Shown: one piece after another, positions 1 to 64,000 of the stretch
How positions within the stretch are numbered: position 1 is the stretch's first letter
Layout: every line of letters starts with the position of its first letter
From: Candidatus Dormibacteraceae bacterium
GTDB lineage: Bacteria > Chloroflexota > Dormibacteria > Dormibacterales > Dormibacteraceae
Direction: 5' to 3'
Length of the DNA: 64,000 bases
Assembly: GCA_050734495.1 (NCBI GenBank)
Contig: JBOHUQ010000126.1
Location: 7,646 to 71,645, forward strand
The notes under the pieces: generated by a model
Databases searched by the model: none
What the model saw: only the letters and a program-made list of their open reading frames with translations
What the model was told of the DNA's origin: nothing
Made by a program: the position numbers and the translations under genes

Positions 1-127
1 GGACGGCTACTCTTCGCCACCTCTTGCGCACAAATCGTGCACCGAACGATCGCTAATCTTCGCCAACCTAATGACGCTCGTTGCTGCGGACTCTGACTTG
101 ACGAAGCCTCCAAAAGGAGAACTCCTT

Positions 128-1640
<1,513 letters not shown>

Positions 1641-1784
1641 CCAAAACGGAGGACCCAAGACACTCGTCCTGAGTCATAAGACTCTCAGAGTCTTTCCCAC
1701 TCTTCAGTTGTCAAAGTGCTGGTCACCCTGACGACCTCCTGCGCTTTTTGGGCGCACGAAGCCTTCCGTCAGGACAACCCGCGA

Positions 1785-1814
1785 ATTGTACCGGTCTCCC
1801 GCCCGCCTTTGCAA
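1785..1814 (-). promoter_or_regulatory. putative rRNA operon promoter (-35 TTGCAA, 18-nt spacer, -10 TACAAT)
   Basis: Minus strand reads TTGCAA (1814-1809), N18, TACAAT (1790-1785). It lies about 150 nt upstream of the 16S 5' end and 60 nt downstream of the recR stop. Confidence 0.55.
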
Positions 1815-1873
1815 GGCGACCTGAGAGCCGGCCCGTATCCCCACTCGTCGAGGTGGGATGGGAGGCTCGACGA

Positions 1874-2473
1874 TCAGAATGCCCGCCGGCCGGACATGGC
1901 TCGGGCCAGGGTCAGCTCGTCGGCATACTCGAGGTCGCCGCCCACCGGCAGCCCGTGCGCCGGCCGGGTCACTGCCGTCCCCAAAGGTTCGAGCGCGCGC
2001 TGCAGGTAGAGGGCGGTCGCCTCGCCCTCGATGTCCGCGTCGGTCGCGACGATCACCTCGAGCACGCCTTCCTCCCGCACCCGGTCGAGCAGCCGCGGCA
2101 CGTGGATCTGGTCGGGTCCGATACCGTCGATCGGCGAGATCACGCCTTGCAGGACGAAGTAGAGTCCGCCGAACTCTGACGTCCTCTCGATCGCGAGCAC
2201 GTCGAGCGCCGACTCCACCACACAGAGCAGCGTGGCGTCGCGCCGCGGCGATAGGCAGATCCAGCAAAGACTGCCCTCGGCGATGTTGTAGCAGCGCTCG
2301 CAGTAGCCGATGCGGGCCTTGACGTCCTCGATGGCATGCGCGAGCGAGGCGGCCCGCTGGCTGTCCGCGCGCAAGAGATGGAAGGCGAGCCGTTGCGCGG
2401 TCTTGGGTCCGATGCCCGGCAGTCGCGAGAGCTCCTGGATGAGCCGTTCCAGCGGCTCCGGCAGCTGCGGCAT
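1874..2473 (-). CDS. recR: recombination protein RecR
   Basis: The N-terminus LIQELSRLPGIGPKTAQRLAFHLL (HhH), a Cys4 zinc finger (CERCYN...CWIC) and a Toprim-like C-terminal region are present. It sits in the classic dnaX-ybaB-recR order. Confidence 0.95.
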   Translation of the reverse strand: MPQLPEPLERLIQELSRLPGIGPKTAQRLAFHLLRADSQRAASLAHAIEDVKARIGYCERCYNIAEGSLCWICLSPRRDATLLCVVESALDVLAIERTSEFGGLYFVLQGVISPIDGIGPDQIHVPRLLDRVREEGVLEVIVATDADIEGEATALYLQRALEPLGTAVTRPAHGLPVGGDLEYADELTLARAMSGRRAF

Positions 2474-2482
2474 CGCTATCGG

Positions 2483-2791
2483 CTAGAGAAGGCCGGGTGG
2501 AAGTCCGAGCCCGGACGCCACCGCCTGCATCTTCGATGCGGCGAGCTGTTTCGACTTTTCCATCGCCTCGTTGACCGCCGCGACCACGAGGTCCTGCAGC
2601 ATCTCGGTGTCGGACGCGGCCTCGGGATCAATCGTCACGGACACGAGCTTCTGCGTGCCGCTCGCCACCACGCGCACCGCGCCACCCCCCGCCGTCGCCT
2701 CGACAGTTTCGTTTTCCAGGTCCGCCTGCACCTTGCTCATTTTGTCCTGCATCTGCTGGACCTGCCGCAGCATCTTCATCGGGTCCTTCAC
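2483..2791 (-). CDS. ybaB: YbaB/EbfC family nucleoid-associated protein
   Basis: About 100 aa, MLRQVQQMQDKMSKVQADLENETVEATAGGGAVRV. The start overlaps the dnaX stop (GTGA at 2788-2791). Confidence 0.92.
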   Translation of the reverse strand: MKDPMKMLRQVQQMQDKMSKVQADLENETVEATAGGGAVRVVASGTQKLVSVTIDPEAASDTEMLQDLVVAAVNEAMEKSKQLAASKMQAVASGLGLPPGLL

Positions 2792-4326
2792 TCGGACACC
2801 TCCTTCACCCTCGTCACGCGGCCGTCGAACCGGCGCACCACCTCGCGGACGAATGGATCGTCCTCAGGGGTCGGCTTGGGGGCCGCCTTCGCCGGGTCGC
2901 CATCCCTGAGGCGGAAGTCGACCTTCACGCCGTCCCCCAGCCACGCGCGCACATGCGGCATCAGTTGCATGGACTGCTCCTGGGCCTTCTTGTGATGAAA
3001 GCCATACCGAAACCACAAGACCAGCAGCGTCCCATCGACCTCAGGCTGCGCATCGAGGTAAGCGGCGCGCACGGTGCGATTCAGCTTCTCGAGCACCTCC
3101 GACCACCCGCTCACGTCCCCACCGGCAACCGCCGGCTCCTCGAGCCCAGGCGCAATCACCCTCACCTCCCCGCTCGCCTGGGAGGTCGCTGTGGCCCTGG
3201 CCTCCCCACTCGCCGGGGAGGTCGCCACTGCCCGCAGGGCACTGGCGGGTGGGGGGCCACCCTCTGGCGAGGGCGCGGATTCCGTCCCCAGCTCAACCGC
3301 CAGCCGCGCCAAGGTCGCCTCCACGAGGAACCGCGGTTCAGCGTGCCGCCGGACCTCCCCATCAAGGTGCAGCAGCGCATCCAGCACGCTGGACAGCCGC
3401 CGCGCCGTCGCCTGGTCCCGCCCGGTGAGCGCCACCACCAACCGGTCTCGGCATTCCTCCATCAAGCCCCGCACCACCTGCCGCAGCTCCGCGCCGGCGG
3501 CATAGACGCGACTCAGCTCCGCCAGCGCCTCAGCCGCGCGTCCCGCGAGCACGTCGTCCAGCAACGAATCCAACAACCGGGGATCGGCGATCCCCAACAG
3601 CGCGCGCGCCGACTCCAGAGTGATGGGCCCGGAAGTGAGCGGCACGAGCTGGTCCATCAGCCCCACGGCGTCGCGCATGGAGCCCTGCGCCGTGCGCGCG
3701 ATCAGCTGCATCGCCTCCGAGTCCACCTTCACGTTCTCGGACCCAGCGATGTGCGTCAGCCGCGCCGTGATCTGCTCCTCGCTGTGGCGCCGGAACACGA
3801 ATTGCTGGCAACGCCCGATCACCGTCAGCGGGATCTTCTGCGCGTCGGTCGTGCACAGGATGAAAACGACGTGGGGTGGCGGCTCCTCGAGCGTCTTCAA
3901 CAGCGCGTTGAACGCCGGCTCGGTGAGCATGTGCGCCTCGTCGATGATGTAGACCTTGAACGGTCCCAGCGCCGGGGCGAGGTTCACCTTCTCGCGCAGG
4001 TCGCGAATCTCGTCGATGCCGCGGTTGGACGCGGCGTCGATCTCGATCAGGTCGAGCGCGGACCCAGCGGTCATCTCGACGCACGACTGGCACTTGTTGC
4101 ACGGTTCGGCGGACGGGCGCGCGCGACCCGTGCAGTTCAAAGCCTTCGCGAGCAGGCGCGCGGCCGACGTCTTACCCGTCCCCCGGCTCCCGCTGAACAG
4201 GTACGCGTGCGCGACGCGCGCGCTGCTGATCGCGCCCTGCAGCGCTCGCGAGGCAGCCTCCTGGCCGACCAGGTCGCCAAACGTCTGCGAGCGGTACTTG
4301 CGGTAGAGGCTCTGGTACTCAGGCAT
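2788..4326 (-). CDS. dnaX: DNA polymerase III subunit gamma/tau
   Basis: YRKYRSQTFGDLVGQE, Walker A GSRGTGKTS, a CNKCQSC zinc module and DEAHML are present. The linker is low-complexity and carries a 12-aa duplication. Confidence 0.95.
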   Translation of the reverse strand: MPEYQSLYRKYRSQTFGDLVGQEAASRALQGAISSARVAHAYLFSGSRGTGKTSAARLLAKALNCTGRARPSAEPCNKCQSCVEMTAGSALDLIEIDAASNRGIDEIRDLREKVNLAPALGPFKVYIIDEAHMLTEPAFNALLKTLEEPPPHVVFILCTTDAQKIPLTVIGRCQQFVFRRHSEEQITARLTHIAGSENVKVDSEAMQLIARTAQGSMRDAVGLMDQLVPLTSGPITLESARALLGIADPRLLDSLLDDVLAGRAAEALAELSRVYAAGAELRQVVRGLMEECRDRLVVALTGRDQATARRLSSVLDALLHLDGEVRRHAEPRFLVEATLARLAVELGTESAPSPEGGPPPASALRAVATSPASGEARATATSQASGEVRVIAPGLEEPAVAGGDVSGWSEVLEKLNRTVRAAYLDAQPEVDGTLLVLWFRYGFHHKKAQEQSMQLMPHVRAWLGDGVKVDFRLRDGDPAKAAPKPTPEDDPFVREVVRRFDGRVTRVKEVSE

Positions 4327-4387
4327 TGCGTTTCATGGTCGCGCACCCCCGCCTCGATCGAAGGCCCCCAGCTCGCACCGCGGTCCA

Positions 4388-4495
4388 CGGCTCCGGCCCG
4401 GATGACTGCGGCACCCTCGAGTTTCTCCTTACCGCTGCTTCCTTCCGGACCTGACGGGGTTCAGAGACCCGAGCTGCGCAGGTCCCGACCTTCAA
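4388..4495 (-). ncRNA. ffs: signal recognition particle RNA (small 4.5S type)
   Basis: The reverse complement of 4434-4455 is GTCAGGTCCGGAAGGAAGCAGC, the conserved SRP helix-8 motif. Flanking arms pair (CUGCG/CGCAG, CUCGGG/CUCGAG). The position upstream of dnaX is typical. Ends are approximate. Confidence 0.8.
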
Positions 4496-4589
4496 CGCCG
4501 TTCGCCGCGGCCAGGCGTGAGAACCCAGACCTCAGCACGGGAGTTCGGTCCGGCTAAGGCGGATTGCCGGTTCAGGGTACCGCCAGCAC

Positions 4590-4775
4590 CCCACTTAGCG
4601 CGACCAAGAGCATCTTACCCGGGCGCAGAAAGCGCGGGCGGTGCCGTGTCTATAAAGGCACCGCGCCCACTTAGCGCGACCAAGAGCATCTTACCCGGGC
4701 GCAGAAATCGCGCACTGTGCCGTGTCTAAAAAGGACACCGCGCCCACTTGGCGCGACCAAGAGCATCTTACCCCG
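4590..4775. repeat. tandem direct repeat, about 76-bp unit, 2.4 copies
   Basis: Copies start at 4590, 4666 and 4743. Copies 1 and 2 share an identical 42-nt core, CCCACTTAGCGCGACCAAGAGCATCTTACCCGGGCGCAGAAA. Copy 3 is partial and overlaps the stop codon of the upstream CDS. Confidence 0.9.
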
Positions 4776-5454
4776 GCTCAGTCGCGACCACCGGCCGCCG
4801 CGCCGCCCACCCCAGGTGCACAAACGTCGCGACTGTGGCGATCGGAATGACCACCTCGGCGCCGATCACGACGTTGGTCGTGTCCTGGCCCAAGAACCGG
4901 AACAGGCAGATGCCGCCGACCAGCACGATGATCAGCGAGGTGGAGATCTGTCCCGTGACGGTGTGGCGAAGCTCAGGCCGCCGATCTGTCGCCAGCAATA
5001 TGCCGCCCGCCAGCGCGGGCACCAGGTAGCGCGCTATCACGACGATGGCAAGCCACATCGCGAATGCTCCGCCGGCGGCCAGGCCGATGGCGAGCGCTCC
5101 AAGGAAGAGTCCGTCGACGACCGGGTCGAGGGCGCCTCCCAGGTTCGACGCGCGTATGAAACGCCGCGCGACCGTGCCGTCCACGAGGTCGGTGAGGCCG
5201 GCGATCGCCACGCACACCGCAAGCAGTCCAAAGTCCTGGTGCATCGCATAGACCAGCGCCGGTGCGGCCAGGTACGCGCGAGCCAGCGACACCTGGTTCG
5301 CCGGACCGGGCAAACCGGCGCCGACCGCGGCCACGGCGGTAAACCACGCTGCCTCCAGCCACGCCGGCCCGGGCTGCCCGCTCAGCCACGCCCAGGCGAG
5401 GCCCGCGATGACGTAAAGGGTGGTGGCGACGCGCGCCGGCGTGTCCGAATACAC
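4768..5454 (-). CDS. CDP-alcohol phosphatidyltransferase family protein
   Basis: The motif DGTVARRFIRASNLGGALDPVVD (D-G-x2-A-R-x8-G-x3-D-x3-D) is present and the protein is polytopic membrane. I chose the GTG at 5454, 5 nt after the PBP stop. The longer ORF to 5820 overlaps the PBP gene. Confidence 0.8.
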   Translation of the reverse strand: MYSDTPARVATTLYVIAGLAWAWLSGQPGPAWLEAAWFTAVAAVGAGLPGPANQVSLARAYLAAPALVYAMHQDFGLLAVCVAIAGLTDLVDGTVARRFIRASNLGGALDPVVDGLFLGALAIGLAAGGAFAMWLAIVVIARYLVPALAGGILLATDRRPELRHTVTGQISTSLIIVLVGGICLFRFLGQDTTNVVIGAEVVIPIATVATFVHLGWAARRPVVATEPG

Positions 5455-5459
5455 GCCGA

Positions 5460-7682
5460 TCAGTGTGGACTGGGCGACGGCGACGGAGCTGGCGACGGAG
5501 ACGCGGCCGGGGGGACATAAGGCGCCTGCCCCGGGTGCGGGTTGGCGCCGCACGGGTAAGCGGGCTCGCCGATTCCCTTGAGGAAGATCTCGCTCATACC
5601 ACCGCTGGTCACGTATCCGCCGTCGTACGTGCACACCTGGCGGGTTACGACTCCCGCCGGCTGTACCCACATCTCCGGCCATGGATGCGATTGGTAGTAC
5701 TCCTCGACAAACGGCTTCCACACCGAGATGCCGACGTTCTCGCCGAACAGCACCGAGGTCGGGCACTGCCAGCCCGAGGGCGGAAAGTTGGTCGCGAGAT
5801 ACGCAAAGCCCGAGTTGCATGTGGCCCCGGCGTCGATGTGCATGAGCGACGCGGCGATCGCGAGGTTCGGCGTGTAGCCGATGAAGATCGACCCGGTGTA
5901 GGCCTCCGTCGTGCCCGACTTGCCCGCCACCGGCTTGCCGCCCAGGGCGCCCAGGTACAGCTTCACGGGTCCGCGCAGCAGGTCCGTCATCACGTACCCG
6001 AGGTCGGGGCTGATGACCTGCGTGCGGCCGGCGGCCGGATCGAATGACTCGAGCACCTTGCCTGTCGCATCCGTCACCTTGAGCACGGCGTGCGGGCTGA
6101 TCCGGTATCCGCCGTTGTCGAACGCGGAGTAGGCCGCGAGATGCTCAGCCATCGAGATCGCATCCGGGCCCAGCGTGGTCGCGACGCCTGCCGGGCTCTG
6201 GATCGTGGCGGTGACGCCCAGGTTGTGCAGCAGGCTGACGACGCGATCCCCACCCTCCATGCCGTACGTCCACAGCGCGGGCAGGTTGCGCGACTGAGCG
6301 AGCGCGGTGCGCAGCGTTATCCACCCCTCGTGCTTGCCGTCCCAGTCGCTGAACGTGGTCCCCCCGATGACCCCCGACTGGTCGTTCAAAAGACTGGCCG
6401 GCGTCACCAGGCCGGCCTGCAGCGCGGCCGCGTACGTGTACACCTTGAAGGACGATCCGACGCCACGCCACCCCAACGGATCGACGCCGGTCAGATTGAT
6501 CTGGCCACGGATCGCAGCGTTGTTGTAGTCGGCGCTGCCGACCATCGCGAGGATCTCACCGTCCGCCGGATTCATCACCAGCATCGCGCCTGTGTTCACG
6601 CCGCGCTTCGCATATGTGGCAACGCCCGCCTTCACCCACTTGTCGGCCATCGCCTGCGTGCCCAGGTCGAGCGTCGTCGTGATGCGCAGCCCTCCCTCGT
6701 ACAGCGCCTGCGCTCCGTAGCGCTGGATGATGTACCGCTCGATGTAGTCGACGAAATGCGCTGTGAGCGGGTTGTGCGACCCGGGGAGGGCCTTGTGTGC
6801 CGCGATCATCTTCGCGACGAGGTCGCTGTTGAAGACCGCGTCGGCTGCGGACCGGCTCAGGTCGCCCATCGTGACCAGCCCGTCGAGGACGGAGCGCCAG
6901 CGCGATTTCGCAAACGCCAGCTGGTCCGGCGTTCCGAAAGGGTCGTAGTCCGCCGGCGCCTGCGGCACGCCGGCGAGAAAGCTCGCCTGAGCCCAGCTCA
7001 GATCGCTCGCGTGCACCTGGAAGTACGTCTCGGCCGCGGCCTCCGCCCCATACGCGCCGTTGCCGTAGTTGATCGTGTTCAAGTAGAGCTCGAGGATCTG
7101 CTGCTTGGAGTAGCGGCGCTCCATCTCCTCCGCCAGCAGCAGCTCGCGAAACTTGCGACTGACGGTCCGGCTCTGCGCCTCCGTGGAGTCCAGGACGATG
7201 TTTTTCACGACCTGCTCGGTGATCGTCGAGCCACCCAGCGTGGACGAGTGGTGCGTCAGGTCATACCCGATGGCGATGGCGAGGCGCCTGTAATCGACGC
7301 CCGAGTTCGAGTAGAAGGTGCGGTCCTCGGTCGCAATGGTCGCCTCCTGCAACTTGATGCTGATCTGCTTGAGCGGCACGACGGTGCGGTTCTGGTGATA
7401 CAGCGATTCGATCACGGCGCCGTTGCGGTCGAGAATGCGAGTCGTCTGGGTGAGGTTCGCGGCCTGGATCGCCTGGATCGAGGGCAGGTCGCCCGCGAAG
7501 TAGTCCACGACCCCGATCGTCCCCGCAGTCCCGATCAGGCCCATCGACGAGATCACGATCAGGCTCACCAGGGCAAGCCGCATCAGCCAGAAATGCGACC
7601 GGCGCTTGTGGGGGCGGCGCGGGCGGGGGCGCGCACGAATGCGTCGCTTGCGCGCGGCGGGCGCGCTCTTGCGGGAACGCAA
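5460..7682 (-). CDS. class A penicillin-binding protein (transglycosylase/transpeptidase)
   Basis: GT51 motifs EDRTFYSNSGVD and GGSTITEQ are present, with transpeptidase motifs SSFK, SRN and KSGT. There is an N-terminal TM anchor and a Pro/Ser-rich tail. The start codon is TTG. Confidence 0.93.
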   Translation of the reverse strand: MRSRKSAPAARKRRIRARPRPRRPHKRRSHFWLMRLALVSLIVISSMGLIGTAGTIGVVDYFAGDLPSIQAIQAANLTQTTRILDRNGAVIESLYHQNRTVVPLKQISIKLQEATIATEDRTFYSNSGVDYRRLAIAIGYDLTHHSSTLGGSTITEQVVKNIVLDSTEAQSRTVSRKFRELLLAEEMERRYSKQQILELYLNTINYGNGAYGAEAAAETYFQVHASDLSWAQASFLAGVPQAPADYDPFGTPDQLAFAKSRWRSVLDGLVTMGDLSRSAADAVFNSDLVAKMIAAHKALPGSHNPLTAHFVDYIERYIIQRYGAQALYEGGLRITTTLDLGTQAMADKWVKAGVATYAKRGVNTGAMLVMNPADGEILAMVGSADYNNAAIRGQINLTGVDPLGWRGVGSSFKVYTYAAALQAGLVTPASLLNDQSGVIGGTTFSDWDGKHEGWITLRTALAQSRNLPALWTYGMEGGDRVVSLLHNLGVTATIQSPAGVATTLGPDAISMAEHLAAYSAFDNGGYRISPHAVLKVTDATGKVLESFDPAAGRTQVISPDLGYVMTDLLRGPVKLYLGALGGKPVAGKSGTTEAYTGSIFIGYTPNLAIAASLMHIDAGATCNSGFAYLATNFPPSGWQCPTSVLFGENVGISVWKPFVEEYYQSHPWPEMWVQPAGVVTRQVCTYDGGYVTSGGMSEIFLKGIGEPAYPCGANPHPGQAPYVPPAASPSPAPSPSPSPH

Positions 7683-7741
7683 GGCCAGGCGGGACCTCCA
7701 GGACGTGTACTACGACGAGAGCTACGACCGTTGGCGCGAGT

Positions 7742-9151
7742 CTACCGCAGCCCCAGCGCCTCTGCTCCCTGGTCCGCCAGGCCCAGGAGCGGGCTCGAGA
7801 AGATGCCGTACACCGCGATTACGACGCAAAAGGCCACGGCCCCGAACGCTGACAACCCTGTCATCACCGGCAACCGGGTCGTGCGCCGCGCGTCGTCAGG
7901 CGGGCTCTGGATGTACATGACACGCATCGTCCCGACCACCGCCACGAGGCTGAGCGCGGTTCCAAGCACACCGAGCGCCAGCAGCGCGAAGTGGGCGCTC
8001 TGCGCCAGGGCCGCCGCAACGGCGAACTCGCCGAAGAATCCAGCCAGGGGCGGGGCCCCCGCCAGCGACAGCATCGCGAGGGAAAGCCCGGCCGCACGCG
8101 CGGGCCGCAGCACGCCCATTCCGGCCAGCGCCTGCTCCCCGCCTTCCGCCCGGCCCATGACCGCCGGCGCACAGGTCGCGGCCACCGCAAACGCGCCCAG
8201 CAGGAACAGGGATCCCGCCAGCCCGCCGCGATAGTGGGTCACGAGCCCGGCTGCGACCCAACCGATCTGCCCCGCCGCGAGGTAGGCCACGCGCACTCGC
8301 GCCGACTGCGCCGCCAGCGCCGCCGCCCCGCCCCCGACCATCGCGAACGCAGCGATCACCTCGAGGTACGTCGAGTACACCGCGGGGATCGGGGTGAGCG
8401 CGCCCACCACCTTGATCGCCACGGTAGCCGCGGCGGCCGCCACCAGGCCGAGCACCAACCCGGCTCCCAGCGGCGACGCGCCGAGGCTCGCCGGTATCGA
8501 CGCCACCTGGAACGGCGCCAGCGCCGCACGAACCGCCAGCCCGCTCATCACGAGAAACACTGGGATGGCCAGTGCGATGGTCGGTGTACCGCTGAAAAGG
8601 ACCGCGCGGATCGTGGCGAGGCTGGATGTACCGGCCGACGCATAGAGGAACGCGAGCCCGATCAGCAGCAGGGCGCTCGCCACGCCGCCAGTGACCAGCA
8701 GCCTGAGCGCGAGGTCGGGGCGCCGCACGGCGACCATGACCACACCCGCGGCGGCCGCCACTTCGAGCCCGGCCCACAGCGCGACCAGGTCTCCCGCGGA
8801 AGCCGCGACCATCACGCCGAAGGTCGCCAGCAGCGGCATGGCCAGCCCGATGGTCATCGAGTCCTCTGCCGTCCAGTCGACGACGGCCAACGCGATGGTC
8901 GCGGTCAGCAGGACGGCCGCCTTGGCGAACAGCGCGAATCGGTCCTGCAGGAACGCGCCCTCGAAGTACGTCGCGAGGGTGGCGCCGGCCCACAGCTCGA
9001 TGCCGAGCGCCACGAGCGTGACCAGCGCCACGGCCGCCGGCAGCGAGCGCCGGAAACCGCCCTGCGAAAGCCATCCGAGCCGGCCGGCCAGCAGCACGAG
9101 CACCGCGGCCGCGACCACCAGCGCCTCTGGGAGCAGGACCAGGTATTTCAC
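7742..9151 (-). CDS. nuoN: NuoN-like antiporter-type membrane subunit (divergent)
   Basis: Polytopic Ala/Leu-rich protein with recognisable NuoN blocks (WAGLEVA, RAALAPFQ, PPLAGFFGEF). The GTG at 9151 overlaps the nuoM-like stop (GTGA). Confidence 0.8.
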   Translation of the reverse strand: MKYLVLLPEALVVAAAVLVLLAGRLGWLSQGGFRRSLPAAVALVTLVALGIELWAGATLATYFEGAFLQDRFALFAKAAVLLTATIALAVVDWTAEDSMTIGLAMPLLATFGVMVAASAGDLVALWAGLEVAAAAGVVMVAVRRPDLALRLLVTGGVASALLLIGLAFLYASAGTSSLATIRAVLFSGTPTIALAIPVFLVMSGLAVRAALAPFQVASIPASLGASPLGAGLVLGLVAAAAATVAIKVVGALTPIPAVYSTYLEVIAAFAMVGGGAAALAAQSARVRVAYLAAGQIGWVAAGLVTHYRGGLAGSLFLLGAFAVAATCAPAVMGRAEGGEQALAGMGVLRPARAAGLSLAMLSLAGAPPLAGFFGEFAVAAALAQSAHFALLALGVLGTALSLVAVVGTMRVMYIQSPPDDARRTTRLPVMTGLSAFGAVAFCVVIAVYGIFSSPLLGLADQGAEALGLR

Positions 9152-10758
9152 CCGCCAGGTCCCGGAGTCGGAAGCACGTAGGGCGATGCGATGTCGCTGA
9201 GGCCGGCGGACAGGACGTTGACGAGACCCTGGTCGAACAGCGGCGAGTCGGTGCCGGGTAGCTTTGGACCGCTCGGGAAGAGCCCGACCCACAGGAGTCC
9301 ACCCGCCAGCAACGCCAGGTACCAGGTCTCACCCAGCGAAGCGTCCGACACCCCGGGCGCGTCCGGGTTCGGGGCGGAAAACAACACCCGCCGCCACAGG
9401 GAAGCCACCGCGATCGCCCCGAGCGCCAGGCCCGCGGCAACCGCAAAGGCCCCGATCGGCTGAGTCTTGAAGGAGCCGAAAAAGGTCAGGAGATTGGAGG
9501 TGAAGGTCGCGAGCAGAGGAACTCCGAGCACCGCCAGGCCCGCGATCACCATGAGCCACGTCAGGATCGGCATGCGCGGCGCCAGGCCGGCGAGCACGTG
9601 CAGGCTGCGCGACTGGGCGCGTTCCGCCAACGTCGCGCACACGCTGACGATGAGCGCCGCCGCAAGGCCGCCGGCGAACAGCGAGAGGACGGCCCCGGCG
9701 ATGGAGAGCGGCTGGAGGGCCGCCAGCGCGAGAACCGTCACCCCGCCCGGGATCAGGGCCAGGTAAGCGCTGGCCTGCCGGATGTCGTGGTGGCGCATCG
9801 CGACCAGCGCGCCGTACCCGACGGTCAGAGCTGCAAGCGCCGCGAGCCCCGGGGCCAGCAGGTGAGCGGCCGCGGGCTCGGCCGCGACCAGCGTCCGTAA
9901 TAGAAGGTATGCGCCCAGGCGCGACGCGCTGCCCGCAACGATCACCGTGACGCCGACCGGCGCCTCGGAGTAGACGTCGCGGGCCCATCCGTGCAGTGGA
10001 AAGAGTGGGAGCCTGGTCGCGGCGGCGACGATCATCAAGATCCCCGCGGCCAGCTGGACGCGCGGGCTGATGGCCGCCTTCAAGAGCACGTCCATGTCGA
10101 AGCTGCTCCCGCCCGCCGCGGAGTACAGCGCCATGGTTCCGATAATCAGCGCGCCCGTGCCCAGTCCCCAGTAACCGAGCAACCTCCACGCGGCCTCGTG
10201 GCGCCGGTGCCCGCCCCAGCCCAGGACGAGCAGGGCGAGCGGAACCGCTGCGGCGGACCAGAACAGGATCAGGACGAACATGTCTCGCGCGACGATGGCC
10301 CCGTTGACGGTCGCCTGTGCGAGAAGGAGCAGGCAGAAGTACGACCGCACGCGCTCGCGGATTCCGAGCGACGCGAGGACCGACACGATTCCGATCGCGC
10401 CGGACAGGATGAGCATCGTCATTCCAGGACCGTCCACCCCGAGGTGATAGACCGCACCGACCGCCTGGAGCCAGGGGACCTTCTCCTCGTACTGCACGGT
10501 CGGAAGGAACGACTGGAACTGGTTGTAGGCGACTCCCAGCACGAACATCAGGCCGAGGTTGGTGAAGAATGCGATCTGCTTCATCAACGTGTCGTAGCGG
10601 CCGCGCGGGTTCGGCATCGTGGCGATCGCGATGGCGACGACGACAGGCACCCAGATGGTGATGCTGAGCAGAAGCGAGGTGGAGAAGATGCCCGCGCCCG
10701 GCACGGTGGGCGCCGGGGTCGGGCTCGGGCTGGCCGCGAATATGGCTTGCCAGATCAT
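9148..10758 (-). CDS. nuoM: NuoM-like antiporter-type membrane subunit (divergent)
   Basis: Blocks ARDMFVLILFW, RLPLFPLHGW and EAPVG are present. The ATG at 10758 overlaps the nuoL-like stop (ATGA). Confidence 0.82.
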   Translation of the reverse strand: MIWQAIFAASPSPTPAPTVPGAGIFSTSLLLSITIWVPVVVAIAIATMPNPRGRYDTLMKQIAFFTNLGLMFVLGVAYNQFQSFLPTVQYEEKVPWLQAVGAVYHLGVDGPGMTMLILSGAIGIVSVLASLGIRERVRSYFCLLLLAQATVNGAIVARDMFVLILFWSAAAVPLALLVLGWGGHRRHEAAWRLLGYWGLGTGALIIGTMALYSAAGGSSFDMDVLLKAAISPRVQLAAGILMIVAAATRLPLFPLHGWARDVYSEAPVGVTVIVAGSASRLGAYLLLRTLVAAEPAAAHLLAPGLAALAALTVGYGALVAMRHHDIRQASAYLALIPGGVTVLALAALQPLSIAGAVLSLFAGGLAAALIVSVCATLAERAQSRSLHVLAGLAPRMPILTWLMVIAGLAVLGVPLLATFTSNLLTFFGSFKTQPIGAFAVAAGLALGAIAVASLWRRVLFSAPNPDAPGVSDASLGETWYLALLAGGLLWVGLFPSGPKLPGTDSPLFDQGLVNVLSAGLSDIASPYVLPTPGPGG

Positions 10759-12605
10759 CGGAAGACTCCAGGCGCGACGAGCCCGACCACCACCGTCAGG
10801 ACGACGGCGGCGAGGATCAGCAGCGGCAAAACCGGCAAACGTGCGCCGGAGACGGCCAGCCGTCCGGTCGTGTCAAGCGCCCTCCCGACGCCCCCGTCGC
10901 CGGCCGGGATCCAGCGCTCGCCGAGGCGCACCGCGATCTCGCTCACCGGCGCCACGATGAATCGTGCGAAGCTGCTCGAGGTCACACGGGTGAGACGCCT
11001 CAACCATATGCCGGCCCAGGCCGAAACGTGCAGCGCGCCGTCCTGGTCGCGTACATACGCGAGCACGGGCAGCGCGAAGCCGATCAGCACCACCACGACC
11101 CACAGCAGGTATGCCCCCGGGGTCGGAGCCGGATGCTTCTTGCCGTCGAGGAAGTCGAGCCAGCCATGGATCAGCGACGCGATCAGCAGGAGCGCGCCCG
11201 CGCCGCCGAGCCAGTAAGGCCACGCCAGGGAGGGCGACGGCGCTTCGCGCACGCGGTCCGGTACGAAGGTTCGCCGCCTTCGCAGCGGCCCGATCGACAC
11301 CCCCAGGAAGATCCGCGCCCCTCCGAGGGCGATCAGCAACACCGCCTCGCCCATCGCCAGCCCCAGGTTGGACCGCGAGCTCACGCCAAAGGCGAGGGCC
11401 CCCACGGTGCTCAGGCCCATGACGATCGCCGCGACCAGCACGGCCAGTGCGCTCGTCCGCATCCGCGTCCAGGCGTTACCCATCTCGACAAGATCGTCCG
11501 TACGCATCGCCGCGGCGATCGCCGACACAGCAAGCACGGCACCCGCACGCGCCGGCGCGACCGCCATCACGCATGCGATTCCCGCAATCGCAAAGGTCGC
11601 ACCCTGCACCTGGAAGCCGTGGATCACGACCGCGGCGCCGACCGCGGTCGCGCCCGAGCCGAGCAACGCGACGATGCGGCGCGGCTCGTTGCCGACCAAT
11701 GCGAGCAGCGGAGCGACGATCGCGGCCGCCCCGCACCCATAGAGCAGTCCCTTCACGGTCTGAGCGTTGGAGGCGACGACGATCGGCATCAGGCGGTACA
11801 GGACGACGATCGCGAGCACCGACCACACCGCCTGCGTCACAGCTGAGGCGGCGGGCGGAGCGGTCACCGCTGTTCGCGTGACCCAGGACTGGAGCGGCCA
11901 CAGCGCCAGGCGCCCAGCCACCGCGACGAAGAGAAGGATGGACGCAACCACCAGGGAACGCTCCGTCCAGCCCGGGTTGGTGTGAAGGATGGGTAGGAGC
12001 GTGGTCAAGTTGTTGACGCCGTATCGCGCGTACAGCCACGCCACTCCACACAGCAGCGAAAGATCGGTGACGAATGGAAGGGCGAGCGCGACCCGCGCGC
12101 GTAGCGCCGCCTCGTCCATCCCCCAGCGATGTGCGAGCAGCAGGTAGGTCGCGGCGCCGGTGACGCCCCAGAACGCGAGCAGCTCCGCCAGGTCCCAGCT
12201 GACCAGCACGCCTATGGCGCCGAAGAGGAGCACGCTCATCAGCGCGTTGAATCGCGCGGCGCCCGGCTCCGAGCGGCCCATCACCTGGTGCCAGCCGAGC
12301 ACTCCGATCACGCAGAGCTCGACCACGATCAGCGCCACGATGCCGACGTGGTCGACCCGCAGCACGATGTCGATGCCGAATCCCTGGAAATTGGCCGGCC
12401 CCGTGACGGCCACCGGCAGATTGATGTACGAGTAGGTCGCGAGGAACGGCGTTGTCCTCTTTGCGAGGCCCCACCCCACCAGCAAGCTCGCGAGCAGGGT
12501 GACCACCGCGCCGAACATGGCGAGGTTCGCCGAGGACCGGCGGGTGCGCACGCTCGACAGAGCGATGAGGAATGCCGCGAACGGAGCCATGACGATCAGC
12601 GGCAC
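10755..12605 (-). CDS. nuoL: NuoL-like antiporter-type membrane subunit (divergent); start uncertain
   Basis: Blocks FWGVTGAATYLL and GRLALWPLQSW are present, with a long C-terminal extension that includes a lateral-helix-like segment. Candidate starts are GTG 12605, ATG 12590, or CTG 12720 overlapping the nuoK-like stop. Confidence 0.75.
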   Translation of the reverse strand: MPLIVMAPFAAFLIALSSVRTRRSSANLAMFGAVVTLLASLLVGWGLAKRTTPFLATYSYINLPVAVTGPANFQGFGIDIVLRVDHVGIVALIVVELCVIGVLGWHQVMGRSEPGAARFNALMSVLLFGAIGVLVSWDLAELLAFWGVTGAATYLLLAHRWGMDEAALRARVALALPFVTDLSLLCGVAWLYARYGVNNLTTLLPILHTNPGWTERSLVVASILLFVAVAGRLALWPLQSWVTRTAVTAPPAASAVTQAVWSVLAIVVLYRLMPIVVASNAQTVKGLLYGCGAAAIVAPLLALVGNEPRRIVALLGSGATAVGAAVVIHGFQVQGATFAIAGIACVMAVAPARAGAVLAVSAIAAAMRTDDLVEMGNAWTRMRTSALAVLVAAIVMGLSTVGALAFGVSSRSNLGLAMGEAVLLIALGGARIFLGVSIGPLRRRRTFVPDRVREAPSPSLAWPYWLGGAGALLLIASLIHGWLDFLDGKKHPAPTPGAYLLWVVVVLIGFALPVLAYVRDQDGALHVSAWAGIWLRRLTRVTSSSFARFIVAPVSEIAVRLGERWIPAGDGGVGRALDTTGRLAVSGARLPVLPLLILAAVVLTVVVGLVAPGVFR

Positions 12606-12715
12606 CGCCCACGGGAGCGTCGTCGCCGGGTCGAATGTGAATCCCGACGGCGCGCGAGATCCGGAAGCGGTGCCGGACGCCGCGGCCGCGACGTTCGAGA
12701 GGGCGAGGAGAAGGT

Positions 12716-12991
12716 TCAGCGCGACGTCCCCCGGCCCGCGATCCCCACGCCGAGCGCGACCAGTGCAAGCGCCGCGACTGCGAGCAGCGCCGCGACCTCC
12801 TGGCCGAAGATCTTCGGGTCGCCCGCCGCAGAGAATCGTGCCGCGCCGGCGAAAGCCACACCCGCCCCTCCGAACATCAAGGGCAGGCCGGCGAGCGCTG
12901 AAGAGAGGTCTTTTTTCCAGGTCGCGACGAACGCGCCCACCGCGACCAGGGCGACCGCGACGAAGAGGACGGACACGAGGCTGGCGCTCAC
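12716..12991 (-). CDS. nuoK: NuoK-like 3-TM subunit (divergent)
   Basis: 91 aa with three TM helices and the NuoK layout (basic loop after TM1, GQ before TM3). The ATG overlaps the nuoJ-like stop (ATGA 12988-12991). Confidence 0.7.
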   Translation of the reverse strand: MSASLVSVLFVAVALVAVGAFVATWKKDLSSALAGLPLMFGGAGVAFAGAARFSAAGDPKIFGQEVAALLAVAALALVALGVGIAGRGTSR

Positions 12992-13476
12992 CGGCCGCGA
13001 TCCCGCACTCGCCAGGCTGCGGTCGCACCGACGAGCGCGATGAGAATCAGCACGCCTACGGCCTCCGTCGCCAGCGCGTCGTGCACAAAGAGAACCCGAC
13101 CGACCGCGGCCGCACCGATCTCACCACCTCGGTACGTCGCCTCGACGAAGTCGCCTCGGAAGGCGGCGTAGGACAGCACCGCAAACAGGCCCGCGGCCGC
13201 GACAGCCCCGACCTGGCGCCACGCGAAACCGACCGGCGAGTCCACGATCCGGTATCGCGGCCCGGCGATGAGCAGGGCGCAACCCGCATAACAGACGAGC
13301 ACCGCGAGACCCGCGAAGTCCGTGGACAGGGAGGCGTAGAGCCCCGCGATCCCGAGGCCGGAAACCCCCACCGCCACCCCGCGCGCGCCGCGCCCGGGCA
13401 CGAACGCCACCAGCAGCCCGCCCCCGATCGAGATCGCGGCGGACACGTAAAAGCCAATCGCGTGGAGGGAGTCCAT
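12988..13476 (-). CDS. nuoJ: NuoJ-like membrane subunit
   Basis: 162 aa starting at ATG 13476 with GGAG upstream. The motifs CYAGCALL (canonical VYAGA) and C-terminal ...ATEAVGVLILIALVGA (canonical PFE..S.LLL.A.IGA) are present. Confidence 0.78.
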   Translation of the reverse strand: MDSLHAIGFYVSAAISIGGGLLVAFVPGRGARGVAVGVSGLGIAGLYASLSTDFAGLAVLVCYAGCALLIAGPRYRIVDSPVGFAWRQVGAVAAAGLFAVLSYAAFRGDFVEATYRGGEIGAAAVGRVLFVHDALATEAVGVLILIALVGATAAWRVRDRGR

Positions 13477-13511
13477 CGGCACTCCGTGGTTGCTGAGAGG
13501 GGGTTGACCGG

Positions 13512-13733
13512 CTAGTCGACGATGCCGCCGGCTCCAAGGCGCCAAGCATACAGGAGCCCGGAACCCGCGATCCCCACGAGTGCGACCACCGCGACGATGG
13601 CGCCAGGAGTGGCTTGCGAGACGGTCAGGCTGACCCCGTAGGCCGCCACCAGGGCCACCACCGCGAGCCCCAGGAACGCCGCCGCGACCCGCAGCGGGTC
13701 CCAGCGGGCGAGCGCGCGCGACAATGCAGCCAT
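13512..13733 (-). CDS. small 2-TM membrane protein with NuoA-like C-terminus
   Basis: 73 aa. It ends GLLYAWRLGAGGIVD, resembling the NuoA TM3 end motif Y-x-W-[RK]-x-G-x-L-x-W. It sits directly upstream of the nuoJ-like gene. A longer GTG start at 13814 is possible. Confidence 0.5.
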   Translation of the reverse strand: MAALSRALARWDPLRVAAAFLGLAVVALVAAYGVSLTVSQATPGAIVAVVALVGIAGSGLLYAWRLGAGGIVD

Positions 13734-14544
13734 GCAGGCAGTATCGCAGGCGCTCATCGACTTCGCCAACCACTTCCGCCCGGAGCCGGGGCCTGGGATC
13801 GAGATCATCGCCACGTCGCGCTACCGCGCCACGATCCAGCCGGACTTCCCGATCGCGGGCCCGAACAACGTGTCTTGGATCAGATGCGCAGCGACTGAAG
13901 CTGATGATGTGATCCGCGAGGCACGCGCGATTTTCGCTTCGCGCCACCTTCCTTTCATGTGGACTCTGGATCCCCAAGCGGAGCCGCCAGACTTCGCCGG
14001 CCACCTCGCGAAGCACGGCGTTCGACCAGATCCCCACGGCGTCGAGTCGGAGGTGATGGTGATGTCCATAGATGCGAAGGTGGAATCTCCACCGATCAAG
14101 GGCCTGGAGATTCGCGACGCGCTCGCGGATCTCGACACCTTCCGGAGGGCTGACGGCGCTGCGGTCGAGGCGTTCGAGGCCGAGATGCCCGTTGAGTCAC
14201 CTGAATCCATCGCCATGCAGGACCGGCGCCGCCTCAACTTCCGGGCGCAGGGAAACCGGCACCTCCTGCTCGCGACCGTGGACGGCGACCCGGCCGGGGC
14301 GGCCGGGATGAGCGTGTATGCGCCGGCGGCGGCGATCCTCCAGGGAGGTGCGGTGCGCCCGAAATTCCGCGGCCGCGGCATCTACCGCGCCCTCGTGGCG
14401 GCCCGCCACGATATCGCCCGGCAGGCGGGGGTGGACGGGCTCACCGTGTGGGGTGGGAACATGTCCGCCCCGATCCTCGCGGGTTTGGGCTTCGAGAAAG
14501 TGGGGTGGCGGCGCTTCTACCTGGATACCTCGACCGCGCCATAG
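13732..14544 (+). CDS. GNAT family N-acetyltransferase
   Basis: The C-terminal acetyl-CoA motif VRPKFRGRGIYRALV (R-x-x-G-x-G) is present. 270 aa. Confidence 0.8.
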   Translation: MQAVSQALIDFANHFRPEPGPGIEIIATSRYRATIQPDFPIAGPNNVSWIRCAATEADDVIREARAIFASRHLPFMWTLDPQAEPPDFAGHLAKHGVRPDPHGVESEVMVMSIDAKVESPPIKGLEIRDALADLDTFRRADGAAVEAFEAEMPVESPESIAMQDRRRLNFRAQGNRHLLLATVDGDPAGAAGMSVYAPAAAILQGGAVRPKFRGRGIYRALVAARHDIARQAGVDGLTVWGGNMSAPILAGLGFEKVGWRRFYLDTSTAP

Positions 14545-14596
14545 CTCGCCACGCCGGATGCAGCCAACCGTGAACTGTGCCGCAATGGCGGCTTGC

Positions 14597-16420
14597 TCAG
14601 GCCAGCGATTCCACCCACTGCCGGTGCAGCAACCCGTAGGCCCCGCTGCGCTGGCGCAGGTCCGCCGGCGCGCCGTCCTCCACCACCCGGCCACCGTCCA
14701 CGACCAGCACCCGGTCCGCGATCTCGACGGTGGACAGGCGGTGGGCGATGATCACCGCGGTCCGGCCGCGCAGCAGCGTCCGCAGAGCGCGCTGAACGAG
14801 GCGCTCCGAGGGCAGGTCCAGAGACGAGGTCGCCTCATCGAGGATCAGCACGCGCGGGTCGGCGAGGAAGGCGCGCGCGAACGCGACGAGCTGCCGCTGC
14901 CCAGAGGAGAGCCGCACCCCACGCCGCCTCACGTCGGTCTCGTACCCGTTGGGCATCGCGCTGATGAACCCGTCGGCCCCGATCGCGCGCGCGGCCGCGA
15001 TCATCTCCTCGCGCGACGCGTCGGGCCGGCCGAACATGAGGTTCTCCCCCACCGTCCCTGAAAACAAGAACGTCTCCTGCGTCACCATTGCAACGGCCCG
15101 GCGCAAATCCCCCACCGCAATCGACCGCAGCTCGACCCCGTCGAGGGTCAGGCGCCCAACCGTCGGGTCGTAGAACCGCGCCATCAGGCGCGCCATCGTC
15201 GTCTTGCCCGCCCCGGTCTCCCCCACCACGGCAACAATCTGCCCTGAGGGGATTCGCAGGTCGATGTCGTGCAGCACGGGCTTGTCGCGATACGCGAACG
15301 TCACGTGCTCGAAGGCGACCGCGCCTTGCACGTCGCCCATGCTCACCGGCGACGCGGGCTCGGGAACGGTCGGCGACTCCTCGATGACGCCGGCGAGCTT
15401 CTCGAGCGCTGCGCCCGCCGCCTGAAACACGTTGTAGAACTGGGACAGGTCTTGCATCGGCTCGAAGAACTGCCGGAGGTAGAGGACGAACGCCGTCAGC
15501 ACACCCAGCGTCAGCTGGCCCTGCACGACGAGGTAGCCTCCGAACAGCAGCGCCGTCGTCGTCGTCAGGCGGCCAAGCAGGTTGATCGCGGGGCCGAATG
15601 TCGACGCGAGCCGGTTCGACCAGATGTTGGCGTCGCGATAGCGCCCGTTGACGTCTTCGAAGATCTCCTGGTTGCGAGCCTCGCGGCGGAAGGCATGCAC
15701 TGCCCTGATTCCGCCCAGCGACTCGACGTAGTGCACGATCACGAGGACGATGGCACGGCGCACAGCGCGATACGAGCGGGCGGAGTTGCTCCGGAACCAC
15801 AGGGTCATGGCGAGCACGATCGGCATCGCGACGACCGTGACCAGACCGAGCCGGGCGTCCAGTCGCAGAAGGATGACCGTGATCGCCACCACCGAGATCA
15901 GCGACGTGATGACCGAGGTCAGACCTGTCGCGAGCAGCTCGTTGAGCGCATCGATGTCCGAGGTCAGCCGCGAGATGATGCGCCCCGAGGTGTAACGCTC
16001 GTAGAACGAGAGCGAGAGCTCCTGCACGTGCGCGAACAGGCTCCTGCGCAAGTCGAACAGTACGTCCGCACCAATCCGCCCTGACAGGCGCAGGAACGCG
16101 TAGTTGGCGAGGGCGTTGACCACCAGCGCGACGAGCAGCACGCTCACGATCACCTCCAGGGTCGTCAGGTTGCCGCTGCCTCCTGGACGGATGCCCTTGT
16201 CGATGCCCAGGCCCACCAGATATGGCAGCGAGAGGTACGCCGCCGACCGGATGACGATCAGGCATCCCGCCAGCGCGATCGGCCAGTGGTAGGGCCGCGC
16301 GAGGTCGGCGAGCAGCCGGCGGCTCCGCCGCCGTAGGAGGCCCGCGACGCTCGCCGAAAACTCGTCGATCTCCTCGGATGCGACGCCGCGCCAACGGTCG
16401 CCTGGGGCGATCGCGCTCAC
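14597..16420 (-). CDS. ABC transporter ATP-binding/permease protein (exporter half)
   Basis: A six-TM domain is followed by Walker A GETGAGKTT, signature LSSGQRQ and Walker B ILDEATS. Confidence 0.92.
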   Translation of the reverse strand: MSAIAPGDRWRGVASEEIDEFSASVAGLLRRRSRRLLADLARPYHWPIALAGCLIVIRSAAYLSLPYLVGLGIDKGIRPGGSGNLTTLEVIVSVLLVALVVNALANYAFLRLSGRIGADVLFDLRRSLFAHVQELSLSFYERYTSGRIISRLTSDIDALNELLATGLTSVITSLISVVAITVILLRLDARLGLVTVVAMPIVLAMTLWFRSNSARSYRAVRRAIVLVIVHYVESLGGIRAVHAFRREARNQEIFEDVNGRYRDANIWSNRLASTFGPAINLLGRLTTTTALLFGGYLVVQGQLTLGVLTAFVLYLRQFFEPMQDLSQFYNVFQAAGAALEKLAGVIEESPTVPEPASPVSMGDVQGAVAFEHVTFAYRDKPVLHDIDLRIPSGQIVAVVGETGAGKTTMARLMARFYDPTVGRLTLDGVELRSIAVGDLRRAVAMVTQETFLFSGTVGENLMFGRPDASREEMIAAARAIGADGFISAMPNGYETDVRRRGVRLSSGQRQLVAFARAFLADPRVLILDEATSSLDLPSERLVQRALRTLLRGRTAVIIAHRLSTVEIADRVLVVDGGRVVEDGAPADLRQRSGAYGLLHRQWVESLA

Positions 16421-18204
16421 GCGGGAACCTCCTCTTGGCTGCGCTCGTACTCCTGCGAGAGCAGGGCCCGATAGAGATCGCTCGACTTCATGAGCTCGGT
16501 GTGCGTGCCCTGGGCGGCGATCCTCCCGCCGTCGAGCAGCGCGACGCGGTCGGCGAGCGCCAGCGTCGAAGGCCGGTGCACGACCAGCAGCCCGGTCACG
16601 CCCTCGAGCACGCGCGCCAGCGATTCTTCTATCACCGCCTCGGTGTGCACGTCGACCGACGAGAGAGGGTCGTCCAGCACCAGCACAGGCGGTCCTCCCA
16701 GTATCGCCCTGGCCAGCGCAAGCCGCTGGCGCTGGCCTCCCGAGAGCGTGTAGCCCTGCTCACCCACGCGCGTCTCGAGGCCCCACGGCAGGTCCCACAC
16801 GAATCCAGCGCGGGCGACGTCGATGGCGCGCTTCAGCTCTTCATCCGACACGATGGGGCGGCCCATCACGAGGTTCTCGTGCACGGAAGCGGAGAACAGG
16901 ATCGGATCCTCGAACGCGACTCCGATGTGCGAGCGCAGGGAACGCAGCTGCAGCTCGCGTATGTCGACGCCGTCGAGCAGCACCGCGCCCTCGTCCACGT
17001 CGTAGAGCCGCGGCAGCAGGTAGGCGAGCGTCGTCTTGCCGCTCCCGGTCCGGCCCACGATACCGACCGTCTCACCAGGCTCGATGACCAGGTTCAGGTC
17101 GCGCACTATCCATTCGTTTGACTTCGGATACTTGAAGCCCACCCCGCGCAGCTCGACGTGTCCGCGGCAGCGGTCGAGCGCGCGGGCGCCGGGGTGGTCC
17201 GCGATCTCGGGGTGCGAATCGAGCACCTCGTTCAAGCGCTGCGATGCGGTCTGGCATTCCTCACTCATCGACATCACCCACCCGATGGCATCCATGGGCC
17301 AGGTGAGCATGAACACGTAGTTCATGAACGCGATCAGGCCGCCGATGGTCAAGGTGCCCTGCACGACGTTGTAGCCGCCAAGCAGCAAGACGGCAACCAG
17401 CGAAAGGTTCGGCAGGAAGTTGAGTTGCGTCCACAGCAAGGCGCGCGACGAGATTCCCGTGAGGCTGGTCGCGCGCAGCAGTCGGGCCTGGTCTTCGAAG
17501 CGTTTCTGCATCAAAGGCATCCGGCCGAAGGCCTTGATGATGCGGACGCCCGTAGCCATCTCCTCGATGATCGTCGTGAGGTCGCCCTGCTGATCCTGCA
17601 GCCGGCGCGCGATGGGCTTGTACTTCTCCTGGAACTGGTGGCTGAAGTAGGCAATGGGCAGCATGCACACGGTCACGACGATCGCGAGCTTCCAGTCGAG
17701 CTCCAGCATCAGGACGAAGACCACAGCGAACGTGACGATCGTCTGGAGGAACCAGATCAGGCCAAAGCTCACGAACCGGCGGACCGTCGCTATGTCGGAG
17801 ACCGCGCGCGACAGCAGCTGTCCCGACTGCCAGTTGTCGTGGAAGGAAACCTGAAGCGACTGCAGGTGCGCGTAAAAGTCGTTGCGCAAATCGGTCTCCA
17901 TGCGCAGCGAGACCGTGCCGGAGTAGTTGCGGCGCAGGTATACGAAGACGAATTCCAGCAGCGCGATCAGCACCAGGAAACCCGCCGACTCGACCAGCCG
18001 GGTCAGCTGGTGATGGGTGACCGGCCCGTCGATGATGTACTGGATGATCTTCGGGATCGACGCGGCCGTCGCAAGGCTGCCGAGCTGCGCCAGCCCGAAG
18101 ACGACCACGAGCCCGGCATAGGGCCGCAGGTACGGGAGATAGCGCCGCAGCGCCAGCAGGCCCAAGGGTTGCACATCCTTTGCGCCCCTTATTTTTGGGC
18201 GCAC
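16417..18204 (-). CDS. ABC transporter ATP-binding/permease protein (exporter half)
   Basis: Walker A GRTGSGKTT, LSGGQRQ and VLDDPLS are present. The stop overlaps the partner start (ATGA-type, 16417-16420). The true start may be GTG 18174. Confidence 0.9.
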   Translation of the reverse strand: MRPKIRGAKDVQPLGLLALRRYLPYLRPYAGLVVVFGLAQLGSLATAASIPKIIQYIIDGPVTHHQLTRLVESAGFLVLIALLEFVFVYLRRNYSGTVSLRMETDLRNDFYAHLQSLQVSFHDNWQSGQLLSRAVSDIATVRRFVSFGLIWFLQTIVTFAVVFVLMLELDWKLAIVVTVCMLPIAYFSHQFQEKYKPIARRLQDQQGDLTTIIEEMATGVRIIKAFGRMPLMQKRFEDQARLLRATSLTGISSRALLWTQLNFLPNLSLVAVLLLGGYNVVQGTLTIGGLIAFMNYVFMLTWPMDAIGWVMSMSEECQTASQRLNEVLDSHPEIADHPGARALDRCRGHVELRGVGFKYPKSNEWIVRDLNLVIEPGETVGIVGRTGSGKTTLAYLLPRLYDVDEGAVLLDGVDIRELQLRSLRSHIGVAFEDPILFSASVHENLVMGRPIVSDEELKRAIDVARAGFVWDLPWGLETRVGEQGYTLSGGQRQRLALARAILGGPPVLVLDDPLSSVDVHTEAVIEESLARVLEGVTGLLVVHRPSTLALADRVALLDGGRIAAQGTHTELMKSSDLYRALLSQEYERSQEEVPA

Positions 18205-18253
18205 GAAACTACGGAGAGGCGGGGCCGACTATCTTAGCGCGCCTACCGTGCGG

Positions 18254-18622
18254 CTACTGCTGCTCCGCAGCGAGATCGCGCATGGAGACCATGCCGACCA
18301 CCTCTCCCCCCTCCACCACCGGCAGATGCCGGAACCCGCTGTCGAGCATCGTCTTCATCGCCTCGTCCACGTCGAGGTCCGGGCTCACCGTCTTCGGGTC
18401 GCGTGTCATCCACGACGAGATCTCGTGGGTCGGCGCGTCGTGCGACTGCGAGATGGCGCGCACCGTGTCGCGCTCGGTGAAGATTCCGACGAGCCGGCCG
18501 TCCTCCATGATCAGGGCCGACCCGATCCTGTTCCGCGCCATCAGCGAGATCGCCTCGCCGACGGTTGTCGAGGGGTCCACTGAATACAGCGTGGTCTTCA
18601 TGACCTCGCGCAGGGTGGCCAC
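18254..18622 (-). CDS. CBS domain-containing protein
   Basis: 122 aa with a tandem CBS pair: VGEAISLMARNRIGSALIMEDGRLVGIFTERD and GFRHLPVVEGGEVVGMVSMRDL. Confidence 0.88.
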   Translation of the reverse strand: MATLREVMKTTLYSVDPSTTVGEAISLMARNRIGSALIMEDGRLVGIFTERDTVRAISQSHDAPTHEISSWMTRDPKTVSPDLDVDEAMKTMLDSGFRHLPVVEGGEVVGMVSMRDLAAEQQ

Positions 18623-18631
18623 CCCCGAATC

Positions 18632-19390
18632 TTAGTGCGGCGTCGGAAAAGCGGCGAGCACGGCCGTGGCGCCCACCACCAGCAGGGCCACCAGCGCCTC
18701 GGCTCGGGCCAGCGGCACCCCCCGCCGCCAAGCGACGGCGGAAAGCACGAGCATGATCACGACTCCGATTGACTTCAGCCCCAGCACCTCCCCGTAGGTG
18801 GTCGTCCAGAGGCCGCTGATGTCGTGCAATTGGTCGCTCGCCCGAAGCACGCCCGTCAGGGCGGTCACGGCAAAGGCGATCAGGGCGACGCCTCCGAAAC
18901 GGTCGAGCAGAGCCCCCCCCTCTGGTGCCCGCCACCCGGCGGGCGGGTGGAGCGTGGCCAGGGCCAGGATTCCGCCGGCCCACATTCCGGCCGATAGCAC
19001 ATGGACCACATCTACGAACACCGCCCCAGGCTGCTGGTACGCGGTCGCGTGCCCGGCCACGGAAAGCAGCGCCGCCGCCAGCAGGGCAAGGGGCACCGGA
19101 AAGCCGAACCGCCGGACGCAGAAGACGAATGCCAGGCCTTCAGCCCCCACGCGGGCGAGCCGCTCCCAACCTGGCAGCGCTCCAGCATCGAAGCCTTCGA
19201 CCGTGACCACGGCCAGGCCGCCCACGAAGGCAACGCCCAGCGCGAGGTACAGCGGCGGCTGGCGGGCCCAGGCGATCACGGGAGGATGGCGCGCGAGACG
19301 CCTGACCACGATCGTGCCGATGGCGCCCAGCAGCCCGAGATACTCGATCCAGTGGACCGCGGCGAGGATCAGGTCCGGGCTACCGCTCAC
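18632..19390 (-). CDS. CopD-family (copper resistance D-like) membrane protein
   Basis: Polytopic protein, [13 protein letters not shown]..., with His-containing helices. The GTG at 19390 overlaps the mnmA stop (GTGA). Confidence 0.6.
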
Positions 19391-20436
19391 GACGCGGAGG
19401 CGATGATCCCCCCGCCGAGGACGCGGCTGCCCGAGTACAGCACGGCGGACTGACCGGGCGCGGCGCCGAGGAACGGTTCGTCGAGCGAAAGCCGTCCCGC
19501 TGCATACTCGCCCGGGATCGCAGGCGCGTGGTAGCGAAGCCGCGCCTCGCACCGCACGGTGTCAGACTCCTGCCCGCCGATGAAGCTGACATCCCGAAGC
19601 TCGACCCTGCGTACGCCGAGCTCTTCCTTGCGGCCGACGAACAGCCGGTTGGTGGGCGCGTCGACCCGCAGCACGTACCAGGGGCCGGCCTCGGAAAGGT
19701 CGCCGAAACCGTTCCGCTGGCCGACCGTGTACAGGGGGGTGCCGCGGTGCGTGCCGAGCTCGCGTCCCTTCGAGTCGACCACGGCGCCGGGGCGCACCGG
19801 CAGGCGGTCCGCCAGGTAGCGCGCGGTCTCGCCGCGCGGCACGAAGCAGATCTCCTGGCTCTCCGCCTTGTTGGCGACCGGAAGCCCGAACTCGCGGGCG
19901 TGCTCGCGCACCTCGGGCTTGGTCATTGCCCCGAGAGGAAACACGAGTTTCGCCAGGCGGTCGCGATCGAGGTGATAGAGCATGTAGGACTGGTCCTTGG
20001 CCGCGTCCACGGCGGTATGCAGCTCAGGACCTCGAGACCCGTTCACGATGCGTGCGTAATGCCCGGTCGCGAGGCGGTCGAAGCCGAGCTCGAGCACGCG
20101 CCCGAGCATGAGGTCGAATCGCACGAACGCGTTGCAGCGGACGCACGGATTCGGCGTGCGGCCCTCGAGGTAGTCGCGCCGAAACGGCTCGATGACACGC
20201 TCGCCGAACTCCTTCTCCAGGTTCCAGCAGTAATAAGGAATGTCGAGCAGCGAGGCGACGCGCCGTGCGTCCTCCACGGCATTCAGCGAGCAGCACCCGC
20301 CATGTTTCGCGGACTCCGTGTCACCGCGCGGCCACTGCTGCAGCGTGACGCCAACCACGTCATGACCGTGGGCTTGGAGCAACGCCGCGGCGACAGAGGA
20401 GTCCACTCCACCGGACATCGCCACAGCGATTTTCAT
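19387..20436 (-). CDS. mnmA: tRNA 2-thiouridine(34) synthase MnmA
   Basis: PP-loop [10 protein letters not shown], catalytic Cys regions (NPCVRCN, EICF) and length 349 aa. Confidence 0.95.
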
Positions 20437-20455
20437 TGGCTAAGCCTACCGCCGC

Positions 20456-21673
20456 CTAGGAACGGGCCTGGACGATCCGCCGCGCGACGACCCCGGCGTC
20501 CTCGCCCACGCCATACAGGATTGACGACTTGTTCTTGCGCATCCAGTGCACGCCCATGAAGTACAGGCGTGGCACGATCGTGCATCCGTCCACCTGCACC
20601 GGAAAACCCATGGTGTCGAAAACCGGGAACTTCACCCATCCGTAGTCCGGCCGGTATCCGCTGGTCCAGATCACACTTCCGATTCCATCGCGGGCGATGT
20701 CGAGCTCTGTGCGCGTCTTGATGCGAAGTGGGGGCGGCATGTCGACCGTGGGCGGAGTGATCCCCTTCGGGGGGCAGCCGGCCCTGATGAACGACAAGAG
20801 GTCGAGCAGTCGCGCATCACCGAAATCCACGCTCGCGGCAAGGTCGTCAGCGAATTGAAGTTTCGAGCCGTCGGCACCGGCGTAACGGCCAAGCAGTTCG
20901 ACACCGAGGTCGCGAAGGACACGGTAGTTGAGGTCGTGTCCCCTGTCGTGCCCGGTGATTTGGGGGTTGCCGAGGAGCCTCGCCACCGGCGAAGGGAGCT
21001 TGTCGGGCGTCCGGTCCAGGAAGCCTGACTCGACCATCCACCAGAAGACGTCGCGCCCATCCATCTGGCGCGGCACCCAGATGCACCTGCCGCACGCGAG
21101 GAATACCTTGCGGCCCGTCTCATGAAGCTCCTCCGCCAGCTGACACCCGGTCTGACCGCTCCCCACCACGAGCACCGCGCCCGGAGGCAAAGCAGTCGGA
21201 TTCGTGAATTCCTCGGCGAGGAGCTGAACCACGTCCGTGGGAAGTGACTCGGCACCCGCGGGCCGGTAGGGGTGTTGGTACGCGCCTGTCGCCACCACCA
21301 CGGTGCGGGCCTTGATCGTCCCCGAGGCCAGTGTCAGTAGAAATCGATCGCCGTCCGCCTCGACCTTTGTAACGGTGGTGTTACCTTCGACGGGCGCGTC
21401 AAAAGAGTCGGCCCACGACTGGAAGTAATCAACGAGCTCCGCCAGGGGCAGGAACCCATTCGGGTCAGTCCCGTCGTATTTCGCGCCGGGCAGGTGGATG
21501 AACTGGTTGGGCGTGACCAGGCAGAACGAGTCCCAGCGCCGCGAGCGCCAGGTTTCCGCGACGCGGCCCGACTCGAGTACGACGTGGTCGACGTTTGCCT
21601 GGGTGAGATACCAGCTGGTGGCGAGCCCGGCCTGCCCCCCGCCGATGACCGCGACGTCGACGCTGCGCTCCAT
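20456..21673 (-). CDS. FAD/NAD(P)-binding flavin-dependent oxidoreductase (CzcO/flavin monooxygenase-like)
   Basis: Starts at ATG 21673. VAVIGGGQAGL (first dinucleotide fold) and VVGSGQTGCQLAEEL (second fold) are present. Confidence 0.85.
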   Translation of the reverse strand: MERSVDVAVIGGGQAGLATSWYLTQANVDHVVLESGRVAETWRSRRWDSFCLVTPNQFIHLPGAKYDGTDPNGFLPLAELVDYFQSWADSFDAPVEGNTTVTKVEADGDRFLLTLASGTIKARTVVVATGAYQHPYRPAGAESLPTDVVQLLAEEFTNPTALPPGAVLVVGSGQTGCQLAEELHETGRKVFLACGRCIWVPRQMDGRDVFWWMVESGFLDRTPDKLPSPVARLLGNPQITGHDRGHDLNYRVLRDLGVELLGRYAGADGSKLQFADDLAASVDFGDARLLDLLSFIRAGCPPKGITPPTVDMPPPLRIKTRTELDIARDGIGSVIWTSGYRPDYGWVKFPVFDTMGFPVQVDGCTIVPRLYFMGVHWMRKNKSSILYGVGEDAGVVARRIVQARS

Positions 21674-21700
21674 AACGACGGCAATCTTAATCTGGAGCCT

Positions 21701-22231
21701 GTGAAGCTGAGTGACGTCCAGGCCGGCCGCATCGGCGAGTACTTGCTCGCGGTCTACGCGATGCTCACGTCTGACGGTGAGCTCGTGCCGTTTCATGTCG
21801 AGGCGGACGACGACCACCGCGACATCGTCGTAGCCGCCAAAGGCAAAAGCGCCTTTGCATCGCTGCAAGCGAAGGCGTGCTTCGCGCTGGGAGCCTCCGG
21901 GTTCGTGCAGTCGAACGCCACGTACTTCGAGAGCTCAATCCCGAAGGACCCCTCATGGATCTACGTCGTGGTGCTGGTCCTGGACCTCGCGCCGGTGGTG
22001 TGGTGGTTGGTTCCGGCGCCGGACTTCAATCGACTCGCCTCACACGCCCCGGCACGCCAGGGTCGCAAGGTCGAGCTGCACTTCCGCGCCCACCCGACTG
22101 GCACCGACGCTTTCACGCCGTTCCGCACGGAAACCAAGGAGATAGGCCGGCGCCTGTTAGAGGTGATCTCCGCTCTGCCGCCGTCAACGAAACCGCTGCC
22201 AGGGGCGCGTCTGCTGATCAGGCGGCGCTGA
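21701..22231 (+). CDS. hypothetical protein with PD-(D/E)XK-like (DUF4365-like) N-terminal region
   Basis: GRIGEYLLAVYAML...EADDDHRDIVVA...ASLQAK matches the G-x-x-GE / D / (E/Q)-x-K nuclease-fold pattern. I chose the GTG at 21701; ATG 21761 is an alternative. Confidence 0.45.
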   Translation: MKLSDVQAGRIGEYLLAVYAMLTSDGELVPFHVEADDDHRDIVVAAKGKSAFASLQAKACFALGASGFVQSNATYFESSIPKDPSWIYVVVLVLDLAPVVWWLVPAPDFNRLASHAPARQGRKVELHFRAHPTGTDAFTPFRTETKEIGRRLLEVISALPPSTKPLPGARLLIRRR

Positions 22232-22234
22232 GCC

Positions 22235-22474
22235 CTACTCGACCAGGTCTCCCTCGGCTTGCTCCACGGTCACCCCTCGCGATTCGAGGTAGGCCACGCC
22301 GCGGTCAAGCTCATCCGGTTCCCCGGTGATCTCGAGCAGCACCCAGCCCTGATCCCGGGTGACGTCGGCCCGTCGGATGTTGGTGACCAGCGCGAACTGC
22401 CTGCCAAGCTGGTAGATCACCGGCTCCTTCACCATGGCCGGCCCGAAGATCAGCTTCAACCGCCTCCGGCCCAT
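22235..22474 (-). CDS. NIL domain-containing protein
   Basis: 79 aa: EPVIYQLGRQFALVTNIRRADV...GWVLLEITGEPDELDRGVAYLESRGVTVE, the MetN C-terminal NIL/ferredoxin-fold pattern. Confidence 0.75.
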   Translation of the reverse strand: MGRRRLKLIFGPAMVKEPVIYQLGRQFALVTNIRRADVTRDQGWVLLEITGEPDELDRGVAYLESRGVTVEQAEGDLVE

Positions 22475-22494
22475 GGAGCGGAGTCTAAGCCCCG

Positions 22495-22770
22495 CTAACG
22501 ACCTCCGGCCACAGCCGGGACGATCGAGATCTCGTCCCTGGCCTTAACCTTCGCTCCCAGCCCGGCACCGAGCCGCACGTCCTCATCGTTCAAATACACG
22601 TTGACGAACTGACGGAGCTCGCCTTTTTCATCGAGCAGGCGGTCCCTGAATCCGGGATAGCGCGCGTCAAGCGCCTCGATGGCGCCCGCGAGATCGCCCG
22701 CCTCGACATCAACGGTGGTCTGCCCGTCCGCCAGACGGCGCAGCGGACCCGGGATTCGAAACTGTGCCAT
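22495..22770 (-). CDS. MoaD/ThiS family sulfur-carrier-like protein
   Basis: 91 aa beta-grasp pattern (FVNVYLNDEDVR...DEISIVPAVAGGR). A Gly-Gly is followed by one extra Arg. The ATG at 22770 shares 1 nt with the ThrC-like stop. Confidence 0.8.
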   Translation of the reverse strand: MAQFRIPGPLRRLADGQTTVDVEAGDLAGAIEALDARYPGFRDRLLDEKGELRQFVNVYLNDEDVRLGAGLGAKVKARDEISIVPAVAGGR

Positions 22771-24008
22771 CAGATGTTCACCTTCTCGCGAAACGACTTT
22801 AGCGTCGGTTCTATTTCCACGCGTCGCGAATGACCGTTCGCGGTCTCGAGCACATCGGCGGTTTTCAGGCCGTGCCCGGTCACGTAAGCGACCACCACCT
22901 CGTCCCCGTCCCACCGCCCCGCCCTGGCCAGCTTGGCGAGCACGCCGATCGTCACTCCACCGGCCGTCTCGGTGAAGATGCCCTCGGTGTGAGCCAGGAG
23001 CCGGATGCCGTTCACGATCTCCTCCTCACTCACAGCCTCGACCACACCACCCGTCTCGCGCGCGATCCGGTTCACATACATTCCGTCGGACGGGTTGCCG
23101 ATCGCGATCGACCGGGCGATCGTGTCGGGCTTGACGGGCAGCACCCGCTCGGGCGTCTGCGACTGGAATGCGTGGTAGACGGGGGCGCAGCCCAGCGCCT
23201 GGGCGCCGGTGAATTTCGGAACGCTGTCCTCGCGCACGAGGCCGTACTCGACCAGCTCCCGCGCCGCCTGGCGGTGGCGCACGAACTGGCAGCCGCTGCC
23301 GATCGGGATGATGATCTCGTCGGGCAGCTTCCAACCGAGCTGCTCGGCCGTCTCGAACGTCAGGGTCTTGGACCCTTCCGCGTAGAAGGGCCGGATGTTG
23401 ATGTTGCAGAAGGCCCAGGGAGTCGACTCGACGAGCTGGCTGCAGAGACGGTTGACCTCGTCGTAATTTCCACGCACCGCGACGACGTTGGGATCGAACA
23501 CGCTGATGCTCGCGACCTTCCCCGCCTCGAGGTCGTTGGGGATGAACACGAAGCATTCGAGCCCCGCCCGCACCGCGTAGGCGGCCACCGCGTTCGCAAG
23601 GTTGCCGGTGGACGCGCAGGCGATGGTCTCAAAGCCATGCGCCCGCGCCCAGCTGATGGCGACCGATACCACCCGGTCCTTGAACGAGTTGGTCGGGTTC
23701 ATGCTGTCGTTTTTCAGGTACAGGTTCCGCAGCCCGAGCTCGGATCCGAGCCGGTCCGCCTTGACGAGCGGCGTCATCCCCTCGCCCAGCGTGACAACCG
23801 GCACCGAGTCTTCGATCGGCAGCAGGTCGCGGTAGCGCCACATCGATTTAGGCCCTGCCTCGATCCGGTCTCGGCTGACGACCTTCTTCAGTTCGGCCTG
23901 GTCGTAGACCACGTCAAGTGGCCCAAAGCACGTCTCGCAGACGTGAGTGGCCTGCAATTCGTATTCAGTTCCGCACTCGCGGCAGCGCATCCCGAGGAGC
24001 TTGGACAC
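22770..24008 (-). CDS. threonine synthase-like PLP enzyme with N-terminal zinc ribbon
   Basis: CRECG-x12-CETC, the PLP-lysine motif NPTNSFKDRVVSV and a fold-type II layout. 412 aa. Confidence 0.88.
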   Translation of the reverse strand: MSKLLGMRCRECGTEYELQATHVCETCFGPLDVVYDQAELKKVVSRDRIEAGPKSMWRYRDLLPIEDSVPVVTLGEGMTPLVKADRLGSELGLRNLYLKNDSMNPTNSFKDRVVSVAISWARAHGFETIACASTGNLANAVAAYAVRAGLECFVFIPNDLEAGKVASISVFDPNVVAVRGNYDEVNRLCSQLVESTPWAFCNINIRPFYAEGSKTLTFETAEQLGWKLPDEIIIPIGSGCQFVRHRQAARELVEYGLVREDSVPKFTGAQALGCAPVYHAFQSQTPERVLPVKPDTIARSIAIGNPSDGMYVNRIARETGGVVEAVSEEEIVNGIRLLAHTEGIFTETAGGVTIGVLAKLARAGRWDGDEVVVAYVTGHGLKTADVLETANGHSRRVEIEPTLKSFREKVNI

Positions 24009-24037
24009 AGGCCCAGTTTAGGACGGGGGCTTTGTTG

Positions 24038-24166
24038 TTAGTCCGGTCCGCGCGACGGGGGCCCAAAGGTGACCGTCGGCGGAATGGTCACGATCTTCCC
24101 GCCGTCGCCGCGAACGATCTGCCAACCGCCCTCGTGGACCATCCAGTGATGCCGGTGAGGAACAGG
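24038..24166 (-). pseudogene. relic of an HNH endonuclease C-terminus (DUF222/13E12-type)
   Basis: The minus-strand frame reads PVPHRHHWMVHEGGWQIVRGDGGKIVTIPPTVTFGPPSRGPD*, bounded upstream by an in-frame TAG. HH-x2-VHEGGW followed by ...PP is the conserved tail of these endonucleases. There is no catalytic N-terminal part. Confidence 0.5.
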
Positions 24167-24340
24167 CTACCAAACATACGTTCGTAAGTCAAGAGATTTG
24201 ATCGTATAAATGCCTGAAGCTCGACCAATTCCTCCAGCCATCCTTTCCACCTCCAAGCCTCGCCCCGCCACCCTCTTCCCAGACACCGTCACCGCGCGTC
24301 CCGCACCTCCAGCCACCACCTCCACCCCTCGCCCGGCCAC

Positions 24341-25303
24341 ATGAAGCACCTCTCAGCAGCACTCGAGGGTCGCATCGTAGGCTCTGGGTGGATGCGGTTG
24401 GTCGCCCTCGTCCTAGCCGCCTGCCTGCTCTCCGCCTGCGCGCCGAAGCCAACAGCCCAGGCGCCCCCTACGCAAGGCCCAAGCCGCTCGCCCATCCCGG
24501 GCGCGCCGGACCCGACCCCCGACCCATCGCCCGCCGCGGCGCCTCCCCATGTTTTCCTGATCGTCATGGAGAACCGCAGCTACAGCCAGGCCATCGCGAG
24601 CACTTACGTGTCGAGCCTCGCCGCGCAGTATGCGATCGCCACCGACTATCACGGGGTCTCGCACCCGAGCCTGCCCAACTACCTCGCCCTCACCTCGGGC
24701 ACCACCTGGGGGATCGCGGACGACGGGTTCCACGCACTCCCACTCGGCGGCCTCGGCGCGCAGCTCACCAACGCCGGGATCGCATGGCGGGCCTACATGG
24801 AGAGCATGACCAACGGCTGCTTCCAAAGCCCCTACCCATACGCCCTGAAGCACAATCCCTTCGCGTACTACGGCAGCGCCTGCCCGCCGCAGGTCGTCCC
24901 GTTCACCCAGCTCGCCTCAGACCTGGCCGGCAACACGCCTCAGTTCTCGTGGATCACGCCGAACCTCTGCAACGACGGCCACGACTGCCCCAGCTCCGTC
25001 GCCGACGCGTGGCTTTCCCATATGGTGCCGGCGATTCTCAATTCCAACGCGTGGCAGGACGCCGGCATGCTCGTGATCACCTGGGACGAAGGCGAGGACA
25101 GCGCCAATTCGGTGCTGACTCTGATCATCCGCCCGAACCCGGTGATCCACGAGAGCGCCAAGCCTTACGACCACTACTCGCTGCTGGCGACGATCGAGGA
25201 CACGCTTGGAGTCGCGAGACTGGGCCAGGCGACCAAGGCTACCCCCATGACCGACCTCATCTCCATCAAAGCCGCGCCGAAGCTCCGCAGCAAGACTACC
25301 TAG
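24341..25303 (+). CDS. phosphoesterase family (acid phosphatase/phospholipase C-like) lipoprotein
   Basis: Lipobox LLSAC after a signal peptide. VFLIVMENRSY, HPSLPNYLAL and NLCNDGHD are present. Confidence 0.8.
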   Translation: MKHLSAALEGRIVGSGWMRLVALVLAACLLSACAPKPTAQAPPTQGPSRSPIPGAPDPTPDPSPAAAPPHVFLIVMENRSYSQAIASTYVSSLAAQYAIATDYHGVSHPSLPNYLALTSGTTWGIADDGFHALPLGGLGAQLTNAGIAWRAYMESMTNGCFQSPYPYALKHNPFAYYGSACPPQVVPFTQLASDLAGNTPQFSWITPNLCNDGHDCPSSVADAWLSHMVPAILNSNAWQDAGMLVITWDEGEDSANSVLTLIIRPNPVIHESAKPYDHYSLLATIEDTLGVARLGQATKATPMTDLISIKAAPKLRSKTT

Positions 25304-26403
25304 CCACCGACCGTCTGCTTCCAGTGCGTGATCGAGTCGAGAAACTCGACGTCGACCTCGACACCAAGGCCGGGTCCGGACGGCACGTCCAACCGCCCGT
25401 CGTGGAGCACGAAAGGCGCCGTGATGTCGCGATGGTAGTAGCGATCCGAAGCCGAGGTGTCGCCGGGCAAGGTGAAGTTCGGCATCGCAGCCATGGCGAC
25501 GTTGCCGGCCCGACCGATGCCTGTCTCCAGCATCCCTCCCATCCACACCGGCATCCCGCGTGAGGCGCAGAGGTCGTGAATGCGGCGGGCCTCCAGGTAT
25601 CCGCCGACACGGCCCGGCTTGATGTTGATGATCCGGCAGGCGCCGAGCTCGATGGCGTCCGCCGCGGCCTGCTCCGACGTGATCGATTCGTCCAGGCAGA
25701 TTGGCGTGCGCACCGACTTTGCGAGGGTCGCGTGGGCGAGCACCTGCTCTTCGGGGAGCGGCTGTTCGATCAGCAGCAGGTCGTACGGATCGAGCAGAGC
25801 GAGCTGCGCCGCGTCAGCCAGCGAATAGGCCGTGTTGGCGTCGACCTGCAGCGGAACCTTGCCGAATCGGTCGCGCACCGCGCGCACCGGCTCGACGTCC
25901 CAACCCGGCTTGATCTTGAGCTTGATCCGCCGATAGCCCTGCTCGAGGTAGTCGCCCACCGTCTCCAGCAGCTCCGGGATGGACCTGTGGATGCCCACCG
26001 AGACGCCTGCGTCGACGGCCGACCGCACCGCGCCGAAGTAGCCGGCGAACGATTCGCCTCGCGCGCGCAGCTGTGCGTCAAGGATCGCCATCTCGATCGC
26101 GGCCTTCGCCATGTGATGCCCGTGAACAGGCCGCAACACAGAACCTACGTCCTGGGCCTGGATGCTCGACCGCTGCAGCAAGCGCGGCAGCAGGTGGTGG
26201 ATCAGCACTTGCTGAGCGCCATCGGCGTACTCCGGCGAGTACGTCGGGTCCTCGCCCGCCACGCACTCGCCCCAACCCTCGCCGTCAGAGGTGATCGCTT
26301 TCAAAAGCAGAATGTCACGCGAGGTCTGCACGCCGAACGACGTCTCGAACGGCGCCACCAGCGACAGGTGGACGCGCCGCATCTCCACCGACTGAAGCTT
26401 CAT
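25300..26403 (-). CDS. enolase-superfamily o-succinylbenzoate synthase / N-acylamino acid racemase-like protein
   Basis: KLKIKPG (KxK) is present, with metal ligands in QVDAN, IEQP and LDES. 367 aa. Confidence 0.82.
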   Translation of the reverse strand: MKLQSVEMRRVHLSLVAPFETSFGVQTSRDILLLKAITSDGEGWGECVAGEDPTYSPEYADGAQQVLIHHLLPRLLQRSSIQAQDVGSVLRPVHGHHMAKAAIEMAILDAQLRARGESFAGYFGAVRSAVDAGVSVGIHRSIPELLETVGDYLEQGYRRIKLKIKPGWDVEPVRAVRDRFGKVPLQVDANTAYSLADAAQLALLDPYDLLLIEQPLPEEQVLAHATLAKSVRTPICLDESITSEQAAADAIELGACRIINIKPGRVGGYLEARRIHDLCASRGMPVWMGGMLETGIGRAGNVAMAAMPNFTLPGDTSASDRYYHRDITAPFVLHDGRLDVPSGPGLGVEVDVEFLDSITHWKQTVGG

Positions 26404-27299
26404 GCGCTCAAGCTGTCCAGCCGCGAGGATTCCTCATCTGACAGATCGATGCCGGCGGCCGCGACGTTTTCCTCGAGCTGGTTCACGCTCGACGCGCCCG
26501 GGATGGCCACGACGTTGGGCTTCCGGATCAGCCAGGCGAGGGATACCTGGGCCGGCGTCGCGCTGTGACGAGCCCCGATCTCGCGCAGCACCGCGATCAG
26601 GGGTGCGAGGCGCGTTCGGTTGGCGGCGCTGAAGCTGCTCCGTCTACGCCTCACCATGTTGGTCGGCGGGGAGTCCTGGTACCTGCCGGAGAGCAACCCC
26701 TGCCCGAGCGGGCTGTAGGCGATGATCACCCGTCCATTCTGCTGAGCCCACGGCACAAGCTCGCTCTCCGGGCGGCGATCGACCAGGTTGAACCGGACCT
26801 GGTTGGAGAGCACGGGCCCGCCGAACGCTCGCTCCGCCTCCTGCCACTGCGCGAGGCTGTGATTGCTGACGCCGGCGTGGGCCACCAGACCCTGTTCGAC
26901 CAGGCGCCGCATGCGCGGCATTGTGGCGCCCGGTGGAAACAACGGGCTGGGCCAGTGCAGCTGATAGAGGTGGATCCGATCGACGCCTAGCCGTCGCGCG
27001 CTGCCGCGCGCTCGTCGCGGCGTCATGAACGGCAGGCCGATTGGAAAGATCTTGGTCGCGAGGAACACCTTGTCGCGGAGGTCGCGGATCGCCTCACCCA
27101 CGATGCGCTCGGAGCGCCCGAACCCGTAGAACTCGGCGGTGTCCACCAGGTTCACGCCCAGCTCCAGGGCACGGCGCACGATGTTGCCGGCCTCGACGCG
27201 GTTGTACTCGGCCCCGTAACCCCACTCCAACGAACCGAACTGCCACGTGCCCAGCCCGATCGCGGACACCCGAGCGCCACCCGCATCGATGTATCTCAT
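26400..27299 (-). CDS. aldo/keto reductase
   Basis: Starts at ATG 27299 (ATGA overlap with the Nudix stop). GLGTWQFG, DTAEFYG and HWP are present. Confidence 0.88.
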   Translation of the reverse strand: MRYIDAGGARVSAIGLGTWQFGSLEWGYGAEYNRVEAGNIVRRALELGVNLVDTAEFYGFGRSERIVGEAIRDLRDKVFLATKIFPIGLPFMTPRRARGSARRLGVDRIHLYQLHWPSPLFPPGATMPRMRRLVEQGLVAHAGVSNHSLAQWQEAERAFGGPVLSNQVRFNLVDRRPESELVPWAQQNGRVIIAYSPLGQGLLSGRYQDSPPTNMVRRRRSSFSAANRTRLAPLIAVLREIGARHSATPAQVSLAWLIRKPNVVAIPGASSVNQLEENVAAAGIDLSDEESSRLDSLSA

Positions 27300-27886
27300 G
27301 AGGTCAGCCTGTCGAACACCATTTGGGACCACGACTCCATCTCGAGGTAGTGCATGCGCATCTCGTCCGGTGTCAGCAGCTCGCCGGCCAGCTTGGTGGT
27401 CTCGCGGATCGCGATGTTGGGCGAGTCCCCATCGACCAGGAAGACCACGCCCAGGTGCACCTTCGACACCGGCGCCGACTCGTCGTTGAGGAGGCCGATG
27501 AGCTGGGCCTCGAAGCGGCCGTCGTACACCACCTCCTCCGCCCATTCCCGCTTGAGGCCGTCCAGGATGGGGTCGCCCGCCTCGAGGTCTCCCGGGTTGA
27601 TGTGGCCGCCGATGCCGAGCGAGTACTGCTTGCGCAGGCGCTTCTCGGATGAAGCGCGGAGCCGGTGCGTGAGGAAGTATCGCCCCGAGTGCCGGAACAC
27701 GACGTACGGGATGATCTGCTGAAAGCTCGGATCGTCCTCGACCTCGACTCGCGGCTTGAAAAAGTGATGTTCGCGAATCACTTTCTGGTGCCGCTCCAGG
27801 TCTTCGCTCACGAATCCGTGCCACGCGCCGTCTGGAAAGATGTCCTCGCGCCTAACGCACAAAACCTGTTCCGAAGGCACGGTCAC
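27296..27886 (-). CDS. NUDIX hydrolase-like protein
   Basis: Nudix-box-like GGHINPGDLEAGDPILDGLKREWAEEV. The GTG start overlaps the B3/4 gene stop (GTGA). Confidence 0.7.
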   Translation of the reverse strand: MTVPSEQVLCVRREDIFPDGAWHGFVSEDLERHQKVIREHHFFKPRVEVEDDPSFQQIIPYVVFRHSGRYFLTHRLRASSEKRLRKQYSLGIGGHINPGDLEAGDPILDGLKREWAEEVVYDGRFEAQLIGLLNDESAPVSKVHLGVVFLVDGDSPNIAIRETTKLAGELLTPDEMRMHYLEMESWSQMVFDRLTS

Positions 27887-28485
27887 ACCATCCGGACCAG
27901 GCCGCGTCCGAAGACTGCGATCAGCTCCGCGGTGCGATCGATGTCGTCGTCACGCACAGGCAGGAAGTAGACCCAGGCCGCGCGCTCGGTCTCGGTCGTG
28001 ATCATGGTTCGCGCCGAATCGGCGCTCGGATTGCCGCAAGGTCCCTCGGCGTCGGCGACGCAGATGCGGCCCACCACGTTGACGCGCTCCTTTCCGATGC
28101 CCGTGTATCCCTCGCCCTCGACACCTAACCGGATCACGAGCTCGTCGCCTTTCACCTTGTCCAGGTCGTACAGGCCGACCGGCACCTGCAGCTGAACCGA
28201 GAGGGCGTTCGCGACATCGACGAGGGAGTTTATGCGCGGCATCGGCTCGCCTTTTTTGAGCCGGCGGAGGAGCGCCTCGGATGACGGCCGCACCCGTGTC
28301 GGGTCGAGCCCGAAATGTCGGTACAGCTCGCGGGCGCGACCCACAGCGCCCACCTCGCCAGACTTCGCCACTAGGATGGTGCGCGCCACCTCGAGCTCGA
28401 AGTCATCGCGCGGCGTCGTCACCTCCAGCTCGTAGAGCTCGAGCACATCGGGTTCGACGTCGATCTCGCTGCGCACCGTCAGCAC
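27883..28485 (-). CDS. B3/B4 tRNA-binding domain protein (PheRS-beta editing-domain-like)
   Basis: About 200 aa: SSEALLRRLKKGEPMPRINSLVDVANALSVQLQVPVGLYDLD...GNPSADSARTMI. The GTG at 28485 overlaps the aroA stop; GTG 28476 is an alternative. Confidence 0.65.
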   Translation of the reverse strand: MLTVRSEIDVEPDVLELYELEVTTPRDDFELEVARTILVAKSGEVGAVGRARELYRHFGLDPTRVRPSSEALLRRLKKGEPMPRINSLVDVANALSVQLQVPVGLYDLDKVKGDELVIRLGVEGEGYTGIGKERVNVVGRICVADAEGPCGNPSADSARTMITTETERAAWVYFLPVRDDDIDRTAELIAVFGRGLVRMV

Positions 28486-29735
28486 AGGTATTCGAGATGG
28501 TCGAAGAAATCCGGATACGAGATCTCCACGCATTCGGCACCGTCGATCTCCGTCTTGCCGTCCGCGATCAAACCGGCCACCGCGAGCGCCATCGCCACGC
28601 GATGGTCGCCACGCGAGCTCACCCTCGCGCCTTCGAGGTAGCGGGGACCGTTGATCACCCAACCATCCTCGACCGCGGTCACGTCCGCGCCCATGGCGAC
28701 GAGGCCCTTCTCCATCGCGTCGATCCGATTCGACTCCTTGACGCGCAGCTCCGCGGCGCCCGAGATCACGGTCCGGCCGGGCATCTGCGTCGCAGCCACG
28801 GCGAGCACAGGCAGCTCGTCGATCATCTCGGCGGCCATGTCCCCGTTGACCCTGAGCGATCGCAAGCCTGCCGCCGACGTGACCTCGAGATCCGCGACCG
28901 GCTCGCCACCCGCAAAGCGTGGCCTGAAGAACTTGACCTGGAAGCCGCTGCCGAGCAGCAGGTCGATGAAGGCGGTCCTGGTCGGATTCACGCCCACGCC
29001 TTCCAGCACCACCCGCGAACCCGGCACCAGCCCGGCCGCCACGAGCCAGAAGGCGGCGGCGCTGATGTCGCCGGGGATGTCTATGTCCAGTGGCTCGAGA
29101 CGAGTGGCGGGCTCCACCTGCACACAAAGCCCGTCGACAGCGATCGCCGCGCCCATCGCCCGCAGCATCAGCTCGGTGTGGTCCCTTGTCTTGACCGGTT
29201 CGACGACCGCGGTCGGCCCGTCGGCAAACAGGGCGGCGATGAGGATGGCCGACTTCACCTGCGCGCTCGGCTTTGCCATTTTGTGATCGAAGCCATGCAG
29301 CGGCGCCTGGCCTCCGACTCGCAGGGGCGGCCAGCTCGCGCGCGCGCCCATCTCGCGCAGAGGCGCGACGACCCGGTCCATCGGCCGGCGCGACAGTGAC
29401 TCGTCGCCGGCCAGCTCGCTGTCGAAATCCTGTGCAGCCAGCAAACCCGCGAGCAGCCGCATCGTCGTTCCGGAGTTGCCGCAGTCGAGCGGTCCTCTCG
29501 CCCTGCGGAGCCCATGCAGTCCCTGTCCGTCCAGCGTCCCGCCGTCGAGCTCAGCCCCCAGCTCCTGCATGCAGCGACGGGTCGACCGCACGTCCGCGCC
29601 GGGCGACAGACCACCCAACCGACTGCGGCCTGAGGCGATCGATCCGAGGATCATCGCGCGATGCGAGATCGACTTGTCACCCGGAACGCGAATCGCGCCA
29701 TCCAGCTTCCGGGCGCGCCGCACCGTCGCGATCAC
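28479..29735 (-). CDS. aroA: 3-phosphoshikimate 1-carboxyvinyltransferase (EPSP synthase)
   Basis: VPGDKSISHRAMILG, LDCGNSGTTMRLL and length 418 aa. Confidence 0.95.
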   Translation of the reverse strand: MIATVRRARKLDGAIRVPGDKSISHRAMILGSIASGRSRLGGLSPGADVRSTRRCMQELGAELDGGTLDGQGLHGLRRARGPLDCGNSGTTMRLLAGLLAAQDFDSELAGDESLSRRPMDRVVAPLREMGARASWPPLRVGGQAPLHGFDHKMAKPSAQVKSAILIAALFADGPTAVVEPVKTRDHTELMLRAMGAAIAVDGLCVQVEPATRLEPLDIDIPGDISAAAFWLVAAGLVPGSRVVLEGVGVNPTRTAFIDLLLGSGFQVKFFRPRFAGGEPVADLEVTSAAGLRSLRVNGDMAAEMIDELPVLAVAATQMPGRTVISGAAELRVKESNRIDAMEKGLVAMGADVTAVEDGWVINGPRYLEGARVSSRGDHRVAMALAVAGLIADGKTEIDGAECVEISYPDFFDHLEYLC

Positions 29736-30547
29736 CGGCGTGACCAGCGTTCGCGGACGGCGTGGGCCTCTTCGAAGAGCTCCACGAGCCGCGCGTCGTC
29801 AGCTTCCAGGTGGCGGCGCAGGCGCGCCAGCTCGGCGGCGATTGCGTCCAGCTGCTCCACCAGGTGTGCGCGATTGGTCCGCGCCACCCCTGCGTACAGC
29901 TGCGGGTCGCCCGCCGCCAGTCGGCTAACGTCGCGAAAACCACCCGCCGCCAGCTTCGACGCCTCGGGCCAATCGGACCGCCGCGACAGCGCCAGCACAT
30001 AACCGACTGAGAGGAGGAACGCCGCGTGGCTGACGCCGGCGACCAGCCTGTCATGCGTCTCGGCATCCATCACGATCGGATGTGCGCCCACCGCCTCGAT
30101 TAGGTCGATGAGCATGGGTTCGCCGCGGGTCAGGACCCACGGCGCATCTTTGAACACAGACGCATCCGCCGCATCGATGCCCGAGCTCTCCTTACCGCAC
30201 ATGGGGTGGCCGCCAATGAGATCGACCCCGGCAGCCGCCGCCCACTCCATCACGTCGACCTTCGTGCTCGCCATGTCGGTCACGACCCTTCCATCGGTGC
30301 GGCCCGCGAGCCGCGCAAAGACATCCCGCATAGAGTCGATGGGCGCGCCGATGACGATGACCTCGGCCATACCGGCCACGCTGGTGTCAGCGCTCGCGCT
30401 CGCGACGACGCCGCGGTCCAGCGCCTTGCGCAACGTCAGGGAATCCGGGTCGCTGCCGACGATCACCAGGTCGGGACGCGCCTCTTTCAGAGCGAGGGCG
30501 AACGACGCGCCCATGAGCCCCAGCCCGACCACCGCCACTGTGGTCAC
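29732..30547 (-). CDS. tyrA: prephenate dehydrogenase
   Basis: VAVVGLGLMGASFALAL Rossmann fold and GGHPMCG are present. I prefer the GTG at 30547 (GGGAGA upstream) over the longer GTG 30622. Confidence 0.85.
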   Translation of the reverse strand: MTTVAVVGLGLMGASFALALKEARPDLVIVGSDPDSLTLRKALDRGVVASASADTSVAGMAEVIVIGAPIDSMRDVFARLAGRTDGRVVTDMASTKVDVMEWAAAAGVDLIGGHPMCGKESSGIDAADASVFKDAPWVLTRGEPMLIDLIEAVGAHPIVMDAETHDRLVAGVSHAAFLLSVGYVLALSRRSDWPEASKLAAGGFRDVSRLAAGDPQLYAGVARTNRAHLVEQLDAIAAELARLRRHLEADDARLVELFEEAHAVRERWSRR

Positions 30548-30658
30548 CTGGCAAGTCTCCCATCCCCCACAGGGGCAATCAGCAAGTCCATCCTCATCGC
30601 CGCTTGCGCGCGAGGGTGGCACGAAGCGCCGGGTGGCGGGTGACCCGAGCCCTGCAAG

Positions 30659-31675
30659 CTAGGCCAGTTGCTTCGCCATCGAATCGAGCAGGCGCCGCAG
30701 GTCGGTCATCAGCAGGTCGAAGTTCTCGAAGTCGAGCGACTGGGCGCCGTCCGACAGCGCCTGGTTGGGCGCTGGATGAACCTCCACGATCAGCCCGTGT
30801 GCGCCGGCCGCCACAGCCGCCAGGGACATCGGCCGCACGAGCGACCACCGGCCGGTCGCCTGTGAGGGGTCGACGATGATCGGAAGGTGCGACAGCTCTC
30901 GCGCGAGCGGAATCGCGTTGAGGTCCAGCGTGAACCGCGTCGCCGTCTCGAAAGTCCGGATGCCGCGCTCACACAGGATCACGTCGCGGTTGCCCTGCGA
31001 CAGCACGTACTCGGCGGCGAGCAGCCACTCTTCGATGGTCGAGGCCATGCCCCGCTTGAGCAGCACCGGTTTGCCCGATCTCCCGGCCTCCTGCAGCAGC
31101 GCGTAGTTCTGCATGTTGCGAGTCCCGAGCTGAAGGACGTCCGCATAACGAGCGACGAGCTCCACGTCACCCGGGGCCACGACCTCCGTCACGACTTTGA
31201 GCCCCGTCTCGTCGCGCGCCGTTGCCATCATCTTCAGCGCCGCCTCACCGAGACCCTGAAACGAGTACGGCGAGGTGCGCGGCTTGAAGGCGCCGCCCCT
31301 CAGCACCTTGGCGCCCTGCTTGGCGACATGGCGCGCCGTGTCGAGAAGCATCTCTTCGCCTTCGACCGAGCATGGACCGGCCATCATCACGACCTCGTCG
31401 CCGCCGATCTTCACCCCGCCGACGTCGACCACGGTGTTGGCCCTGCGGAACTCGCGACTCGCCAGCTTGAAGGGCTTGGTGATCGGGATGATCTCGTGAA
31501 TTCCGCCGAGGTGGGAGAAGGCCTCCTTGTACGCGTACGCGTTTCCTCCAATCACCCCGATCAGCGTTCGCTCTTCGCCCTTGGACAGCTCCGTCTTGAG
31601 CCCGATCTCGTGGACGCGGTCGACCACCGCATCGACCTCTGCCTTGGTGGCGCCGTGAGTCATCACGATGATCAC
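30659..31675 (-). CDS. 3-deoxy-7-phosphoheptulonate (DAHP) synthase, type I-beta with N-terminal ferredoxin-like regulatory domain
   Basis: MAGPCSVE, LRGGAFKPRTSPYSFQG and IVDPSQ are present. The GTG at 31675 overlaps the aroH stop (GTGA). Confidence 0.9.
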   Translation of the reverse strand: MIIVMTHGATKAEVDAVVDRVHEIGLKTELSKGEERTLIGVIGGNAYAYKEAFSHLGGIHEIIPITKPFKLASREFRRANTVVDVGGVKIGGDEVVMMAGPCSVEGEEMLLDTARHVAKQGAKVLRGGAFKPRTSPYSFQGLGEAALKMMATARDETGLKVVTEVVAPGDVELVARYADVLQLGTRNMQNYALLQEAGRSGKPVLLKRGMASTIEEWLLAAEYVLSQGNRDVILCERGIRTFETATRFTLDLNAIPLARELSHLPIIVDPSQATGRWSLVRPMSLAAVAAGAHGLIVEVHPAPNQALSDGAQSLDFENFDLLMTDLRRLLDSMAKQLA

Positions 31676-32067
31676 GGGATCAACGTCCCCCGGAGATGGT
31701 CGAGGTCGGCCTTGATCGCCTGCGCGCCGCGCAGGTAGGCGAAACGCATCGCCGACTGGGGCCGTGGCGTGTTGTAGAGGATCAGCACCCGCACGCATTT
31801 CGGCGCTCCACGTGGGTTCGGCAGCTGCACGTCCATGTCACGGCCGCACAAAAGGGGCACGTCGAGCCATCCCAGCCTGCGCGCGGCGACGGCGGGAAAC
31901 TCGGCAGTGAGGTCGTGCGTGGTCGTGAAGTACGTGAAGCAGATCTCGGCGGTGTCGAGGTCGTTGAGGCGCACCAGCTCGCGGAGGAGCTCGTCGGTCG
32001 CTTCGGTAATGGATTCCGCCGTGTTCGAATCGGCGGTCGTCGCGCCTCTGATCCCTCTTACCGGCAA
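31672..32067 (-). CDS. aroH: chorismate mutase, AroH class
   Basis: N-terminus [11 protein letters not shown], as in B. subtilis AroH. 131 aa. Confidence 0.88.
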   Translation of the reverse strand: MPVRGIRGATTADSNTAESITEATDELLRELVRLNDLDTAEICFTYFTTTHDLTAEFPAVAARRLGWLDVPLLCGRDMDVQLPNPRGAPKCVRVLILYNTPRPQSAMRFAYLRGAQAIKADLDHLRGTLIP

Positions 32068-32831
32068 CCCTTCAACAGCTCCTTCACCAGTGCGGCCGCG
32101 TCTCCACCTCGGTCGATCTCGTTGACGATCGCGCTTCCCACCACCGCCGCGTCAGCGATGCCGCGCAGCGCTTTCATGTGCTCGGGCCGCGAGATCCCGA
32201 AGCCCGCGGCAACCGGCAGCTTCGTATGCCGTCGAACCTGCGCGAACAGGTCCTTCATTCCAGGAGGCAGCTCCTTCCTCGCGCCGGTGATACCGGTGAC
32301 CGTCACGCAGTACACGAACCCGCTCGATCGCTCGCAGATTGCCGGTAGCCGGTCCTCTGCGGTCGTGGGAGCCACCATGAAGATTGTGTCGAGCGATGCC
32401 GCCCGCAGCCAGCCTGCCACCGGCTCTGACTCCTCGACCGGCAGGTCGGGGACGATCACGCCGGCCACGCCGGCCTGGGCGGCCTCGGCGGCAAATCGCC
32501 TCGGATCGTGGGCCAGCACCGGGTTGATGTAGGTCATGAGGACCACGGGCACGCCTTCAGGTGCGATCGCCGCCGCGACCTCGAGCGCGCCCGCCACGTT
32601 CATCCCGTGCTCGAGCGCGACCTGTCCCGCATGCTGGACCACCGGGCCGTCGGCCAGCGGGTCGGAGAAAGGGACGCCGATCTCGAGGGCTGCGATGCCG
32701 GAGGCCGCGAGCCTCTTCCCCACCTCGATCGACTTCTTCTTGGTGGGGTGCCCGGCCATCATGTAGGCGACGAGCTTCAGGTCGCCGGTGGCGCGCACGG
32801 CCTGCTCCAACGACACCGTTTCAGTCTTCAT
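32058..32831 (-). CDS. trpA: tryptophan synthase alpha chain
   Basis: [17 protein letters not shown] is present. 257 aa. Confidence 0.95.
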
Positions 32832-34039
32832 CGATCGCGCTGCGCGCGGGCGGCATCTTCGACCGAGTCCATATCCTTGTCGCCACGTCCGGAAAGGCAG
32901 ACCAGGATCCGCCCGCCCGGCCCCATCTCGCGCGCCATCACGCCGGCGTGATGCAGCGCGTGGGCAGGCTCGAGCGCCGGCATGATGCCCTCGAGGCGAG
33001 TGCAGAGCTTGAACGCCGCAAGCGCGTCGTTGTCCGTCACGGCGACGTACTCGGCCCGCTCGATGTCTCGCAGGAACGAATGCTCAGGTCCCACCCCCGG
33101 GTAGTCGAGACCAGCCGAGATCGAGTGCGTGGGCAGCACCTGCCCATCGCCGTCCTGCAGCAGGTACGAATAGCTTCCATGAAGGACGCCCGGACGCCCG
33201 CCCACCAGCGAGGCGGCGTGCTGCCCACTCTTCACGCCGCTGCCCGCGGCCTCGACTCCGATGAGGGTCACGTCTTTGTCCTCGAGGAAGGCGGTGAAAA
33301 TACCGATCGCGTTGGACCCTCCGCCGACACATGCGATCACCACGTCGGGCAGCTTGCCGTCCACCGACAGGTACTGGTCGCGAGCCTCGTCGCCGATCAC
33401 GCGCTGGAGGTCCCGCACCATCTCGGGATAGGGATGAGGGCCGACCACCGAGCCGATGATGTAGTGGGTCGTGCGCACATTGGTCACCCAATCACGGATC
33501 GCTTCGGACGTCGCGTCTTTCAGGGTCTTCGTCCCGCTCGTCACCTCGACGACGTCCGCGCCAAGGAGCTTCATCCGGCGCACGTTCATCGACTGGCGGC
33601 GCATGTCCTCGGTCCCCATGTAGACGGTGCATTCGAGACCAAATCTCGCGGCCACGGTGGCGGCGGCCACCCCATGCTGGCCGGCGCCGGTCTCGGCGAT
33701 CACGCGCTTTTTGCCCATGCGGAGTGCCAGCAACGCCTGGCCGACGGCGTTGTTCAACTTGTGCGCGCCGGTGTGGCACAGGTCCTCCCGCTTGAGGTGG
33801 ATGTGTGCGCCGCCGAAATGCTCGCCCAACCTGGTCGCGGCATAGAGTGGAGTCGGCCGGCCGACGAATGCGTGGCGGTGGCCCGCGAGCTCCAGCTGGA
33901 ACTGCGTGTCCGCCTTCGCCTCATGCCACATGTCCTCGAGCTCGCGCAATGCGCTCATCAGCGTCTCGGGCACGTACTGGCCGCCGTAGGCTCCGAAGCG
34001 CCCGTCGACCGGGTGCGTCGGGGCGCTGCGCGCCATCAC
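32828..34039 (-). CDS. trpB: tryptophan synthase beta chain
   Basis: HTGAHKLNN (PLP Lys) and GGGSNAIG are present. 403 aa. Confidence 0.97.
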
Positions 34040-34644
34040 ATCAATGCCTCGGCCAGGCGGACGGCGTGCACGAAGGCGCGGACCTTGTCGGGATCCTTGA
34101 CGCGCACCGACGACTCGACGCCGCTGGAAACATCGACGCCATATGGCTTGAAGGCGCTCACAACCTTGCCCACGTTACCCGGTTCAAGACCACCGGCGAT
34201 GAACACCTTCCGTGCTGCGAGCAGTGGGCGCGCGAGCTCCCAGTCCCAAACCTGTCCGGTGCCGCCGCGCTGGTCGGCCGACCAGGAGTCGAGCATCACC
34301 GGGTCCGGCCATCCCTCCGCGTCGGGGACGGCGCCGTCCTTGACCTTGAGCACTTTCATCACCGGACGGCCCGCCTCAAAGCCGGGCAATTCCGAACCGT
34401 GCAGCTGCAGCAGGTCCAAGCGCGCGAACTCGGCGATCTGCCTGACCTCATCCGCGTCCTGGTCGATGAAGACTCCGACGACGGTCGGGCGCAGCGCGAG
34501 GGTATCGACGATTGCCCTGGCCTCTTCCGGCGTCACGCGCCGTTGGGACGAGCAGAAATGGAAGCCGATGAGGTCGGCGCCGGCTTCGACGGCCGCAGCC
34601 GCTCCGGCGGCGTCGCAGATGCCGCAGATCTTCACCTGGACCAT
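34036..34644 (-). CDS. trpF: phosphoribosylanthranilate isomerase
   Basis: [17 protein letters not shown] and length 202 aa. Confidence 0.92.
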
Positions 34645-35495
34645 GCGGTCAACTCCCTGATCCGCAGCTCGGGCTTCTCGGCGCGCATCAGCGCCTCACC
34701 CACCAGGATCGCGTTCGCGCCCGCCTCGTAGACGCGGCGGGCGTCATGGGCGTCCTTGATTCCGCTCTCCGCGACCACGACGACAGAGGGCGGGATCAGC
34801 CTGCGCAGCCGTTCGGTCAGGCCGAGGTCGATTTCGAAGGTGCGCAGGTCGCGGTGGTTGACGCCGATGAGCGCCGCGCCGGCCTCCAGGGCAACGTGGG
34901 TCTCGCGCTCGTCGTGCACCTCGACCAGCGCTGCCAGCCCGCGGCTCCTGGCTGCTGCGAGCAGTTCTCGAAGCCCCGTACGCCCTCCGGCGCTTCGCGC
35001 CACCTCCCCGGCGAGCGGGGACGGCGGCCTGTCGAGGGCGGCGACGATGAGGAGAACGGCATCGGCCCCGGCCGCCCTGGCCTCGGCGATCTCGTACGGG
35101 TCGGTCACGAAGTCTTTGCGAAGGATCGGCAGGTGCGTCGCGGCTCGGGCCGCCAGGACGTGCTCCGGGCGCCCGCCAAAACCCGCCATGTGTGTGAGCA
35201 CAGAGATCGCCGCCGCACCGCCGTGTGTGTATGCGTGGGCGAGGTCCGCCGGCCGGTAATCCTCCACGAGGACTCCCATGGTCGGCGTGCGCTGCTTCAT
35301 CTCGGCGATCACGGCGAGACCGGGGCCCCGCAGCGCACCCACGAAGTCCTTTGGCGCGTACGCGGCCACGGCCCGCTCGAACTGGTCCTGCGCGATCAGC
35401 GCTCTGCGACGCTGGAGGTCCTGCCGCGCCTCGACCACCAGGCGGGACAAGAGGTCTTTGTGTTCCTGGGTCACTCCTGGGAGATTTTCGCCCAC
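34632..35495 (-). CDS. trpC: indole-3-glycerol phosphate synthase
   Basis: IAEMKQRTPTMG, LRKDF, EVHDE and GVNHRDL are present. An alternative GTG at 35474 overlaps the trpD stop. The protein contains an extra loop, PPSPLAGEVARSAGGRTG. Confidence 0.9.
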   Translation of the reverse strand: MGENLPGVTQEHKDLLSRLVVEARQDLQRRRALIAQDQFERAVAAYAPKDFVGALRGPGLAVIAEMKQRTPTMGVLVEDYRPADLAHAYTHGGAAAISVLTHMAGFGGRPEHVLAARAATHLPILRKDFVTDPYEIAEARAAGADAVLLIVAALDRPPSPLAGEVARSAGGRTGLRELLAAARSRGLAALVEVHDERETHVALEAGAALIGVNHRDLRTFEIDLGLTERLRRLIPPSVVVVAESGIKDAHDARRVYEAGANAILVGEALMRAEKPELRIRELTAWSR

Positions 35496-36468
35496 CGCTG
35501 GAGGACCTCGCCCGCGCGCCCGGAGTCGATGGCCTCCGCGGCGACGCCCAGGCCATCCTTCCAGCTGTCCGCCAGGCCCGCCGCGCGGAGCGCCGCCGCC
35601 GCGTTCAAGAGGACCGCGTCGCGCCGCGGGCCCTTCGCGCCCTGGAGCACCTCGCGGGCGATGCGCGCATTCTCGTCAGGACCGCCTCCGCGCATCGACT
35701 CGACCGGCGCCCGCGCAAGGCCCAGCTCGACCGGGTCCAGCTCATATTCCTTGCGCTCGCCATCGATCTCAATCACGTGGGATGGCGAACTGACGGAGAG
35801 CTCGTCCATACCGTCGCCTGCGTGGAAGACGATCGCGCGCTCCACCCCGAGGCGCATCAACACCTCGGCCAGCTTGCCCGCCATTGCGCCGTCGGCCACG
35901 CCCAGCGCCTGGTACTTCGCGCCTGCCGGATTGCACAGGGGCCCGAGCACATTGAAGACGGTGCGCATCCCCAGCTCGCGTCTCGGCACGCCGGCGAACC
36001 GAAAGGACGGATGGAAAACCGGCGCGAAAAGGAAGCCGATGCCCGCCTCGCCCACGCACCGCGCGACACCTTCGGGACCGAGGTCGATCTTGACGCCCAG
36101 CTGCTCGAGCACGTCCGCCGAACCACACATCGAAGAAGCGGCCCGGTTGCCGTGCTTGGCGACCTTTGCGCCGGAGGCGGCCGCCACGACGGCGGAAAGG
36201 GTCGAGATGTTGAATGTCGCGAGCCCATCGCCCCCGGTTCCACACGTGTCGAGCAGCGCGCCGTCGATCTGGATCGGCGTCGCCACGGCGCGAGCGGCTC
36301 GCGCGAAGCCGGTGATCTCGTCGACCGACTCGCCCTTCATCCGCAGAGCGACGAGAAACCCGGCGATCTGAACCGGAGTCGCGTCGCCCCTCATGATCTC
36401 CTTGAAGGCCGTAGCGGCTTCGTCCTCGGTGAGCGACTCGCACCTGACGAGCTTTGCCATCGCTTCGA

Positions 36469-36472
<4 letters not shown>
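35471..36472 (-). CDS. trpD: anthranilate phosphoribosyltransferase
   Basis: DTCGTGGDGLATFNIST and KHGNRAASS are present. Confidence 0.95.
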
Positions 36473-37038
<566 letters not shown>

Positions 37039-38448
37039 CTACATGTCCTCCGCCATATCGATCGCCTTGAACATCGCTCCTGCTTTCTCCAGCGTCTCCT
37101 CGAACTCACGCTCAGGGCGCGAATCGGCAACCACACCGGCGCCGGCCTGGACGTAGGCGATCGCATCCGCCACCACCACCGTGCGAAGCGTGATCGCCAT
37201 GTCGAGGTTGCCGCCAAAGCTCACGTAGCCTAAAGAGCCGGCGTACACGCCACGCTGATCCGGCTCGAGCTCTGCGATCACCTCCATGGCGCGAATCTTC
37301 GGCGCACCCGAGACGGTGCCGGCCGGGAATGCGGCGCGCAGCGCGTCCAAGGATGTACACCCGTCGCGCAGCTGCCCGCTGACGGTCGATGAGATGTGCA
37401 TCACGTGCGAGTAGCGCTCGACCTCCATCATCCGGTCGACATTGACGGTGCCAGGCCGGGCGACCCGGCCCACGTCGTTCCGCCCGAGGTCGACCAGCAT
37501 CACGTGCTCGGCTCGCTCCTTCAGGTCGCTGAGCAGCTCCTTCTCGAGCCTCGTGTCGTCGGCCGGGTCTGAGCCGCGGCGTCGTGTCCCCGCGAGCGGG
37601 CGTGTCTCGACACGCTTGCCCTCGACCTGGATGAGCTTCTCGGGCGACGTTCCAACCACGTGGCGATCGCCGCCCAGCGACAGGTAGTACATGTATGGCG
37701 ACGGGTTGATCGCGCGGAGGCAGCGATACACGTCGAAGGGGCTTGCCTCGAGCGGCTTGCGAAAGCGCTGCGACACCACGATCTGGAATGCGTCACCCGC
37801 AAGGATGTGCTCCCGAGCCGCGTCGACCATCGCCTCGTACTGGCCCTTGGTGACGTTGGACTCCCACCGCGTCCCGTCCGCCCCGCGCTCGTATGAGGCG
37901 ACCTGGTCCGACGCAAGCCGCAGCTCCATCTCGTCGATGCGGCTCACCGCCGCTCCGTAGTCCTCGCGGTCCGGGCGGTGGATCGTGAGGAGCTTGAGCC
38001 GGCGGGTCACGTGGTCGAAAACCGCAAGATCGTCCGCGCGCAGGAATGCGCTTTCGGGCATGGGCGGGGGCGCACCCGCGGCGACAGGCAGCCGTTCGAA
38101 ATGGCGGGCGGTCTCGTAGCCGAGATAGCCGACCGCTCCCCCGTGGAATCGCGGCACGCCCCTGATCGGTGCGGTGACCTCGGCGGCGACGGCTCGGAGC
38201 GCGGCCAGCGGGTCGTTGGGCGCCATTTCGAGGTGTTTTGGCTCGAAGCCTATGAAGGAGTATCGAGCCAGGCGCTCGCCACCTTCGACGCTCTCCAGCA
38301 GGAAGCCGGGACTTCCCGGCGGGCACAGCAAGGTGTACGCACGGACGGGAGTGAGCATGTCGGCCAGCACCTCCCGGAACACTGGGATCAATGCATGGTC
38401 TCTGGCCAGCGCCCGGGCTGCCTCCCGGGTGGGTGTGTACTCCCTCAT
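37039..38448 (-). CDS. trpE: anthranilate synthase component I
   Basis: Starts at ATG 38448. LLESVEGGE, GAVGYLGYE and GTVSGAPK are present. The stop abuts the trpG start. Confidence 0.93.
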   Translation of the reverse strand: MREYTPTREAARALARDHALIPVFREVLADMLTPVRAYTLLCPPGSPGFLLESVEGGERLARYSFIGFEPKHLEMAPNDPLAALRAVAAEVTAPIRGVPRFHGGAVGYLGYETARHFERLPVAAGAPPPMPESAFLRADDLAVFDHVTRRLKLLTIHRPDREDYGAAVSRIDEMELRLASDQVASYERGADGTRWESNVTKGQYEAMVDAAREHILAGDAFQIVVSQRFRKPLEASPFDVYRCLRAINPSPYMYYLSLGGDRHVVGTSPEKLIQVEGKRVETRPLAGTRRRGSDPADDTRLEKELLSDLKERAEHVMLVDLGRNDVGRVARPGTVNVDRMMEVERYSHVMHISSTVSGQLRDGCTSLDALRAAFPAGTVSGAPKIRAMEVIAELEPDQRGVYAGSLGYVSFGGNLDMAITLRTVVVADAIAYVQAGAGVVADSRPEREFEETLEKAGAMFKAIDMAEDM

Positions 38449-38510
38449 CTCTCTCAGTCCTCGTCTCTGCTTGTCTCGCCACCCGCGTTCTGCAGCGGGC
38501 TGGAGCCGAA

Positions 38511-38538
38511 AGGTTAGCAGAGACAGACAGAGTTGCAA
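38511..38538 (-). promoter_or_regulatory. candidate trp-aro operon promoter (-35 TTGCAA, 16 nt, -10 TAACCT)
   Basis: Minus strand reads TTGCAA (38538-38533), N16, TAACCT (38516-38511), about 60 nt upstream of the trpE ATG. It has the same -35 hexamer as the rRNA promoter. Confidence 0.3.
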
Positions 38539-38583
38539 TTCGCGCCCGCGGCGCCCCCGAGCTGCCAGGCAACGGTTAGACCG

Positions 38584-39150
38584 TTACTTCGTTCCCGGCT
38601 CGGCTGGCGCTTTCGCCTTTGCCTTCATATCGCGCTTGATCTCTCGCGCGTGGGCCATCGACTCGATCGAGTCCACATCCGCCACGGTGTGCCAGTTCGC
38701 GGCGTGCTTTTCCCAGCCGCGAGGCTTGACCCCGAACTTCTTGGCCAGCACCGCGACGAGGATTTTCACCTTCATGTCCCCGAAGCCGGGGAGCTTCTTG
38801 ATCCGCACCGCGAGGTCGTCCCCGTCGCGCGCCTCCCGCCACACCGACCCCGCATCACCTCCGTACTCGTCGACGATCACCCGGCAAAGCGACTGGGTGC
38901 GGGCGGCCATGCTGCCTGGAAAGCGGTGCAGCGCCGGCCGCTCGCGAAATACGGCCGCCAGCCTGTCCGGGACCATGCCGGCGATCTTGCGCACGTCGAG
39001 GTGTCCGAGCCTCTTCTTGAGCTCGAGCGGGCCGCCGAATGCCTTCTCCATCTTGACCTGCTGGTCCAGGACGAGGCCGATCAGGAGCGCCAGCGGATCG
39101 GTCTCCAGCAGGCGGTTCGCCTCCGGGTCGTCGGTCCACACAATGGGCAT
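38584..39150 (-). CDS. HhH-GPD-type base excision DNA repair family protein
   Basis: 188 aa: DPLALLIGLVLDQQVKMEKAF...LPGFGDMKVKILVAVL, with a Lys-rich tail. Confidence 0.7.
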   Translation of the reverse strand: MPIVWTDDPEANRLLETDPLALLIGLVLDQQVKMEKAFGGPLELKKRLGHLDVRKIAGMVPDRLAAVFRERPALHRFPGSMAARTQSLCRVIVDEYGGDAGSVWREARDGDDLAVRIKKLPGFGDMKVKILVAVLAKKFGVKPRGWEKHAANWHTVADVDSIESMAHAREIKRDMKAKAKAPAEPGTK

Positions 39151-39221
39151 TCGAGAACTCTAGCTCCCGGCCACCATGCGCCGGGCCGCCGGGCTTAGTA
39201 CCCTTCGCCGTTATAGCCAGC

Positions 39222-39824
39222 ATGCCAGCGTTGCCTGATCGGGGGCAGGAGACGTACCAGCCGGGCTCGCGCGAGGACTTCGATCTCCTGTACCGCAACG
39301 CCTATCCACGCGTCTACCGAACCCTCGTCGTGATCCTGGGTGATCCCGAGGCGGCCGAGGACTGCACCCAGGACGCATTCATAAAGGCCTTCCAGGCCTG
39401 GAAGCGCTGGCGCCCCGACGCTCCGGCGGACGCCTGGATCCACCGGATCGCGGTCAATCGGGCGATCTCGTACCGCCGCTCCGCCCGCTTGCGGTCGGTC
39501 GGCGAGATCCTGCGCCGCCTCGGCAGACCTGCGCCATCCACCGACCCGGCTCACGTCGCGACCCGGCCCGACCTCCTTACCGCCCTGCGCGCGATTCCGC
39601 CAAGGCTGGCGGCTGCCATCGTCCTGCGGTATTACCACGGTTACAACAACCGCGAGATCGCCGTGGCGTTGGGGGTGTCAGAGCGGACGATCGGCACGCG
39701 TTTGAATCAGGCTGCGGCGCGGCTGCGACCGCTGCTCGAAGAATCGCGAACGCCGGCCTTCTCACTTGACATCGGCAACGCGTTGTCTTCAGAACAGGAA
39801 GCGAGTTCGAATGCCGAGCACTGA
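39222..39824 (+). CDS. ECF-type RNA polymerase sigma factor
   Basis: Region 2 (FDLLYRNAYPRVYRTL...DCTQDAFIKAF...WIHRIAVNRAIS) and region 4 (IVLRYYHGYNNREIAVALGVSERTIGTRL) are both recognisable. Confidence 0.9.
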   Translation: MPALPDRGQETYQPGSREDFDLLYRNAYPRVYRTLVVILGDPEAAEDCTQDAFIKAFQAWKRWRPDAPADAWIHRIAVNRAISYRRSARLRSVGEILRRLGRPAPSTDPAHVATRPDLLTALRAIPPRLAAAIVLRYYHGYNNREIAVALGVSERTIGTRLNQAAARLRPLLEESRTPAFSLDIGNALSSEQEASSNAEH

Positions 39825-40320
39825 GCGCGATCGCATGGACCCCGGATTTGAATGGCGATTGAAAGTCGCCCTCAACCGGATCACTCCACCCGCTTCGACG
39901 CCGCGTTACCTGTCGAAATCGATGGGTGGTGTCAGGGCCTTGCGAATCGCTCCGCTCGCGCTCGCGGCCGCGACCGCATTTCTTCTCGCCCTGACCGCCA
40001 CCGCGACGACCGGCAGCCCGAATCCCGCCGTCTGGACGGGCGACGCCGCCTCGACCATCGGTGCGGTCCGGCATGTCGCCGAGCCTGGCCCGAGCCCGCA
40101 GCCAAGCTCGGTGCCACGGCCGCCTGCCCCGCCTCGAAAGGCCGTCGTAGCGCCACCCGTTCCCGCGCGGCCACCCGAGCAGAAGGCGTCGCCGCGGCCT
40201 GATCCTTCAGAACATTCGGAGGAGTCGCCGCGACCGCGGCCCACCCCCTACCCCAGCCCCTCGGAAGACCGCTCGGGTCACAGCTCGCCGAGTCCGTCTC
40301 CATCGTCTGGTGACCACTAG
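39811..40320 (+). CDS. putative anti-sigma factor (single-pass membrane, Pro-rich C-terminus)
   Basis: The ATG at 39811 overlaps the sigma gene end by 14 nt. It has one TM helix (LRIAPLALAAATAFLLALTA) and then a Pro/Ser-rich tail. The call rests on position. Confidence 0.5.
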   Translation: MPSTERDRMDPGFEWRLKVALNRITPPASTPRYLSKSMGGVRALRIAPLALAAATAFLLALTATATTGSPNPAVWTGDAASTIGAVRHVAEPGPSPQPSSVPRPPAPPRKAVVAPPVPARPPEQKASPRPDPSEHSEESPRPRPTPYPSPSEDRSGHSSPSPSPSSGDH

Positions 40321-40387
40321 GCCGCTTCCGACTTCTCGGTCGCCAGGCGTTACTAGGCATTCATCGTCGGTAACAAGGAGGACAAAC

Positions 40388-40957
40388 GTGCCCAGAAAGA
40401 CGCTATTCAAGATCGGACTCGCCTCGGCCGCGGCCGCGGTAGCCGCGATCATGGCGATCACGTCGGCGTTCGCGCACGGAAGCCCGACGACGACCAGCCG
40501 CTCAATGGTCGGCACGATCGTCAACGCGGCCGCCGGCGCCAGCCTGGTGTCCTTCCAGGACCAGGCACCGACGACGGTCACCGAAGAGCAAACCGAAGAC
40601 GCCATCGAGGTCGCGGAGATCGCGGCCGAGCAGGCGGAACTGGCGGCAAAGCTGGCCGCCCAGCAGGCGGAAGAGGCCGCTGAAGCAGCTGCTGCAGCCG
40701 CCGCCACCACCTGCGTCGCCGCGGACCGGACCGAGGACACAGCCGAAAAGGCCGGCGACCAGACAGAGGACGCAGCCGAGAAGACCAGCGGCGCGGAGAG
40801 TGCCTCGGAAGACTCTGCAGAGGCGGCCGCCAAGCAGGCCACCGATAAGCCCGAGGACACGTCCGAGGTCAGGTGCGCGAACGCGGAGGGCGACCACAAG
40901 AGCGGCGACAACCACGAAAGCAGCACAAAGACGTTCTCGAAAGAGGGCGACCACTAA
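40388..40957 (+). CDS. secreted Ala/Glu-rich low-complexity protein
   Basis: GTG at 40388 sits 6 nt after AAGGAGG. The signal peptide ends AFA-HG. The acidic protein has repeated TED(T/A)AEK units. Confidence 0.6.
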   Translation: MPRKTLFKIGLASAAAAVAAIMAITSAFAHGSPTTTSRSMVGTIVNAAAGASLVSFQDQAPTTVTEEQTEDAIEVAEIAAEQAELAAKLAAQQAEEAAEAAAAAAATTCVAADRTEDTAEKAGDQTEDAAEKTSGAESASEDSAEAAAKQATDKPEDTSEVRCANAEGDHKSGDNHESSTKTFSKEGDH

Positions 40958-40976
40958 CCGGCACCTTTCAGACCAA

Positions 40977-41012
40977 GAGGCCGGGCCGCGTGCCCGGCCT
41001 TTCCTCTTTTCC
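40977..41012 (+). terminator. rho-independent terminator between convergent genes
   Basis: Stem AGGCCGGGC (40978-40986), loop CGCGT, stem GCCCGGCCT (40992-41000), followed by TTCCTCTTTTCC. Confidence 0.7.
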
Positions 41013-41081
41013 TGCGCTGCACGAACACGCATGCCGATTCCGGCAGTGGGGTGGTGAACTCCGTGGAGAGGTGAGCGCCCC

Positions 41082-42269
41082 TTAGTGCTGCGGGTTCGCC
41101 GCGATGAACTCCCCGATCCGCTCCAGCCCCAGCTTCAGCTCGTCCTCGGACTGCGTGTAGGCAAGCCTGATGAAACCTTTTCCCGCGTGCCCGAACGCCG
41201 TCCCGGGCAGCACCGCCACGCCCGCTTCCGCGAGCAACCGGTCCGAAAGCTCGTGCTCGTCGAACGCCGTCCCCTCGATGTTCGGGAAAACGTAGAACGA
41301 ACCCTGCGGGCGGGCGCACCTCATGCCCGGGATCTCGTTGAGCCCGTCCACCACAAGGTTCCGCCTGTGCTCGAACACCTTCACCATGCGGGCAACCGCG
41401 TGTTCCGACTCGGGCGCGCTCAGGGCCTCGATCGCCGCCATCTGAGTGAACCCCGCGGCGCACGACGACGAGTTGATCATCAGCTGGTCCAGCTTGGCCG
41501 CGAGCGCCTTGGGAGCCACCGCGTAGCCGAGCCGCCAGCCGGTCATCGCGTACGACTTCGAGAGCCCATCCATCAACACCGTGCGCTCGCGCATGCCCGG
41601 ATGTGACAGCGGCGACACGTGCTGGAAGCCATAGACGAGCTGGCTGTAGATCTCGTCCGACACCACGAGAAGGTCGTGCTCGTTCGCGAGGTCGCACACG
41701 AACTTGACGTCCTCTTCGGTCAATATGCCGCCAGTCGGGTTCTGAGGAGTGTTGACAATGAGCATCCGCGTCCTGGGCGTGACCAACGAAGCGAGCTCGT
41801 CCAGATCCATCCGGAAACCGGATTCCTCACGCAGGGTCACCGTCTTCGGGACAGCGCCGATGAAGCTGACCTGCGACGCGTAAGCCGGATACCCGGGGTC
41901 GGGGAGGATCACCTCGTCGCCCGGCTCGATGCACGCGAGCAAGGTGAACAGCAGCACGTTCTTCGAGCCTGGGACCAGCACGACCTCGGTCGGGTCGACC
42001 TCCGTCTTCAACGTGCGCGACACGAAGCCGGCGACGGCCTCGCGCGCTTCGAAGATGCCGCTGGCGGGCGTGTAGTGCGTGTAGCCGTTCTGCATCGCCG
42101 AGATGCCGGCCTCGACGATGTTGTCCGGAGTCGCGAAGTCGGGCTCACCGATCTCCAGGTGGACGATCCTCTTGCCCTGCGCCTCCAGACGCCTTGCCTT
42201 GGCCAGCACCTCGAACGCCCCCTCGGTGCCAAGGCGCGAGATGCGTTCCGCAAACCGGATGGCGCTCAC
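41082..42269 (-). CDS. pyridoxal phosphate-dependent aminotransferase (class I, aspartate aminotransferase-like)
   Basis: SKSYAMTGWRLGY (PLP Lys) and NPQNPTG are present. 395 aa. Confidence 0.9.
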   Translation of the reverse strand: MSAIRFAERISRLGTEGAFEVLAKARRLEAQGKRIVHLEIGEPDFATPDNIVEAGISAMQNGYTHYTPASGIFEAREAVAGFVSRTLKTEVDPTEVVLVPGSKNVLLFTLLACIEPGDEVILPDPGYPAYASQVSFIGAVPKTVTLREESGFRMDLDELASLVTPRTRMLIVNTPQNPTGGILTEEDVKFVCDLANEHDLLVVSDEIYSQLVYGFQHVSPLSHPGMRERTVLMDGLSKSYAMTGWRLGYAVAPKALAAKLDQLMINSSSCAAGFTQMAAIEALSAPESEHAVARMVKVFEHRRNLVVDGLNEIPGMRCARPQGSFYVFPNIEGTAFDEHELSDRLLAEAGVAVLPGTAFGHAGKGFIRLAYTQSEDELKLGLERIGEFIAANPQH

Positions 42270-42278
42270 AAACGAATC

Positions 42279-43037
42279 CTAGTGGACGCCTGAAAGGGAG
42301 CCGCCGTCGACGCCCAGCGTCTGCCCGGTGATGTAGCCCGCCTGCCTCGAGCACAGGAACGCGCAAGCGGCCGCGAACTCGTCGGGTTGGCCGTACCGGC
42401 CCATCGGCGCGCTCGCCGCCCTCCGCTTGAGCTCCTCGTCGAGATTGCCGCCGGCCCCGGCCGCAATCTGCCGGATCCTGTCGGTGAGGATGGCATCGGG
42501 CGCGAGGCAGTTCACGGTGATCCGGTTCGGCGCCAGCTCCCGCGCGAGCGTCTTGGACAGCCCCGTGACGGCGGCGCGGAGTGAGTTCGAAAGGACAAGG
42601 TGCGGGATCGGCTCTCGCACCGAGATGGACGTGATGAAGACGATCCGCCCCTGGTCCGAGCGCTTCAGGTCGGCAAGCGCGGCCTTCACAAGCCTGACGG
42701 CGCTCATCAAGGTCAGCTCGAAGGCCGGCTCCCAGCCCTCGAGCGGGGTGCTCTCGAACGTTCCAGGCGGAGGGCCGCCGGCGTTGACGACGAGGATGTC
42801 GAGGCCGCCGAGCCGGGCGAGCGCCTGGTCGACCATCGCTTCAGGTTCCCTGGAGACATCGGCTGCGACCCAACCCGCCGCCTTGATCGCTTGGCCTGTC
42901 GCCTCGATCGCCGCGGCATCGCGCGACGAGATGAAGACGTCCGCACCCTCTGCCGCGAGCGCCGCGGCGCACGCGCGCCCCAGTCCCTTGCTGGCTGCGG
43001 TCACGAGGGCGCGGCGATCTTTCAGCCCGAGGTCCAC
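42279..43037 (-). CDS. SDR family oxidoreductase
   Basis: ALVTAASKGLG cofactor motif, NAGG, and length 252 aa. Confidence 0.85.
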   Translation of the reverse strand: MDLGLKDRRALVTAASKGLGRACAAALAAEGADVFISSRDAAAIEATGQAIKAAGWVAADVSREPEAMVDQALARLGGLDILVVNAGGPPPGTFESTPLEGWEPAFELTLMSAVRLVKAALADLKRSDQGRIVFITSISVREPIPHLVLSNSLRAAVTGLSKTLARELAPNRITVNCLAPDAILTDRIRQIAAGAGGNLDEELKRRAASAPMGRYGQPDEFAAACAFLCSRQAGYITGQTLGVDGGSLSGVH

Positions 43038-43093
43038 GTTCTCAATTGTCGGGCAGGAGGGTCTGGCCCGCCACCTGTGATCCCCCTTTTGCT

Positions 43094-44671
43094 TCAGCCA
43101 CTCGTGTTGACATACCAGTCGGTCACGTACTGAAAGCGATCGGCGGGCTCGACCACCTTGTTCATCCGCACGCCGTGGACACGCTGCGACACCGCGTACT
43201 CGTAACGCCCCGAATAGAGGAAGATCGCCGGCGCGGCGTCGGCCATCAGCATCTGGAAGTCGATGTACGCCGCCAACCGCGCCTGCGGATCGACCGTGGC
43301 GCGGCCCATCTCCAGGTCGCTATCGATCAATCCCCAGCCCCGCGTGTACGCGAAATTCAGGCTGTTCGGGTCCGCGCCCGAGTGCCATAGCGAGTACTCG
43401 TCGGGATCCGAGCCGACATCGAACGAGACCAGGGCCATCTCGTAATTGCGGCCGATCAGGTAGTTCTGGACCAGCTGCGAAGGCGGCACGGCCTTGATGT
43501 CGATCTCCACCCCGATCACCGCGAGCTGGCGCGCCAGCGCGTCCGCCACCTGCTGGCTGGGGTAGGAGTTGGGCGCGACCAGCTGGACCTTGAATGGCAC
43601 GCCGTTCTTGGTCCTCAGCCTCGAACCCGGCGTCGACACCCATCCCGCCTTGTCCAGCGCCTGCGCCGCGGCGACCGGGTCGTAAGGGTGCAGTGCGGCG
43701 GCGGCCGCCGAGAACGCCCAGTCTCCGACCGGGATCGGGCCTGAATCCGGATCGGCCTTTCCCGCCATCGCCTCCGTGACGATTCGCTGTCGGTCGACCG
43801 CCTGCGTGAGGGCGAGCCGGACGTTCACGTCGCTGAAGAACTGCTTGCCGTCACCGGTGGGGTTGAAGCTCACGAACGAGTTGGTGAACATTCGAGCGTC
43901 GACCACGGACACGTTGCTTGCGATCGCCTGCAGCGCGTCAACCTCCTGGGGCTCCAGCCCTCCCACGAGGTCTGCGACACCTTGCCCGACCGCGCGGATC
44001 GCGGACTGCGGGTCGGTGGCAGAGTAGGTGCGCAGCACGAGGTGGTCGAGATACGGCTGCGGGTTGGCATACGGATTGCGGTCCAGCGTGATCGCAAGCT
44101 GGCTGAGAGCGCCCACCTTGAAGGGGCCAGTCCCGAACGCTTGCACGCCGCTGTACGGGCTGGCGACGATCTGAGCCGGGGCCATCCCGCCAAAGATGTG
44201 CTTCGCGATGATGCCAATACGCAGCGCCAGCGGGAATGAGGCGCTCGGCGCGCGGAGCGTGAACACGACCTGTCCCGGACCGCCCGGACCGACTCCGACC
44301 TGCCGCCAGAAGTCGGCGCCCGGCTGGGTATATTCGATGTCCTGCAGGACGTGGTAGGTGAACAGCACATCGTCAGCGGTGAACGGCTGGCCGTCGGCCC
44401 ATTTGACCCCGCTGCGGATGTTGAAGGTGTACGTGAGGTGGTCCGCGGATACGGTCCAGTCGCTGGCCAGAAGCCCCACGATGTTCTGCTGCGCGTCGAT
44501 CGTCGTCAGTCCCTGGTAGATGACGCTATCGACGTCCCTGGTGCTGTCGACGGATTCGAAGAGAGGGTTCAGGACGCCGGCGGCCCCCACCAGGGCTCCA
44601 ACGGCGGTACCGCCACGCGCGGGTTTCGGCACGGTCGCGACCGGCTGGCACCCGACGAGCGCTACCACCAC
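43094..44671 (-). CDS. ABC transporter substrate-binding protein, family 5 (peptide/nickel type), probable lipoprotein; start unresolved
   Basis: Solute-binding family 5 layout with lipobox LVGC. Canonical starts are GTG 44671/44668 (signal peptide too short) or GTG 44842 (143-nt overlap with secG). ATC 44710 would give an ideal signal peptide. Confidence 0.8.
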   Translation of the reverse strand: MVVALVGCQPVATVPKPARGGTAVGALVGAAGVLNPLFESVDSTRDVDSVIYQGLTTIDAQQNIVGLLASDWTVSADHLTYTFNIRSGVKWADGQPFTADDVLFTYHVLQDIEYTQPGADFWRQVGVGPGGPGQVVFTLRAPSASFPLALRIGIIAKHIFGGMAPAQIVASPYSGVQAFGTGPFKVGALSQLAITLDRNPYANPQPYLDHLVLRTYSATDPQSAIRAVGQGVADLVGGLEPQEVDALQAIASNVSVVDARMFTNSFVSFNPTGDGKQFFSDVNVRLALTQAVDRQRIVTEAMAGKADPDSGPIPVGDWAFSAAAAALHPYDPVAAAQALDKAGWVSTPGSRLRTKNGVPFKVQLVAPNSYPSQQVADALARQLAVIGVEIDIKAVPPSQLVQNYLIGRNYEMALVSFDVGSDPDEYSLWHSGADPNSLNFAYTRGWGLIDSDLEMGRATVDPQARLAAYIDFQMLMADAAPAIFLYSGRYEYAVSQRVHGVRMNKVVEPADRFQYVTDWYVNTSG

Positions 44672-44699
44672 CGCCGCCAGCGTGGCGGCGAGCGACCGG

Positions 44700-44957
44700 C
44701 TACCCGAGATTACGGGCTCGCAACGCGGTGAGCGCGATCGAGCAGACGAGAAAAGCGACCGCCAACACCCAGGTGGTCCAGTAGATCTGACGCTCCAGCC
44801 CGCGGCGTGTGCGATAGCCGCCGCCGCTCCCGTCGCCGCCACCGCCGATCGTTCCGCCGAGGCCTGACGACTTCGGTGTCTGAATGAGGACCCCCGTCAT
44901 CAGGAGGACCGCGAGCACGGCCTCCGTGATGACGAGCGTCGAGACGATCCTAGCCAT
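44700..44957 (-). CDS. secG: preprotein translocase subunit SecG
   Basis: 85 aa with two TM helices flanking the Gly-rich loop SSGLGGTIGGGGDGSGGG. Confidence 0.88.
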   Translation of the reverse strand: MARIVSTLVITEAVLAVLLMTGVLIQTPKSSGLGGTIGGGGDGSGGGYRTRRGLERQIYWTTWVLAVAFLVCSIALTALRARNLG

Positions 44958-44975
44958 GGAACCTCGAGATTTTAC

Positions 44976-45590
44976 CTAGCTCCAAACGGCGCCGAAACGG
45001 GAGTTGATCGCATCCCAGTTGAGCGTGTTGAACCACGCGGTGACATAGTCCGCCCGCTTGTTCTGGTACTTGAGGTAATACGCGTGCTCCCACACGTCCA
45101 CTCCAAGAATCGGGGTCAACCCCTCCATGTATGGGCTGTCCTGGTTGGGATACGACTTGATGAACATCTTGCCGTTCTTGTCGACGACCAGCCATGCCCA
45201 GCCGCTTCCGAACTGGCCGACCGCGGCCTTCTGAAGCTGCTCCTTGAAAGCGTCGTAGCTCCCGAACGTGGTCTTGATCGAGTCGGCGATCCGCCCTTTC
45301 GGGGCTCCGCCGGCACCTGGACCCATGATGGTCCAGAAGATCGAGTGATTCGAGTGGCCGCCTGCGTTGTTGCGGACGACCGTGCGGATGTCCTCGGGCA
45401 CCTCGTTGATGCCCCAGAGGAGGTCCTCCAGTGACTTCAGCGCCAGCGCCGGATGCTTTTCGAGCGCGGCGTTTGCGTTGTTGACGTAGGCCGCATGGTG
45501 CTTGTCGTGATGGATCTCCATCGTCTTGGCGTCGATGTGCGGCTCGAGCGCATCGAACGAGTAGGGAAGCGCTGGAAGCTCAAATGCCAT
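44976..45590 (-). CDS. sodA: Fe/Mn superoxide dismutase
   Basis: [19 protein letters not shown] and DVWEHAYY are present. Confidence 0.97.
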
Positions 45591-45638
45591 GGTGGAACCC
45601 TCCCGAGGTTTGAATTTGCCTTTTACCCAGGCATCAGT

Positions 45639-46418
45639 CTAAGAGGTACGCGATTCCGAACCTGAACCTGAAGCCTGCGCGCGGACGGCCGCCGCGCGCC
45701 GCTCGATTTCCTCGGGGTCGCCGAGGTAGCGCCACGCTCGGGGTTTGAAGTCTGCCCCGAGCTCGTAGACACGCGGGACGCCCGTCGGGATGTTCAGCTC
45801 GACCACCTCCTGGTCGCTCAGACCGTCGAGGTGCTTGACCAGCGCCCGCAGGCTGTTCCCGTGAGCGGACACGAGCACGCAGGGAAACCGAAGAAGATCG
45901 GGGACGATGGCGTCGTACCAGTAAGGGAGCATCCGTTCGACCACGTCTTTGAGGCATTCGGCCCGCGGCAGGAGCTCGGGCGGCAACTCCGCGTACCGCC
46001 GGTCGTGTGAGGGGTGACGCTCGTCGGATGAGTCGAGGTCGGGGGGCCGGACGTCGTAGCTCCGTCGCCACACCTTGACCTTGTCCTCTCCGAATTGCGC
46101 CGACGTCTGGGCCTTGTTCAGACCCTGCAGCGCACCGTAGTGCCGTTCGTTGAGACGCCAGCTGCGCCGCACCGGGATCCAGGTGAGGCCCATCTCGGCC
46201 AGCGCCAGGTCAGCGGTTTCGATCGCCCTGACCAGGACCGACGTATGGACCACGTCCGGCGAGAGGCCTGCCGCGTTCATCAGGCGCCCGGCTTCGACCG
46301 CCTCCTCGACGCCGTGGGGGCTGAGCGGGACGTCATGCCACCCGGTGAACAGGTTCTCGAGATTCCAGGTGCTCTGCCCGTGACGCAAGAGCACGAGGGC
46401 ATGTTTATCGGTGGCCAT
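45639..46418 (-). CDS. gpmA: 2,3-bisphosphoglycerate-dependent phosphoglycerate mutase
   Basis: [17 protein letters not shown] and [10 protein letters not shown] are present. Confidence 0.95.
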
Positions 46419-47196
46419 ATACTTCCGCGGTCACCTTCACGATATGCGCGAACTCGGCCGCGTCCAGGCTCGCCCCACCGACCAGGACCCCATCGCACAG
46501 CGGCAGCTCGACGTACGACTCGACGTTGGCCGAGGTGACGCTGCCTCCGTAAAGGATGCGCACTTTGCGCCCGGCGCCGGCCCCGATCATGTCCCCCACC
46601 ACCCGGCGGATCAGCCTCATCGTCTTGTAAGCGTGCTCCGGGTCCGCGTTCTTGCCAGAGCCAATCGCCCACACCGGCTCATAGGCGATCACCAGCCGGG
46701 CGGAATCGTCGGCCGAGCAGCTCGCGAGGCCCGCCCTGACCTGGGCCTCGACCACCTGGTCGGAGGTGCCCGCGTCGTAGTGGTCGGCGAGCTCGCCCAC
46801 GCACATGATCACGCTCAGCTCGCATCCCAGCGCGGCGGCGGTCTTTTTCGACACCATCTCATCCGTCTCGCCGAGATGGATCCGGCGCTCCGAGTGGCCG
46901 ATGATCACCCACTGGCACCAACCCTTCAGCATGGCGGGCGATACCTCGCCCGTGTACGCGCCCGAAAGCTCCCAGAAACAGTCCTGCGCGCCGAGCTCGA
47001 CCCCTGACTCGGCGACCACCTCGGACACGCCCATCAGCCAGGGAAACGGCGGAAAGATCGCGACCTCCACCCGGTCCGAGTGCCCCCGCGCGACCGACAG
47101 CACACCGCGGACCAGGTCCAGGGCATCGCCGGCGTCGTTCGGGTTCATCTTCCAATTCGCCGCCACGAGGGGCATCGGGGAGACCCGGGATGCCAT
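46405..47196 (-). CDS. tpiA: triose-phosphate isomerase
   Basis: [23 protein letters not shown] and YGGS are present. Confidence 0.95.
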
Positions 47197-48416
47197 CAGG
47201 CCTCCTTGAGGATCGCAACGCCTGGCAGCTCGTTGCCTTCCAGGTACTCGAGCGTCGCGCCGCCGCCGGTCGACACATGCGAGAAACGCCCGGCGAGCCC
47301 GAGGGATTCGATGGCCGCGACCGTGTCGCCACCCCCGACCAGCGTGTATCCGCCGGAGTTTGCGATGGCCTCGCCGATCGCCCTGGTCCCGTCGCTGAAA
47401 TCGCGGATCTCCGACACCCCCATCGGCCCATTCCAGACGACGGCGCCGGCGCCGCGCAGTCTCTGCGTGAACAGCGCCACCGATTTGGGCCCGATGTCGA
47501 GCGCCATCCAGCCTGCTTCCACCTTGTCTGCGTCCATGATGCGCAACGGCTGTCCGGCCTCCATCCGGCGCGCGCAGACGAGATCGACCGGAAGCAGCAG
47601 CTTGCGGCCGGCCTGCTCCGCCACCTCCTTCGCCTCATCCAGGGCGGAGTCCTCAACGAGCCCGCTGCCCGTCGGATAGCCGCGCGCCTTGAAGAAGGTG
47701 TTGGCCATCGCGCCCCCGATGAGCAGCGCGTCGACCTTCTTCAGCAGGTTGCGCAGGACGCCGATCTTGGTCGAAACCTTGGCGCCGCCGACCACGGCCA
47801 GCATCGGCCGCCGCGGGTTGTCCAGCGCCTGGTGCAGCGCCGTGAGCTCTGCTTCCATCAGTTCGCCCGCAAACGCTGGAAGGTAAGCAGCGACGCCCAC
47901 CACCGAAGCATGCGCGCGGTGCGAGGCGGCGAACGCGTCGTTCACGTACAGCTCCCCGAGCGCCGCCAGCCGGTGAGCGAAGTCCGGGTCGTTCGCCTCC
48001 TCCTCAGGATGGAAGCGCACGTTCTCCAGCAGCAGGACCTGGCCGTGCTGAAGCTTGGCGACAGCCGTGCGCGCCGGCTCGCCCACGCAGTCCTCAGCGA
48101 AGTGCACCTCGCGGTCGAGGGCTCGCGCCAGGTCCATCGAGACCGGTCGCAGCGAGAGATCGGGCTCCACGCCCTTCGGCCTGCCGAGGTGCGACATGAC
48201 GATCACGAGCGCCCCTCGCTGCGCCAGGTGAAGGAGAGTCGGCACCGCCGCGCGAATTCGGGAGTCGTCGCTGATCGATCCCTTCGACATGGGCACGTTG
48301 AGGTCCTCGCGCACGAGGACGCGCTTGCCCGCGACGTCGACAGACGTGATCGAAGCCTTCAGAGTGTCGCGACCCCGAAGGCACCGCAGATTCGCGGCAT
48401 CGGCGGCCGGAGGCAA
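47196..48416 (-). CDS. pgk: phosphoglycerate kinase
   Basis: RVLVREDLNVP, SHLGRP and GGGDTVAA are present. The TTG start at 48416 is the only canonical in-frame start. Confidence 0.93.
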   Translation of the reverse strand: MPPAADAANLRCLRGRDTLKASITSVDVAGKRVLVREDLNVPMSKGSISDDSRIRAAVPTLLHLAQRGALVIVMSHLGRPKGVEPDLSLRPVSMDLARALDREVHFAEDCVGEPARTAVAKLQHGQVLLLENVRFHPEEEANDPDFAHRLAALGELYVNDAFAASHRAHASVVGVAAYLPAFAGELMEAELTALHQALDNPRRPMLAVVGGAKVSTKIGVLRNLLKKVDALLIGGAMANTFFKARGYPTGSGLVEDSALDEAKEVAEQAGRKLLLPVDLVCARRMEAGQPLRIMDADKVEAGWMALDIGPKSVALFTQRLRGAGAVVWNGPMGVSEIRDFSDGTRAIGEAIANSGGYTLVGGGDTVAAIESLGLAGRFSHVSTGGGATLEYLEGNELPGVAILKEA

Positions 48417-48552
48417 GGAAAGGGTGGCGCCGCTAGGAGCGCATCGTGGATGCGTGACGACGAGGCGCCGGGCCCCTTGACGCCGCCTTCAGCGCCGCAG
48501 GCGCCCGGCCGCCTAGGCCGCGAAGATGCGAGGGACTTCGGGGGCGCGACAC

Positions 48553-49563
<1,011 letters not shown>

Positions 49564-49654
49564 GTGGGCAAGCTCCTATTCATGGCGGGCAAGAACCCTG
49601 GGGGTGAATCCCGATAGCGAAATCCGATGATCGCGATGAACGACGGACGTAATG

Positions 49655-50575
49655 TTAGGCGGAGCGGCGCGCTCGCTTGGGCCGCGCGTCACCGCGCGAA
49701 TCGGCCAGCTCCTGCAACCGGCGCAAGCGGTGGTTGACCGCGGACTTCGAAAGCTTCATCTGCCCCGCAAGCTCGCCCAGGTTCAACTCAGGGTGCTCGC
49801 TCCGCCAGCGGGCCATCTCGCGCAGAGCCGGGGGGAGGCGCTCGAGCCCAACGCTGACCTCGAGCCGCTCGATCGCGGCCGCCTGGCGGAGGCCCGATCC
49901 GATCGTCTTGCCGATGTTGGCCGTTTCGAAGTTGAGCCGGCGGTTCACCTCGCCGCTCACCTCGCGCATCACCCGCACGCTCTCGAAATCCATGACCGCG
50001 CGGCTGGCGCCCATCAGGGAAAGCAGACGCACGATGGCGTCACCCTCTTTGAGGTAGGCGACCTGCTGGCCGCCACGCTCCATGAGGCCGACCTTGACGT
50101 CGGCCAAACCGGCCATGTCAGAGACGGCGGCCGCCCACGTGCTGGTGGGGACTACGAACTCGAGGTGGTAGCGCGAGCTCGGTACGTTGACCGAGCCGCA
50201 GCCGAGGAAAAGACCTCGCAGCATCGCCTTCCTGTCACACGCCGCATCCGGTACAGCGCGCATCGCGGACTGGGTGAACGCCGGCACGAGCCCCTGTGGC
50301 AGCCCGAGCTCGATGAAAAAGGACATGCGCTTTCGGGTCTTGACGGCCTGGTATTTCGCTTCCATCGGTCCCACCGCGCGACCCAGCCTCACCACCTTTC
50401 GTGCCACAGCGTTTCGCAGCAGTGAGAAGTACGCCGCCCGGCCGGGCTCACCCGATCGTTTGATCAGCCGCGCGCGCGAGCCGAAGTAGATCCCCAGCAG
50501 CTCGCTGAGCTGGCAGCACGGTCGCGCCGGCATGAGCCCGGCCATCTCGTTCTTGACGTCAGCCGAGAACGAAAT
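49655..50575 (-). CDS. whiA: DNA-binding protein WhiA; probable ATT start
   Basis: (M)SFSADVKNEMAG...PCCQLSELLG N-terminus, LAGLIDADG-like middle region and C-terminal HTH LGELAGQMKLSKSAVNHRLRRL. GGAGG lies 6 nt upstream of ATT 50575. The nearest canonical in-frame start is GTG 50641. Confidence 0.85.
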   Translation of the reverse strand: MSFSADVKNEMAGLMPARPCCQLSELLGIYFGSRARLIKRSGEPGRAAYFSLLRNAVARKVVRLGRAVGPMEAKYQAVKTRKRMSFFIELGLPQGLVPAFTQSAMRAVPDAACDRKAMLRGLFLGCGSVNVPSSRYHLEFVVPTSTWAAAVSDMAGLADVKVGLMERGGQQVAYLKEGDAIVRLLSLMGASRAVMDFESVRVMREVSGEVNRRLNFETANIGKTIGSGLRQAAAIERLEVSVGLERLPPALREMARWRSEHPELNLGELAGQMKLSKSAVNHRLRRLQELADSRGDARPKRARRSA

Positions 50576-50717
50576 CGCGTACCTCCATTGGAGAAATAGC
50601 TTGCCCCGCCCCAGATCGCAGTGTATATCTCCCCTCGCCACCAGGTGGAGGGTGGCGCGCAGCGCCGGGTGGAGGACGAGCACTCCAGAACCAGGTCGGG
50701 CGAAGGACAATGAACAG

Positions 50718-51701
50718 GTGGCTGAGCTGAGGATGATCGAGGCGGTGCGCGCCGCCCTCGGCGAGGAGATGGAGCGCGACGACCGAGTGCTCGTCATGGG
50801 TGAGGACGTGGGCCGGAAGGGCGGGGTGTTCGGAGCGACTGACGGCCTCTACGCGCGCTTCGGCGAGGCACGTGTGCTCGACACCCCGCTCGCGGAGTCG
50901 GCCATCGTCGGCGTCGCCATCGGTGCCGCGCTGAACGGTCTCATCCCGATCGCCGAGATCCAGTTCGCGGATTTCATCCACCCCGCCTTCGACCAGATCG
51001 TGAGCGAGGCGGCGCGGACCCGCTACCGGTCCAACGGGGACTGGGCCGTGCCGATCGTCATCCGCACGCCGTTCGGCGGCGGAGTCCATGGCGGGCTCTA
51101 CCACTCACAGTCGATCGAGGCTTTCTACGCCCACGTTCCAGGCTTGAAGGTCGTGGTGCCGAGCATGCCCGCGGACGCGCACGGGCTGCTCAAGTCGGCG
51201 ATCCGCGACCCGGATCCGGTGCTTTTCCTCGAGCACAAGAAGGTCTACCGGCTCGTCACCGAAGAGGTCCCGGACGGCGACCACCTCGTCCCGATCGGTC
51301 CCGCCTTGGTGCGCCGCGAGGGCACGAACCTGAGCTGCTTCGCCTGGGGGCTCATGACCCACTACTGCCTCGAGGCCGCGGAGCAGATGCAGGCCGAAGG
51401 GGTGAGCGTGGAGGTGGTCGACCTTCGCACGCTGGCGCCGCTCGACCGGGACACGATCCTGGAATCGGTGCGCAAGACAGGCAAGGGGATGGTCGTGCAC
51501 GAGGACAACCTGACCGGCGGCTTCGGCGCCGAGGTCGCGGCCATCATCTCGGAGCACGCTTTCGGTGACCTCGACGGGCCGGTGGTCCGGGTCGCGGCGC
51601 CGGACATCCCCGCCATGCCGTTCAACTCACCGCAGGAGGAGTTCTTCATGCCCAGCCCGCGCAAAATCGCCGAGGCGATGAGAAAACTTGCCGCGTACTA
51701 A
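50718..51701 (+). CDS. alpha-ketoacid dehydrogenase E1 component beta subunit
   Basis: VMGEDVG, VLDTPLAES and IQFADF are present, with a C-terminal transketolase-like domain. I chose the GTG at 50718; ATG 50733 is an alternative. Confidence 0.88.
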   Translation: MAELRMIEAVRAALGEEMERDDRVLVMGEDVGRKGGVFGATDGLYARFGEARVLDTPLAESAIVGVAIGAALNGLIPIAEIQFADFIHPAFDQIVSEAARTRYRSNGDWAVPIVIRTPFGGGVHGGLYHSQSIEAFYAHVPGLKVVVPSMPADAHGLLKSAIRDPDPVLFLEHKKVYRLVTEEVPDGDHLVPIGPALVRREGTNLSCFAWGLMTHYCLEAAEQMQAEGVSVEVVDLRTLAPLDRDTILESVRKTGKGMVVHEDNLTGGFGAEVAAIISEHAFGDLDGPVVRVAAPDIPAMPFNSPQEEFFMPSPRKIAEAMRKLAAY

Positions 51702-51792
51702 GCGCACAGACAAAGCCGGACCCCCCCACACCCTCCCTCCCCAGCGAGCGGAGAGGGCGACTTACCCCTCAATCTCTGCGACCGAATATTCC

Positions 51793-52935
51793 ATGCGGCG
51801 CGAGGCGGTTGCCGCTGGCATGGAAGCCGCCGGCCTCGACGCGATCTGCGTTTTCTACCCCGCCCGAGTCGCCTACCTGACCGGCTTTCACCACATTCCC
51901 ACCGAGCGCCCCATCGCGCTCGTGCTCGGTCCCCAAACCAAGGCGGTGCTGGTGGTGCCGGCGGTCGAAAAAGAGCACGCCGAATCCTCGACTTCGCTGG
52001 ATCGCATCGACGTCTATTTCGAGTACCCGGGGGCCGAGCATCCGATGGAGAGGGTGTCCGCGATCCTATCCGAGAGCGGCGCCCGGCCCGCGCGAACCGG
52101 TGCCGACCACGACGGCTACATCCCCTACTGGGGCTACCGGGGACCGCTCCTCAGCGACCTGACCGGCCATCGAGCCTTCGACGCCGAGCTGATCATCGAG
52201 TCGCTCCGGCGCGTCAAGTCGCCCGCCGAGATCGCCTGCATCCAGCTGAGCTGCGACTGGGCGGTGCGCGCGCATCGCCGGATGCAGTCAGCGATCAAGA
52301 CGGGCAAGACCGAGATGGAGATCTACGCGCCCATGGTCACGCAAACGCTGGAGGAGATGCTGCGCGAGATGCCGGGCTGGCGCCCTCGCTCATTCGCCGG
52401 CAATGGCCTGGAATCGATGTTCGTGGCGGGCCGCTCGACGGCAATGCCTCACGGGTTTGTGCGCGGCCATGGCATACAAACGGGCGATGTGCTGGTGAGC
52501 GGCGCGAGCGCCGACATCGACGGCTACCTGAGCGAGCTGGAGCGGACGATGATCGTAGGCGAGCCGGCGCCAGAGCAGAAGCGGGCATTCGACGCGATGC
52601 TGGCGCTCCAGACCCGGGCGATCGAGGTCATGGCGCCGGGGGTGCCCGCGGGTGAGGTCGAGCTGGCCACGGTGCGGTTGGCCGAGGAGCTCGGCGTCAC
52701 CGGCAACCTGCGCCACCACGCCGGCCATTCGATCGGGCTCGAGGGCCACGAGGCGCCATTCCTCGACCGAGGTGAGGAGACGGTGCTCGAGGCCGGCATG
52801 GTGTTCACGGTCGAGCCAGGCGTCTACGTCAAGGAGCTGGGCGGCTTTCGGCACTCCGACACGGTGGTCATCACCGACAGCGGCTGCCGCGTCATGACGG
52901 ACTACCCGCGCGACCTGAAGGATCTCGTGATTTGA
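51793..52935 (+). CDS. M24 family metallopeptidase (Xaa-Pro peptidase/creatinase-like)
   Basis: Metal ligands lie in DIDGYLSELERT, HHAGHSIGLEGHE and TVEPG. An alternative TTG start at 51688 overlaps the E1-beta end. Confidence 0.85.
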   Translation: MRREAVAAGMEAAGLDAICVFYPARVAYLTGFHHIPTERPIALVLGPQTKAVLVVPAVEKEHAESSTSLDRIDVYFEYPGAEHPMERVSAILSESGARPARTGADHDGYIPYWGYRGPLLSDLTGHRAFDAELIIESLRRVKSPAEIACIQLSCDWAVRAHRRMQSAIKTGKTEMEIYAPMVTQTLEEMLREMPGWRPRSFAGNGLESMFVAGRSTAMPHGFVRGHGIQTGDVLVSGASADIDGYLSELERTMIVGEPAPEQKRAFDAMLALQTRAIEVMAPGVPAGEVELATVRLAEELGVTGNLRHHAGHSIGLEGHEAPFLDRGEETVLEAGMVFTVEPGVYVKELGGFRHSDTVVITDSGCRVMTDYPRDLKDLVI

Positions 52936-52962
52936 AAGCGAGGTTCGGCGGAGGGCCGATCC

Positions 52963-54852
52963 TCACGCAGTAACCGCCTCGGGCTCGTGCGCGGGCCGAA
53001 CCTTGCTCGTGTACATGTGCAGCACCGTTACGCCGTCGGTCGTGTGGCGGCGCACGCGATCGACAGCCATCGGAGGCAGCATGCCCTGGTCCTGCACCGT
53101 CACCAGCGTCTCTTTGGGCGCGACCGTCCTCCATACCTCGCCCACCATCTCCCGCGGAAGGCTGCCGGGCATGTAGACGTATCGCCGGTTCCTCACGTGG
53201 TCGCGGGCGAGCATCTCCGCGCGAGCAAACCCGTCATGTGCCGAGAAATCCCTGAGATAGGGGTCGGCAACCTCGAGCAGCTCGTGGTGCTGGTTGGGGT
53301 GGCGATCGCCTCTATAGAGGAAGACGGCGCCACGACCGGCCGCGGCCTGGATGGCGGCGGCGATCACAGCCTCGGCCGCGAGCTGGTCGTGAGGCAGGAT
53401 GACCAGCACCTCCCCGGCCGATCGCCGTTTGCCAAGCGCGGTGGCGATCGATTCCGCCGCGCGCAGAGGCCGGAACGGCACGGGGAACACGCTCGGTCTT
53501 CGCGATCGGTAGTACCGGTATGTCATGAGGCCGATGACAAGCCCAACGACCGTCAGCCCACCTCCAAACTCGGTGGCGCGCGGCTTGTAGATGAGGTTGA
53601 CAGACCAGGCGACGACGACCAGGATCGTGGTCACGACGCCGATCAGAAATATCGGGACGGCAATTGCCGTCCACGTTGGGCGCTCGCGCCAGCGCACCAC
53701 GTCCAGGCTGAGGCACGTGAGCACAAACGTGCCCAGCAAACCGAAGGCGTAGAGGTCACCGAGCAGGGGGACCTGGGCCTGCGCGCCGATCGTGATCACG
53801 ACTGGCATGGCGACGGCAACGAGGATCGACCAGTGCGGCGTCACGCGCCACCGGTTCCTGCGCTCGAGGGCGCGGGGCAAGAATCCCATGCGAGCCAGGG
53901 CGATGAAGACGTGATAGGCACCGATGATCGCCGTGTTGCTGGCGAAGACCAGGAGCATTGAGCCGGAGACGGCGACGTAGTCGCCGAGCAGGCGCCCCGT
54001 GACGTGAGCTCCCAGAAGAGAGATGAACTGGTTGGGGTCCCCATTTGGATCGAGCAGGGTGGTCGACCACAGCGTGAGCAGCGGGCTCGTTATCGCCATC
54101 GTGAGCACGACGGCCGTCATCGCTCGAAAGGCGACTTTCTTGCGGGGCTCCCGCATCGCCGGTGCAAGCTGGGCGACGCTCTCCAGCCCCGAGAAGGCCA
54201 GGAACGCCGCTCCGTAGCCGGTGATCAGCAAGAGTGGCGTCAGCGGCGTTCCGTGCGTGATCGCGCTGAAGCTGCGCAGCACGCCGGCAGGCCCGAGGTA
54301 GGCCGCCGTGGCGAACACCACGGCCAGCTGGCCCGCTCCGGCAAGGCACGCGACGAAGGCGGTCGCCCGCGCGCTCTCCTTGATGCCGAGCAGGTTGAGG
54401 ATTCCCAGCGCGATCAACGCGCCAACGGTGGCCTGCAGCGCCACGTTCTTCAAGGACGGCATCACGACCGCCAGGTACAGGACCCCGGACAGCGCGCTCA
54501 GCGCTGCGGTCAGAAAGTAGTCGACCAGGATCATCAGGCCCCCGAGCAACCCTGCAAAGGGGTGCAGCGCGTGCGATGCGACGTTGACGACTCCGCCCCC
54601 TTCCGGGTAGCGCCACGTGACCTCGGCATACTTCACGCACAGAAGCACGAAGACGAACAGCGTCATCAATACGAACAGGGCGGCGCGCGAGCCGAAGGGG
54701 CCGTACAGAATGCCCGGCACGTAGTAGACCGAGGTGCCGATGTCCGCGAACACCACGGCCCAGCACAGAAAGGGCCCCAGGCTTCCGCCGCGGACCTTGA
54801 TCCTGCGGCGGGACGGCGTAATGGCGTGGCTCAATCGCTGTCCTGGTTGCAA
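52963..54852 (-). CDS. APC family amino acid permease with C-terminal cytoplasmic (USP-like) domain
   Basis: A 12-TM core (FADIGTSVYYVPG) is followed by about 190 aa of soluble tail. TTG start. Confidence 0.8.
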   Translation of the reverse strand: MQPGQRLSHAITPSRRRIKVRGGSLGPFLCWAVVFADIGTSVYYVPGILYGPFGSRAALFVLMTLFVFVLLCVKYAEVTWRYPEGGGVVNVASHALHPFAGLLGGLMILVDYFLTAALSALSGVLYLAVVMPSLKNVALQATVGALIALGILNLLGIKESARATAFVACLAGAGQLAVVFATAAYLGPAGVLRSFSAITHGTPLTPLLLITGYGAAFLAFSGLESVAQLAPAMREPRKKVAFRAMTAVVLTMAITSPLLTLWSTTLLDPNGDPNQFISLLGAHVTGRLLGDYVAVSGSMLLVFASNTAIIGAYHVFIALARMGFLPRALERRNRWRVTPHWSILVAVAMPVVITIGAQAQVPLLGDLYAFGLLGTFVLTCLSLDVVRWRERPTWTAIAVPIFLIGVVTTILVVVAWSVNLIYKPRATEFGGGLTVVGLVIGLMTYRYYRSRRPSVFPVPFRPLRAAESIATALGKRRSAGEVLVILPHDQLAAEAVIAAAIQAAAGRGAVFLYRGDRHPNQHHELLEVADPYLRDFSAHDGFARAEMLARDHVRNRRYVYMPGSLPREMVGEVWRTVAPKETLVTVQDQGMLPPMAVDRVRRHTTDGVTVLHMYTSKVRPAHEPEAVTA

Positions 54853-55036
54853 TGTTCGCCGAGGTGGCGACCCACCTTCCGGCGCTCGCCGGCGGTCCCC
54901 GCCTCCGGGAGCTGGAGGACGGCGTTTCGCATGTCTTCAAAGGTAGGAGCCTGATCGTTAGGTCGCCGTTTGGCCCAGGCCGGAATCGCTATGGATTCTG
55001 TATGGACGCCGGTCCGATCATTTAACCTCGGCTGAG

Positions 55037-56887
55037 ATGAGTCCCGACGCCGTCGCTCGCCGTGGGCGCCGCCCCGGCGATCTCCGAGTCCTCGTCGGCC
55101 GGGCCGCCAAGCTGCCTCGCACCCTCGGAGCGCCTGCCCTGTTCGCCGCCAGCTACGGCAACGTCGGGTCCAGCATCTACTACGCCCTGGGCGTCACCGC
55201 GGCGTTCGCACTTGGGCTCACGCCGCTGGCTCTGATACTGGCGGGCCTGATCTTCGTCAGCACCGCCCTCAACTACGCCGAGGGCTCCGCTGCGCTGCCG
55301 CACGCCGGCGGAAGCTCCCAGTTCGCGCGCCGCGCTTTCAACGCACCGATCGGCTTCCTGGTGGGCTGGGTCCAGCTGCTCAACTACACGGCCACTGTCT
55401 CGATCTCCGCTTACTTCGCGATCAGCTACCTCGGAGTCTTCGGCAAATACTTCTGGCTTTTCGGAGAGTTCAAGTCGTCGGAGCCATGGCACATCGGCGC
55501 CACCGTCGTGCTGATCGGCTTGCTGATCATCGTCAACGTGATCGGCATCCAGGAGTCGAGCGCGCTCAACCTGACGCTGGCCCTGACGGACCTGGTCACG
55601 CAATTTGCGCTGGTCATCCTGGGGATCGTCTTCCTGCTCAGGATCCGGACCGTGATCAGCAACGTGCACCTTGGAGTGGCCCCGACGTGGGGCAACTTCC
55701 TGGCCAGCATCTCCATCGCGATGGTCACCTACACAGGCATCGAGACGATCTCCAACATGTCCGAAGAGGTCAAGAACCCCGGCCGCAGCGTGCCGCGAGC
55801 GACGTTTGCGGTGATCGCGGCGGTGCTCTTCGTTTCGGCTTTCCTGCCGACGATCGGCATGAGCGTGTTTCCGGTTCATCTCACCGACGGCCAGTACACG
55901 ACGGCCCTGGCCACCAGCTACAAGTCCGACCCCGTGGCCGGCATCGTCACCGGTTTCAATTCGGTGTCGACGGCGCTCGCCTTCTGGGCCGGCATCTGGG
56001 TCGGCTTCCTCGCGTTCACCATCCTGGTGATCGCGACCAACGCCGGCTTGATCGGGATCTCGCGGCTGAGCTATTCGCTCGCAGGCGCCGACCTGCTTCC
56101 GCATCGATTCGCCCGCCTGCATCCGAAATTCAGGACGCCATACATCTCGATCATCGTTTTCGGCGTCGCCGCGGCTGTGCTCGTCTTACCTGGAATCTTC
56201 GTGCACGGCGAGGAGATCGACCTGTTGGGCTCGGTCTACGCGCTGGCGGCAACCTTCGCTTTCTGCTCCGCGCATCTCTCAGTGATGCGACTGCGGTTCA
56301 TCGAGCCGAACCTCTATCGCCCATATCGCATGCCCTGGAACATCAAGTTCGGCCGCGACAGCATCCCGGTCCTGTCGCTGCTTGGAGCGCTCGCGATCGG
56401 CACCGTGTTCACACAGCTCATGTCGCAGAACATCTCGAACTCTTCCTATATCTATATCGGCTGGTTGCTTCTCGGTGGATTCACCTTCGTCGTCTATCGC
56501 CGCTACCGAAAGCAGCCGCTCTGGGAGCCGCTCGAGGTGCCGCCTCCACTGGATCGCGAGGTCGAGCACCTCCCGGCCGCACCGATGCCGAGCTCAGCGC
56601 GCTACAAGCACGGGCGGCGTGTCGCGGCCCAGGCGGCACTGGCGCCCCAACAACATCGCCGTCACCGGCCGGGCTGGCAGCTCGAATTCGAGCTGTTCTT
56701 CGCGCGCCACGGAGCCGCGCGCGGCCTCCTGATCGTCATGGTGTTCGCGGCCGTCAGCGGCCTGGCGGTCGGCGTCGACCTCTCGAATTACGACCCGTTC
56801 GGCCCAGGCCTCGGCTGGTCGCCGGGCATCGTCCTGGTGGCCCTGATCGCCGCCTACCTGCTGAACCGCAGCCACGGGGAGCAATAA
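55037..56887 (+). CDS. APC family amino acid/polyamine permease with extra C-terminal TM pair
   Basis: The core carries GNVGSSIYYALG. The C-terminus adds a charged linker and two more hydrophobic helices. Confidence 0.8.
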   Translation: MSPDAVARRGRRPGDLRVLVGRAAKLPRTLGAPALFAASYGNVGSSIYYALGVTAAFALGLTPLALILAGLIFVSTALNYAEGSAALPHAGGSSQFARRAFNAPIGFLVGWVQLLNYTATVSISAYFAISYLGVFGKYFWLFGEFKSSEPWHIGATVVLIGLLIIVNVIGIQESSALNLTLALTDLVTQFALVILGIVFLLRIRTVISNVHLGVAPTWGNFLASISIAMVTYTGIETISNMSEEVKNPGRSVPRATFAVIAAVLFVSAFLPTIGMSVFPVHLTDGQYTTALATSYKSDPVAGIVTGFNSVSTALAFWAGIWVGFLAFTILVIATNAGLIGISRLSYSLAGADLLPHRFARLHPKFRTPYISIIVFGVAAAVLVLPGIFVHGEEIDLLGSVYALAATFAFCSAHLSVMRLRFIEPNLYRPYRMPWNIKFGRDSIPVLSLLGALAIGTVFTQLMSQNISNSSYIYIGWLLLGGFTFVVYRRYRKQPLWEPLEVPPPLDREVEHLPAAPMPSSARYKHGRRVAAQAALAPQQHRRHRPGWQLEFELFFARHGAARGLLIVMVFAAVSGLAVGVDLSNYDPFGPGLGWSPGIVLVALIAAYLLNRSHGEQ

Positions 56888-56908
56888 CCTCCTCCCAATA
56901 GGGGAGGG

Positions 56909-57589
56909 TTACCCGTCCAGCCGGTATCCGACTCCCGGCTCGTTGACTATGTAGCGCGGGTTGGCCGGGTCGTCGCCCAACTTCTTGCGGATCTGGGCCA
57001 CCACGTAACGGGTGTTGTACTTGTCGCCGATCGCGTAGTCGCCCCAAACCTGTCGCAAAAGCGTCGTGTGGGTCACCGGCTTGCCCGCGTGAAGCGCGAG
57101 AAAGCGCAGCAGCTCGTACTCGGTGGGCGTCAGCCGAACCAGCTTCCCCTGGACCGTGACGGTGCGGCGTCCGATGTCGATCTCCAGGTCGCCCGACCGG
57201 ATCACCGGTTCGCCCGCCGTCACGTCGGCCTGGCGGCGCAGCACCGCGCGAATCCGAGCGACCAGCTCCCCTGTGCCAAACGGCTTGACCATGTAGTCGT
57301 CCGCGCCCGCGTCAAGGGCACGCACCTTGTCCCTTTCTTCCGGCATGACGCTGACGACGATCACCGCCGCGCGAGTCGCGGGTCTCAACGCTTTCAGCGT
57401 CGCGAACCCATCCATCCCAGGCAAGCCGAGGTCGAGGAGGATCACGTCCGGCCGCCACGTGGCCGCCTCGCTGATCGCCTGCTCCCCGCTCCCCACGGCG
57501 CGCACTTCGAAGTCGTGATAGCCGAGGCCGGTGCGTAGGGCCCTCTGCATCTCGATCTCATCGTCGACGACGAGCACTCTGCCGCTCAC
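56909..57589 (-). CDS. OmpR/KdpE-type response regulator
   Basis: Receiver VLVVDDE...ILLDLGLPGMDG and a winged-helix C-terminus ending GVGYRL. Confidence 0.92.
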   Translation of the reverse strand: MSGRVLVVDDEIEMQRALRTGLGYHDFEVRAVGSGEQAISEAATWRPDVILLDLGLPGMDGFATLKALRPATRAAVIVVSVMPEERDKVRALDAGADDYMVKPFGTGELVARIRAVLRRQADVTAGEPVIRSGDLEIDIGRRTVTVQGKLVRLTPTEYELLRFLALHAGKPVTHTTLLRQVWGDYAIGDKYNTRYVVAQIRKKLGDDPANPRYIVNEPGVGYRLDG

Positions 57590-57590
57590 A

Positions 57591-59075
57591 TCACAGCGCC
57601 CGCGCTCGAGGAGTCACAACGTGAGCGAGCGGAAACGTGAAGGTGAAACGTGGACCGCGGCGCCGGTTCTCGGCGCGAATGGTTCCTCCGTGCGCCTCGA
57701 CCACCCGCTTGCAGATGGCAAGGCCCAGGCCGCTCCCGCGCACGCGGCGTGTCCAGAACGTGTCGAAGATGCGATCGAGGTCACCAGTCGGAACGGGCGG
57801 ACCTTCGTTCTCCACCCATGCCTCGAGCATTCCGTCCCGGGGCGACGCGCCAACCTCGATCAGGCCACCCGGCGGGGCCCACTCGTGTGCGTTCTCGAGC
57901 AGGTTCGCCACCACCCTTCCGGCCTGCACCTCGTCGACATCCACCGGCGGCAGGTCGTCCGGCAGCTCGACCACGAGACGGTTGCTTGCGAGCTCGATCC
58001 GCAGGTGCCGGGTCGCGTTGGCGACGAGATCAGAGAACCCATGGGCTTCGCGGTCGAGCTGCAAGCCCGCCTCGAGACGCGACAGGGCCAGCAGGTCGCC
58101 GACCATGCGGTCGAGCCGGCTCGCCTGGCGATCGAGGTCGACGAGCAGGTCCCGCTGCTCCGTCTGCAGCCCGGCCTGCGGCGCGGCCAGCGCAGTGAGG
58201 CCTGTGCGCAGCGAAGCGATAGGGCTCTTCAGCTCGTGAGACAAGGACGAGAGGATGGCAGTCTTGAGACGGTCCGAAGACTCGAGCCCTCGAGCCCTCT
58301 CCGACTCGAGCGCAGCTCGGCGACGGTCCATCAACAGGTCGGCGAGCCCGATGAGGGCCGCCACCACGCGCAGCTCATCCGGCGTGACGTGCTCTTCGTC
58401 GATACCGATGACGGCCGCCCCGCTGGCGAGCGGCAGGTAAACCGGCGCGGAGTCCGCCGGGTGCTTGCGCACGACCGAGACCACGCCATCGCGGACCGCG
58501 ATCCCGATCGCCCTGCCGTTCTCGTGAGACCACGCCGCCTGGTTGAGCTCGGCCGGGCTGAGGTCGCCGCCGCCGAGCGCGCTGGGTTGGCCCGAGTCCA
58601 CCGCCACGAGAGCGAACCTGCTCACTGACGGCTGCTCCAGGGCGCGCTTGCAGAGCATCGCGAGCGCCGCGTTCACCTCCGCCGAACGAAGCGCCGCCGT
58701 GGCCACCTCGTAAAGGGCGCGTGACTCTCGTGCCCGCGCCTCGGCGGTCGCTCGGGAGCGGCGCGAGGAGGCGGCGAGCTGGCTCGTGACCAGGGCCACC
58801 GCAAGCAGGACGAAGAGCTCCAGCACGTTGGCGGAGTCGCGGACGGTGAACGTGTTCACCGGAGGGACGAAGAAGAAGTCGTAAAGGAGGAATGCGCCGA
58901 TGCTTCCGATCACTGCGGGACCTCTGCCCCAACGGGCTCCAAGCCAGAGGATGAGGAGCAGGTAGATTGCCGACAGGCCGGGCACCGAAGTCAGCGAATT
59001 GATCAGCCAGACAACCGCCGTGATAGCGATCACACCCGCGATCGCGACCGCGTAAGGCGCGAAGCGGCGTGTCAT
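57591..59075 (-). CDS. sensor histidine kinase with KdpD-type DUF4118 membrane domain (no N-terminal KdpD/Usp module)
   Basis: Membrane domain ...LLILWLGARWGRGPAVIGSIGAFLLYDFFFVPP. H-box SHELKSPI, N-box NLLENAHEW and G-box GSGLGLAI are present. The ATG at 59075 overlaps the DUF2332 stop (ATGA). Confidence 0.88.
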   Translation of the reverse strand: MTRRFAPYAVAIAGVIAITAVVWLINSLTSVPGLSAIYLLLILWLGARWGRGPAVIGSIGAFLLYDFFFVPPVNTFTVRDSANVLELFVLLAVALVTSQLAASSRRSRATAEARARESRALYEVATAALRSAEVNAALAMLCKRALEQPSVSRFALVAVDSGQPSALGGGDLSPAELNQAAWSHENGRAIGIAVRDGVVSVVRKHPADSAPVYLPLASGAAVIGIDEEHVTPDELRVVAALIGLADLLMDRRRAALESERARGLESSDRLKTAILSSLSHELKSPIASLRTGLTALAAPQAGLQTEQRDLLVDLDRQASRLDRMVGDLLALSRLEAGLQLDREAHGFSDLVANATRHLRIELASNRLVVELPDDLPPVDVDEVQAGRVVANLLENAHEWAPPGGLIEVGASPRDGMLEAWVENEGPPVPTGDLDRIFDTFWTRRVRGSGLGLAICKRVVEAHGGTIRAENRRRGPRFTFTFPLAHVVTPRARAL

Positions 59076-60082
59076 GACGCCAACCACCGTACTTTCGTGC
59101 CGTGCGCCCTGCTCGTTGCCAGCAGCTCGTCATCGAGCCGGATCTCAAAACGACCTTCGTCAGGCTCCATGCTCAGGTGATACACCGGAGCATCTGGAGT
59201 CGCGCGTGAGGCCGCCTCGACGATGACAGAGGCTACGCCAGAGCGAATCTCATCCGTGAGGTACTGGATGAGGACCGAGTGATACACCACCGTGGCCGTG
59301 TCGGGCCGTCGTTCACTGAGCTCACGCTCGAGAAACTTCGAGGCATCCAGCTGCTCAACTTCGAGCGGCGTCTGTTTAGCCAGCTCGATCGCGCCGTCCA
59401 GGCGGGACAGCCGGCCCAGCTGATCCGGCCAGACGAACGACCGGAGCGACAGCGCGCCGTCCTCTGACGTCGGGTCGATGGGAGCGAGATCGCATCCCTT
59501 TCGCTCGATCACCTCGGCGCCGCGATCCAGCGGCGGCGGGACGTCAAAGAAGTGGACGAACCGCACGGGTGAGTGCTCGTCTCCCCAGCCCATCTCTCCC
59601 GATTCGTATCGGTAGCGATCCCAACGGAGGTTCAGTCCGGCGCTGGCGCCGATCTCCAGGATGCGCAGTGGCAATCGCGTCCGATGTGCGACCTCGAGGA
59701 ATCCGCCGAGCAACGCCGCGCTCCGACCCACCTCGTTGGTCTGGCACCCGCGCGCGATCAGTCGCCGGATCTCGTCACCATGCTCTTTCAGCGTCTCGCG
59801 AAACAGCGGCCACACCGTTGCGGCATCGCCGTCCCCACCGACCGACGGATAGTGCGGTGAGAGCTGAGGCAAACGATCCTCGAGCACCAGGCGGTGAACG
59901 GCAGCCATCATCCGCAGCGCAAGCGCTGACCACTCCGGCTCGGCCTCGAACTCCTTCAAGAGCCCCCAGACCGGTCCTTCGCATTTCAAGTCATCGGCCG
60001 AGTACTCGAGCAGCTCGGCGTAGAAGGGCGAGCCGAGCTCGGCGCATCCCTGTGCCTGGAACCTCAGCCACCCTTCGATCAA
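59072..60082 (-). CDS. DUF2332 domain-containing protein (methyltransferase-like fold)
   Basis: FQAQGCAELGSPFYAELL and ILEIGASAGLNL are present. The TTG at 60082 lies 1 nt after the epimerase stop. Confidence 0.7.
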   Translation of the reverse strand: MIEGWLRFQAQGCAELGSPFYAELLEYSADDLKCEGPVWGLLKEFEAEPEWSALALRMMAAVHRLVLEDRLPQLSPHYPSVGGDGDAATVWPLFRETLKEHGDEIRRLIARGCQTNEVGRSAALLGGFLEVAHRTRLPLRILEIGASAGLNLRWDRYRYESGEMGWGDEHSPVRFVHFFDVPPPLDRGAEVIERKGCDLAPIDPTSEDGALSLRSFVWPDQLGRLSRLDGAIELAKQTPLEVEQLDASKFLERELSERRPDTATVVYHSVLIQYLTDEIRSGVASVIVEAASRATPDAPVYHLSMEPDEGRFEIRLDDELLATSRAHGTKVRWLAS

Positions 60083-60083
60083 T

Positions 60084-61025
60084 TCACGCGTCGCCGGCAA
60101 GCGCAAGCTCCTTCGCGCGGTTCGCGTATCCCGGGTGCGAGGGGTGCGCGACTCGATACCACGCCAGGGTCTCGGCAAGGGCGTCCTCCAACGCGGACGG
60201 CTCGAAACCGAGCTCCTTGCGAGCCTGGTCGAGCACGTAGCCGGCAGAGCGTTTGGGATCCGGCCCGTACGGGCTCGCACCCTCAGGCAGCTCCGCGAAC
60301 GGCATCGGGTGCAGGCGGGCCGGCTTGCCCATCGCTGTGGCGATGCCTTCGACCAGGTCGCGCAGGCTCACACCCTCGAAGGCTGCGTTGAACGCCTTGT
60401 GCGTCAGGTCTTTGCGCAGGTCGCACGCCAACGCGCACGCATAACCGATGTCTTTCACCCACGCCAGGCCCGCCTGGCGTTCGTACGACTCGACCGGAAC
60501 GAGCACCGGTCCTCCGTCCTCCACGCGCTGAATGTAGGCGGCGATCCGCATCGAGTGATCGGCCGGGCCGAACACGGCAGGCGGCCGGATCACCGTCCAG
60601 GGGAGGTCGATCTCGCGCGCCAGTATGGTTTCACACCATCGCTTCCCGTCCATGTAGTCGAGGTGTGGCGGAGGATCTCCGGTCAGCGGGACGAAGTCTT
60701 CCTCGCGGGCGGGTCTGCCGTCGAGGTTTGGGTACACGCCGGTCGAGACGAAAACGTAGCGCGCTCCTTTGAAGAGTCGCGCTACTGAGCGCACCTCGCC
60801 TGGTTGGAAGCACGCGAGGTCGAGAACGACGTCCGGCTCGACATGCCGGAGAGTCCGCTCTAGCTGGTCGTCCGCAGTGCGATCAAGCACTACGTAGCTG
60901 GTGAAGGTGCCGTAGGGTCGCTCCTTCCTTCCCGCGGCAACGGTCTCCACGCCGCGGCGCATCAACTCCTTGCACGCGGCCACACCGACAAAGCCCGCTC
61001 CGCCCAGGACAAGGGCACGAGTCAC
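60084..61025 (-). CDS. NAD-dependent epimerase/dehydratase family protein
   Basis: ALVLGGAGFVG Rossmann motif. The GTG at 61025 shares 1 nt with the rapZ-like TAG stop. Confidence 0.85.
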   Translation of the reverse strand: MTRALVLGGAGFVGVAACKELMRRGVETVAAGRKERPYGTFTSYVVLDRTADDQLERTLRHVEPDVVLDLACFQPGEVRSVARLFKGARYVFVSTGVYPNLDGRPAREEDFVPLTGDPPPHLDYMDGKRWCETILAREIDLPWTVIRPPAVFGPADHSMRIAAYIQRVEDGGPVLVPVESYERQAGLAWVKDIGYACALACDLRKDLTHKAFNAAFEGVSLRDLVEGIATAMGKPARLHPMPFAELPEGASPYGPDPKRSAGYVLDQARKELGFEPSALEDALAETLAWYRVAHPSHPGYANRAKELALAGDA

Positions 61026-61696
61026 TAGAGATCGCGGGCGGCGAACTCGACGTCGATGCCGTCCACGTTCTTGAGCCGCTCGGACATCTCCCTGGCCATC
61101 GCCACCGACCGGTGCCGTCCGCCGGTGCACCCGAAAGCGACGACAAGGTGCGAGCGTCCGCGCTCGCGGTAATGAGGGATGGCGGCCGCAAGCGTCCTTT
61201 CCAGGTTGGCGAGGAGCTCGTGCGCCGCCGGTTGCCCCACGACGTAGTCGCGCACGCGTGGATCGCGCCCATCAAGAGGTCGGAGCTCCTCGACCCAGTA
61301 AGGATTCTCGAGAAGCCTGACGTCGACCACCCACGACGCGCCGTCCGGGATGCCGTTCTTGTAGCCGAACGCAACGCACGACACGAGCAGGCGCTCGCGC
61401 GAGCGAAGCTGCTGCGCCAGCTCGCGCAACTGGGCGATGTCGACTCGGTGATGCGCACGCTCGTGGCTGCCGCCGGCTCGTCCGTCGCCTGGTCCGACGT
61501 GCACCAGCACGTAGCGGATATCCTGCGCGTCGGCGTCTTTGAGCACGGCTGCGGCGTCGCCGCGGAGCGGCAGGACAGCGTCGGCCTCGTCCCACGCGGA
61601 GAGCCAGCGCGCGAGCTGAAAACCGGAGTCGAGAAACACGCCAACTGCCTCGTCGAGCTGGGGTTCGCTGCCGCCACCGACGATCACCAGGGTCAC
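61025..61696 (-). CDS. rapZ: RapZ (YvcJ)-like protein with degenerate P-loop and shortened N-domain
   Basis: The C-terminal domain is well conserved (FGYKNGIP, DVRLLENPYW, FGCTGGRHRSV). The N-terminus reads VTLVIVGGGSEPQL where GxSGxGKS is expected. The GTG at 61696 overlaps the uvrC stop (GTGA). Confidence 0.75.
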   Translation of the reverse strand: MTLVIVGGGSEPQLDEAVGVFLDSGFQLARWLSAWDEADAVLPLRGDAAAVLKDADAQDIRYVLVHVGPGDGRAGGSHERAHHRVDIAQLRELAQQLRSRERLLVSCVAFGYKNGIPDGASWVVDVRLLENPYWVEELRPLDGRDPRVRDYVVGQPAAHELLANLERTLAAAIPHYRERGRSHLVVAFGCTGGRHRSVAMAREMSERLKNVDGIDVEFAARDL

Positions 61697-63543
61697 AGCG
61701 ATTCTTTCAGGCGTTTCGCCAGGCGCTCCGGCACACCCAGCTTGACGATGTCCTCGACGGGCGCTTCGCGGATGGCCTGCACCGAGCCGAAGTTTCGCAG
61801 GAGGATGCGCTTGCGCGCGGGCCCGATGCCCTCGACCGAATCCAGCGGCGACGTCAGCGCCTTCCGCGTCCGGACCTTGCGGTGATGGGTGATCGCGAAG
61901 CGGTGCGCCTCGTCGCGGATCCGCTGCACCAGGAACATGCCGGGCGAGTTGCGCTCCTGCACGATCGGCTCGGCGCGCCCCGGCGCAAAGATCTCCTCTC
62001 GCTCCTTGGCCAGCGCGAACGTGGGGATGTCCGCGTAACCCACCGACTCGAGCACCTCGAGCGCCGCGCTCAGCTGGCCGCGACCGCCGTCGATGAGGAT
62101 CAGGTCGGGCCGGCTCGTGAACGAACGATCCCCCACCGCGTCCGCCTCCTCCCGACGTTGGGCTGACTCGAGGCGCTCGAGGCGCCGCCGCAGCACCTCC
62201 TGCAGCATCGCGAAGTCGTTCGGCCCTTGTACGAATTTGATCTTGAAATGCCGATAGTGGTCGTTGCGCGGCCTGCCGTCCTCGAACACGACCATCGCTC
62301 CGACCGCCGAATCTCCCTGGATGTTCGAGATGTCGTAGCACTCGATGCGCTTGGGTGGCGACTCGAGGTCGAGGGCTTGGGCCAGGGCAGCCAGCATCGG
62401 CTCGGTGCGGCTGCGGTCGTAGTCGGCCTGGATGCGGAGCTGCTCGAGCTCCTGCGCGGCGGTTTCGGCGAGCTGCAGCACGAGAGCTCGCTTCCGCCCG
62501 CGCTGCGGCACCTCGATCATCACCGGGCCCCCTCTCTTCTGGCTGAGCCAGCCTGCGAGCAGGTCGGGCTCGTCGAGCGCGCCTGGCAGGACCACCGAGC
62601 GCGGTACGTGGGTCGCGCTCGCGTAGTACTGGAGCACAAAGCCTCGGAGCAGCTCGGCCTCGGTCGCTTCGCCGGCGCCGTCGAGGGCATGGCCGTCGTG
62701 CCCGACCATCTTGCCCTGCCTGATGTATGCCACCTCGACGAACACGTCTGGGGCCTGACGCGCGTATGCGATCAGGTCCTGGTCGTCGCGGCCGTGCGTG
62801 AGGACCTTCTGCCGGTCGGCGATGCGCTCGATCGATTGGAGCTGGTCGCGGTAGCGGGCGGCATTCTCGAAATCGAGCCGGGTGGCCGACCCCTCCATGC
62901 GCTCCTCGAGCTCGCGCACGAGCAGGTCCGAGCGACCCTCCATGAAGAGCGCGACCTCGTTGATCCGAGCCCTGTAGTCCTCTGAGCTGATCCGCCGTTC
63001 GCATGGACCGGGGCAGCGCTTGATGTGGAAGTCCAGGCATACCTTGCCTTGCTTGAAGATCTCGTCCGAGCACGTTCGGAACGGCAGCAGCTGGCGAATC
63101 GATTTGACAGTCCCGCGCAGCGACTGGGCGGAGGTGTAAGGGCCGAAGTACCGCGCGCCGTCGTTCTGGACCCGGCGCGAATAGTGGACGCGTGGAAACT
63201 CCTCCGTCACCGGGAGCTTCAGATAGAGGTAGTTCTTGTCGTCCTTGAGCCGGATGTTGAAGCGCGGCCGGTAGTTCTTGATGAGGCTGCACTCGAGGAC
63301 GAGGGCCTCCACCTCGTTGGCGGTGGTGACGAATTCGAAGTCCGTTGCCCTCCGGACCATCTCCGCGACGCGGGCGGTCTGTGCATAACCGGGAGTGAAG
63401 TAGGAGCGCAGCCGGTCGCGCAAGCGCAGGGCCTTGCCGACGTAGATGACCTGGCTGTGGTTGTCGCGAAACAGGTAGACGCCCGGACCGTCGGGCACCG
63501 CCTTGAGGCGCCGCTTGACCGTGTCTTCCAGTGAAACCGCCAC
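61693..63543 (-). CDS. uvrC: excinuclease ABC subunit C
   Basis: GIY-YIG (PGVYLFRD...VIYVGKA), a UVR domain, an endonuclease V-like domain and C-terminal (HhH)2 GIGPARKRILL. The GTG at 63543 is preferred; the longer ORF to 63615 overlaps the divergent gene. Confidence 0.93.
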   Translation of the reverse strand: MAVSLEDTVKRRLKAVPDGPGVYLFRDNHSQVIYVGKALRLRDRLRSYFTPGYAQTARVAEMVRRATDFEFVTTANEVEALVLECSLIKNYRPRFNIRLKDDKNYLYLKLPVTEEFPRVHYSRRVQNDGARYFGPYTSAQSLRGTVKSIRQLLPFRTCSDEIFKQGKVCLDFHIKRCPGPCERRISSEDYRARINEVALFMEGRSDLLVRELEERMEGSATRLDFENAARYRDQLQSIERIADRQKVLTHGRDDQDLIAYARQAPDVFVEVAYIRQGKMVGHDGHALDGAGEATEAELLRGFVLQYYASATHVPRSVVLPGALDEPDLLAGWLSQKRGGPVMIEVPQRGRKRALVLQLAETAAQELEQLRIQADYDRSRTEPMLAALAQALDLESPPKRIECYDISNIQGDSAVGAMVVFEDGRPRNDHYRHFKIKFVQGPNDFAMLQEVLRRRLERLESAQRREEADAVGDRSFTSRPDLILIDGGRGQLSAALEVLESVGYADIPTFALAKEREEIFAPGRAEPIVQERNSPGMFLVQRIRDEAHRFAITHHRKVRTRKALTSPLDSVEGIGPARKRILLRNFGSVQAIREAPVEDIVKLGVPERLAKRLKESL

Positions 63544-63580
63544 TCGATCGATTTTAGGTAGCCGGAATAGACTGCCCTCG

Positions 63581-63940
63581 ATGGAGCAACGGCCCGCAGC
63601 GCCGGCGCCGTACACCGAACCGCCGGCTCACGCCCCCCAGGCGTCTGGGCAATACAACCCGTGGGCGATCGTCAGCGTCTCGTTCGCGGCCTCGACGGTG
63701 CTGGGCAGCTGGTGCTTTGGCGGCGTGATCGCGGTCATCACCGGGCACGTCGCACGCCACCAGATCAAAACGAGCGGCGAGGCAGGCGGAAACCTTGCGC
63801 TGATCGGCCTGATCGTGGGTTACCTCTCGATCGCCCTTTTCCTCCTGTTCATCGCGGCCTATATCGCGTTCTTCATCTTCATCGCGGTCTTCGCGGCCAC
63901 GCACGCGACCTTATCGCCCAGTCCGACCGCCTCACCGTAA
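63581..63940 (+). CDS. DUF4190-like small membrane protein
   Basis: A Pro-rich N-terminus is followed by two hydrophobic helices flanking ITGHVARHQIKTSGEAGGNLALIGLIVGY. Confidence 0.6.
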   Translation: MEQRPAAPAPYTEPPAHAPQASGQYNPWAIVSVSFAASTVLGSWCFGGVIAVITGHVARHQIKTSGEAGGNLALIGLIVGYLSIALFLLFIAAYIAFFIFIAVFAATHATLSPSPTASP

Positions 63941-64000
63941 ACTGGACGCCGTGAGCACCACCCCGGGCAGTCTCCCGCCTCCACCGTCGCAGTCCAGCAA

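Follow-up and report, generated by a model that had tools for sequence, protein, structure and literature searches.

What becomes of the antiporter-like subunits of complex I once the residues that relay protons have been replaced, and for what purpose could such subunits be kept? The question is raised by a locus from a soil bacterium of Candidatus Dormibacterota whose genes are automatically annotated as 'proton-translocating NADH-quinone oxidoreductase chain L/M/N', and the coupling of the Lys/Glu/His chain to quinone chemistry in complex I is itself still debated. A sequence-only reading of the window (the whole 64-kb stretch of DNA analyzed) had described three adjacent genes for NuoL-, NuoM- and NuoN-like proteins. 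Those genes are present, but the feature is larger and also contains NuoK-like and NuoJ-like genes and a 73-aa open reading frame (ORF), giving a cluster of six genes on the minus strand:

13512..13733, minus strand: 73-aa ORF with two predicted transmembrane (TM) helices, conserved, first gene of the cluster
12988..13476, minus strand: NuoJ-like protein, 162 aa (PF00499, 30.4 bits, and hhalign)
12716..12991, minus strand: NuoK-like protein, 91 aa (PF00420, 20 bits, and hhalign), both membrane glutamates lost
10755..12605, minus strand: NuoL-like protein, 616 aa (PF00361, 67.5 bits)
9148..10758, minus strand: NuoM-like protein, 536 aa (PF00361, 129.2 bits)
7742..9151, minus strand: NuoN-like protein, 469 aa (PF00361, 78.5 bits)

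Composition and fold of the cluster

Start and stop codons overlap at the L/M junction (ATGA) and at the M/N and J/K junctions (GTGA), where the GTG start of the N-like gene at 9151 overlaps the M-like stop codon and the start of the K-like gene overlaps the J-like stop codon. A scan for promoters and terminators gave no signal above shuffled expectation, and an exact database look-up of the window's M-like protein returned no record. The 73-aa ORF lies at the same position in 35 clade A loci according to tblastn, is also called as a 73-aa gene in loci L001 and L002, and has no match in Pfam or NCBIfam. Its identification as NuoA was dropped, hhalign giving a probability of 31.6% over 20 columns against the NuoA of L145 and 1.3% against that of L140.

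The three large proteins exceed the PF00361 cut-off of 21.5 bits with weak scores, and the J-like and K-like proteins fall below their Pfam cut-offs of 33.2 and 26.1 bits. Among the curated NuoL/M/N cut-offs only that for NuoM (TIGR01972) is passed, by the M-like protein (279.6 bits, cut-off 263.8), and no equivalog model was passed; the L-like protein reaches 63.8 bits against 407.5 for TIGR01974, the N-like protein 134 against 332.6 for TIGR01770, and the J-like protein 37 against 154 for NCBIfam NuoJ. The ORFs nevertheless score best against Nuo/Ndh models, with Mrp models well below. The best match of the L-like protein in the PDB is NdhF (6hum_F, E 3e-9); the M-like protein matches E. coli NuoM (3rko_M, E 1.7e-44) and the N-like protein NdhB (6hum_B, E 1e-30), the closest solved relatives of these two being NdhD and NdhB, respectively.

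An AF2 model of the M-like protein (pLDDT 86.7) superimposes on NdhD 6khi_D with TM-scores of 0.87/0.93 and an rmsd of 1.7 Å, and gives TM-scores of 0.87-0.95 against NdhD, NuoM and ND4. The model shows 14 TM helices, and its helices are interrupted at 249-257 and 411-417, as in antiporter-like subunits whose TM7 and TM12 are discontinuous. The fold evidence comes from the M-like protein only, a single-sequence AF2 model of the L-like protein having been discarded (pLDDT 43.9). Hydropathy of the L-like protein suggests an arrangement like that of the lateral helix and C-terminal anchor of NuoL, with TM15 at 500-518, approximately 70 polar residues and a final TM helix at 592-610, the E. coli NuoL helices being at 495-513 and 594-612.

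Replacement of the relay residues

The earlier assignment of relay positions had been made by eye. We placed the residues by phmmer against solved structures and by MAFFT with E. coli NuoL, NuoM and NuoN, cyanobacterial subunits also being aligned, and the HMM and MAFFT alignments and the structure-based evidence all give the register that the reading had used. Most canonical relay residues of the three proteins are indeed replaced, with Ser, Gly, Arg, Gln, Pro, Val or Asn at nearly all positions. In the M-like protein (E144S, K234R, K265R, H322P, H348G, E407N) the relay reads S-R-R-P-G-N where E144-K234-K265-H322-H348-E407 is canonical. The L-like protein retains D178 and has E144G, K229R, H254Q, H334C, H338V, K342R, K399R and D400S, so that E144-D178-K229-H254-K342-K399-D400 has become G-D-R-Q-R-R-S. 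The N-like protein retains E133 and has K217R, H224Q, K247V and K395E, giving E-R-V-E in place of E133-K217-K247-K395.

The individual claims can be read from these lists. The TM5 glutamate is Ser in the M-like protein, absent from the L-like protein and kept in the N-like protein, TM7 lysine is Arg in all three, and TM12 lysine of the N-like protein is Glu, all as had been proposed; K247V is a further change that had been overlooked. The TM7 histidine was also said to be replaced by glutamine in two proteins, which is correct for the N-like H224Q, but the L-like glutamine is no departure, E. coli NuoL already having Q236. Loss of the TM12 glutamate in the M-like protein is real in the window species and is limited to it and a few others, the residue being Glu in 37 of 46 relatives.

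The loss extends to the smaller subunits. The carboxylates of the E-channel are Pro and Leu in the K-like protein (E36P, E72L), position 36 being Pro in 44/44 sequences and position 72 Leu, Ala or Val, and no NuoA, the bearer of D79 and E81, was recognizable by NCBIfam/Pfam or hhalign. The J-like protein retains Y59. In the nearest NuoM families, most full-length representatives carry E/K/K/H/K/H/H/E at the relay positions; the substitution pattern is far from chance.

Conservation and selection

The same cluster is intact in approximately 45 Dormibacterota species, with ORF lengths and synteny conserved. Conservation was counted in 44 L-like sequences, 43 N-like sequences and 46 relatives of the M-like protein. 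The Lys-to-Arg changes are present in all sequences or all but one (44/44 or 45/46), H254Q of the L-like protein is present in every one (44/44), and the clade A pattern in nearly all of 44 species is E,R,V,E for N, (G/A/S),R,R,(E/N/D) for M and G,D,R,Q,R,R,S for L. None of the three proteins has a conserved canonical relay, the window reading G,R,Q,R/S for L, S,R,R,N for M and E,R,V,E for N, with the same pattern in about 44 species. Position 407 of the M-like protein showed no clear covariation with position 144 of the L-like protein.

Values of dN/dS are 0.06-0.12 for K, 0.13-0.18 for L, 0.08-0.16 for M and 0.09-0.16 for N, and higher for the J-like gene (0.14-0.27) and the 73-aa ORF (0.27-0.60). 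The cluster proteins have a mean identity to the window of 66-75%, compared with 81-87% for neighboring housekeeping genes. The suggestion that the module is maintained although the canonical Lys/Glu chain is no longer usable thus receives support from the approximately 45 intact species, the dN/dS of 0.06-0.18 and the conserved substitutions. That the genes are decaying pseudogenes, or that the by-eye register was misplaced, is scarcely credible: the very low family scores of the L-, N-, J- and K-like proteins and the interrupted matches of the M-like gene in L049 and the L-like gene in L037, one species each, would favor it, but the same dN/dS values, the ORF lengths and the preserved translational-coupling overlaps refute decay, and the single register obtained by each method argues against misalignment.

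The K-to-R substitutions had been called systematic. They are conserved, but the bias is in part that of a proteome poor in Lys (2.6%) and rich in Arg (7.7%). GC bias alone is rejected as the cause, as L140 and L145 (70% GC) and the Lys-poor clade B keep relay lysines. In clade B the glutamates are changed to Gln or Gly and the lysines mostly retained, and the few lysines left in an equally Lys-poor protein stand exactly at the relay sites; arginine in clade A therefore represents a changed constraint and not composition alone. The Lys-to-Arg bias shows a continuing requirement for a positive charge at these positions, but not for a titratable one.

Origin from a canonical operon at the same site

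In two relatives, L140 and L145, the corresponding syntenic site, after mnmA, is occupied by a complete 11-subunit operon in the order ThiS-NIL-MnmA-smallORF-NuoA-B-C-D-H-I-J-K-L-M-N, and all relay residues are canonical despite the high GC content. At 90% identity, the L140 NuoB clusters with a protein that bears the name Candidatus Dormibacteraeota. MnmA of L140 is 45-51% identical to that of clades A to D, and clades A, B and C are mutually 50-52% identical, which is about the same distance. L140 and L145 are relatives at the depth that separates the clades from one another. A distance-based NuoM tree groups L140 NuoM with all the degenerate sequences in 199 of 200 bootstraps, as their closest canonical relative, and the degenerate sequences are monophyletic to the exclusion of L140 in 126 of 200. 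The J-like family aligns with the Dormibacterota NuoJ of L145 (hhalign probability 90.3%, E 1.5e-6, 150 columns), and the K-like family with the NuoK of L140 (92.7%) and of clade B (95.9%). Another candidate canonical Dormibacterota NuoM, P0341, labeled 'Limnocylindria', was set aside as its family proved to be Eisenbacteria. From the shared syntenic site and the NuoM tree it follows that the window cluster is the remnant of a nuo operon after deletion of nuoABCDHI. A non-pumping paralogue had been among the options of the sequence-only reading; the non-pumping part stands among the remaining options, but a paralogue beside a canonical operon is probably wrong, the site being orthologous to that of the full operon.

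The missing partners were not found nearby. Neither gene calling based on GC3 nor tblastn searches with E. coli NuoA-I detected a canonical nuo gene within the 64-kb window, and 1.47 Mb of flanks from approximately 140 related loci contained no homologue of NuoA, B, CD, E, F, G, H or I, except on one unrelated Planctomycetales contig; the Q-module (NuoB, C, D and I) and NuoH are thus absent from window and flanks alike. Sister lineages show graded states, all without nuoABCDHI: clade B has altered glutamates beside mostly retained lysines, L141 and L142 have a J-K-L-M-N set, and L052 and L138 are reduced to L-M-N. The amino acids that replace the relay differ between clades. The relay is canonical in both examined lineages with Q-module genes (L140 and L145) and replaced in every examined lineage without them.

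A model for the cluster and its alternatives

Starting from the observed substitutions, their conservation under purifying selection, the synteny and the phylogenetic origin, we consider it probable, with appreciable room for doubt, that the six genes encode an orphaned membrane arm, left over from an 11-subunit complex I of the NuoEFG-less type, which is now a non-pumping membrane assembly. The Dormibacterota ancestor would have possessed nuoABCDHIJKLMN between mnmA and the plsY/dnaX-ybaB-recR block, as some relatives still do. Deletion of the quinone module and membrane socket genes (nuoA, B, C, D, H and I) would have removed the redox driver, and selection on the titratable relay residues would have lapsed. 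In clade A the relay lysines would then have been replaced by Arg, except for K247V and K395E of the N-like protein, the TM5 glutamates of L and M by Gly, Ala or Ser, and the relay histidines by Gln, Pro or Gly, with loss of both NuoK glutamates. The L-M-N-K-J arm presumably still assembles, given the apparent L-like layout and the intact M-like fold, but would be unable to relay protons by the complex I mechanism. The buried arginines would be kept as fixed charges, probably paired with remaining carboxylates (candidates are N-like E131 and E376, M-like E407 in most species and L-like D181) in static salt bridges that stabilize the arm. Being still under selection, the arm must presumably have some use that is not classical proton pumping, possibly as a non-pumping scaffold or docking platform. 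A structural role alone would be an unusual reason to select approximately 2,000 membrane-protein residues, which speaks against the scaffold. Single Lys-to-Arg changes in E. coli NuoM have been suggested to leave partial activity, so arginine alone is no proof of inactivity.

A different view is that the arm has been neofunctionalized, with, for example, an anion or a phosphate-bearing lipid moving along its Arg-lined axis, or that it anchors an enzyme such as a ferredoxin-NADP reductase (FNR), PBP1A or a CDP-alcohol phosphatidyltransferase. The tempo of divergence would suit a new function, being fast between clades (M 33-39% identical where MnmA is 50-68%) and then, within clade A, only slightly above that of MnmA (mean identity 75% for M and 82% for MnmA), as would the invariant Arg, Glu and Asp residues of the central axis. 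The clade B operon has an Fpr-type FNR and a 100-aa TM protein in the former place of nuoABCDHI; the FNR is present in 28/28 loci that reach far enough upstream and is the best-conserved gene there (79-90% identity), but no homologue of it exists in the window or the clade A flanks. Genes for PBP1A and a CDP-alcohol phosphatidyltransferase lie downstream of the cluster, and in clades A, B, C and D the next gene after the N-like one, with the same orientation, is that for PBP1A. However, the thiS-to-recR region is syntenic throughout the phylum, so adjacency need not mean shared function, and L141 and L142 lack the adjacency to PBP1A. No substrate-binding motif or partner domain was found, and replacement residues that differ from clade to clade resemble the outcome of relaxed chemistry more than that of a new active site common to all. 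We regard this explanation as rather unlikely.

It is also conceivable, but distinctly improbable, that the operon has been split, and that a sole nuoJKLMN set docks onto NuoH and a Q-module encoded elsewhere, reducing quinone with little, no or non-canonical pumping. The ndh and nuo genes of cyanobacteria are scattered, NdhD and NdhB are the closest solved relatives of two of the ORFs, and the clade B reductase would suit a ferredoxin-fed NDH-1. Against this, the relatives have the full operon at this very site and the missing genes are exactly nuoABCDHI, whose absence coincides, in the lineages examined, with replacement of the relay; a simple relocation of the partners would not lead one to expect this. 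Both glutamates of NuoK and any recognizable NuoA are gone, two lineages retain L-M-N alone, and no flank of the approximately 140 loci contains another nuo gene. The literature on Dormibacterota respiration offers generic statements, together with a supplement in which KEGG nuoA and nuoB are present in the Dormibacteria MAG DOR_08 of order UBA8260 (PMC9326234); the two genes of that MAG would favor a split operon, but DOR_08 may simply be an L140-type genome.

If the orphaned-arm model is correct, the sampled lineages constitute a natural deletion experiment. The chain is canonical in them only where the Q-module is encoded, and the comparison thus supports redox-driven proton transfer as the reason for these residues. 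As the arm remains under purifying selection with Arg at former Lys sites, the structural role of the buried positive charges would be separable from proton transfer, and the persistence of the arm suggests that the L-M-N assembly has a function of its own. In clade B the FNR would have taken the place of nuoABCDHI and may couple to the arm. The broader proposition, that the phylum keeps a redox-less membrane arm with Lys-to-Arg changes and a new selected function, coupled in one clade perhaps to FNR, is advanced tentatively, as possible rather than probable; the arm would then be a natural 'pseudo-pump' whose role is independent of proton translocation. Metabolic reconstructions of Dormibacterota that count these genes as complex I may overstate respiratory capacity.

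Comparison with known systems

The closest counterpart is the P-module of L140 and L145 (NuoJ, K, L, M and N), with which the window cluster shares gene order, chromosomal site and direct descent, the fold (M-like TM-score about 0.9) and, as far as hydropathy suggests, the C-terminal lateral-helix layout of the L-type subunit. It differs in lacking NuoA, B, C, D, H and I, in the replacement of nearly all relay Lys/Glu/His and the NuoK glutamates, and in L-, N-, J- and K-like scores far below the curated family cut-offs. Mrp (Mnh/Pha) antiporters likewise have redox-independent PF00361 subunits and a NuoK-like subunit, but use a Lys/Glu relay and possess MrpB, E, F, G and the MrpA C-terminal domain, none of which occurs in the cluster or its flanks. 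DAB/CUP-type CO2-hydration modules pair a PF00361 protein with DabA (DUF2309) or CupA; in clades A and B and in L052, L138, L141 and L142, the neighboring genes examined carry no Pfam family of either partner.

Ehr-type 'hydrogenase-related' complexes are said to have lost their catalytic metal ligands (reportedly Marreiros et al. 2013), and would be another case of a complex I superfamily member kept after loss of its chemistry-defining residues. In those complexes it is the catalytic Q-module-like subunit that has been altered, with the pump residues of the membrane part left in place, the reverse of the window cluster.

Complex I membrane subunits without a full partner set are already known from Streptomyces nuo2 (SCO4599-4608) and as orphan NuoLMN in the Chloroflexi MAGs RBG-1351 and CHL_03, their function being called unclear (PMC9239103, PMC3971608, PMC9326234). 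Those reports contain no analysis of relay residues, selection or origin; what the present locus appears to add to such partial or orphan nuo sets is the systematic replacement of the relay, its maintenance under selection and an ancestral operon at the same site.

Organization of the nuo-like cluster

Six closely packed ORFs lie on the minus strand between positions 13733 and 7742 of the window, with four-base overlaps at the J/K, L/M and M/N junctions:

First ORF of the cluster, minus strand: 73 aa, two TM
NuoJ-like ORF, minus strand: 162 aa, PF00499 below threshold (Pfam)
NuoK-like ORF, minus strand: 91 aa, PF00420 below threshold (Pfam)
NuoL-like ORF, minus strand: 616 aa, PF00361 at 67 bits (Pfam)
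NuoM-like ORF, minus strand: 536 aa, PF00361 at 129 bits (Pfam)
NuoN-like ORF, minus strand: 469 aa, PF00361 at 78 bits (Pfam)

The NuoM-like protein alone passes a curated NCBIfam cut-off (TIGR01972, 279.6 versus 263.8); the L-, N-, J- and K-like proteins score far under theirs. The 5' neighbors of the cluster are two ABC exporters, CBS, CopD and mnmA, and no further nuo genes were found within the 64-kb window. Its downstream neighbor is a PBP1A gene. This class A PBP (transglycosylase and transpeptidase; 5460-7682, same strand) begins approximately 60 bp past the N-like stop codon, and the interval between the two genes showed no terminator-like site. In the L001 and L002 relatives, the PBP gene is followed by a CDP-alcohol phosphatidyltransferase gene and then by dnaX-ybaB-recR.

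Replacement of the relay residues in a maintained module

The sequence-only reading had claimed, from alignment by eye, that most relay residues of the three antiporter-like subunits are replaced in what looks like a maintained module. Alignments by phmmer to solved structures gave the same register (NuoM-like to E. coli NuoM 3rko_M, E 1.7e-44; NuoN-like to NdhB 6hum_B, E 1e-30; NuoL-like to NdhF 6hum_F, E 3e-9). Together with an alignment, for each subunit, of the E. coli K-12 nuo operon protein, the window protein and approximately 44 orthologues, they show that the list of replaced residues was correct and somewhat conservative. A small correction concerns the TM7 His-to-Gln change of the L-like protein, as E. 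coli NuoL also has Gln there. E407N of the M-like protein is present in the window but is a minority state, Glu being retained in 37 of 46 relatives.

Relay positions in the window proteins (canonical numbering)
NuoL-like: E144 to G; D178 retained; K229 to R; H254 to Q; H334 to C; H338 to V; K342 to R; K399 to R; D400 to S
NuoM-like: E144 to S; K234 to R; K265 to R; H322 to P; H348 to G; E407 to N
NuoN-like: E133 retained; K217 to R; H224 to Q; K247 to V; K395 to E
NuoK-like: E36 to P; E72 to L

That the module is maintained is borne out by its constant ORF lengths, low dN/dS and the conservation of the replacement residues themselves. By homology searching, the organism belongs to Candidatus Dormibacterota. 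A scan with one genome per GTDB species yielded 47 loci, 44 of which have the order J-K-L-M-N followed by PBP1A, with nearly constant ORF lengths. Nei-Gojobori dN/dS between the window and nine close relatives lies at 0.06-0.12 (K), 0.08-0.16 (M), 0.09-0.16 (N), 0.13-0.18 (L) and 0.14-0.27 (J). All 44 L-like sequences have Arg at L229 and L342, as do 45/46 M-like sequences at M234 and M265. The counts for the other replacements are 44/44 for Gln at L254, 44/44 for Pro at K36 and 41/43 for Glu at N395. The AF2 model of the M-like protein (pLDDT 86.7) superposes on NdhD with TM-scores of 0.87/0.93 and an rmsd of 1.7 Å, and has the TM7 and TM12 breaks, so that its fold is predicted to be intact. 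The L-like protein retains the NuoL layout of TM15, lateral stretch and TM16. In one species each, the M-like match is in two pieces with approximately 50 residues absent (L049:3945-5392) and the L-like match has an internal gap (L037:6491-8234); these interruptions could be assembly errors or real local decay.

A canonical operon at the same site in relatives

An exhaustive HMMER search of 1.84 billion representatives found the close NuoM families to be mostly fully canonical, alongside a set of degenerate families. The best canonical match, P0138, is located in the related locus L140, where the gene order is PALP-ThiS-NIL-MnmA-small ORF-NuoA-B-C-D-H-I-J-K-L-M-N, then a lipid A acyltransferase-like gene and plsY. 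L143 to L145, which include a 213-kb contig of MAG GCA_005880985.1, share this arrangement; they also carry a Pyr_redox_2 gene (424-428 aa), possibly NDH-2-like, between mnmA and nuoA. The 11-subunit nuoABCDHIJKLMN operon, without nuoEFG, is complete and canonical on these Dormibacterota-related contigs, at L140:2394-13144 and L145:9625-20575. Relay residues of A, H, J, K, L, M and N are all canonical in L140 and L145 despite 70% GC, with one apparent exception, NuoH E157 in L145, that could stem from the alignment.

The degenerate clusters of other lineages occupy the place of the L140 operon. ThiS-NIL-MnmA lies upstream in L054, and PALP-ThiS-NIL-MnmA in L052 and L138; in L141 and L142 the cluster is preceded by MnmA and an L140-type small ORF, and followed by lipid A acyltransferase/plsY/dnaX-ybaB-recR. 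In the window, PALP, NIL and MnmA lie upstream. Given this shared synteny and the canonical operons of L140 and L145, the window cluster is therefore the remainder of nuoABCDHIJKLMN after the loss of nuoABCDHI. L140 is linked to the phylum by several observations. The J- and K-like families match NuoJ and NuoK of the L140-type relatives with 90-96% hhalign probability, and in a neighbor-joining tree of NuoM alone, L140 and all 18 degenerate sequences group together in 199/200 bootstraps. MnmA of L140 is 45-51% identical to that of the degenerate-cluster lineages, similar to the 50-52% among clades A, B and C, and L140 NuoB clusters at 90% identity with a protein annotated as Candidatus Dormibacteraeota.

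A graded series across lineages

Clades were assigned from synteny and identity, not from a species tree; clade A comprises the window and approximately 45 Dormibacterota species with the same cluster. Clade B (L054 and 80 soil metagenome loci) lacks nuoABCDHI and is less derived. Its L-like protein has E144G and retains K229, H254, K342, K399 and D400; the M-like protein has E144Q, H348D and E407Q, the N-like protein K217R and K247V, and NuoK E36Q. Only L-M-N is left in L052 and L138, with mixed replacements, and L141 and L142 retain J-K-L-M-N with replacements that differ again. In L052 (8169-13002) and L138 (5656-10489), L-M-N lies between mnmA and PBP1A; L138 adds a patatin-like gene beside mnmA, and its diverged N-like protein has no recorded Pfam match.

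Lys is scarce in all these proteomes. The window is strongly Lys-poor and Arg-rich, with 2.6% Lys and 7.7% Arg in 26 genes flanking the cluster, a composition that pushes Lys/Arg-tolerant sites to Arg and must be taken into account when the K-to-R changes are read. Clade B places its few lysines at relay sites despite the Lys-poor protein. In clade A, sites that once required a titratable Lys now require only a positive charge of any kind. Between clades, the arm evolves faster than housekeeping genes (33-39% identity for M versus 50-68% for MnmA), and within clade A only slightly faster (means of 75% versus 82%).

Seven "MAG TPA_asm ... SMAG_U..." records (L004, L022, L024, L027, L029, L034 and L038) carry the Dormibacterota locus at 69-93% identity under the labels Candidatus Acidoferrum, Nitrosotalea, Nitrosopolaris, Gemmatimonadales, Eisenbacteria, Baltobacterales or Limnocylindria. 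For many TPA MAG records, the assigned organism looks unreliable.

Discussion

The window cluster has lost the relay chemistry, its locus no longer carries the redox partner genes, and selection maintains its proteins. We propose that the five subunits J to N retain a complex I-like assembly, forming an arm that would not support proton hopping along Lys/Glu/His. The invariant Arg residues and the remaining carboxylates (N-like E131 and E376, M-like E407, L-like D181) may form fixed ion pairs, and a pair that is switchable at the subunit boundaries of the canonical enzyme would here be permanent. Such an arm would be static, serving in the membrane as a scaffold or docking platform. This reading, of an assembly left over from the nuo operon, is the one we consider probable, its evolutionary part being much firmer than its functional part.

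A new transport or anchoring function is unlikely. Between mnmA and the NuoJ-like gene, L054:6049-7144 (also L058-L137) encodes a 100-aa three-TM ORF and a 260-aa Fpr-type ferredoxin-NADP reductase (FNR), which fill the exact nuoABCDHI slot of relatives. All 28 clade B loci with enough upstream sequence have the FNR, and no gene of the operon is better conserved (79-90% identity). In four clades a PBP1A gene comes next after the cluster; however, gene order is shared over the entire region throughout the phylum, and no FNR was found near the clade A cluster. Somewhat less likely still is a split operon, in which the Q-module (nuoB, C, D and I) and NuoH are encoded elsewhere in the genome. Both nuoA and nuoB have been reported for one Dormibacteria MAG, but relay loss goes with partner-gene loss in each of the lineages examined, and NuoK has lost its glutamates as well. 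Decaying pseudogenes or a misaligned register have a negligible chance of being correct, being refuted by the nearly constant ORF lengths, the alignments to E. coli and orthologues, and dN/dS.

Orphan or partial nuo sets have received passing mentions (PMC3971608, PMC9326234, PMC9239103). A limited literature search found no joint description of a membrane arm maintained by selection throughout a phylum, of its systematic rewiring from Lys to Arg and from Glu to neutral residues, and of the ancestral operon from which it derives.

Elsewhere in the window, a minus-strand block at 28479-38538 resembles aromatic amino-acid/tryptophan biosynthesis, as judged from N-terminal sequences:

Within 28479-38538, minus strand: EPSP-synthase-like ORF
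32828-34039, minus strand: TrpB-like ORF
34036-34644, minus strand: TrpF-like ORF
36469-37038, minus strand: TrpG-like ORF
37039-38538, minus strand: TrpE-like ORF
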